Assembly: GCA_044451405.1 (NCBI GenBank)
Contig: JBIOKB010000005.1
Coordinates: 1 to 37,402 of the forward strand
DNA from: Candidatus Babeliales bacterium
GTDB taxonomy: Bacteria > Babelota > Babeliae > Babelales > Vermiphilaceae
Reading direction: 5' to 3'
Length of the DNA stretch: 37,402 nucleotides
In this document: piece by piece, positions 1 through 37,402 of the stretch
Layout of the letters: every line of letters begins with the position of its first letter
Position numbering within the stretch: the first letter of the stretch is position 1
Notes under the pieces: model-generated
The model's database searches: none
Told to the model about the DNA's origin: nothing
What the model saw: only the letters and a program-made list of their open reading frames with translations
Made by a program: the position numbers and the translations under genes

Positions 1-3
1 AAT

Positions 4-41
4 AAAGATCCCCGTGAGATTAACGTCTCACGGGGATCTTT
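4..41. terminator. Intrinsic terminator hairpin downstream of the pilin gene, possibly bidirectional
   Basis: Perfect 16-bp inverted repeat AAAGATCCCCGTGAGA (4-19) / TCTCACGGGGATCTTT (26-41), 6-nt loop, 7 nt past the pilin stop. Confidence 0.8.
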
Positions 42-48
42 GCTAACT

Positions 49-531
49 TTAATCTGCTAATGCATCATGCACGACAGTGATCGTATTTGCCTCATCAACT
101 GATAAAATATCGGGCTGACTATTTGGTCCATTGATATACCCAGCAGCGAGCACTAAAAAACCCTTGTTATTTGCATATGCTTTGCCCAAATAACTGTGCG
201 GTGTTTCTAATTTACCAGTAAAATAACTTTTACCCTCTGCGCCATGACCAAAACCATACGTATAATTAAACTGCTCTTGGGCGCCACCGCCTTTGTATCC
301 TTCTGGCTTCCAGCCAATACCCCCTTGTCCGGCAAGCACAGTAGAATAGGTACCATGCTCAGCCCAGTAGGCTTTTTCTGCTGCATAGATGGCATGCAAA
401 TTCATGTAGGCTTCAGCTCGTTTTGCTTTGCCCAAAAAACTTTTAAAACTTGGTATGGCAATTAAGGCAAGTATCGCAATTATGGCAACCACTATCATTA
501 ATTCAATCAGCGTAAATCCGTATTTTTTCAT
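49..531 (-). CDS. Type IV pilin-like protein (PilA/PilE family)
   Basis: Class III signal peptide KKYG|FTLIELMIVVAIIAILALIAIP, then KAKRAEA...L..IY.AE.AY.AE helix typical of type IV pilins. Confidence 0.92.
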   Translation of the reverse strand: MKKYGFTLIELMIVVAIIAILALIAIPSFKSFLGKAKRAEAYMNLHAIYAAEKAYWAEHGTYSTVLAGQGGIGWKPEGYKGGGAQEQFNYTYGFGHGAEGKSYFTGKLETPHSYLGKAYANNKGFLVLAAGYINGPNSQPDILSVDEANTITVVHDALAD

Positions 532-620
532 GAGATCCCTAGCGTTTAAGAACTTGGTAATGGTTTCATGATAGGCGGTTTACGGGAGATAAAGTCAATG
601 GTACAGGCAGAACAGCTATA

Positions 621-1253
621 TTAATAACCAATGGTGTGGCTCACCATCTTCTCTAATTCCGCAATCGAATACGCCCCTTCACGAATAACTTTTAACTGTT
701 CTCCCGTGCAATCGATAATCGTTGAGGGTACTACGGTAGAGACCTCGTTCTTATCACCTACTACATACGCCACTTTTTCCCGAATTCCAGGGTCCAACTC
801 ATCCAGGGTTGCTGGCACCGGGTGCCCACTCAGGTTAGCACTCGTAGAATATACCCCCTCAAAATGGGGCAACAATGCCAATAAGCCTTCGTGCTTGGGT
901 ACCCGTAAGGCAATAGAGCCAGAGGGAGCCAAAAATTGGCCTATGCCCGTTTTTGTTGGCAAAACGAGAGTTAAGGGGCCCGGCCAGCAGGAGGCGATGA
1001 GCTTTTGAACCTGGGAAGTAAGGGGAGTTTGGACAAAATGAGTAAGTTTATCTGATGAGGCGATTAAAACCACGTAGGGTTTATCCACCCGCCCTTTGAT
1101 CTGATTTAACGCCTGAAACCCTTCCTGGGTTGCATCAGCCAAAAGGCCTACCACGGTATCTGACGTACCTACTACCACCTGCCCTTGTTGGAGGGCTTTC
1201 ACCATGCGGGATACCGTTGCCGGATCCTGCCACCATAATTGAAAACTTTTCAT
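621..1253 (-). CDS. tsaC: Threonylcarbamoyl-AMP synthase (TsaC/Sua5/YrdC family)
   Basis: Motifs SDTVVGL, IKGR..KP, WPGPLTLV, IALRVP, STSANLSG, PSTIID, REGA. Confidence 0.92.
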   Translation of the reverse strand: MKSFQLWWQDPATVSRMVKALQQGQVVVGTSDTVVGLLADATQEGFQALNQIKGRVDKPYVVLIASSDKLTHFVQTPLTSQVQKLIASCWPGPLTLVLPTKTGIGQFLAPSGSIALRVPKHEGLLALLPHFEGVYSTSANLSGHPVPATLDELDPGIREKVAYVVGDKNEVSTVVPSTIIDCTGEQLKVIREGAYSIAELEKMVSHTIGY

Positions 1254-1384
1254 ATAGAAACATTACAAAAAGAAATATATACCGATAGCCGCTGCTAGAA
1301 ACAATTTCAACTAACTTAAAGTTCTACTTTCAACTTTGTTATTTTTGTAAATAATATGTTACAGATTGAATCCTAATTGCTTGT

Positions 1385-1412
1385 TTGACATTTTTGTAAT
1401 GTACTTTATATT
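1385..1412 (+). promoter_or_regulatory. Putative sigma70-type promoter for the folC-like/atp/cysteine synthase run
   Basis: TTGACA (1385-1390), 16-nt spacer, TATATT (1407-1412) in an AT-rich intergenic region upstream of the GGAG RBS and ATG 1470. Confidence 0.5.
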
Positions 1413-1469
1413 AATAATAAAGTCACGTATGAAAGTAAGAAAGCTTATAACCCCCTATGGAGAAGAAGC

Positions 1470-2891
1470 ATGAAAACAATCAATAAACAGACGACTTCCA
1501 AAGACGTTGTAACTACGGGAAAACAACGTAGTTATAATGAAATTGTAGAATTCCTCGACCAAAATTGGAAAACAAATGTTAGTGATACTACCCTCACCTG
1601 CATGAAAAAACTTGATCAAGCATTTGGATCTCTCTCTCAAAAATTACCAAGCATCGTTGTCGGTGGTACCAATGGTAAATCATTAACCATTAACTTTGCA
1701 GCACAACTTCTTAAAGAAGAAGGGCTCCAAGTTGGTACCTTGTACACACCTCATTTATTAACCTACAATGAACGCATTTCATTTAATAACGATCTCATTT
1801 CCAACAAAACATTTACCGAAGTTGGTAATGACGTTATTAATACCGCAGAAAGCCTTGGCCTTAAAGCAAACTCTGGTGAATTATTAACCATGATGGCGCT
1901 TGTCTACTTCAAGGCAAATAATGCTGATGTTATCTTATTGGAAACTAATGATGCTACCATCCCACAGGCAACCACCATCTGCACACCAAAAATTGCCGCT
2001 ATTACGCGTGTAACGAGTGATGAAGTAAATGCCCATGATGAAGTATCGCGCGAAGTGATACAGAGCATGCTTGCCATGGTAAGACCAGGAACGCACGTTA
2101 TTTCAGCTGATCAAAGCAAATTAAATCTTCAAGTAATGCTTGAACTTGTAAAAGACAAAGGTGGTATTTGGGGCATGCCAATTCGTAAATTAGCACCACT
2201 TACCTATCCATTTGAACAATTACACGGCCGTTGTGCAGCACTTGCTGAACGTATTACTCATATCTATGTAAATCAATTTGCAAACAAAGATGCCGTTGTT
2301 GTTGGCGGTACGTTATTAACAAAACAAAAAGGACAACGTGGCCGTCCTACGCTTGAAGCTAAAAAAGAACAAGAACGTAATCCAAAAAGAACTATTGAAC
2401 AATTCTGGCGTGAAGCACACCATACATTACCAGGACACTTCCAATTACTGGATAAAGAAAAGCCATCATTATTACTTGATGTGGCAAGCAATTTAGATGC
2501 ATTTAAAAACTTGCTCCTTGGTATCAGATTGTTACATTACCAACGCCCATTAAAAGGATTAACCTTAATTTTAGGATCAAATAATCCTACACTCGATACC
2601 AATGAATTCATGAAATTATTGCGTTACTTTTTCAAAAAAACATCGGGTTCTGTCATTGTATGTCCGGTAGAACCAGTACCAGGACACAAAGGTGCTGCAT
2701 CATGGGATGTTGAAAAAATAACCAATGAAATTAAGGGCATGAAAATCAAAGCGCGTTCAAGCAAAAACTTGAAAGAAGCATTTGAAGCTGCAACAAAATC
2801 GGTTGATGAACGTCACGGCTTAGTTGTCATCGCTGGTTCTCCATCACTCATTTCCGAGTTTTGGCGCTACAAAGGTATTAAAAAGCTCTAA
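1470..2891 (+). CDS. FolC/Mur-ligase-like protein with degenerate catalytic motifs and a basic insert
   Basis: VGGTNGKS, LYTPHL..YNERI, ELLT..A..YF, LLDVASN and IAGS match the folylpolyglutamate synthase scaffold; EVGxGG, DH and EKAG motifs are not retained. Confidence 0.8.
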   Translation: MKTINKQTTSKDVVTTGKQRSYNEIVEFLDQNWKTNVSDTTLTCMKKLDQAFGSLSQKLPSIVVGGTNGKSLTINFAAQLLKEEGLQVGTLYTPHLLTYNERISFNNDLISNKTFTEVGNDVINTAESLGLKANSGELLTMMALVYFKANNADVILLETNDATIPQATTICTPKIAAITRVTSDEVNAHDEVSREVIQSMLAMVRPGTHVISADQSKLNLQVMLELVKDKGGIWGMPIRKLAPLTYPFEQLHGRCAALAERITHIYVNQFANKDAVVVGGTLLTKQKGQRGRPTLEAKKEQERNPKRTIEQFWREAHHTLPGHFQLLDKEKPSLLLDVASNLDAFKNLLLGIRLLHYQRPLKGLTLILGSNNPTLDTNEFMKLLRYFFKKTSGSVIVCPVEPVPGHKGAASWDVEKITNEIKGMKIKARSSKNLKEAFEAATKSVDERHGLVVIAGSPSLISEFWRYKGIKKL

Positions 2892-2897
2892 AATCGT

Positions 2898-3200
2898 ATG
2901 ATCACCGCCTACACCACAAGCATATCCATCATTGGCGGTTGTATATTCGGATTTATATACGGACTCTTCTTCTTACACCAAAGAGGAAGAGTCTTTTTAT
3001 TACCATCAGATACTCCGTTATATAAACATTATATTACTATGATACTTTCAACCATCGGTCGCTTAGGGGTACTTGTATTCCTCTGGTATCATATATTGCT
3101 ATCACCAACAATTAATTTTATACTTTTGCTATCGTCTTTTTTAGGAGCTTTTTGGGTCACCCTACTACGCCCTGTCTACGGGGATAAACACAAGTCGTAA
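2898..3200 (+). CDS. ATP synthase accessory membrane protein (AtpI/AtpR-like)
   Basis: 100-aa hydrophobic protein directly upstream of atpB; G..FG..Y..FF, S...R, LG.F pattern resembles AtpI/AtpR proteins. Confidence 0.6.
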   Translation: MITAYTTSISIIGGCIFGFIYGLFFLHQRGRVFLLPSDTPLYKHYITMILSTIGRLGVLVFLWYHILLSPTINFILLLSSFLGAFWVTLLRPVYGDKHKS

Positions 3201-3218
3201 GGGCTTCGTAGGGCACGC
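3160..3218 (+). repeat. Palindromic REP-like element, copy 1, overlapping the 3' end of the atpI-like gene
   Basis: CCCTAC-TAC-GCCCT...AGGGC-TTC-GTAGGG-CACGC; shares GGCTTCnnnGGGCACGC with 21202-21218. Confidence 0.6.
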
Positions 3219-3242
3219 CAGTATCACCTAGGGGAATAGCAC

Positions 3243-3998
3243 ATGGAAGGCTTAAATCTTCTGCACGTAGAACAGTGGAAGCCATTGGCGCATTATGGTT
3301 TTACCCATCCTTTTTTTTATCTTAATGCAGAAACTATTGTATATACCTGGGTTGCTCTCAGCATTCTCATCATACTTGTACTTCCTATTAATTTAATTTT
3401 AAGCGCACGCAACAGCACCATGCGTTTTGCACTTGTTTCATCCCTTGAATCCTTTGCACAATTTACTACCCAAACGCTCGGCGTATTTTCATTCGAACAT
3501 TTTAGCTTTGTTGCATCATTATTTATTTTTATTGCCATATGTAACTGCTTGTCGGTCATTCCCTGGCTTGAAGAACCAACACAAGATTTAAATACTACCC
3601 TTGCCCTTGGTATTATTTCATTTCTTTATGTACAATGGCACGCCATACGCGCCCAGGGTATAACGCATTATATAAAAGAATACTTTCAACCTTTTTTTAT
3701 CATGTTTCCACTGCACGTTGTGGGTAAATTAGCGACCATTATTTCCATTTCATTTCGTCTTTTTGGAAACATATTTGGTGGCGCAACTATTTCCCACCTT
3801 TATTTTGCGCTCATTAAAAGTTCTATCTTTTATGAAATTCTCGGGTTATTGAGCTTGAACATGCTCGTTACTTTCTTTTTTGGCCTTTTTGAAGGGCTCC
3901 TGCAAGCATTTATATTTTCTATGCTTACCCTCACTTATTTATCTATCGCATTACATGGTGAAATGGATGAAAAAACTGACGAAGGGATTCTTACATGA
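3243..3998 (+). CDS. atpB: F0F1 ATP synthase subunit a
   Basis: PTQDLNTTLALG, SISFRLFGNIFGG with the essential Arg, LFEGLLQAFIFSMLT. Confidence 0.96.
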   Translation: MEGLNLLHVEQWKPLAHYGFTHPFFYLNAETIVYTWVALSILIILVLPINLILSARNSTMRFALVSSLESFAQFTTQTLGVFSFEHFSFVASLFIFIAICNCLSVIPWLEEPTQDLNTTLALGIISFLYVQWHAIRAQGITHYIKEYFQPFFIMFPLHVVGKLATIISISFRLFGNIFGGATISHLYFALIKSSIFYEILGLLSLNMLVTFFFGLFEGLLQAFIFSMLTLTYLSIALHGEMDEKTDEGILT

Positions 3999-4951
3999 TG
4001 CTCACGTCTGATTACTTACACTATGGCACTATTGCCCTTGCAGCAGCAATTAATGCCGTTGGTGTTGGCATTGGTGAAGGTATAACAAGCCGTGCGGCTA
4101 TTGAGGCAATCAATATTCAACCACACGCCAAAACAGACATTATTAAAACGGCGGTATTTGGCATGGCACTTATTGAAACCGCTGCTATTATGGGTATTAC
4201 CGTAGCACTTATTCTGCTTATCAGTACCCAAACAAACACAAGCGATTATGCACGCATTGCTGAAAGTGGTATTGCGCTGGCTATTTGTTTACCGGGCCTT
4301 TTTATTGGTTTTGTATCAGCATTTCCTGCCCAAGAAGCATGCTTATCTATTGCCCGTCAGCCATTTTTTAGTCAGAAAATATTGCGCTTTATGCTCCTTA
4401 CCCAATCAGTACTGCAAACGCCCATCATTTCTGGTTTTATCATTGCCATGTTAATTCGTGCACAAGCAGAATATGTAACCACTCTCGCACAAGGATTACA
4501 ACTGCTCGCAAGCGGATTATGCATTGGATTAGGCAGCATCGGCCCTTCTATTGGATTAGGTATATTTGCACGGACTGCATGTAAAAGCATTAGCATTAAC
4601 CGTGATGCCTATAATCGATTACTGTCTTTTACCTTAGTCAGCCAAGCTATTATTGAAACATCAGTTATTTTTGCGCTCGTAATTTCTATTTTAATTGTCT
4701 TTGCAAACCCTGCATTAACTATAGTTGGCGGTCTTGCATTACTCGGTGCTGCAATAAGCACTGGCCTTGGTACGTTTGGTGCGGGCATTAGTAATGGACG
4801 CACCTCTGCCGCTACGTGCAAAGCAATTGCACTCAATCCTGATACGTACACCCAATTGTCACGTACCAGCATGATTGCGCAAAGTCTTATTGATACTACT
4901 CCTATTTATGCGTTAATTGTTTCTATAATTCTTATTTTCTGGGGCACATAA
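3995..4951 (+). CDS. atpE: ATP synthase subunit c, four fused hairpin repeats (8 TM helices)
   Basis: Four ~80-aa repeats, each with a small-residue-rich helix, a polar loop (IQP, RQP, INR, LNP) and a second helix with E61, Q141, E221 or D300; ATGA overlap with the atpB stop. Confidence 0.92.
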   Translation: MMLTSDYLHYGTIALAAAINAVGVGIGEGITSRAAIEAINIQPHAKTDIIKTAVFGMALIETAAIMGITVALILLISTQTNTSDYARIAESGIALAICLPGLFIGFVSAFPAQEACLSIARQPFFSQKILRFMLLTQSVLQTPIISGFIIAMLIRAQAEYVTTLAQGLQLLASGLCIGLGSIGPSIGLGIFARTACKSISINRDAYNRLLSFTLVSQAIIETSVIFALVISILIVFANPALTIVGGLALLGAAISTGLGTFGAGISNGRTSAATCKAIALNPDTYTQLSRTSMIAQSLIDTTPIYALIVSIILIFWGT

Positions 4952-4955
4952 AATC

Positions 4956-5870
4956 ATGATGCATCAATCACTGTTGCACGCTATCGGCAACACTCCTTTA
5001 GTTAAATTACCCATAAGTAACCATGGTTCTATTTATGCAAAGTTAGAATATTTAAATCCTGGTGGCAGTGTTAAAGATCGCTCGGCATTATTCATGATTG
5101 AAGAAGCAGAACGCAGTGGCAAACTTAAGCCAGGCGGCACCATTATTGATGCATCGTCAGGAAATCAGGGCATTGCATCAGCTATGATTGGTGCGATTAA
5201 AGGATACAAAGTTATCGTCACGGTATCTGAAAAAATTAGTGAAGAAAAATTAAAAGCGATACTCGCGTATGGTGCGCAAGTTATCATGTGCCCTTCAACA
5301 AAATACATTGAAGATCCTAATAACTACCATCGGCGCGCAGTGGAACTGAATAAAAATACACCAAATTCTTTTATGCCTAACCAGTATTTCAATCCCTTAA
5401 ATGCTCAAGGACACTATACCCTTTTAGCACCTGAGGTGTGGAAACAAACAAACGGCACTGTGACACACTTTTTTGCCGCTGCAGGTACGTGTGGCACTAT
5501 CAGTGGTGTTGGGCGTTATTTAAAAGAAAAAAATCCTGCAATTAAAATATTAGCAGTAGATTCTGATAAATCGTTTCGTTCTACCAACGGCAATCCACAG
5601 CCATATAAAGTTGAAGGTATGGGCATCGATTGGAATAATTCACCGGTTCTTGATGAATCTGTCATTGATGATTATCTTCCAGTCAGTGATGATAATGCGC
5701 TTGGCATGCTCAAAACATTGGCATCCAAACATGGTATTCTTGCTGGACCAAGTAGCGGTGCTGTTGCATGGGCTGCACAGGATTATGCACGGCATCTTAA
5801 AGACGGTGATGTTGCGGTTATCATTTTTGGTGATTCAGGGCGTGCGTATCTTACGAAGAATTTTTATTAA
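4956..5870 (+). CDS. cysK: Cysteine synthase / cystathionine beta-synthase family PLP enzyme
   Basis: IGNTPLV, KLEYLNPGGSVKDR (PLP Lys), SSGNQG, GTCGT, GPSSGA; CysK versus CBS not resolvable from motifs alone. Confidence 0.85.
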   Translation: MMHQSLLHAIGNTPLVKLPISNHGSIYAKLEYLNPGGSVKDRSALFMIEEAERSGKLKPGGTIIDASSGNQGIASAMIGAIKGYKVIVTVSEKISEEKLKAILAYGAQVIMCPSTKYIEDPNNYHRRAVELNKNTPNSFMPNQYFNPLNAQGHYTLLAPEVWKQTNGTVTHFFAAAGTCGTISGVGRYLKEKNPAIKILAVDSDKSFRSTNGNPQPYKVEGMGIDWNNSPVLDESVIDDYLPVSDDNALGMLKTLASKHGILAGPSSGAVAWAAQDYARHLKDGDVAVIIFGDSGRAYLTKNFY

Positions 5871-6802
5871 ATATACTGCATAACAACACCCAAATCGATC
5901 GGTTCAGGACGCATGCAATAGGTGCCTTCTATCAAAGGGGTACCAACGCAATTAAGAAGATTGTATTCACGTCCATAGTGTAACGGTGTTACATATACAT
6001 GCTGATATCCGCCATACTGCACCAACCAGTTACACACACGGATCATGTGGGATCCACCAGCAATAATAATGATGGTAGATTCAGGTGCATGTATAACACT
6101 GTGCAAAACTTTAATATCAAGCAACATGCTATCAACGGTAAGCACTTTATTTAATACATCAAGACGATTATCTGGCGTTGAATGGTGATGCATGTACTGG
6201 GCTACACTCACATGACGCATTTCAGGAAGTTTGAGCCGAGAAAGTTCCGATTGTACTTCACGCACAATCTTTTTATACAACGCATTGAACCGTGGCCCAT
6301 CATTATATGTTTTTATTTCTTTGATGCTATCGTCAATTTCTTGCAAGAGCACACCAATAAGTATGGTATTAGTAGATTGAAATGGCATTTCTGTCTGTTC
6401 GATATTATTAATAACAGGACCTAGTGAAGCTACCCGGCAATACCGATATTCTACATTATCTACCGTTAACCCAGACTCCTGGCAGCGTTGCGTTAATCCA
6501 CCTAAAATACCGCCACGCGAATTAATAACAAATGGGCCGCACGAATTGCGCCCGTTAGAAGCGCACGAACTTAAATCTTCTACAATAAGTCGCGTATTTT
6601 TTTTATGGCAACGCGCCATAATTTGTTCAAGTTGAGTCTGTTGTTCTACTGTTGAAGTATGCGTTTTGTCATGAAAATCACTGAGCCCTATAATATTTTT
6701 GCGTGGACCCCATTTTCTAACAACGCGCGCTTCATAAATAAATGCAGAAGTTGTGTGTGCTACGCATATTCCTATAAGTAATACAGAACATAGTATTTTC
6801 AT
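5867..6802 (-). CDS. Secreted hypothetical protein, possibly TraB/EreA/ChaN-like fold
   Basis: N-terminal signal peptide; IIGLSDFH, LIVED and IIIAGGSH motifs; start overlaps the upstream YVTN gene stop. Confidence 0.7.
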   Translation of the reverse strand: MKILCSVLLIGICVAHTTSAFIYEARVVRKWGPRKNIIGLSDFHDKTHTSTVEQQTQLEQIMARCHKKNTRLIVEDLSSCASNGRNSCGPFVINSRGGILGGLTQRCQESGLTVDNVEYRYCRVASLGPVINNIEQTEMPFQSTNTILIGVLLQEIDDSIKEIKTYNDGPRFNALYKKIVREVQSELSRLKLPEMRHVSVAQYMHHHSTPDNRLDVLNKVLTVDSMLLDIKVLHSVIHAPESTIIIIAGGSHMIRVCNWLVQYGGYQHVYVTPLHYGREYNLLNCVGTPLIEGTYCMRPEPIDLGVVMQYI

Positions 6803-8142
6803 AACACCATCTGTAGTCCTCGTACCGTCACATTCCCTAACAACGTTTTATTTCCTGCTTGATCAACTGCTACCAGATAATAAGTATAGGTAAGCTTTGG
6901 ATTGCGATTATGATCTTTAAAGCGCAATGGCCCATTTGCTGGTACCGTTCCTGCAAGATCTGTAAGTGCTGCGTCACGGTATAATTGATAGCTTACCGGC
7001 GTTACCGTGGTTGGCGTGGTCCAGGTGATAACATTGATAAAATCGGTTTGTGTTAAAAAAATGTTTTTTTGCTGCACACCAGAAACGGTAATTGATGCTG
7101 TTGGTACTGGTGGCGTAGATCCAGGAACAATAGCTATAAATTCTGGTTGAAGTAATTGAGACATTGAATCAGTTACCACACCTTGCGCAGTAACCGTATT
7201 AGCTGCAGCATTAATGATGCTCACCGAAGAATCTCCTATACTATTATTAGCCACATATGCAGTAGTACCATCAAAAGTAAAAACTACACCAAATGGCGCA
7301 TTAAAATTTGGCGATAATACCGTTGGCGTTACTGAATCAACAGTATTAGTTGCAACATCAATAACACTTACCGTGTTATTATTCCGATTGGTTACATATG
7401 CTTTGCTACCATCAGGAGATATTGCTACGCCAAACGGTTGATGAAAATTCGGATTACTAACAGTGGTTACCGTATTAGCAGGAATAGCAATCACGCTTAC
7501 GGAATTGCCACTACGATTTGTCACGTACGCCTTTGAACCATCTGGCGTGATAGCAATAAGTTGCGGCGAATTAAATGAAGCATCATGTATTACAGCTGTT
7601 ACGATATTACCGGGAATAGCAATAACACTCACGGTATTTCCACTACCGTTAACCACATATGCCTTTGAACCATCAGGGGTAATAGCGATACCTTGTGACA
7701 CACTAAAAGAAACATCCGTAATACCTTGTGTCACAGTATTTGAAGCAATATCAATAACACTGACTACATTGCTACCATTATTAGTAACATAGGCCGTTTT
7801 ACCATTGGGGGTAATTGCTATACCAAAGGGAGCATTAAAGGTAGATCCTGGATCAGCTACTGTTGTTGTTACCGTATTAGTTGCAACATCAATAACAGTT
7901 ACCGTACCGAAAGTAAATGGAGTACGACCTGCATCAACCACATACACCGTACTCCCATCAGGTGTAATGGCAAGTTGCTTAGGATTAACAAAGCTTGCAT
8001 CAGTTATTTTTTGCGTAACGGTATTAGTTGCTGTATCAAACACAACAACATCATTTGAATTCGTTACATATGCCGTTGCGCCGTATGTACTATTGTTTAC
8101 TACAAGAAGCATGCTTATGAGCACACCAAAACATATATTCAT
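6799..8142 (-). CDS. Secreted YVTN/YncE-family beta-propeller protein with C-terminal Ig/FN3-like domain (paralog A)
   Basis: Seven ~43-aa repeats GIAITPDG.KAYVTN...VSVID; signal peptide; start placed at 8142 after an AAGGA RBS (ORF track gives 8148). Confidence 0.9.
   Translation of the reverse strand: MNICFGVLISMLLVVNNSTYGATAYVTNSNDVVVFDTATNTVTQKITDASFVNPKQLAITPDGSTVYVVDAGRTPFTFGTVTVIDVATNTVTTTVADPGSTFNAPFGIAITPNGKTAYVTNNGSNVVSVIDIASNTVTQGITDVSFSVSQGIAITPDGSKAYVVNGSGNTVSVIAIPGNIVTAVIHDASFNSPQLIAITPDGSKAYVTNRSGNSVSVIAIPANTVTTVSNPNFHQPFGVAISPDGSKAYVTNRNNNTVSVIDVATNTVDSVTPTVLSPNFNAPFGVVFTFDGTTAYVANNSIGDSSVSIINAAANTVTAQGVVTDSMSQLLQPEFIAIVPGSTPPVPTASITVSGVQQKNIFLTQTDFINVITWTTPTTVTPVSYQLYRDAALTDLAGTVPANGPLRFKDHNRNPKLTYTYYLVAVDQAGNKTLLGNVTVRGLQMVL
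6824..7140. repeat. 317-bp direct repeat, copy 1 (C-terminal domain of paralog A)
   Basis: Aligned by eye to 8179-8495: no gaps, 19 mismatches (about 94%). Confidence 0.9.
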
Positions 8143-8150
8143 TGTCATCC

Positions 8151-9494
8151 TTACGAGCCAAAGATATTCAATCCTACCACCGTCACATTCCCTAACAATG
8201 TTTTATTTCCCGCTTGATCGACTGCTACCAGGTAATAGGTATACGTAAGTTTTGGATTGCGATTATGATCTTTAAAGCGCAATGGCCCATTTGCTGGTAC
8301 CGTTCCTGCAAGGTCTGTAAGTGCTGCATCACGGTATAGTTGATAGCTTACTGGCGTTACCGTGGTTGGCGTGGTCCAGGTAATAACGTTGATATAATCG
8401 GTTTGTGTTAAAAAAATGTTTTTTTGCTGCACACCAGAAACAGTAATTGATGCTGTTGGCGTTGGTGGCGTAGATCCAGGAACGATAGCTATAAAGAAGG
8501 GTTGATTAAAAAACGAGCTTGAGTCAGTTACTACACCTTGCGCAGTAACCGTATTAGTTGCAGCATTAATGATACTTACCGAAGAATTTCCCATTCTATT
8601 ATTAGCTACATACGCGGTAGTACCATCTGGGGTAAAAACTACACCCTTCGGCAAATTAAAATTAGGAGATAATACCGTTGGCGTTATTGAATCAACCTGA
8701 TTATTTGCAACATCAATAACACTGACAAAAGGGGTTATTGCATCATTAGTTACATATGCTTTGCTACCATCCGGAGATATTGCTACGCCAAACGGTTGAA
8801 CAAAATTCGGATTAGTAACGGTAGTTACCGTATTAGCAGGGATAGCTATTACACTCACTGAGTTGCCCGATTCATTTGTTACATACGCCTTTGAACCATC
8901 TGGTGCAATAGCAATAAGTTGCGGTGAATTAAATGAAGGATCGCTTATTACATCTGTCACAGTATTACCAGGAATAGCAATAACACTTACTGTATTATTA
9001 CCATTATCAACCACATATGCCATGGTACCATTGGGAGTAATTGCAATACCCTGAGGGTTTCCAAAAGAAGTTATGGCCTGTGTCACCGTATTTGAAGCAA
9101 TATCAATAACACTTACACTGGCTCCTGCAAAATTAGTGACATAGGCAGTTTTACCATTGGGAGTAATTGCTATACCAAAGGGTTGGTTAAAGGTTGTACT
9201 CAAATCAGTTACGATACCTTCTACCGTATTTGTTGCTACATTAATAATAGTTACAGAACCAAAATTAAACAAACCATCACCCGCATCAACCACATACACC
9301 GTGCTCCCATCAGGCGTAATAGCAAGTTGCTGGGGAATAACAAAGCTTGCATCAGTTATTTTTTGCGTAACGGTATTGGTTGTTGTATCAAACACAACAA
9401 CATCAGTACGTTGTGTTACATAAGCCGTTGCACCGTATACAGCATTATGTACTAGAAAGAGCATGCTTATGAGGACACCAGAGCATTTGTTCAT
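8151..9494 (-). CDS. Secreted YVTN/YncE-family beta-propeller protein with C-terminal Ig/FN3-like domain (paralog B)
   Basis: Same architecture as paralog A; tandem duplicate. Confidence 0.92.
   Translation of the reverse strand: MNKCSGVLISMLFLVHNAVYGATAYVTQRTDVVVFDTTTNTVTQKITDASFVIPQQLAITPDGSTVYVVDAGDGLFNFGSVTIINVATNTVEGIVTDLSTTFNQPFGIAITPNGKTAYVTNFAGASVSVIDIASNTVTQAITSFGNPQGIAITPNGTMAYVVDNGNNTVSVIAIPGNTVTDVISDPSFNSPQLIAIAPDGSKAYVTNESGNSVSVIAIPANTVTTVTNPNFVQPFGVAISPDGSKAYVTNDAITPFVSVIDVANNQVDSITPTVLSPNFNLPKGVVFTPDGTTAYVANNRMGNSSVSIINAATNTVTAQGVVTDSSSFFNQPFFIAIVPGSTPPTPTASITVSGVQQKNIFLTQTDYINVITWTTPTTVTPVSYQLYRDAALTDLAGTVPANGPLRFKDHNRNPKLTYTYYLVAVDQAGNKTLLGNVTVVGLNIFGS
8179..8495. repeat. 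317-bp direct repeat, copy 2 (C-terminal domain of paralog B)
   Basis: Partner of 6824-7140, offset 1355 bp. Confidence 0.9.
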
Positions 9495-9503
9495 AAATAT
9501 ACC

Positions 9504-10118
9504 TTACGCAAATCGATAGCCAATACCAAGCCCTACCATCCAATGTGAAACGTTCGCTTTATGTGATTGCACGCCACAGATAAATTTATTAGGAAATTTA
9601 ACCTTTATAAATGCATAGTCAGAAAAGAGATCAATAAACCATGAACGTGGCAAATCAAAAATAAAGCCAAGCTTTGCAACACCACCAACTCCCCATTTAG
9701 AGCGTGGTGAAATAACAAAAGAAGAATGATCTTTTGTTTTTAGATGGGCGCCAAGCACACCAAGCCCAATATATAAATCACCGGGATTAAAATCTAAGAA
9801 ATATTTTAATCCTGCTGCCAGCGGAATGAGTGTTGCATTTGTTTTAGTACAAAAGCCAATCGATTTTCCATGAAGCGGTATTACACCAATACTTGCAAAA
9901 CCAAACCACGGCCGCTCTTCTTTTAGCTGTACCGTTAACTCACCACTAAATTCACCGGCATTATGATAGATATCTCTAAACGTATGCGCTGCTGGTAATA
10001 CATACGCACCTTTGAGTTCTGCAAGCACATTCCACTCGTATGATGCTTTGTAGTTTGCATGCACAGTGAACACACTCATCATTATTAATAGACCATATAC
10101 ATATTTATTGTGCATCAT
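9504..10118 (-). CDS. Outer-membrane beta-barrel protein (OmpW/OmpA-like, about 8 strands)
   Basis: Signal peptide, alternating amphipathic strands, C-terminal beta signal GLGIGYRF. Confidence 0.85.
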   Translation of the reverse strand: MMHNKYVYGLLIMMSVFTVHANYKASYEWNVLAELKGAYVLPAAHTFRDIYHNAGEFSGELTVQLKEERPWFGFASIGVIPLHGKSIGFCTKTNATLIPLAAGLKYFLDFNPGDLYIGLGVLGAHLKTKDHSSFVISPRSKWGVGGVAKLGFIFDLPRSWFIDLFSDYAFIKVKFPNKFICGVQSHKANVSHWMVGLGIGYRFA

Positions 10119-10140
10119 TGCTATCCCTTTTTTACTTATT

Positions 10141-10239
10141 TTACCAGTTTCTGTTAGTCACAAATGCTTTTGTTGCATACATATAATTGCTGAAAGTGAA
10201 TACCAACACACTCAGTAACATCGTATATCTTTTGACCAT
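10141..10239 (-). pseudogene. 32-aa truncated remnant of a YVTN propeller gene
   Basis: AAGGAG RBS, then MVKRYTMLLSVLVFTFSNYMYA-TKAFVTNRNW-stop; mature start matches ATAYVTN and AAKGYVTN of the intact paralogs. Confidence 0.7.
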
Positions 10240-10313
10240 ATCTCTCCTTCGATTATACGTGTAATATCAGCAGTCTGTCGCGCCCATGATCGCCGTGTCA
10301 ATACTTTTAAACT

Positions 10314-10342
10314 AAAAAAGCCCCGTTAATCTCGGGGCTTTT
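10314..10342 (-). terminator. Intrinsic terminator
   Basis: AAAAGCCCCG / CGGGGCTTTT inverted repeat, 7-nt loop, T6 tail on the minus strand, downstream of 10371..10880. Confidence 0.85.
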
Positions 10343-10370
10343 GTGATTCACGTATAATGTTTATTTTCTA

Positions 10371-10880
10371 TTATTGTGCCGGTGCTGGTAATTGAGCTTG
10401 TGGTTCTTGATGACCATGATACGCTATATCCGTTGATTCCAATTTATGCAATCTCATGCAGCTAGTTGCTTCTCTACGTGTTTTACCAAAAGAAAACCCT
10501 TCATCTATGATACATGCTACTGGCGCTATAGAAACTGTTGAAGGAGTGTTGTGGGAAGCTATCCCGTCAATTCTTCCTGCTACATAGCCTTCTACGTGCA
10601 CATAACCTTTACTCACATCCCCACCCAAAGTTTCTGCGCATACAGGATCTTTAATAACAAAAAGACCTCTATCAAGATTATTCCCCTTAATTTCGACACA
10701 CTCTATGTTTCCATTCGCCACTGCAGTCAAACCAAGTGCCATAAGAAATAGTTGTTTACATGTCAGATTATGTCTTTTGGTATATCGCCCATGATCGCTC
10801 GCGTACGCATTTCCTGAAAGCGCAATTACGCTTGCTACAACTACCATACGTAGTGCGTGTGTTGTATATCTTTTTGCCAT
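10371..10880 (-). CDS. Secreted hypothetical protein
   Basis: GGAG RBS, signal peptide ending NAYA, downstream terminator; no family recognised. Confidence 0.7.
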   Translation of the reverse strand: MAKRYTTHALRMVVVASVIALSGNAYASDHGRYTKRHNLTCKQLFLMALGLTAVANGNIECVEIKGNNLDRGLFVIKDPVCAETLGGDVSKGYVHVEGYVAGRIDGIASHNTPSTVSIAPVACIIDEGFSFGKTRREATSCMRLHKLESTDIAYHGHQEPQAQLPAPAQ

Positions 10881-10955
10881 CGTGTTTCTCCGTCATATTA
10901 TGATGTAAGTACAATACTAGCGCAGCAGTATAACAAAGAACTGTGTGCAAAACTA

Positions 10956-11351
10956 CTAGCGTTTACGGCGACAACACGGAAACAGTGAACGTATCAATTC
11001 GATACACGAAGAATCTTTATGAGCATACAGATTTCTAACTGCCACTCTATTTCTTGCCACTCGTGCCCCTCGAGTGGCATTAACTTTCTGTTTAATCTGT
11101 TTAGCAGTTTGCGTTGGTGATGGAATTGCCTCTTTGCGATCTGGTACTGATGAGAGCTGCTGGGATTGTTCTGATACACCCGCCGATAATTGCTTGTCGA
11201 ATTCAGACTCTTCAATAAGCTCTACCGGGTCGCTTTGGTTGCCTGTTTTTTTTACCACCATGCCATCTGCAAAGACAAGGGCTTCTTTTTCTTCCATGCC
11301 ATACATACTCATTACTGATATGCCTACAACCAGGCTTATATATCGCACCAT
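10956..11351 (-). CDS. Secreted hypothetical protein with C-terminal CC-polybasic tail
   Basis: AAGGAG RBS, signal peptide, low-complexity middle, ends FPCCRRKR. Confidence 0.75.
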   Translation of the reverse strand: MVRYISLVVGISVMSMYGMEEKEALVFADGMVVKKTGNQSDPVELIEESEFDKQLSAGVSEQSQQLSSVPDRKEAIPSPTQTAKQIKQKVNATRGARVARNRVAVRNLYAHKDSSCIELIRSLFPCCRRKR

Positions 11352-11437
11352 ACTCGCTCCTTTAGGTTAATAAACTACCTAAATGAGTATCATGAGTAGA
11401 TCAAAAAGACAATGAATTGGAGGAAAACTTTGGGCCT

Positions 11438-11482
11438 AAAAAATTTACCCCCATCCAGACAGAACGTCACGGATAGGGGAAA
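11438..11482 (-). terminator. Hairpin plus U-tract; terminator of the acyl-CoA ligase transcript or of a small RNA
   Basis: Minus strand CCCCUAUCC...GGAUGGGGG (9 bp with one U-G) followed by UAAAUUUUUU. Confidence 0.55.
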
Positions 11483-11565
11483 TGGAGGTTATCGAATTAA
11501 TATACAAGTAATGTACTGCAAGGTTTGCCAAAAATCAAACTTTTTATTCAATAGCTTAAAGCTCT

Positions 11566-13119
11566 TTATTCATGATGCCGCTGTAATGCTTTTTTATCAA
11601 TCTTACCTGTAGCGGTTGTTGGCAACCCCTGTGTTGAGCAGATAAAGGAACGGGGAACTTTATAGGCAGCAAGCATACTTTCACAGAGCTTCTTTAATTC
11701 ATGCTCTATCCCCGGGTTATCCTCCTTAATCTGTACATAGGCTACGGGCACTTGGCCTGAGGCCTCGTCTGCCACCCCTATAACCGCAGCACGGATAACC
11801 TGAGGGTGAGAGATAAGAACATTTTCAATTTCTTGGGGGTAAATCTTAAACCCTTTATGAATGATGATGTCTTTATACCGTCCACTTATAACAATGCGTC
11901 CTTTTTCATCCACATAGGCGAGATCTCCGGTACTCAACCAGCCATCTACTAACACATCTGCGGTGGCCTGAGGAGCATTATAGTAGCCAAGCATAATATT
12001 AGGACCTTTAAGCCACAATTCCCCTATCGTTCCTGGTGCCACTTCCTTACCCTGCTCATCCTTTAATACACACCGTATGCCAGGCAATGGTCTACCTACC
12101 GTATTAGCCGGCATTGCTTCATCATCAAGACATCCGGCAACAAACGGGGCAGTTTCAGTAAGTCCATAGCCACTACAAATTTTGCGCCGATATAAGAGGG
12201 AAAATCCGGCACGAATCTTATCAGGAAGCGCATCTCCTCCTGATACAAAAATTCTGCATGATTCAAGAGGAACTGTTTTTAATAAACATAATAACCCATA
12301 AAACGCAGGTACTGCGGCAAGTATGGTTGGTTTATACTCAAATGCTTTAAGAATAAAACGGCGCTCAATTTTAGGAACAATAATGACACTGGCACCAACA
12401 AAAAATGGAGCCCAGATATAGGTGTTTTGTGCAAAGCTATGAAATAAAGGCAACACCGCAAGCACACGATCTTTTTCTGTAGCATGAAAGAGAGAAATCC
12501 CTTGAAGTATATTGGTCATAATATTATGAGAGCTCAGCATTACTCCCTTAGGTAGTCCAGTAGTTCCTGACGTATACAGCAATGCTGCCATTTCATGGGA
12601 ATCGAGGCAGATGGGGTCAAACAACGGCAATTCATCGCCTGAAACTTCCATACTCATATCGTGTTCGGTCATCATAGGGGGCAACGGCTTATCAGTCTGC
12701 GCATTACGAACAATCTCAAGAAGGCTTGTTGAACAGATAATAAATGCAGGATCTGAATCACGCATAATGTGTGAAAATTCTTGTTCGCGTAAAAAAATAT
12801 TAAGCGGTGTAACAACTGCACCTACCTGTAAAATAGCAAAATAGGCCACATAATAGGCTGGTGAATTATGCATAAAAAGCAGCACACGATCCCGCGGCTT
12901 AATGCCCCGCTCAAGAAGCTGTTTGCTCAGTACAACTGCCTGCTGATATAACTGAAGATACGTATATGAACCTTCTTCTCCCATTATTGCTGGAGCATGA
13001 GAATATTCATGAGCAGCACGTTGTAACAATCGCCCTACATACGGCAATGAACCATCGTGAGCATATTTCTGATAATAGGCATTAAACATCATCTCTTCTT
13101 TAGTAGAGGCAGCTATCAC
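11566..13119 (-). CDS. Long-chain fatty acid--CoA ligase (AMP-binding family)
   Basis: YTSGTTGLPKG, GYGLTE, GWLSTGD, GR.KD, TGKIDK; start placed at GTG 13119, 6 nt after AGGAG (ORF track gives 13125). Confidence 0.92.
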   Translation of the reverse strand: MIAASTKEEMMFNAYYQKYAHDGSLPYVGRLLQRAAHEYSHAPAIMGEEGSYTYLQLYQQAVVLSKQLLERGIKPRDRVLLFMHNSPAYYVAYFAILQVGAVVTPLNIFLREQEFSHIMRDSDPAFIICSTSLLEIVRNAQTDKPLPPMMTEHDMSMEVSGDELPLFDPICLDSHEMAALLYTSGTTGLPKGVMLSSHNIMTNILQGISLFHATEKDRVLAVLPLFHSFAQNTYIWAPFFVGASVIIVPKIERRFILKAFEYKPTILAAVPAFYGLLCLLKTVPLESCRIFVSGGDALPDKIRAGFSLLYRRKICSGYGLTETAPFVAGCLDDEAMPANTVGRPLPGIRCVLKDEQGKEVAPGTIGELWLKGPNIMLGYYNAPQATADVLVDGWLSTGDLAYVDEKGRIVISGRYKDIIIHKGFKIYPQEIENVLISHPQVIRAAVIGVADEASGQVPVAYVQIKEDNPGIEHELKKLCESMLAAYKVPRSFICSTQGLPTTATGKIDKKALQRHHE

Positions 13120-13128
13120 ACACAACTC

Positions 13129-13317
13129 CTATTCTTCTTCATACGTTATTACTTGTACCGGACATGCTTTTGCCGCTGCGCGGATGCACGGCGCATGGGT
13201 TTTAATATCTGCATCAGATTTCACCTGTGACTGAGCAGTGACCTCAAAAACCTGTGGCGCTAAAAATGCACACGTACCACAAGCAATACAGCCTGGTTCT
13301 ATTGTAACTTTTTTCAT
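13129..13317 (-). CDS. Single-cluster ferredoxin
   Basis: CIACGTC....P..F and AAKACPVQVI; GAGGA RBS before ATG 13317. Confidence 0.9.
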   Translation of the reverse strand: MKKVTIEPGCIACGTCAFLAPQVFEVTAQSQVKSDADIKTHAPCIRAAAKACPVQVITYEEE

Positions 13318-13418
13318 CAAGTCCTCATTGTTAAGCACAGACATGCAGGCAAGAGTGTAGTATACTTGTACCATATCTAAGTATCTTACTTCTATAACTC
13401 TCTCATGTAAAAAAATAG

Positions 13419-14075
13419 GTGATTATGCGCACACTCACAACGGGCGTTCTTATTACCCTTGAAGGTATTGATGGTTCTGGTAAAAGCACCTTAGCTGCCA
13501 ATCTTGCTGCAGCTTTTGTTAAAGAACAGTTACCCGTCATTCTTACGCAAGAACCGGGAAAAACCGGCCTTGGCAAACTGGTAAAACCTATTGTGCAAGA
13601 AAAAAAGGTTCCCCTCCATCCCCTTGCTGAATTTTTTCTATTTGCTGCTGATCGCGCACAACATTTTGATGAAATAGTTATTCCTGCTCTTGCAGCTCAC
13701 CAGATAGTTATTTCTGATCGTATGGCTGATTCTTCATTGGTATATCAAGGATATGGCAAAGGATTAGATCTTGACCGCATACATCAGGTTAATACGTGGG
13801 CCATGCGATCAATACAACCAACACTAGTGATTTATGTAAAAGTTGATCCGGCAGTAGCTCGTGCGCGCCTTATTGCACGCAAGCAAGGATTATCATCGTT
13901 TGAACATTATATATCCTATCAAGAGAAAATCGCTGCTGGTTTTGATACATTGCTCGCTCATCGTCCGCACGTACTGACGGTGAATGGAGAACTTGATCAA
14001 GAAACATTAACCCTCACGACCTTTACCAGCATTGTTGAGCGCCTTTCATCACAAGGATTGCTGCAATGTATATAA
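13419..14075 (+). CDS. tmk: Thymidylate kinase
   Basis: ITLEGIDGSGKST, EPG, LFAADRAQH, ISDR..DSS..YQG. Confidence 0.96.
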   Translation: MIMRTLTTGVLITLEGIDGSGKSTLAANLAAAFVKEQLPVILTQEPGKTGLGKLVKPIVQEKKVPLHPLAEFFLFAADRAQHFDEIVIPALAAHQIVISDRMADSSLVYQGYGKGLDLDRIHQVNTWAMRSIQPTLVIYVKVDPAVARARLIARKQGLSSFEHYISYQEKIAAGFDTLLAHRPHVLTVNGELDQETLTLTTFTSIVERLSSQGLLQCI

Positions 14076-14845
14076 CACCAGATGAAACACGAAAGTTTGA
14101 TTTTGGCTCTCCCGTTTCTGTCCATCTTGTTGTTGGACCACGTGAGGATGCACACGAGCACATCAAAGACTATTTCATGCGATTATTTTGCAAAAAAAAT
14201 GCGTGCGCTACCTGTTCTATCTGTCATGCTATTAAAGATGAGCAATATCACGCTGCAACGTGGATCAAGCCTAAAGACTCGTATGTGTTGGATGATCTTG
14301 ATCCCATATTTTCAACTATCTCATTTGCTCTAGAAGAAGATCAGAAGCATTTTTTTGTCATTACTAAAGCTGATTTTTTAAGCCCGCAATGTGCTAACCG
14401 TTTACTCAAAGTACTGGAAGAACCACCGCATAATTATTATTTCATACTTCTAGCTGAACGGAGCAAAAACATACTGCCTACCATTAAATCTCGGTGCATC
14501 AAAAGTAGCGTCATTGCAGGCCTATCGTCTGTGTATCACCCTACATTGGCAGCATTTTTTATCAAGCAAAATCCTATTAACCCGAGCTCTTTTCTAAAAG
14601 AATTAGATCAGACAAAAATTAATGATCAAGAAACTCTAGACCTTCTTGATCATCTATTAGATCATTGGTCAGAACAAGCACATACAGCGATTGATGAACA
14701 TACGATGCACGCGTATACATATGCTCAGCAGATGGTATATATCATTACTCAGGGATTACTGCATGCGCCGATGCCCGGCAGTAGCAGCTTGTTTTGGAAA
14801 AATTTTATGCTCGAAGTACAAGAGCTGCGCAAGAGAAAACTTTAG
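14066..14845 (+). CDS. holB: DNA polymerase III delta-prime subunit
   Basis: C4 zinc motif C....C..C..C, ANRLLKVLEEPP, ILPTIKSRC; conserved position after tmk. Confidence 0.88.
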   Translation: MYITPDETRKFDFGSPVSVHLVVGPREDAHEHIKDYFMRLFCKKNACATCSICHAIKDEQYHAATWIKPKDSYVLDDLDPIFSTISFALEEDQKHFFVITKADFLSPQCANRLLKVLEEPPHNYYFILLAERSKNILPTIKSRCIKSSVIAGLSSVYHPTLAAFFIKQNPINPSSFLKELDQTKINDQETLDLLDHLLDHWSEQAHTAIDEHTMHAYTYAQQMVYIITQGLLHAPMPGSSSLFWKNFMLEVQELRKRKL

Positions 14846-17412
14846 GCTTTTTCACACCCGACGCGTACTTTGCTATTCTTCCCCTCATACAGCTTAAAAT
14901 AAATTGTTTTAATAACATCAGATGCTATAAAGTACGCAAAGGTAATAATGACAATTTTAAGCAGCTGCATCAGGGTAATAGGTACAAAAAAGAAGGCTCC
15001 TTGTCCCAGATTTGTATAGGGCAATAAAACGCCAACAGCAGCTGTTAACGCAATCATACACGCAAGCAACCATGAAGGTCCTACTGATGTAAATACACTC
15101 CGGCTGGTGCGAATAGAACAAATGAATGCCATCTGCGTGAGAATATTTTCTACAAACCAACCGGTTTGCAATTCTGCTGCTGATAATTTAACAAAGATTG
15201 AAAAGTAGACAAAATCAAACAGCGAACTTACCACACCCAAAATGGTTGCAAGCAGCGCAATCTCTTTTGCATCGTATTGTCCTGCACGCTTTAATTCTTC
15301 TGGCGCAACGTTATCTGTAGCAACAGAAATCATAGGAAAATCAGACATAAAATTAAGAAGTAAAATTTGTACGGGGAGTAGCGGCAGCTGCTCAAGAAGC
15401 ATAGATGCAACAGACAGTGTATAAAAGTTACCAAACGTTGATGATAGCGTTGCACGAATATATTTGAGTGTGTTAGCAAAAATGGTACGCCCTTCAACAA
15501 TACCGTTAACCACAACCATGAGACTTTTTTCTAACAAAATAATATCGGCTGCTTCACGTGCAATATCTGCGGAATCATGCACTGCAAGTGCTACGCGCGC
15601 TTCTTTTAATGCTGGTGCGTCATTCATACCATCACCTAAATACCCAACTTCTTTGTATTCTTGTAATAGATGAATGATCTCAAATTTTTGCTGCGGTGAA
15701 ATGCGTGCAAATACTTTGTGCTTTTTTACTGCAGCTTTTTTTTCAGCCTCTGACATCTTTGCAAATTCACTGCCTATCACTACTGCTTTTGGATCACATA
15801 TAAGACCAATCTGACACGCAACTGCAGAACACACTTCCTTTGCATCGCCACTAATAATTTTGCATTCAATATTATAACGTTGGGCTTTTTCAATAGCGTG
15901 TACCGCTGTTGCTTTAAGCGGATCTTCAAATGCTACGGCACCTATAAAGGTACATTCATCTACTTTTTCAAGCCCTTCATAATCAGCTGCACGTGGCGCT
16001 GTAACTTCTTTTTTTGCAACTGCTAATATGCGATGACCTTTATTTCCTTCTTGCTCAAGCCAGGCGCGTATTGCTTTTTTTTCATCAGTTGAAAGTACAC
16101 AGCGTTCAATTAAAAATTCTGCTGCGCCACGAATGACTAGCTCATGAGCATCTTGCTTTTTTACTAATACTGCATCACTTCGCTTAATAGGATCAAAGGG
16201 GAATTCTGCAATGCGTTCATATGATTCAAGTTGTTTTTTAGTTTGCGTATCAAGCGCCTGATACAAAGCGATATCAAATCCTTTAAGGCTTGCAACATTT
16301 TTACCGGTAAAGCTTCCTGATAGATTCTCGTATACAATAGTATGCTGTGAATCGGAACCGTACACATTGCGTACACTTAATTTATTTTCAGTAAGCGTAC
16401 CTGTTTTATCAGCGCATAAAATTTCTATGTTGCCCAAATCTTCAATAGCCGATAGCCGCTTTACCACCGTTTTATGGCGCGCTAAGCGCAATGCACCTTG
16501 CGAAAGTGCAAAGGTAGTTACAATAGGCAATGCTTCAGGTATTACTGATACTGCAAGTGCTGCTGAAAACAGAACGAGCTCAACTAAATCAACCTTGCCA
16601 TCTTTTACGATAAGATTCACCGTAAATATAATGATGATGGAAATAAGCATCATACGCAAAATAAAGCGACTAAATTTTCCGATAAAAAGTGAAAAACTGC
16701 TCACCCGTTCAGTGGTGACCGTTAAGCTTGCAATGGCACCTAATGCACCACGAGTGCCTGTTGCAATAATAACGCCTACCCCTTTTCCGCTAATAACGGT
16801 AGTACCTGAAAATACGATATTGGTTGCTTCAAAAAGTTGTGTGGTAGCTTGCGCAAGTGCATCTACTTGTTTTACTACGGGAATTGATTCACCCGTTAAT
16901 AATGATTCATCAATTTTAAGATTTTGTGCACGTATAATACGCATGTCAGCAGGAATAATATCTCCAGGATACATGAGCACAATATCACCGGGAACTAACT
17001 CTTCTTGTGGTATTTTACCCTCGGTACCATTACGGATCACCGTAACATAATTAACCAAATATTTTTTTAAAAATTGCAGCGCTTTATCAGCCCGATATTC
17101 CTGCCAGAAGCCAACAGCCGTATTTACAAACACAATCAGCAGCACCACCGCACCTTCAAGATGATTTTCAAAGAAAAATGAGATGCATGCAACTGCTAAT
17201 AATAAATAAATAAATGGAGACTTAATTTGATGTGCTATGCGATTATACCAATGGGTCTGTTCGCCCGTAATTTTGTTAAGCCCATATTCTTTTTGCCGAT
17301 CCATTGCCTGTTGTTGGGTAAGGCCGCTGGTACTATCACTCTTTAATTGGGCAACTACCGCATCAGCTGATTGATTGGTAAAGGGGGAGAAAACAGCATC
17401 TTGCACATTCAT
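14842..17412 (-). CDS. mgtA: P-type ATPase, probably Mg2+-transporting (MgtA-like)
   Basis: TGES, PEALP, DKTGTLT, GDGMNDAPAL; S.FGN, QILL.N..SD, DNV and QTGWFVE match the P3B Mg2+ subfamily. Confidence 0.85.
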   Translation of the reverse strand: MNVQDAVFSPFTNQSADAVVAQLKSDSTSGLTQQQAMDRQKEYGLNKITGEQTHWYNRIAHQIKSPFIYLLLAVACISFFFENHLEGAVVLLIVFVNTAVGFWQEYRADKALQFLKKYLVNYVTVIRNGTEGKIPQEELVPGDIVLMYPGDIIPADMRIIRAQNLKIDESLLTGESIPVVKQVDALAQATTQLFEATNIVFSGTTVISGKGVGVIIATGTRGALGAIASLTVTTERVSSFSLFIGKFSRFILRMMLISIIIIFTVNLIVKDGKVDLVELVLFSAALAVSVIPEALPIVTTFALSQGALRLARHKTVVKRLSAIEDLGNIEILCADKTGTLTENKLSVRNVYGSDSQHTIVYENLSGSFTGKNVASLKGFDIALYQALDTQTKKQLESYERIAEFPFDPIKRSDAVLVKKQDAHELVIRGAAEFLIERCVLSTDEKKAIRAWLEQEGNKGHRILAVAKKEVTAPRAADYEGLEKVDECTFIGAVAFEDPLKATAVHAIEKAQRYNIECKIISGDAKEVCSAVACQIGLICDPKAVVIGSEFAKMSEAEKKAAVKKHKVFARISPQQKFEIIHLLQEYKEVGYLGDGMNDAPALKEARVALAVHDSADIAREAADIILLEKSLMVVVNGIVEGRTIFANTLKYIRATLSSTFGNFYTLSVASMLLEQLPLLPVQILLLNFMSDFPMISVATDNVAPEELKRAGQYDAKEIALLATILGVVSSLFDFVYFSIFVKLSAAELQTGWFVENILTQMAFICSIRTSRSVFTSVGPSWLLACMIALTAAVGVLLPYTNLGQGAFFFVPITLMQLLKIVIITFAYFIASDVIKTIYFKLYEGKNSKVRVGCEKA

Positions 17413-17561
17413 TACAACATCCTTTTAAGAACATCAAACACATGGAATACAAATATACATCGTTACCATACACAGAAATTTTCTCCTGAGTAAATCATTG
17501 ACTTGAAGTAAGCAAACAGGGAATTATGCGTACATAGTATTGTATAACAATGAGGAATATT

Positions 17562-19898
17562 ATGAAAACACAATATCACATAACGTTATGTGCGCTATTC
17601 TTACATAGTGGCACCATGTTACACGCAGCAAAAGGATATGTAACCAACAATTCTGGCAACAGTGTGAGCGTTTTTGATACCACTACAAATAAAGTGACTA
17701 ACATAGTAAACGATCCGCAAGCAACGATTAATAGCCCTAATCAGCTTGCTATCACACCGAATGGAACAAAAGCCTATGTAGTTAATAGTAATGGAACTAC
17801 CGACAATGGATCAGTAAGTATTATTAATGTTGCAAATGATACGGTCATACAAAAAGTAACCGATTTAAGCACACCAACATTTGACCGCCCACAAGCCATA
17901 GCAATTACACCTAATGGAGCGTTCGCCTATGTAACAAATGCAAATAATAATAGTGTGAGTATTATTGATATTTCAACCAATTCAGTCATAGGTACCGTAA
18001 CAGATCTTTTCCCCACGACATTATCCTCCCCTCTGGGTATTGCTATAACTCCCGATGGCGCTACCGCGTATGTAGTTAATACTGGTAATGACACGGTAAG
18101 TGTTGTTAATCTTAAAACAAATAAAGTAACGGAAACCGTAGCCACTCCAAATTTTGCTACTCCCTTTTATATTGCCATCACACCAAGCGGCCAATTTGCC
18201 TATGTTACTAATAATGGAAACAATACCGTAAGTATTATTAATATTGCTAATAATGCCACTCAAGGATTGGTTACTGATATAGGTACGTTTAATGTACCTT
18301 TTGATGTTGCTATTACACCCAATGGTCTTACGGCCTATGTAAGCAATGCAGGAGTAGTAAGCGTTATTAATGTTAAAACTAATACCGTAACGCAAACAGT
18401 AACCAGCTACCCTCACACTGACCCCCAAGGCATAGCATTTACCCAAGATTCAACTATTGCATACATCGCTGATGAAGGAGGACGAAATCCGAGTTTTGTA
18501 GGTATTGTTGATGTCACAAATAATACCCTAACGCCCCAAGGATCGGTAACTGATCTAACACCAGCAACATTTAGTGATGCAATCTTTATTGCTATTGTCC
18601 CCGCGCAAGTTCCACAACCAACACCACCTTCAGCAAAAGTATATGTAACCAATGAAATTGGTAATAGCGTGAGCATTTTTAATACAAGCACTAATGTCGT
18701 TACGGGTACCGTAACTGATCTGATACCAGCAACATTTAACAATCCTACACAAATTGCAGTTACCCCTAATGGCAAAACGGCATATGTAATTAATACAACT
18801 CATCTTACTCTTGTTTCAACTATTTCTGTCATCAACGTTGCTACTAATGCAGTGACACAAAAAGTAACTGATTTGAGCCCCCATACATTTCAAGATTCTC
18901 AAGATATTGCAATTACACCTGATGGAACAACGGCGTATGTAACTAATTTTGGCAATAATAGCGTGAGTGTTATTAACCTTACCAGTAACAGTGTGACACA
19001 AACCGTAACTGGCACCTTTAATGGCCCTACTGGCATAGCGATTAATTCTGCTGGAACATTTGCTTATGTAACTAATAATACGGGCAATACCGTAAGCGTC
19101 ATTAATCTCAGTAGCAATACGGTCATACAAACAATAACGTCAGCCGATTTTAATGGACCACAGTTTATTGCCATCGCCCCTAATGGTTTTGCCTATGTAA
19201 CTAACAATACGGGCAATACGGTAAGCATTATTGATCTTTCTAACAATACGGTAATCGGAATTGTTACTGATCCTCACCAGTTTCTTAGTGGTCCATTTGC
19301 AATTGCTATCAATCCTAATGGAACAACCGCCTATGTAACGAATCAAACTACGTATAGGGTTGTTGCTATTAATCTTTCTAATAATACGGTAATAGGACCG
19401 ATAGGTGATCCTAACTTTAATTTGCCGGTTGGTGTAGCCTTTACGAGCGATGGCAGTGTTGCGTATGTGGCTAATGCTAATAGTGATACGGTAAGCATTA
19501 TCAATACTGCTTTAAATAGCGTAACACTTATGGGCGTAGTAAGCGATCCAGATCACACATTTAACTTCCCTCAATTTATTGTTGTCATTCCTATACCAGC
19601 TTCAACTTCATCGATCTTCTTAAGTGGAACACAAAATAAAAATATCTTTTTAACGCAAACCGATTATATCAATATTATAACGTGGATTAGGCCAACCAAT
19701 GTAACGCCAGTTACCTATAAGCTCTACCGTAATGCAGCACTCACTACTCTTGCTGGTACTGTTGCTGCAACTGCCCCTTTACAATTTGTAGATCACAATC
19801 GTAATCCGAAGCTCAACTATACCTACTATCTTGTAGCGGTCGATGCAGCCGGTACCAGTACCTTGCTTGGCAATGTTACCGTTAATGGGAAAATATAA
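17562..19898 (+). CDS. Secreted double YVTN beta-propeller protein with C-terminal Ig/FN3-like domain (paralog C)
   Basis: About 14 YVTN repeats in two sets joined by VPAQVPQPTPPS; same NIFLTQTDYIN...DHNRNPKL.YTYYLVAVD domain; GAGGA RBS before ATG 17562. Confidence 0.92.
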   Translation: MKTQYHITLCALFLHSGTMLHAAKGYVTNNSGNSVSVFDTTTNKVTNIVNDPQATINSPNQLAITPNGTKAYVVNSNGTTDNGSVSIINVANDTVIQKVTDLSTPTFDRPQAIAITPNGAFAYVTNANNNSVSIIDISTNSVIGTVTDLFPTTLSSPLGIAITPDGATAYVVNTGNDTVSVVNLKTNKVTETVATPNFATPFYIAITPSGQFAYVTNNGNNTVSIINIANNATQGLVTDIGTFNVPFDVAITPNGLTAYVSNAGVVSVINVKTNTVTQTVTSYPHTDPQGIAFTQDSTIAYIADEGGRNPSFVGIVDVTNNTLTPQGSVTDLTPATFSDAIFIAIVPAQVPQPTPPSAKVYVTNEIGNSVSIFNTSTNVVTGTVTDLIPATFNNPTQIAVTPNGKTAYVINTTHLTLVSTISVINVATNAVTQKVTDLSPHTFQDSQDIAITPDGTTAYVTNFGNNSVSVINLTSNSVTQTVTGTFNGPTGIAINSAGTFAYVTNNTGNTVSVINLSSNTVIQTITSADFNGPQFIAIAPNGFAYVTNNTGNTVSIIDLSNNTVIGIVTDPHQFLSGPFAIAINPNGTTAYVTNQTTYRVVAINLSNNTVIGPIGDPNFNLPVGVAFTSDGSVAYVANANSDTVSIINTALNSVTLMGVVSDPDHTFNFPQFIVVIPIPASTSSIFLSGTQNKNIFLTQTDYINIITWIRPTNVTPVTYKLYRNAALTTLAGTVAATAPLQFVDHNRNPKLNYTYYLVAVDAAGTSTLLGNVTVNGKI

Positions 19899-19900
19899 AG

Positions 19901-19938
19901 ATTTTTGAAGAGGTGTCGCAATACACCTCTTCAAAAAT
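19901..19938. terminator. 16-bp perfect hairpin just after the paralog C stop
   Basis: ATTTTTGAAGAGGTGT / ACACCTCTTCAAAAAT, 6-nt loop; no long U-tail. Confidence 0.65.
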
Positions 19939-19995
19939 TTACTTACTCTTCACCAAGACAAAGCGCTGTCTTACCGCCATCTGATTTTGAATCAT
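19939..19995 (-). CDS. Possible 18-aa small ORF or gene remnant
   Basis: GGGGAGA RBS, MIQNQMAVRQRFVLVKSK-stop ending at the hairpin. Confidence 0.25.
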   Translation of the reverse strand: MIQNQMAVRQRFVLVKSK

Positions 19996-20118
19996 AGTAA
20001 TTCTCCCCGCTATTAATACACGATGGATAATCACTATAACCGACGTGGGGCAAATTGTTTACTGCATAGAATCCCTTTCTGTACAGTAATAGGAGGGATT
20101 ACTATCTAGGGGGGACTT

Positions 20119-20622
20119 ATGAACTATATGCGCTATGCGCTCGTATTTTTATGTATTTATTGTTATCCAATTAACACAGATCGTGAAGCATATCGTTATT
20201 GTGTAACACATCCTGATACCTTTATTGGCATTGTATGGCCGATTAATCCAGGAAATGATGAAACGATCAAAAAGATACTCAGACAGTATGGCACTATACA
20301 CTATCAAAAGAATGTTCGTCTTACGTATAACCAGGCATTTGAACTACTACAAAAAACACATCGGCGTATTACTGACATGAAAGAACATGTACGGTGGTAT
20401 TTTCCTGATGACACGTTTAAAAAACCCGCACGTATTTTTGTGCTTACCTTTAATAATGCAGACACCGCGGTACTGTGTAAGCATGCAATTCGTCATCGAT
20501 TTATCAATCTGCAGTATCGCTCAATTCATATTAATGATACGCATGAAGAAACTGTTGAATTAGCCAGATTTTTCTTTAGAACTAAAGGACGCTATGTGTA
20601 CCGGAATTCGATTAAAAGCTGA
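20119..20622 (+). CDS. Hypothetical protein, divergent nucleoside diphosphate kinase-like fold
   Basis: By-eye colinearity with NDK motifs, including RSIHINDTHEETVELARFFF; hydrophobic N-terminus. Confidence 0.6.
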   Translation: MNYMRYALVFLCIYCYPINTDREAYRYCVTHPDTFIGIVWPINPGNDETIKKILRQYGTIHYQKNVRLTYNQAFELLQKTHRRITDMKEHVRWYFPDDTFKKPARIFVLTFNNADTAVLCKHAIRHRFINLQYRSIHINDTHEETVELARFFFRTKGRYVYRNSIKS

Positions 20623-21622
20623 TAATGGCGCCATTATCTATGCACGCACATTAGAATTTGCACAAGATATTGATTCAGAAATTTGCATACTCCCACGCGG
20701 CTACCACTGCGCTGGCACCACACCTCAGGGGATAGGTACTGGCTTGCAATGGCAAACCCGTTATGCTGTTGTTGGTGCTAACGCGTGCCATGAAATTGGG
20801 GTAATTGATGGCGTTAATGAACATGGTCTTGCAGGCGGATTATTTTATTTTTCCAACTATGCACAATATCAACCTATGTCTGACCCATCAAAAACTCTTG
20901 CACCATGGGAACTCATGACCTACATACTTACCACCTGCGCTACAATTGAACAGGTGCGTGCACTACTACCAACCATCACGGTAACTGATGTGCTCTTTGA
21001 ACCGTGGCGGAGTAGCATTCCACTGCACGCTATTGTTCATGATAGCAGTGGTAAGAGCCTTGTTATCGAATATGTGCAGGGCAAACTTACTATGCATGAT
21101 GATCCATTAGGGGTGATTACTAACGCACCAACCTTTGATTGGCATATCACCAATTTGGACAACTATCTTAATTTGTCACCCTATAACCCAGCTTTCGCCA
21201 AGGCTTCAGCGGGCACGCACAACCCAAATACACAAGAACCTGCCCCTTTAGGACAAGGATCTGGCATGCTCGGCCTTCCAGGCGATTTTACTTCCCCATC
21301 ACGCTTTGTTAGAGCAGTTGCTTTTAGCACAAACGTTGTTGATATACCAACTGAAAACGCCGCACGTGATGCAGCTTTTCATCTGTTAAATCTGTTTGAT
21401 ATACCGCATGGCTCCATACGGGAGCACGAGGATCATGAGATTATGTATGAGCGCACGCAGTGGACGTCATGCGTTGATCTACGCAACAAACGCTACTATT
21501 GGCATACCTACGCAACACGGCAATTGCAGATGGTCGATCTTATGCGCGCAGATCTTACTGCCAAAGAAGCTGTTATTATCCCGATGGAAGCCAAAGAGGT
21601 TATCGTTGATAGAACGCCTTAA
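20594..21622 (+). CDS. Choloylglycine hydrolase / penicillin V acylase family Ntn hydrolase
   Basis: N-terminal MCT nucleophile, ARTLEF, DGVNEHGL, ITNAPTFDWH, GLPGDFTSPSRFVRA. Confidence 0.95.
   Translation: MCTGIRLKADNGAIIYARTLEFAQDIDSEICILPRGYHCAGTTPQGIGTGLQWQTRYAVVGANACHEIGVIDGVNEHGLAGGLFYFSNYAQYQPMSDPSKTLAPWELMTYILTTCATIEQVRALLPTITVTDVLFEPWRSSIPLHAIVHDSSGKSLVIEYVQGKLTMHDDPLGVITNAPTFDWHITNLDNYLNLSPYNPAFAKASAGTHNPNTQEPAPLGQGSGMLGLPGDFTSPSRFVRAVAFSTNVVDIPTENAARDAAFHLLNLFDIPHGSIREHEDHEIMYERTQWTSCVDLRNKRYYWHTYATRQLQMVDLMRADLTAKEAVIIPMEAKEVIVDRTP
21187..21218 (+). repeat. Palindromic REP-like element, copy 2, in frame inside the hydrolase (AFAKASAGT)
   Basis: CCCAGCT-TTC-GCC-AA-GGC-TTC-AGCGGG-CACGC; same layout as 3160-3218. 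Confidence 0.65.
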
Positions 21623-21625
21623 ATG

Positions 21626-21931
21626 TTATGCCACTTCATTCATATTATGTTGGCACACTAACGTGCCGATAGGCCACAGTAATGTTAACAACAAAAAGTA
21701 TGTAACCGTCTGGCTCTTGTTTTTAAGAACGTAGATAGAAAAAGCTTCAGCAAACCGATATAAAAAATAGAAATTAACAAAAGGGATTATAAACAACCAC
21801 GCGCTGGGAATATTGCCGCCCATGGCATTAATCTCTTGTTTAGTCTTTACAATCCAATACACGTTATAAATAGTAAGAGTAAGTAGCGTAAATATACTCA
21901 TTTCAACTAAACTGCGGTGCGTGACGTTCAT
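21626..21931 (-). CDS. DUF4234-like small membrane protein
   Basis: RS......TLLTLTIY..YW..KT..E and IPFVN.YF.Y pattern; AAGGAG RBS. Confidence 0.75.
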   Translation of the reverse strand: MNVTHRSLVEMSIFTLLTLTIYNVYWIVKTKQEINAMGGNIPSAWLFIIPFVNFYFLYRFAEAFSIYVLKNKSQTVTYFLLLTLLWPIGTLVCQHNMNEVA

Positions 21932-22011
21932 TCCTCTCTCCTTATTTGCTAGTATTGTATCCTCAGATAATTTTATAGTACTACACCTGATATAAAAATT
22001 AGAACTATACT

Positions 22012-22443
22012 ATGCCAAAACATGTGCACACATTTCTTACGTCCCTTATACCAAGCCAGGAAAACTGGAAAGTACACTTACTCAGCAATTGGCAGACGAT
22101 CATGGGAAATTTGCACACCAAAGTGCAACTAGAAAAAATCTATGACGATACGTTGATACTTGGCGTTCATAATGCCGCATGGCTCCAAGAACTCTATCTC
22201 CTTTCACCCATGCTCCTTGCAACTATTAATCAAAAACTAGACCAGCCACGTATAAAACATCTACGCTTTAAACAAGCAGGCACGCGTATAGACCAGAGAA
22301 AAAAAAGTGACGTATCAATTAAACACCATACGCACGTGACGCTCACCCAAGAAGAACAGGCGGCATTACATAAAATGAAGGATCCTCACTTGCGTGATGC
22401 CTTAAAAGCGTTTCTTATTCGTTGTTATCAGGAGAAAACATGA
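22012..22443 (+). CDS. dciA: DUF721/DciA family protein
   Basis: W..IMG, L.LGV.NAAWLQEL, I..LRF followed by a basic extension. Confidence 0.8.
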   Translation: MPKHVHTFLTSLIPSQENWKVHLLSNWQTIMGNLHTKVQLEKIYDDTLILGVHNAAWLQELYLLSPMLLATINQKLDQPRIKHLRFKQAGTRIDQRKKSDVSIKHHTHVTLTQEEQAALHKMKDPHLRDALKAFLIRCYQEKT

Positions 22444-24083
22444 AGCATATATGGAGTGGTATTGTTCTTACCAGTGGTTTACTACACGCAACACCCGCCC
22501 AAGATATTCATCGTTATTTGTGGGCAAATTACAATCAATTTGGTGGCAATCAAACCATGGCAGCTCAATGGTACACCAATCTTATAAATGCCAACGCTCC
22601 CCTGTATATGTACAAAGGTTATATTACTTTTTTATATGACACCCATAATGTACAACAGATTGTTCTTTTAATGCCAAAGCTCCAAGAGGCGTTTAGCAAT
22701 GATCCTGATATACAACTGCTGTTTGCCCGTGCGTTAGATCAAGTAGGCAAGCATGAGCAAGCAGCAGCTATGATTATTCGTCTGAGTAATACATTTAAAA
22801 CGAATGCTGAAATTGTGTTTCAAGCCGCATCGTTATACATACAACGTAAAGAACCAAAAAATGCGCTAAAAATTATTGATGATTTACTCAATAACTCTCC
22901 CAGAAAACCAAATAATTTTATTTTTTATTTTTTAAAGGCTCAAATATTAGTAAGCCTTAACCAACTTAAAGAAGCACTTAAAAACGTAAAATTATGTCTT
23001 GAAATGTATCCACAATTTGACAAAGGCTGGCTCATGCGCGCCTTACTTGAAGAACAGCTCGGCCAACTTGATGAAGCAGTTAAAGGATTTTCTACATTCT
23101 TAGGAGTAAGTGCCACACCTAATAAAGAAATTGAACAACACCTTACGCAATTACTCTATAAACAAAAAATAGAACAAAAAAGACTTGATAGCCTCATGCT
23201 TAATAAATCATGCCTTGAAAAGGCACTGATACTCGCAGATCAAAAACAGTATCATCAGGCATTAAAACACTTAGATATCTGCAGTGAAGAACAACCGAAC
23301 GATGCAGATGTATACTTACTTAAAATTCAGATTCTTATGTCATTACAGGAATATGCTCAAGCAGCACACATCATCAAAGAACGACTCACAAAAGAACCTC
23401 ATAATGAATTATGGTATCAAACACTCCATTTAATCTGCCGCAATGGTCTTACCATGCAAAAAGCTATCGCTCTCTTAGGAGATGTGGCAACAAAAAACCC
23501 TGATCTTTTACTCCCCTACCTATATCTTGCTGATCTTCATATACGATCAGATCAAAAAGATTCTGCACTCTTAAACCTTACAAAAGCAGCTGAACGTGCC
23601 AGCGACCCCCAATTAAAGGTAAAAATTTTATTCCAGATGGGAGTACTGTATTATCAGCACGATGCTATGGATGCTATGGTGAAGGTTCTTGAGCAGGGTA
23701 TGAACCTTAACTCAGAATTCCCTCCCTTGCTTAACCTACTTGCCTATCACTATGCCACCCAGGGCTCTGATCTTACCAAAGCCCAAAAGCTTATTTCAAA
23801 AGCGCTCGGCAAACAGCCCCATAATCCCCACTTTATAGATACTCAGGCTGTTATATACTATCAACAGACACACTATACAAAGGCTTTAGAACTCTTGCAG
23901 AGCGCCATAAAACAGGTACCCTTAGATATAATGGTTCTTAAACATATGGGGCAAACCTATTATCGGCTCGGCAACCACCAAAAAGCACGTGAAACCCTTA
24001 CCAAAGCATTGAGCGTAGCCACGACGGATGAAGAAAAGAATATGTGTACTAATCTATTAAAAAGCTGGGAACTCCCTTCATGA
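22440..24083 (+). CDS. Exported tetratricopeptide-repeat protein
   Basis: Signal peptide, many TPRs, LN.LAY.YA...L.KA...P.N..FIDT motif; AGGAG RBS and ATGA overlap with dciA. Confidence 0.88.
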   Translation: MKHIWSGIVLTSGLLHATPAQDIHRYLWANYNQFGGNQTMAAQWYTNLINANAPLYMYKGYITFLYDTHNVQQIVLLMPKLQEAFSNDPDIQLLFARALDQVGKHEQAAAMIIRLSNTFKTNAEIVFQAASLYIQRKEPKNALKIIDDLLNNSPRKPNNFIFYFLKAQILVSLNQLKEALKNVKLCLEMYPQFDKGWLMRALLEEQLGQLDEAVKGFSTFLGVSATPNKEIEQHLTQLLYKQKIEQKRLDSLMLNKSCLEKALILADQKQYHQALKHLDICSEEQPNDADVYLLKIQILMSLQEYAQAAHIIKERLTKEPHNELWYQTLHLICRNGLTMQKAIALLGDVATKNPDLLLPYLYLADLHIRSDQKDSALLNLTKAAERASDPQLKVKILFQMGVLYYQHDAMDAMVKVLEQGMNLNSEFPPLLNLLAYHYATQGSDLTKAQKLISKALGKQPHNPHFIDTQAVIYYQQTHYTKALELLQSAIKQVPLDIMVLKHMGQTYYRLGNHQKARETLTKALSVATTDEEKNMCTNLLKSWELPS

Positions 24084-25180
24084 ATAGTTCCACACCCCAA
24101 ACGCCGGGTACCGTCTGCTTTATTGCGGGTCGATCGGGCGGGCATCTCATACCAGCTCTTACCTTAGCTGAGCGGCATAAAGATCAATTTCCTGATGATG
24201 AAATTGTATTTTTTTCTACTAATACCTCCCTTGATTGCCGCATCCTCCAAGAAAGTAAGCGCAAGGTAATTGATGAGTATATTACCTTTGATTTGGATAA
24301 CGTACCTCACCGCTTACTTGAATATCCTGCCTATGCGTTCAAGGTATTGAAAGTCTTTTGCTACGCTTTTAAATTCTTTTATACGCGCAAACCTAAAAAG
24401 ATTGTAAGTACCGGCGGCTATATATCGGTACCCATATGTTATGCCGCATACCTGGTGCGTGTTTATATAGAACTCCATGAATTTAATGTTATTCCGGGGC
24501 AAGCCATTAAGCTCATGTCCAAGTTTGCAAATCGCGTATTTATCTCCTTTGGAGAAGCATCTATCCAGTTACGCTCGGTTGCCTGCTCATTGGTTGGCTA
24601 CCCGGTACGGTTCCCTCCTGCTATGCGTGAATGGCCTCAAGAAGTAGTGGTCACTGGTATCGAACTTTCTTCCGTACGTAAAACGTTATTTATTGTGGGT
24701 GGATCTCAAGGCTCACTGTTTATTAATGGTCTTATCAGAGAATGGGTACTGCGCAACCATGAATATTATCATCTATTACAGATAATCCATCAGACGGGAT
24801 CTCAAGATCCCTTTAATTGGAAAGAATTTTATAACCAGCTTGGTATTCCTGCTATTGTGTTTGATTTTAGCGATCATGTGGAACATTACTACCTAGCAGC
24901 TGACCTTATTGTTAATCGCGCCGGCGCTGGCACTTTATTTGAGATTCTCTTTTTCCCGCGCAAGAGTATTACCATACCGCTTGAAAGCCCAACAACCGAT
25001 CATCAAGTAGCTAATGCTGAGGCAATTGCTGCTATTTATCCCCATGTTTTTACCATATTTAAGCAATCAGATATAACCAAAGATCCCACTGACTTATTTA
25101 AGAAGATGACCGAGCACCTCTTTTTACAACCAAAGCCGTCATACCGGACTATTACACGCACCTTTACCCGCTTTACTTAA
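24080..25180 (+). CDS. murG: Undecaprenyldiphospho-muramoylpentapeptide N-acetylglucosaminyltransferase
   Basis: G.SGGHLIPA, STGGYISVP, HE.NVIPG, G.PVR, GGSQGS, RAGAGT..E, DHQ..NA. Confidence 0.93.
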   Translation: MNSSTPQTPGTVCFIAGRSGGHLIPALTLAERHKDQFPDDEIVFFSTNTSLDCRILQESKRKVIDEYITFDLDNVPHRLLEYPAYAFKVLKVFCYAFKFFYTRKPKKIVSTGGYISVPICYAAYLVRVYIELHEFNVIPGQAIKLMSKFANRVFISFGEASIQLRSVACSLVGYPVRFPPAMREWPQEVVVTGIELSSVRKTLFIVGGSQGSLFINGLIREWVLRNHEYYHLLQIIHQTGSQDPFNWKEFYNQLGIPAIVFDFSDHVEHYYLAADLIVNRAGAGTLFEILFFPRKSITIPLESPTTDHQVANAEAIAAIYPHVFTIFKQSDITKDPTDLFKKMTEHLFLQPKPSYRTITRTFTRFT

Positions 25181-27132
25181 AAGCCAAAGCTCCTTACTTT
25201 TTTCTCTTTTTCTTCAGCTTCTTCCAATATCTTTATAACCTGTTCTTGAATAGCTGGGTTTGCCTCTGCATTATCCCTTACAATATCAAGTGCTGACTTT
25301 CCCTGTCCATTGCGCACCCTAACAAGTGCTCTTTGTCGCAATAATGCCTTAAGAAGTTGTATAGATTCTTCGTTTTGCAATTCGCTTGAAGCAAAGAATA
25401 TCAAAGCAGTATTCATATTGGAGTCAAATGTATTTACCTGAATTTCAGGTGCATCAAGTAATGCAAGAACTGGCGCTAAAAAACCTAATTCAGCCGCAAG
25501 CATCAATGGCGTCACCCCTTGCTCATTTTCTCTATTGACATCAACTCCCGCTTTAATAAGCGCTTGTATAATAGCGGCATTGTTATGCTCTATTGCTAAG
25601 GTGAGTGGCGTAATATTGTTAAATGTAGCTTCAACATCTGGTTGTGGGTCACGTGCAAGAAGTTCTGCCACCCGCTTTACATCCCCATGATTAATTGCTT
25701 TAAATAATGCAGCTGCAGGAGTTTTTGCAATCGGATCACAGCCTATATCAACATCAAAGAGGAGCGTAATCCACTCATTAAATAACAACTCATTTCTACC
25801 TCTGAACTCATCAATCATCTCTTGCACATAGATAGCAACACTCTTTCCGTGTGATCGAACACAAATGTCAGCGCCTCTATCAATCAAAAATTGTGCCACA
25901 ACAAGATTGTAATTTGAAATTGCAGCAATAAGCGGTATTGAACGACTTTGAGCACCTCCAACAACACCATTTATATCTGCTTTAGTAAGCAACACTTCAA
26001 TAATCTGACATTGTACTGCACTAAATTGTGGTGCATCGTGCATACGAAATTTCCAATTAGAGTCAAAATGGGCGCTCGCTACAAGCGCTAAGGGAGTGCT
26101 TCCAAACCGATTAAGAACATTGGGCTCCGCTCCTGCTGCAAGCAATTCAGTAACAATGGCTAACATTGCTTGTGGGACCTCACACATAACTGCAGCTATG
26201 ATGGGTGTTTGATTAACATACTGATAATTAACATTAACCTTATGCGCTAAAAGTGCTTTTACTTTTTTTACATCCCCTATCTTTGCTGCATTAATTAACT
26301 GCAACGCTTCATAATCAACTTTACCTGAAACTTTCAATAATAGTTCTTCTGCTTCACGTGCGTGAGATTGCATAGCTATTTGCAATGCAGTATCGCCATG
26401 GGCGTTCTCTTGTTTTAATTCAAATGATACCAGTGATATTCTTTTTTCCTTCGCTTCTTGGGTAAGGTTGTCCAATATTACTTGTATGATTTTTGAATCA
26501 TTGCGGCGGGAAGCCATCATAAGCACTGTTTGCATTTCGTTGTTAGACATATGCAAACTTGCGCCACGACTTAATAAGAATTCCACCACTGGCACATGAC
26601 CCCCACGAGTTGCATACATCAAGGCAGTATCACCTTGTACATTGTGTGCATTTATCCGTTTCCCTTTACTATAGCTTACTAACAATTCACATATCCGAAG
26701 ATCACCATATTCTGCTGCACGCATGAGCGGTGTTTCTCTAAATTTATTTTGAGCACCAATTTTAACCCCTTGTTGGAACATCTTTCCAACTTCTGCAACA
26801 TATTTTTTATGTTCTTCAGGGTTCTTTCTCTGCATAGCCTCTACCGCTTTCATAATTGTATGCATAATCGGCGTATCTTCTTCTTGTTCTAACCGTATTT
26901 CTTCTGGATTATCACCAACCTCTGTGCGTGGCCCTACTACAACAGGGCTCGGTTTTTTTGTCTTTCTTTTAACATCATGACGAGTTCTGCCTGTTGAACG
27001 ACGACGTGGTTTATAAAACGATGTAGCAGCAGTTTTTTCTTTTTTCTCTTTTTGTTCAACCTCAGCAGCGCCAACAGACATACTCATACTTGCACTCAGT
27101 ACAAGCAGATAGAAACGATAGATTGTGTTCAT
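25177..27132 (-). CDS. Secreted ankyrin-repeat protein
   Basis: Many TPL/TAL ankyrin repeats; signal peptide from MNTIYRF with AAGGA RBS (ORF track starts at 27180). Confidence 0.92.
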   Translation of the reverse strand: MNTIYRFYLLVLSASMSMSVGAAEVEQKEKKEKTAATSFYKPRRRSTGRTRHDVKRKTKKPSPVVVGPRTEVGDNPEEIRLEQEEDTPIMHTIMKAVEAMQRKNPEEHKKYVAEVGKMFQQGVKIGAQNKFRETPLMRAAEYGDLRICELLVSYSKGKRINAHNVQGDTALMYATRGGHVPVVEFLLSRGASLHMSNNEMQTVLMMASRRNDSKIIQVILDNLTQEAKEKRISLVSFELKQENAHGDTALQIAMQSHAREAEELLLKVSGKVDYEALQLINAAKIGDVKKVKALLAHKVNVNYQYVNQTPIIAAVMCEVPQAMLAIVTELLAAGAEPNVLNRFGSTPLALVASAHFDSNWKFRMHDAPQFSAVQCQIIEVLLTKADINGVVGGAQSRSIPLIAAISNYNLVVAQFLIDRGADICVRSHGKSVAIYVQEMIDEFRGRNELLFNEWITLLFDVDIGCDPIAKTPAAALFKAINHGDVKRVAELLARDPQPDVEATFNNITPLTLAIEHNNAAIIQALIKAGVDVNRENEQGVTPLMLAAELGFLAPVLALLDAPEIQVNTFDSNMNTALIFFASSELQNEESIQLLKALLRQRALVRVRNGQGKSALDIVRDNAEANPAIQEQVIKILEEAEEKEKKVRSFGF

Positions 27133-27219
27133 TGCTATCCTTACACATAACAGTTTTATTAAGTGAAAAAACCATACCAAGAGATAAAGAATGGTGTATA
27201 GAGATTGATAAACGAGTAT

Positions 27220-29127
27220 TTACACTAAAATGGAAATCGCTTCCGGATCATCATGATTTCTCATGATACGTCCGGTCATTTCATTAATGCATAATGTGCG
27301 TAATGACGGATCATAGCTAAAATGGGTGCGTGTATACGGAAGCTCGCGCATTAATGATAACCAGATAGGAAATTCAGTAGTAACGGGGAATACATTTTTG
27401 CCCATGGGACTATTATCATCACGACCTAAATAAATGGCTGTTGTATAATCAGGCGTTGACCCAACATACCAGCAGGTACGCGAATCGTTGGTAGTACCCG
27501 TTTTACTGATTCCCTCTGTTTTAATCCATGGTCCTTGATGATACGAGCGCACGCGCTCAAGGCCAAGGGTTAATACTTTGGTAACTTGACTACAGATAAC
27601 ACTCGTTATCACCTGCTGCGGACCTGGTTGCCACTTCCATACTTTTTTGCCCCACCGATCTTTAATCCAGGAAACCATATGCGGTTCTACATACACACCA
27701 TCATGGGCAAAGATATTAAACATACCAACAACATCTAACACCGTTGCTTCAAGGCATCCAAGTGCAAGTGATGGGTATGGATGACGCTCAGCAGATAAAT
27801 GGCATTGTTGTGCTAATGCTATGACCTGATCTATCCCAACTGCCAGTAATGTTTTAATGGCAACAATGTTATTCGAATGGGACAATGCATAGGCTAACGT
27901 AATTTCTCCTTCAAATTCTCCTGTAGCATTTTTAGGAGACCAGATAGTAGGCCCTTGCTGTAATTCAAGTGGCTCATCAAGCGCTGTATCTGCAAATGTC
28001 ATTCCTTCCTGCAGCGCCGCTACATACACCAGCGGTTTAAATGTTGAGCCCATTTGGCGTTTTGCTTGTAATGCACGGTTAAATTTTGACTGGGCATAAT
28101 CAAAACCACCCACCATCGCTTTAATATCACCAGTAGCACCATGCATGGTAATTAATGCACCATCAATATCAGACGCTATAGTTTTTCGTAATAGGGAAAA
28201 CTGTTCTTTAAAATAGTGTTCTGCTTTGCATTGCATATCTTTGTTTAATGTCGTTTGTACCGTAAGCCCGACCGTATACAATGCTGTTTTACCTATCTGA
28301 TTTTCCAACCATACACGCAATGATTCACGTGCATGGGGCGCATATACTACCGGTTCATCGTGTACTAAATGCAGTGATTGTTTACATGCCTGCGTATACT
28401 CATCATGGGTTATAGAGGCTAGCGTACGCATGGAACGTAAAATTACATCGCGGCGACGCTGGGCCGATAATGGACACGTTAATGGACAATAACTACCGGG
28501 TGATCGTACAACAGCAGCAAGCACTGCCGCTTCATCAATGGTTACCTGCGCAGCAGATTTGCCCCAAAAGCGTTGGCTTGCCGCTTCAACACCATAAATG
28601 CCGTACCCAAAGTAGACATGATTTAAGTAGGTATTTAAAATCTGTTCTTTCGTAAATTGTTGTTCAACAATTAAGGCTAGCAACTGTTCTTTAATTTTTC
28701 GGGACAATGTTTTTTGACTATCAAAAAAGAGAAGTTTGATAAGCTGTTGGGTAATGGTGCTGGCTCCTTGCACAATACGTCCATGGTACAGATTAACGCA
28801 CAAAGAACGGATAATGCCTTTCCATGAAATACCCGCATGCTTAAAAAATGACCAATCTTCTGCTGCAATAAAAGCATTAATTAAATGCTTGGGCATAACA
28901 TCCAATGGAATGGGGTCGCGACGATCAAGCTGAAATCGCATAAGTTCAGTTCCTTGATCATCAAGCACGATGGTTGGCAATCCGGGGTTATAATTTTCCA
29001 GTGCTGAAAAATCGACGCTTTTGTTATGGAGAACGTAGAGCATCACGCCGCTTACAAAAGCGGTACTGATGACAAAACAGAAGATAAAAAGGCGGAGTAA
29101 GAGCTTTAAGAACATATGGCGCAACAA
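27220..29127 (-). CDS. Class A penicillin-binding protein (PBP1A family)
   Basis: Transglycosylase AED..F..H.G, QGASTITQQ, RKIKE; transpeptidase STFK, SNN, KTGT. Confidence 0.94.
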   Translation of the reverse strand: MLRHMFLKLLLRLFIFCFVISTAFVSGVMLYVLHNKSVDFSALENYNPGLPTIVLDDQGTELMRFQLDRRDPIPLDVMPKHLINAFIAAEDWSFFKHAGISWKGIIRSLCVNLYHGRIVQGASTITQQLIKLLFFDSQKTLSRKIKEQLLALIVEQQFTKEQILNTYLNHVYFGYGIYGVEAASQRFWGKSAAQVTIDEAAVLAAVVRSPGSYCPLTCPLSAQRRRDVILRSMRTLASITHDEYTQACKQSLHLVHDEPVVYAPHARESLRVWLENQIGKTALYTVGLTVQTTLNKDMQCKAEHYFKEQFSLLRKTIASDIDGALITMHGATGDIKAMVGGFDYAQSKFNRALQAKRQMGSTFKPLVYVAALQEGMTFADTALDEPLELQQGPTIWSPKNATGEFEGEITLAYALSHSNNIVAIKTLLAVGIDQVIALAQQCHLSAERHPYPSLALGCLEATVLDVVGMFNIFAHDGVYVEPHMVSWIKDRWGKKVWKWQPGPQQVITSVICSQVTKVLTLGLERVRSYHQGPWIKTEGISKTGTTNDSRTCWYVGSTPDYTTAIYLGRDDNSPMGKNVFPVTTEFPIWLSLMRELPYTRTHFSYDPSLRTLCINEMTGRIMRNHDDPEAISILV

Positions 29128-29182
29128 TGGTGTAAAAGATTTATTAAGAGTTGTAGTTTAGCACATTATTTTCTTAAAATCA

Positions 29183-29212
29183 TTGACCCTAAACACGTCC
29201 TCTCTCTATATT
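29183..29212 (+). promoter_or_regulatory. Putative sigma70-type promoter
   Basis: TTGACC, 18-nt spacer, TATATT upstream of 29256. Confidence 0.5.
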
Positions 29213-29255
29213 TTCATTTGAATACTATTTCATACTAAAAAAAGGGAACCGTGAT

Positions 29256-29789
29256 ATGAATAAAATTTCTTTAGTGATGCTCAGCGCACTCGTAATGAGT
29301 TCAAGCGTATTTGCTGCATCTAACAATAGACAATCAAAACAAGCCAAAAGCTATGCTCAGCAAAAAGGCGTTATTAATGGTGAAATCTCTCGAGCAGAAC
29401 TGATGCTCCAAGAAAAAAATTTCAAAGTAAATGATATTAAACGCATGTTAGAAATGGCTAAACAAGATGTCCGTGACGCAATACAAAATGTTACTCGTTC
29501 AAAAGAAGAAAATCACCAGCTTGATACGTGGTTTACCAGTTTGCCGGCACGTTCTGGTGAAAAAAATCAGATAACTGAAGCGCATAGCTATGCAATTAAA
29601 AAAGAAGCTATTGATAATAAAATTATTGGTGTAGAAAGAATACTCCAAGAAAAAGATTTCAGAGTCCAGGATATTACACGCATGTTAGAGATGGCCCAAC
29701 AAGAACAGCACGACGCTACACGAGAATTAGAAGTCGCAAACAAAAAACTTGCAGAACTTGATCAGTGGTTTAGATCTTTACCGCGTTAA
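29256..29789 (+). CDS. Secreted coiled-coil protein with two internal repeats
   Basis: Signal peptide ending VFA; two copies of SYA..K..I...I...E..LQEK.F.V.DI.RMLEMA.Q...DA...LD.WF.SLP. Confidence 0.85.
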   Translation: MNKISLVMLSALVMSSSVFAASNNRQSKQAKSYAQQKGVINGEISRAELMLQEKNFKVNDIKRMLEMAKQDVRDAIQNVTRSKEENHQLDTWFTSLPARSGEKNQITEAHSYAIKKEAIDNKIIGVERILQEKDFRVQDITRMLEMAQQEQHDATRELEVANKKLAELDQWFRSLPR

Positions 29790-29812
29790 TAACAACAATT
29801 CATACAACTATT

Positions 29813-29842
29813 AAAAGCCTGCTTAAAACTGCAGGCTTTTTT
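29813..29842. terminator. Bidirectional intrinsic terminator
   Basis: AAAAGCCTGC / GCAGGCTTTT(TT) between convergent genes. Confidence 0.88.
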
Positions 29843-29843
29843 A

Positions 29844-30131
29844 TTATGTAGTTACAGTATCAGTAGTTGTATTTTCTTCTGTAAGATACAGGAGCTGGCG
29901 AATGCGTTTTCTAAAATTACTGCGATGATAATAGAGTATGCCACTTACTGCAGCAGTAATAATTAACAACGTTGTATAGGGATAGGTACGCACATAATAA
30001 AAAGATTCTGTTGGTTCACCCGGAAATCCGGCAAAGGTTTCCTCCCTTGGTGTGCTGACTTGATCAGCAAAACACACCTGCACCATCATGAACATACTTA
30101 TGAGCACCATTATTTTTTTCTTCATGAACAC
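29844..30131 (-). CDS. Small hypothetical membrane protein
   Basis: Signal peptide plus one TM helix with a basic tail; GGGAG RBS (true start may be 30125). Confidence 0.7.
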   Translation of the reverse strand: MFMKKKIMVLISMFMMVQVCFADQVSTPREETFAGFPGEPTESFYYVRTYPYTTLLIITAAVSGILYYHRSNFRKRIRQLLYLTEENTTTDTVTT

Positions 30132-30214
30132 ACTCCCTTACACAACTTTCCCTTGATGGCAAACAAGCGACACTATACACTAGAACCATTTTAAAATTAT
30201 ACAGTTGAGCGATT

Positions 30215-30658
30215 ATGAAAGCGATCACCAAGTTTTTTTATCCGTATATATGCGGCATTCTATTACTCCTCCTTGATATTGCATGCTGTGCTTTCTTTCA
30301 CAAGCAACTCATCTATGGAGTCCTGTGTATTTTTATTATATCTCTGATGCGATTCCCTTCATGGATGCTCTGGCTCTTTCTTACCCTCCTGTTATTTCTT
30401 GAATCTTTCTTTTATTACAGTAATTGCTGGGTAGCTCTTATATATATACTACCCCTCACGCTGTTAGCGGCCTATATGCGCAGGAGTTGGTATGAGTCAT
30501 ATGCGCAGCGTTACCTATTGCTGCTCATCGCACTCGGGACCATATGCCTGTATATAGAACCCTGTATTTTAGGCCTTTTAAGCACTCCCACCTATATATT
30601 GACCAAAATTTTTGCTACCTTATGTGTATTAACCACCATCTCATGGATAGTTGGTTAG
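30215..30658 (+). CDS. Hypothetical multi-pass membrane protein, weakly MreD-like
   Basis: 147 aa, about five hydrophobic segments; the MreD resemblance rests on size and topology only. Confidence 0.55.
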   Translation: MKAITKFFYPYICGILLLLLDIACCAFFHKQLIYGVLCIFIISLMRFPSWMLWLFLTLLLFLESFFYYSNCWVALIYILPLTLLAAYMRRSWYESYAQRYLLLLIALGTICLYIEPCILGLLSTPTYILTKIFATLCVLTTISWIVG

Positions 30659-30670
30659 TCATTGACAAAT

Positions 30671-31029
30671 ATACAGGTCACTCAGGCAATCGCTTGCCTT
30701 AAGCAAGAGGAAAGTCCGGACTCCTAACAAACAAGGTACCATATGAGAGGTTCACTCATGTATGGGGGGCGTAAGCCCATGGAAAGTGCCACAGAAAATA
30801 ACCACCCAATACTTGCTTTGGCAAGTTATTGGGTAAGGGTGAAAACGTGCGGTAAGAGCGCACGCGTAGTACGAGCAATCGTAATACGGGGCAAACCCTA
30901 CCTGGAGCAAGACAAACAGTACGTTCGGTTGTTTGTTCCGTTTTAAACGTACGGGTACGTTGCTTAGATAAATGGTTGCCACATCATAAAATCTATGATG
31001 ACAGAATCCGGCTTATGAGTGGCCTGTAT
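30671..31029 (+). ncRNA. rnpB: RNase P RNA, bacterial type A, lacking P18
   Basis: GAGGAAAGTCC, AGTGCCACAGAAA, GGGTGAAA, GGTAAGAGC, GGCAAACCC, GAGCAAG, AGATAAATG, ACAGAATCCGGCTTA; P1 ATACAGGTCACTCA / TGAGTGGCCTGTAT. Confidence 0.97.
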
Positions 31030-31043
31030 CATCTATACCTACA

Positions 31044-31772
31044 TTGGAACACCGCGTGAAAAATAGTCGACAGTATCTTTGGATTATTCCCTTTGTTAGT
31101 TTTGTAGGCGGGTACTACCTGATGAGTACCCTCTATACCAACAAAATCATACAAACACCCGTAGTTGTTGGTATGCCTGTTGCTCAAGCAGTACGGCTTT
31201 TATCTGATCATAATTTAAACATACGCATTCTTGCTGAAAAGGAAGATGCTGATCTTCCTGCTGGAACCATCATAAGTCAAAATCCTACAGGCGGAAGCTC
31301 CATAAAACCGCAACAATCAATTTTTTTAGTCGTCTCAACCACACCTCAACCAACCATAATTCCTCGTTTTATTGGCTGTTCTGCGCAAGACATTGAAAAG
31401 ATAGCGCATGAGCGCAATTTTAAATATAAGTTGCATAGCCTCGAAAGCAATTACCCGAGCAATACCTGTTTTGCCCAATGGCCTGCACCGGGTACCGTTA
31501 TTGATAAAGAGCCGCTGGTAGTCTATATAGCTGCCCCTAATCGCAAACCTATTATCATGCCCAGCTTTATTGGACGCCCTGTCCCTGAAGTTGCTGATTT
31601 TTTAACGAGTCATGAGATGGTTCCCCAGCTGATTCACCAGCCTGCAGTACCTGATGGGCATATTTGCTCGTCTGCATGCAGAATCACCGATCAACGCCCT
31701 ATGGCAGGGTCGTTAGTCGCCCGTAATAGCACCGCTCCCCTGCATATTCACTTGCAAGTTGAAGAGCGGTAG
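31044..31772 (+). CDS. PASTA-domain membrane protein
   Basis: N-terminal TM, then three repeats (P.VVG....A; G.IISQNP..G; P.FIG; Q.P..G). Confidence 0.88.
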   Translation: MEHRVKNSRQYLWIIPFVSFVGGYYLMSTLYTNKIIQTPVVVGMPVAQAVRLLSDHNLNIRILAEKEDADLPAGTIISQNPTGGSSIKPQQSIFLVVSTTPQPTIIPRFIGCSAQDIEKIAHERNFKYKLHSLESNYPSNTCFAQWPAPGTVIDKEPLVVYIAAPNRKPIIMPSFIGRPVPEVADFLTSHEMVPQLIHQPAVPDGHICSSACRITDQRPMAGSLVARNSTAPLHIHLQVEER

Positions 31773-31859
31773 AAAGCCCTATTTTATAGGGGTTCTTTAC
31801 AATAAATGCCTATCTTGCTAGGTTAATCTATATAACGTATCCCCCTAAATGGAGATCTC

Positions 31860-32606
31860 ATGAACCGCACTAAACTCTCTTTCCTGGTACTCTGCTTACT
31901 TGCCCTTACCTCCCTTATTAACTATGCAGCACAACCAGCCCATGAACCCTACACTCCTCAAAACACAATTCAACTTTTTGACGTTGATGAAGTGCTCGTA
32001 CGCCGTACCATGAGCGTCAAAGATTTTTTATGGGAGCATATGGGCACTTTATTGTACAGTCTTCCCATAGGGCATAAGCTCCTACCATTATACTGCAGGG
32101 GTGCATCCGCTTCTGAATTCATTAAAGTGTGTGAAGATGCCGGTTACAAGGACACCGCCAATGCCATTAGAAACATGTTACTTGCTCGCGTCATTATGCC
32201 AGGCATGACAGAATTTATTGAAGCGCGTAAAAAAGAAGGCTATGAGTTGCATATTGCAACCAATCAGTTTCAAGAGGGAATGGATACGTATATAAAAATG
32301 TACCCTGAGTTCTTTAAAAATTTTGACTTTATTTATGTCGGCACGCCAGCACACGGAGACACTAAAGCATTACAAAAACCGGACGTTGATTACTACAACG
32401 ATTATCTAGCAAAAAGACCGAAACCTACTAAGCCGCACACATTCTTCTGGGATGATCGCACTAAAAATGTAGCCGGTGCTCGCAAAGCCGGCATTGATGG
32501 TGCAGTATTTACGGATGCCGAGCAGGCTGAAAACGATTTTAAGAAGAATTTTTCAGGTACACCTACTACATGCGACGAGAAACACCCTGAAATTATCATG
32601 CCATAA
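31860..32606 (+). CDS. Secreted HAD-family hydrolase
   Basis: Signal peptide; LFDVDEV, ATN, KP, WDD...NV..A...G. Confidence 0.85.
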   Translation: MNRTKLSFLVLCLLALTSLINYAAQPAHEPYTPQNTIQLFDVDEVLVRRTMSVKDFLWEHMGTLLYSLPIGHKLLPLYCRGASASEFIKVCEDAGYKDTANAIRNMLLARVIMPGMTEFIEARKKEGYELHIATNQFQEGMDTYIKMYPEFFKNFDFIYVGTPAHGDTKALQKPDVDYYNDYLAKRPKPTKPHTFFWDDRTKNVAGARKAGIDGAVFTDAEQAENDFKKNFSGTPTTCDEKHPEIIMP

Positions 32607-33567
32607 GTACTTGAATAAGATCTGCAACTGATGCGCCCTTCATAACAACATCATGTATCGCATCACACATGGGCACCTCTACACGATGTTCACGTGCTAA
32701 TTGATACAGAGATTGTACCGTGTTAATCCCTTCAGGCATCACGCCATTTTTGCTGCTCACAATAGCTTCACGATCTTGGCCGCTGCCAAATTGTTTACCC
32801 ACGCTTACATTTTTACTCAATGATCCCATGGATGTAAGCACCAAATCGCCAACACCCGCAAGACCATATATCGTCTTACTCGTGCCCCCCATTTTTTTTA
32901 CCAACAACTCTATTTCATACAATCCACGCGTTAACAGCAATGCTTTGGTATTATCGGTATACCCCGCACCATCAAGCATGCCCATACCAAGCGCTATAAC
33001 ATTTTTAAGTGCAGCACACAGCTGAACACCGGTAACATCTGATGAGATCTGGGTGCATACATAGTCTGTTGCCAGCATCTGTGCACAGGTGTGCGCTAAT
33101 GCATGATTTGTTGCAGCAACAACAACACCGGTAGGTTTTTTCTGGGCAAGATCATGTGCATAACTAGGACCTGAAACCACAACGGTTAATACCTGGTGTT
33201 CAAATACGCTATTCATAATAAAACTCGGAAGAAGCTGCGTCTCTTTTTCAATACCCTTGCTGAGCATTACCCAGATCTGTTCGGCTCTATAATAAGGCTT
33301 TGCTTTTTCAAGAACTGATCGCATATGTGCAACGGGAATTGCTTGAAAAATCCAGGTAACATTGGCAAGCGCCTGCTCTAATGATGTTGTCACCTGAATA
33401 CCATCACATAAAAAATGGGGAAAATAGAGCGCGTTATATCCTGTCGTACAAATGGCGTTAGCGACTTCCTCATTATGACACCAGAGGGTAACTTGATACC
33501 CTTTTTCAGCTAATAATCGCGCAATTGCAGTGCCCCACGCGCCATCACCAAGTACTGTTACTTTCAT
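32596..33567 (-). CDS. gpsA: NAD(P)H-dependent glycerol-3-phosphate dehydrogenase
   Basis: G.GAWGTA, SKGIE, SGPS.A, ALKNVIA, GLAGVGDLVLT, EG. Confidence 0.95.
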   Translation of the reverse strand: MKVTVLGDGAWGTAIARLLAEKGYQVTLWCHNEEVANAICTTGYNALYFPHFLCDGIQVTTSLEQALANVTWIFQAIPVAHMRSVLEKAKPYYRAEQIWVMLSKGIEKETQLLPSFIMNSVFEHQVLTVVVSGPSYAHDLAQKKPTGVVVAATNHALAHTCAQMLATDYVCTQISSDVTGVQLCAALKNVIALGMGMLDGAGYTDNTKALLLTRGLYEIELLVKKMGGTSKTIYGLAGVGDLVLTSMGSLSKNVSVGKQFGSGQDREAIVSSKNGVMPEGINTVQSLYQLAREHRVEVPMCDAIHDVVMKGASVADLIQVLMA

Positions 33568-34253
33568 GTGCCAAAATTCCGTTTACCTGCAGTAAAATAA
33601 GAAAACGCTTCTTCTAAATGGTCTGTTGTTATCTCAGGCCACAAACAATCAAGAAAATACAATTCACTATAGGCAGCTTGATATAATAAAAAATTACTCA
33701 GCCGCTTAAATCCACCGGTACGAATAATAAGATCGGGTTCAGGAACATCACCCATCCACAAATGATGGGTTACCAGTTGTTCGGTAATATCATCCTCCGT
33801 TAATTCACCTGCGCATGCCTGGCGTACAATATCTTTGATGCCCCTTATAATTTCTTGGCGGCCACCATAATAAAATAAAATATTAAATTGCAATGCTGTT
33901 CCTGCAGCTGTTTGACGTTCAATATCTTCACATAACGGGATTAAATGCGCAGGAAATAGAGTACGATCACCAACAAAGCGGACGTTGATATTATGAGCAA
34001 TAAATTCTTCTATACCCTTGGTTGCTTCACTAATCATGAGTTCAAAAAGATAGTTCTTTTCTTGATGAGAGCGCTGATGGTTTTCTATGGAAAATGTATA
34101 GAGCGAAAGATGTGAAATATGTTTTTTTAAACAAAAATCGACGGCACGTTTGACCGCCTCTACACCCTGCCGATGCCCATAGGCTGCTGCAAGTCCCTGT
34201 TTTTTTGCCCACCGACGATTGCCATCCATGATGCATGCAAGATGTTTGATCAT
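33564..34253 (-). CDS. uppS: Undecaprenyl/isoprenyl diphosphate synthase
   Basis: HLACIMDGNRRWA, FSIEN..R, YGGR.EI, PDLIIRTGG..RLSNFL.YQ..YSE. Confidence 0.96.
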   Translation of the reverse strand: MIKHLACIMDGNRRWAKKQGLAAAYGHRQGVEAVKRAVDFCLKKHISHLSLYTFSIENHQRSHQEKNYLFELMISEATKGIEEFIAHNINVRFVGDRTLFPAHLIPLCEDIERQTAAGTALQFNILFYYGGRQEIIRGIKDIVRQACAGELTEDDITEQLVTHHLWMGDVPEPDLIIRTGGFKRLSNFLLYQAAYSELYFLDCLWPEITTDHLEEAFSYFTAGKRNFGT

Positions 34254-34270
34254 AGTTTTTAATGCCTGAA

Positions 34271-34936
34271 TTAAAGCGAGGTTTGGAAACCTTTAGAATA
34301 GCTGCTACCCATTTTTTTACGATATCCAATACCATACCATACTACCTGGTAGAGTATCACCATCCCAAGGGCAAAACACAACCGTTCAACAGCTACCACC
34401 GGAATAAGTGCCAACCAAGCAGCAGAGGTCATAGGCATCGTATATAACCATATAACTGAACCAACTGCATGTGCAATAAAGGTACTGCTCAGTGCTTGAG
34501 CAAATAGTGAGGAAGATTTACTGAGGTAACAGGTGATAGGAATCAGCCAATAGAGTGCATAGGGAAATGCATACATACCTACCGGATGTGCTATAAAGAG
34601 CATCATGCACAGCAAGGGTAGTAGTAAACGAATACTTTTACTCGTAGGATACGCCCAGGCAGCAGATGCAAAAAGACCGGGAATATGATATGCTAGGTAA
34701 TGAACTGAAGGAATTCCTATCATTGCCCAGTGCCCTATCATACAGGTAAATACCGCAGTAATAACGCTCCCGAATCCCGTAAAAGCACCCAGCAGGGGTA
34801 CTGCTAGTGAAGTTCCTGAAAAAAAGGCCATACATGACCCGACAATGAAACTTACTTTAAAAAGAGTTGCCAATTTTATTACGATAAAAGCAGTGGTTGC
34901 GCAAGTAGCTGCTTTAATAAAGGGACGATATACCAT
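34271..34936 (-). CDS. Hypothetical multi-pass membrane protein, possibly an ECF S-component-like transporter
   Basis: 221 aa, six to seven hydrophobic helices, F..HPVG, YWLIP, TF.AHAVG, LIP.V..ER; GAGG RBS; function is inference. Confidence 0.65.
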   Translation of the reverse strand: MVYRPFIKAATCATTAFIVIKLATLFKVSFIVGSCMAFFSGTSLAVPLLGAFTGFGSVITAVFTCMIGHWAMIGIPSVHYLAYHIPGLFASAAWAYPTSKSIRLLLPLLCMMLFIAHPVGMYAFPYALYWLIPITCYLSKSSSLFAQALSSTFIAHAVGSVIWLYTMPMTSAAWLALIPVVAVERLCFALGMVILYQVVWYGIGYRKKMGSSYSKGFQTSL

Positions 34937-34947
34937 AAAAACCTCTT

Positions 34948-35004
34948 AAAAAAGATGTGCTGAGCGCACATCCGGATGTACTTCCTACCAACTATAGTAC
35001 ATCC
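34948..35004 (-). promoter_or_regulatory. Two adjacent hairpins with interchangeable arms; attenuator-like leader or operator array
   Basis: GGATGTACT/AGTACATCC (34974-35004) and GATGTGC/GCACATC (34954-34972) with T6 on the minus strand. Confidence 0.5.
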
Positions 35005-35027
35005 TAGTCTAACAAAGGAAAAAAAAG

Positions 35028-35723
35028 ATGAAATATAAAGCAATTATTTTTGATATGGATGGTACCATCATTGATACGGAACATATTTGGAGACAAGCAC
35101 GTACCGATCTTATTACATCCCGTGGCGTTACCCTAACCCCTGAACTTGAGCATGAACTTGAAATTCGCACCCATGGTATTGCACTTAATCAAAGCTGCGC
35201 AATCATTAAAGAACTCACCCTCCTTTCTGATGAAATACATGCGTTAGTTGCAGAAAAAAGCAAACGTGCCTGTGAATTGTATGCTACCCACGTACGATTT
35301 ATTAATGGATTTTTAGATTTCCATAAAAAAGTATGCGATTTAAACCTTAAAATAGGTCTTGCTACTAATGCTGATGATCAAACAGTACAGGTAACCAATG
35401 AACGGCTTAACTTACAGGCTCTTTTTGGTACACACATGTACAATATCACGAGTGTTAATTTCGTAGGCAAACCTCATCCAGCTATTTACCTCCATGCAGC
35501 ACAACAGCTTGGTGTTGATCCCCAAGACTGTATTGCTATTGAAGATTCAGCGGGAGGCATTAAAGCTGCCCGTGCAGCAGGCATGTTCTGCATAGGAATT
35601 AATACATCAAAACGTCCAGAATTACTTCAAGAAGCTAACATGATCATTAATGGGTACCATGAAATTGATTTAGATAATCTCTTGCAGGAAGTACCACGCT
35701 ATGAAACGTTACACACCAGATAA
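35028..35723 (+). CDS. HAD-family phosphatase (beta-PGM/CbbY-like)
   Basis: IFDMDGTIIDTE, ATN, GKPHPAIY, IEDS..GI.AA.AAGM. Confidence 0.93.
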   Translation: MKYKAIIFDMDGTIIDTEHIWRQARTDLITSRGVTLTPELEHELEIRTHGIALNQSCAIIKELTLLSDEIHALVAEKSKRACELYATHVRFINGFLDFHKKVCDLNLKIGLATNADDQTVQVTNERLNLQALFGTHMYNITSVNFVGKPHPAIYLHAAQQLGVDPQDCIAIEDSAGGIKAARAAGMFCIGINTSKRPELLQEANMIINGYHEIDLDNLLQEVPRYETLHTR

Positions 35724-36333
35724 CACCATCATCACGTTTGATATTCATGGGGTGCTGTGCACTACCGATTATCCGCGTGCACTCTCACTCATTTTTAACA
35801 GCAAGCACGTTATTCGTATACTTTCCTATCTTCGTTCTCCTTCCATCATTAAAATGCTTATCCGTCTCTGGCATAACCATGCCGTAGCAGGGCACTATGT
35901 ACAACAATTAACACAAGCAAAACCAGAACTCGCCACCTACATACCATTACTCAAGCGCATTGCTAACGCACAAAAACCAAATAATACGGTACTTAATTTA
36001 GTAAATCAGATGAAGCAGCGGGGATTTGAGTTACATATCTTATCTAATATCGATGCTACTATTTTTGATGAACTTACCAAGATACACACCACGATGTTTA
36101 CCCATTTTGATGCGGTACAAAGCACCCAATCATCTGATAAATATGGCAAACCCCATTCCTGGATATTTACCCGCTATTTGTCTACCCATGTTCCAGCGGG
36201 CAAGCAGGTTATTTTTATCGATAATAAAAAAAAGAATATTATCGCTGCACAAAAACTGGGCATTATCGGTATTCATTACAGAAATCCGCGCCAATTAGTA
36301 CGCGCACTTAAAAAACTTCAGATACTTTTGTAG
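35701..36333 (+). CDS. HAD-family hydrolase with altered motifs
   Basis: FDIHGVL, LSN, KP..IF, FIDN...NI.AA..LG. Confidence 0.85.
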   Translation: MKRYTPDNTIITFDIHGVLCTTDYPRALSLIFNSKHVIRILSYLRSPSIIKMLIRLWHNHAVAGHYVQQLTQAKPELATYIPLLKRIANAQKPNNTVLNLVNQMKQRGFELHILSNIDATIFDELTKIHTTMFTHFDAVQSTQSSDKYGKPHSWIFTRYLSTHVPAGKQVIFIDNKKKNIIAAQKLGIIGIHYRNPRQLVRALKKLQILL

Positions 36334-36387
36334 ATACTATAAAATAGTGAATAATTATCATATTGTTTTTTATTTTTAGAGGATCCC

Positions 36388-36624
36388 ATGAAAACATCTT
36401 TTTCTCTCATTCTTCTCATTCTTGCAACAAGCTGTATGTACGCGAGTGATTATAATCCAAAAGAACGTGGCGCTCATCGCCATAATCTTAAGAAACAAGA
36501 TCTTAGAAAGCAAAAAGAGCGAGAAGTAAGAGCATACAAAGAATCGGAAGAAAAGAAGCGTAGTTCTGCTGAATTTACTCAAGCGATGTTAAGCACTCAA
36601 AAGAAAAGCACAAAAAGCGTTTAA
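36388..36624 (+). CDS. Small secreted, highly charged hypothetical protein
   Basis: GAGGA RBS, signal peptide ending MYA, K/R/E-rich mature part. Confidence 0.7.
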   Translation: MKTSFSLILLILATSCMYASDYNPKERGAHRHNLKKQDLRKQKEREVRAYKESEEKKRSSAEFTQAMLSTQKKSTKSV

Positions 36625-36636
36625 TGCTACAAAACT

Positions 36637-36663
36637 AAAAGGCCAATCGTTCATGATTGGCCT
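36637..36663 (-). terminator. Intrinsic terminator between convergent genes
   Basis: AGGCCAATC / GATTGGCCT 9-bp stem, 6-nt loop, T-run on the minus strand. Confidence 0.7.
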
Positions 36664-36670
36664 CAATTAT

Positions 36671-37402
36671 TTATCTCCACAAGGCGGTAATAATCATTAC
36701 TATCGAATTAACCGCAAATACACCAGACCAAAATACCTGATACTCTTTTGCATCGCGCATAAGCGTTGCAACTAATCCGCCAAGAATTAAAAGAATTACC
36801 GAATCCATAGACATAAGAATGCCACCAAGTACCATGATAGGGCTTACTTTAAATTCTTTCAGCAGTGAGCCGTAGAGCGCTCCTAAAACCATTGCGTAAA
36901 AATCAAAATTTTGGAATTGAATCGTAAGCGCTCGCGTTTGACTGCGCTGCGCTATAAGGCCTGTAGAGCCGAGACCAAACTTAGTAATTAAAATCCAGAA
37001 AATAATACCTACTACTAATGAGCTTATAATAAGCCCAAACCACTGAAATGCTTTCACTTTCTTCGATTCTATGCCCGCTAAATGCGCTAGCTTTCTACCA
37101 AATAATATATCAACAGCAACACCACCACACACTTCAACAAAAGTAGAAATAATCGTTAATTGTTCATAATTTGGCTTAAAAATAAAAAGCGCTGGCATCA
37201 TGACAAACGTGGCAAAGCGACCCACTGGAGCCATGCCCATTTCTCCGCCGATAACTAATAATTGGTACGTGCACAGGGCAGTAAATAATACAAGATAGAG
37301 TTGCAGGGGAATAGAGAAGTTAAACCATGAAAAAAATACAACAGCCATCAACAATACAACAATCCATTCTATATATAAAAAGTTACTTGATGTCCTTAAG
37401 AT
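36671..37402 (-). CDS. C-terminal part of a probable OPT-family oligopeptide transporter; 5' end lies outside the window
   Basis: Frame open to the window edge; hydrophobic with GE.G.AP.G, D...G.K.A.L.G, Q..G...S and SG.FA patterns resembling OPT C-termini. Confidence 0.65.
   Translation of the reverse strand: MLRTSSNFLYIEWIVVLLMAVVFFSWFNFSIPLQLYLVLFTALCTYQLLVIGGEMGMAPVGRFATFVMMPALFIFKPNYEQLTIISTFVEVCGGVAVDILFGRKLAHLAGIESKKVKAFQWFGLIISSLVVGIIFWILITKFGLGSTGLIAQRSQTRALTIQFQNFDFYAMVLGALYGSLLKEFKVSPIMVLGGILMSMDSVILLILGGLVATLMRDAKEYQVFWSGVFAVNSIVMIITALWR

Follow-up and report, generated by a model that had tools for sequence, protein, structure and literature searches.

The single F1Fo ATPase of this Candidatus Babeliales bacterium has a rotor (c) subunit, here called c4, that carries four c hairpins on one chain, and a second gene of the same genome encodes a canonical single-hairpin c (c1). 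We consider it probable, on the balance of the evidence below, that c4 and the single-hairpin c assemble into one hybrid ring, in a probably Na+-coupled, mainly ATP-hydrolysing enzyme.

A four-hairpin c subunit next to subunit a

The window analysed is a stretch of 37,402 nucleotides (contig JBIOKB010000005.1). In it the c4 gene is a single open reading frame without an internal stop, and the stop codon of atpB overlaps its start codon (ATGA). The features are as follows.

2898..3200, forward strand: small membrane ORF of 100 aa in the atpI position, weakly AtpI-like by place and sub-threshold matches
3243..3998, forward strand: atpB, F-type subunit a, 251 aa (PF00119, E 1.4e-33)
3995..4951, forward strand: c4 gene, F-type subunit c of 318 aa with four fused hairpins (ORF, Pfam, NCBIfam, AlphaFold2 model)
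4031-4216, forward strand: hairpin 1, with E28 (4076-4078), E61 (4175-4177) and loop IQP
4268-4456, forward strand: hairpin 2, with S108, Q141 (4415-4417) and loop RQP
4505-4696, forward strand: hairpin 3, with L188, E221 (4655-4657) and loop INR
4742-4933, forward strand: hairpin 4, with N267, D300 (4892-4894), T301, T302, Y305 and loop LNP

The family model PF00137 (ATP-synt_C) matches c4 in four stretches, with 125.9 bits against a cut-off of 24; on the window DNA the four matches have E-values of 2.4e-9 to 4.9e-5, and the best NCBIfam matches are F0F1 subunit C models. The four repeats of about 80 aa share 18-35% identity pairwise and, judged by this divergence, are old copies. These profile matches and the repeat comparison bear out the initial annotation, which had described an F-type c subunit made of four fused, non-equivalent hairpins. 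A codon check also confirmed all of the residues that it had named (E28, E61, S108, Q141, L188, E221, N267, D300 and Y305); the RQP loop is indeed unbroken in repeat 2 alone, and the E/Q/E/D series, with three carboxylates per four hairpins, is correct for this genome. An AlphaFold2 model of c4, built on 120 aligned relatives, has eight helices arranged as four hairpins (mean pLDDT 97.0, pTM 0.94).

Two other assignments were rejected. The NCBIfam models for V-type subunit K reach 39.5-56.3 bits, far short of their cut-offs (101-211), and the partner subunits are F-type. Models for the alternate F1Fo enzyme, or N-ATPase, also fall short (TIGR03322 for subunit C, 110.3 against 130.85; TIGR03306 for subunit A, 101.8 against 302.1), and beta-epsilon do not lie ahead of the Fo genes, as they do in the N-ATPase operon order.

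The window atpB is the sole PF00119 match in this genome. Its product carries the motif SFRLFGN, the arginine of which we take, by comparison with E. coli aR210, to be the stator arginine. Homologues of the 100-aa ORF were found by BLAST upstream of subunit a at many related loci. The window copy has no significant Pfam match; among 15 copies, the window ORF and 14 homologues, five have sub-threshold matches to ATP-synt_I (PF03899; E 0.0045-0.066) and one matches AtpR. A scan for promoters and terminators around the c4 locus gave counts not above those of shuffled sequence, and comparison by eye of the regions upstream of c4 and of c1 for translation signals revealed no clear difference.

In solved rings, neighbouring hairpins share each ion site: a hairpin depends on the outer helix of the one before it, which contributes the residues at positions +1, +2 and +5 relative to its own carboxylate, as described in PMC3692424 and PMC2359735. 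It follows that T301, T302 and Y305 serve the hairpin after repeat 4 and not D300. The initial annotation had taken repeat 4 (N267, D300-T-T, Y305) for a shortened site of its own; the repeats are not self-contained, and T301, T302 and Y305 are better read as donors to the next hairpin. Its other comparison, of repeat 1 with a two-carboxylate site, fares better: the pair E28/E61 is present, and would form the acceptor half of a Na+-type site with the two-carboxylate motif (E32/E65) described in PMC3692424. Hairpin 2 is predicted to be ion-blind, as S108 and Q141 supply no carboxylate, and hairpin 3 keeps its carboxylate, E221, but has no Gln or Glu at position -33 (L188).

A canonical c gene elsewhere in the genome

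The initial annotation had proposed looking for another atpE, and one was found: c1 is 81 aa in length, has Q30, E63, T64, S65 and Y68, and heads a separate locus, c1-b'-b-delta-alpha. The 123-aa and 163-aa proteins that follow it are not recognized by Pfam and are putatively b'- and b-like, judged by position and BLAST conservation. Subunits a, alpha, beta, gamma and epsilon are each encoded once in this genome, and subunit c twice; c4 adjoins subunit a, and the remaining F1Fo genes are located elsewhere.

Both genes are features of the phylum. Matches to c4 occur in 259 of 261 Candidatus Dependentiae/Babeliales genomes, including all 189 of high quality, and at least two matches occur in 249 of the 261 genomes searched. 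The initial annotation had supposed that c4 might be lineage-wide, and had named relatives with separate c genes as one observation that would count against the fusion; instead, full-length collinear homologues of 313-351 aa are found throughout the phylum, which rules out an assembly artefact or a frameshift fusion. In 40 of 40 relatives there are two matches each, one of the c4 type and one short frame, and both genes are retained throughout the phylum in genomes of 0.8-1.7 Mb. Five genomes have c4 only, and PF00137 detects no other c in them. In one of these (G139) alpha begins 916 nt from a contig end, and in two more (G169 and G173, both 86% complete) alpha was not found; given the cut or absent alpha locus, the missing c1 in these three looks like an assembly gap. 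The other two (G220 and G142) are 67% and 66% complete. The five genomes with a short c only are all 53-78% complete.

The gene immediately ahead of c4 is that for subunit a in 65 of 66 loci; the remaining locus is interrupted by a contig end. The two genes overlap in 31 of 56 loci, are 0-30 nt apart in 24 and 33 nt apart in one, and the overlap suggests that translation of c4 is coupled to that of single-copy subunit a. At each of 20 loci c1 has delta and alpha downstream of it, and at five further loci b' and delta. In none of the Dependentiae loci examined (66 for c4, 25 for c1) are the two c genes adjacent, so co-regulation is not evident.

Conservation of the hairpins and history of the fusion

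Across 127 sequences, Glu is present in hairpin 1 in 122 and in hairpin 3 in 118, and Asp or Glu in hairpin 4 in 118. The loop of hairpin 2 is nearly invariant (R121 in 122 of 127 sequences, P123 in all 127). When the conservation of each repeat was checked, as the initial annotation had advised, the E/Q/E/D pattern itself proved not to be phylum-wide: one of the two main (basal) clades retains Glu at hairpin 2 and is mostly E/E/E/E, and other families have E/Q/G/E, E/G/Q/E, E/M/E/D or E/E/E/Q. Because a clade keeps Glu at hairpin 2, the fusion predates the loss of sites, so this loss cannot be what it was selected for; with an ancestral c4 that had all four carboxylates, the primary role of the fusion was probably structural.

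The edges of c4 differ in character from its interior. In 19 genomes with both genes, the Glu of c4 hairpin 1 is always kept, hairpin 4 has Tyr at +5 in all 19 and Thr or Ser at +1 in 15, and the internal hairpins mostly read T-P...F. The pattern of the accompanying c1 is [Q,E | T/S,x,Y] in 15 of the 19, and each of the remaining four departs from it at one position (Ala at +1, Phe at +5 or Met at -33). In a tree of hairpins, the Dependentiae sequences group by hairpin position, one clade for each; as the alignment has only about 70 residues, we place no confidence in the deeper branches, including any shared origin with the other four-hairpin family.

Composition of the ring

In the hybrid ring that we favour, c4(c1)n, which resembles the c1(c2/3)9 ring of Acetobacterium woodii, hairpin 1 of c4 would present E28/E61 to the outer helix of its predecessor in the ring, and hairpin 4 would offer T301, T302 and Y305 to the Gln/Glu pair of the following one. 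With these acceptors and donors, both c4-c1 junctions can be complete Na+-type sites. The three junctions internal to c4 would be non-canonical: Q141 would be ion-blind, and E221 and D300 would keep a carboxylate without the Gln and Tyr ligands. Candidate roles for the fusion would be to fix the composition or size of the ring, or to provide a single asymmetric component whose synthesis keeps pace with that of subunit a. A prediction of the c4-c1 complex weakly supports co-assembly. It scored 0.58 against 0.00 for the best of three controls, with at least 98% agreement of contacts between runs and a partner pLDDT of at least 83. Of 80 solved complexes, 58 reached the mark that this score passes, as did 2 of 110 mismatched pairs; the score is in a range (up to 0.60) that holds just 7 of the 80 solved complexes and both of the mismatches that passed. 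The pass may reflect no more than likeness to a similar solved complex (4BEM).

The same edges would fit equally well if one c4 docked through its hairpin 4 on hairpin 1 of another, so they also accommodate a ring of c4 alone: (c4)2, (c4)3 or (c4)4, with 8, 12 or 16 hairpins, and c1 used for an alternative ring on the same stator and F1 or under other conditions. The initial annotation had proposed such a homo-ring with a quarter of its hairpins inactive. The three carboxylates of c4 here, and four in one clade, would be enough for a working ring; 12 hairpins would give 9 or 12 sites and lie inside the range of 8-15 given for F-type rings in PMC3692424; T301, T302 and Y305 with E28/E61 would complete a two-carboxylate Na+-type site at the c4-c4 junction; and the two genes stand at separate loci wherever examined in Dependentiae. 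However, a canonical c1 is kept across the phylum together with c4, in genomes of 0.8-1.7 Mb, and subunits a, alpha, beta, gamma and epsilon have a single gene each. Multi-hairpin c subunits with one carboxylate adjoin a normal c in intact operons elsewhere, and A. woodii, the sole studied case of that operon type, has a mixed ring (PMC7911925; bioRxiv 10.64898/2026.10.01.756066). The a/c4 overlap also hints, weakly, at roughly equal amounts of c4 and single-copy subunit a. A homo-ring is therefore not the likeliest architecture, and we regard it as an outside but serious contender.

We hold it to be highly improbable that c4 is no working part of the rotor, being instead a scaffold or template for assembly of the c1 ring or a decaying duplicate. 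The gene does lie near an AtpI-like gene, and AtpI is described as an assembly factor in PMC7911925; internal ion sites have also been lost in various families (E/Q/G/E, E/G/Q/E, E/M/E/D). Against decay, 149 of the 150 matches listed have no stop, including c4 frames of 249-354 aa across the phylum, and the one exception (G213) has a single TGA inside the match. The carboxylates of hairpins 1, 3 and 4 are kept in 122, 118 and 118 of 127 sequences, hairpin 2 shows almost no variation in its RQP loop, and the structural model is very confident (pLDDT 97). Such conservation, at identities down to 29%, argues for a selected, ion-carrying role. We give equally little credence to two interchangeable rotors, (c4)n and a plain c1 ring, switched for example between the ATP-rich intracellular stage and a free stage. 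We know of no enzyme that swaps whole c-rings; if true, such a switch would amount to a gear-shift occurring naturally in a rotary ATPase, and (c4)n would have fewer or non-canonical ion sites.

Coupling ion, direction and significance

The number of ion sites in a rotor sets how many ions are moved per ATP, and hence whether the enzyme is better as a generator or as a pump. For the hybrid c4(c1)n ring, n+3 ions would cross per revolution, over n+4 hairpins, for 3 ATP. The lowered ion/ATP ratio that the initial annotation had deduced from inactive hairpins is still expected, although the drop would be much smaller in a mixed ring, and it would have been a later development than the fusion. Judged from the ligands, the coupling ion is probably Na+. 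Sites 3 and 4 of c4 do not have a full set of Na+ ligands, and PMC4776705 assumes protons.

For the most part, the enzyme probably acts as a pump for Na+ (or Na+/H+) that is driven by ATP. This genome has three genes for TLC-type ATP/ADP translocases, and TM6 genomes are reported in PMC4776705 to have no electron transport chain, with ATP hydrolysis suggested; import of ATP and the reported absence of a respiratory chain make such a direction probable. The epsilon subunit is 81 aa in this genome, and the model for its C-terminal domain (PF00401) is above cut-off in 0 of 41 genomes, the model being insensitive enough that the control was positive in merely 4 of 14 genomes. An ATP-consuming role, which the initial annotation had thought fitting for an energy parasite, is thus plausible from the translocases, the short epsilon and PMC4776705, with the direction of operation deduced from this gene content.

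Throughout this phylum, the members of which live inside cells and import ATP, a four-hairpin c with individually specialized hairpins is kept beside a normal c. If the ring is mixed, it would contain chemically different ion sites in a fixed order and a built-in asymmetric element, which makes the control of ring size, the docking of the stalk and the passage of an ion-blind position past subunit a testable in a natural system.

Comparison with known systems

To our knowledge, hybrid F-type rotors are known experimentally from A. woodii only, with a two-hairpin subunit, and in the literature we found no description of this four-hairpin rotor subunit of Dependentiae. The closest solved chain to c4 is A. 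woodii c1 (4BEM chain J; phmmer E 1.9e-17; Foldseek E 1.2e-4, rmsd 1.8 Å over 156 columns). In A. woodii and Clostridium aceticum, c1 is the subunit that brings more than one hairpin to the F/V-hybrid Na+ rotor ring, c1(c2/3)9, and its gene, atpE1, precedes atpE2 (c2) in the operon, both products being in one ring (PMC7911925; bioRxiv 10.64898/2026.10.01.756066). Common to A. woodii c1 and c4 are an F-type enzyme, a multi-hairpin c encoded directly after atpB, the replacement of Glu by Gln in one hairpin, a carboxylate in the first hairpin and T-T...Y in the last; both organisms also have a coexisting single-hairpin c with a Q...ET motif. The A. woodii sequence, AETSGIF in hairpin 1 and AQTTGIY in hairpin 2, follows the same edge design. 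In contrast to the two hairpins and one carboxylate of A. woodii c1, c4 has four hairpins and three carboxylates (four in one clade), places its Gln in hairpin 2 of 4 and not in the last hairpin, and uses Asp in hairpin 4. Its hairpins are 18-35% identical to each other, compared with the 58% reported for C. aceticum c1 in PMC7911925, and the single-hairpin c of Dependentiae is at another locus. Both types of c share one ring in A. woodii, and would do so in the ring that we favour for Dependentiae.

The next-best structural matches are V/A-type proteolipids (Enterococcus hirae NtpK, 2BL2; eukaryotic V-ATPase c), which, like c4, have fused hairpins and lost carboxylates, and the site of which is built with the outer helix of the preceding hairpin (PMC2359735). 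They belong to V/A-type enzymes, whereas all other subunits here are F-type. Methanopyrus kandleri also has more than two hairpins per chain, one gene being said to encode 13 (bioRxiv 10.64898/2026.10.01.756066). That enzyme is A-type, and a single polypeptide is thought to form the whole ring; the four hairpins of one c4 cannot close a ring.

Uncultured bacteria outside the phylum have four- and five-hairpin F-type c subunits (proteins P0253, from loci L104-L106, one of them titled Candidatus Coatesbacteria; P0236; P0256; P0261; P0169; and P0212). Like c4, these are encoded immediately downstream of subunit a and occur together with a single-hairpin c, and the design is shared: E/Q...E acceptors first, T-P...F internally and S/T...Y last. 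They keep one to three carboxylates and align with c4 out of register, in two stretches. P0236, P0169 and P0212 are forms with one carboxylate in four or five hairpins, of which a homomeric ring would carry very few ions. Unlike those of Dependentiae, their operons are intact: two (L104, L106) read a - c4 (320 aa) - single c - b' ... alpha ... beta, and two others outside the phylum (L107, L109) read a - two-hairpin c - single c - b ... alpha ... beta. In gene order, all four match the A. woodii and C. aceticum arrangement, and the two Dependentiae loci, if joined, would give the same a - c4 - c1 - b order as the intact operons.

A c subunit of four fused hairpins

The c4 gene (P0001) is an uninterrupted open reading frame in which the Pfam model PF00137 (ATP-synt_C) matches four stretches, with 125.9 bits against a cut-off of 24; a six-frame search with the same model placed the hairpins.

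3995–4951, +, c4 open reading frame, 318 amino acids
4031–4216, +, hairpin 1, loop IQP
4268–4456, +, hairpin 2, loop RQP
4505–4696, +, hairpin 3, loop INR
4742–4933, +, hairpin 4, loop LNP

The sequence observations of the initial annotation (the reading frame, the four c repeats and the residues listed) were all borne out, and codon checks verified E28, E61, S108, Q141, L188, E221, N267, D300 and Y305. Pairwise identity among the four repeats is 18–35%. The top NCBIfam models are those for F0F1 subunit C, and the V-type K and alternate-F1Fo models scored under their cut-offs. An AlphaFold2 model from an alignment of 120 relatives (mean pLDDT 97.0, pTM 0.94) has eight helices that form four hairpins.

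The top match among PDB sequences is the two-hairpin c1 of Acetobacterium woodii (4bem_J, E = 1.9e-17), which covers hairpins 3–4 and is followed by single-hairpin F-type c subunits. The same chain is the top structural match (E = 1.2e-4, rmsd 1.8 Å over 156 columns; TM 0.45 on the query, corresponding to half of the query), followed by two-hairpin V-type c subunits. No solved chain among the sequence and structure matches spans all four hairpins.

A second c gene and a dispersed F1Fo set

Subunit a is encoded immediately 5′ of c4, and its stop codon and the c4 start share an ATGA overlap. It is the sole PF00119 match in the genome.

2898–3200, +, membrane protein of 100 amino acids before atpB, no significant Pfam match
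3243–3998, +, atpB, subunit a (PF00119, 1.4e-33)

Among this copy of the 100-amino-acid protein and 14 homologues, ATP-synt_I matches are sub-threshold and occur in 5 of 15 copies, so we call it only weakly AtpI-like; AtpR was matched in 1 of the 15. A CysK/CBS-type PLP enzyme is encoded 3′ of c4. In most related loci, as here, the atpI-like gene, a and c4 are preceded by a conserved FolC/Mur-ligase-like gene with weak Pfam matches (1470–2891, +). Other genes seen in the window are as follows.

6799–8148, −, and 8151–9494, −, tandem beta-propeller proteins (lactonase/YVTN-type repeats) with signal peptides and nearly identical C-terminal parts
14842–17412, −, P-type cation ATPase of 856 amino acids (Cation_ATPase_N and Cation_ATPase_C), a second ATP-driven cation pump
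17550–19898, +, third beta-propeller paralogue with a signal peptide
25177–27180, −, ankyrin-repeat protein, a type common in intracellular bacteria

The genome assembly (1.02 Mb in 89 contigs, 95.7% complete) contains only one F1Fo set, dispersed over four places.

Contig C5 (the window), a and c4
Contig C23, c1 (81 amino acids), b′-like (123 amino acids), b-like (163 amino acids), delta (OSCP) and alpha
Contig C1, gamma
Contig C6, beta and an epsilon of 81 amino acids

The c1 on contig C23 answers the initial annotation's question about another atpE. It is a normal single-hairpin subunit carrying Q30, E63, T64, S65 and Y68, residues that fit Q...ET, the Na+ motif as used in PMC7911925. The two b-type stalk proteins 3′ of it (7960–8331 and 8318–8809 of the c1 locus) are unrecognised by Pfam and conserved in position and length. 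The epsilon, after the beta gene (7520–7765 of the contig C6 locus), consists of the N-terminal beta-sandwich domain and lacks the helical domain at the C terminus; PF00401 exceeded its cut-off in none of the 41 phylum genomes sampled, with an insensitive model that was positive in only 4 of 14 control genomes. An ankyrin-repeat protein is also encoded in the latter locus (9369–10187, −).

Distribution in the phylum

Close homologues of c4 bear the names Candidatus Dependentiae or Babeliales. Each of the 40 relatives sampled (24 from the same family and 16 from other families) has two c matches, one c4-type and one short c frame; the c4-type match is full length in 39 and a 150-amino-acid partial frame in G037. 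Matches occur in 259 of 261 phylum genomes, including 189 of 189 high-quality ones, in line with the initial suggestion that c4 may be lineage-wide, and 249 of the 261 have at least two. Five phylum genomes, 53–78% complete, have only a weak match of the short-c type. Another five have only c4 and no further c by PF00137 (G139, G169, G173, G220 and G142). Because alpha begins 916 nt from a contig end in G139 (95% complete) and was sought but not found in G169 and G173, the c1 absences in these three appear to be assembly gaps; completeness is 67% in G220 and 66% in G142.

Subunit a lies directly 5′ of c4 in 56 of 57 loci, the sole exception beginning at a contig end, and in 9 of 9 additional loci. 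With the first start codon taken as the start, the two genes overlap in 31 of 56 loci and are 0–30 nt apart in 24 and 33 nt apart in one. Delta and alpha follow c1 on the same strand in 20 of 20 phylum loci, of which BLAST detects b′ in 17 and b in 14, and b′ and delta follow it in 5 of 5 additional loci. In the Dependentiae c4 and c1 loci examined the two genes are never adjacent. Of the splits among the four F1Fo places (a and c4; c1-b′-b-delta-alpha; gamma; beta-epsilon), the first two are conserved in the phylum.

Conservation of each hairpin

We aligned P0001 with 126 representatives of 295–335 amino acids, drawn from the best 150 of 701 matches after 24 were left out for length.

Residues at the carboxylate position of each hairpin (n = 127)
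Hairpin 1: E 122, D 4, G 1
Hairpin 2: Q 96, E 22, M 3, L 3, others 3
Hairpin 3: E 118, S 3, Q 3, G 2, A 1
Hairpin 4: D 76, E 42, Q 5, others 4

The E/Q/E/D arrangement described initially is the commonest pattern (65 of 127) but is not universal, as hairpin 2 has E in seven families; EQEE (21), EEEE (16) and smaller classes make up the rest, the minor classes coming partly from at least 7 members of a second four-hairpin family that is not collinear. Each hairpin has a position-specific signature: R (122/127) and P (127/127) in the RQP loop of hairpin 2, Pro at +2 in hairpins 2 (109/127) and 3 (108/127), Tyr at +5 in hairpin 4 (109/127), and Gln (93/127) or Glu (12/127) at −33 in hairpin 1. 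The Glu at this last position, E28, which gives hairpin 1 two carboxylates, is found mainly in the family of P0001, f1 (26 of 37 loci versus 2 of 20 others).

In a tree of 146 hairpins, in which deeper branches are unreliable, every Dependentiae hairpin position forms one clade, which fits a single fusion predating the radiation of the phylum. All 21 families were sampled for hairpin 2, and they fall into two groups: one has E in f4 (EEEQ), f7, f8, f12, f17 and f20 (EEEE) and f19 (EEED) and includes f15 (EGQE), and the other has Q in f1, f2, f3, f5, f9, f10, f11, f13, f14, f16, f18 and f21 and includes f6, with M. A FastTree phylogeny of alpha (19 ingroup sequences, rooted on three outgroup operons) divides the sampled families into exactly these two groups. 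The change from E to Q had a single origin, in the clade that holds this genome. The likeliest ancestral state is E/E/E/E, since all hairpins must trace back to a functional c subunit.

Ion sites and a putative mixed ring

According to the portions of PMC3692424 consulted, Gln/Glu32 and Glu65 of one hairpin hold the ion in solved Na+ rings; the adjacent hairpin adds the Val63 carbonyl and Ser66, with Thr67 acting via a water molecule and Tyr70 bonded to Glu65. In the fused Enterococcus hirae NtpK, the second hairpin contributes Glu139 and Gln110, and their partners Leu61, Thr64 and Tyr68 come from the first (PMC2359735, in part); the site of each hairpin is therefore completed by the outer helix of the preceding one. 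By this analogy the c4 sites are predicted as follows.

Site 1, acceptors E28/E61, donors from whatever precedes hairpin 1; a full Na+-type site possible
Site 2, acceptors S108/Q141, donors L59, T62, A63 and M66; no carboxylate
Site 3, acceptors L188/E221, donors V139, T142, P143 and S146; carboxylate, ligand set incomplete
Site 4, acceptors N267/D300, donors I219, T222, S223 and F226; carboxylate (Asp), ligand set incomplete

L298, T301, T302 and Y305 would donate to whatever comes after hairpin 4. Full Na+-type halves would lie only at the two outer edges of c4, where they match those of c1, which reads Q,E and T/S,x,Y in 15 of 19 genomes with both genes; in each of the other four a single position differs (A at +1, F at +5 or M at −33).

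We consider it rather probable that c4 and c1 share a hybrid ring, c4(c1)n, in the single F1Fo. Both c4–c1 junctions would then be complete Na+-type sites, one position of c4 (Q141) would be ion-blind and two others would be non-canonical carboxylate positions, and Na+ is the predicted coupling ion. A two-chain prediction of c4 with c1 scored 0.58 (best of three controls, 0.00), in a range, up to 0.60, that holds only 7 of 80 solved complexes and both passing mismatches; the mark itself was reached by 58 of the 80 and by 2 of 110 mismatched pairs. Contact agreement between runs was at least 98% and partner pLDDT at least 83. With 4BEM as a comparable complex already solved, the prediction would reflect likeness rather than binding and lends weak support. 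Relatives that keep a single carboxylate among four or five hairpins could hardly work as homomeric rings, which argues that the whole gene class is made for mixed rings. The c4 homo-ring proposed initially is a less likely alternative, and a role of c4 outside the rotor seems unlikely.

With one lost site in a hybrid ring, the ion/ATP ratio should shift only slightly; because of this, and because ancestral c4 would have had no lost sites, the conserved reason for the fusion is more likely structural. In other bacteria the C-terminal helices of epsilon inhibit hydrolysis. The 81-amino-acid epsilon, three genes for TLC-type nucleotide (ATP/ADP) translocases, two in tandem (contig C20, 5432–8285; contig C51, 3283–4605), and the reported absence of an electron transport chain suggest that the enzyme is probably mainly an ATP-driven pump. 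TM6 genomes are described as lacking that chain and possibly hydrolysing ATP to keep a gradient (PMC4776705, in the portions available, which leave the c subunit unmentioned).

Relatives outside the phylum and known rotors

The second four-hairpin family comprises P0253 (E,E,Q,Q), P0236 (E,Q,Q,Q), P0256 (E,Q,Q,H), P0261 (E,A,A,T) and P0235 (E,S,S,Q), and the representative search also returned five-hairpin proteins with E,Q,Q,Q,Q (P0169 and P0212) or E in all five (P0262). A genome scan with P0253 found loci, one titled Candidatus Coatesbacteria, with intact operons among them. The multi-hairpin c proteins in public data (P0216, P0202, P0169, P0212 and P0262; loci L104–L109) also include one of 1139 amino acids in which PF00137 matches 15 stretches and whose name comes from Asgard archaeal MAGs, one of 968 amino acids with 12 stretches, and a 553-amino-acid multi-hairpin reading frame after subunit a in L108, titled Desulfobacterales.

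In the literature searched we found neither a description of a Dependentiae c subunit nor a four-hairpin F-type c subunit, and earlier listings in Brandt & Muller 2015, Matthies et al. 2014 or supplements are possible; related terms led only to A. woodii-type two-hairpin and archaeal multi-hairpin cases. A 2026 preprint on the evolution of rotary ATPases (bioRxiv 10.64898/2026.10.01.756066) describes F-type rings as consisting mostly of single hairpins, and the one mixed case that its passages name is A. woodii, whose ring has nine single-hairpin subunits and one four-helix subunit. Gene order outside the phylum is a - c4 - single c - b′ ... alpha ... beta in L104 and L106 and a - two-hairpin c - single c - b ... 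alpha ... beta in L107 and L109, the same multi-hairpin-then-single order as in A. woodii and C. aceticum, where a multi-hairpin c1 lies ahead of a single-hairpin c2 (PMC7911925, in part). These multi-hairpin relatives have a common design, with acceptors in the first hairpin, internal T-P...F and a last S/T...Y, which is also seen in the A. woodii c1 sequence. We regard the Dependentiae c4 as a variant of the hybrid or multi-hairpin rotor subunits already known.
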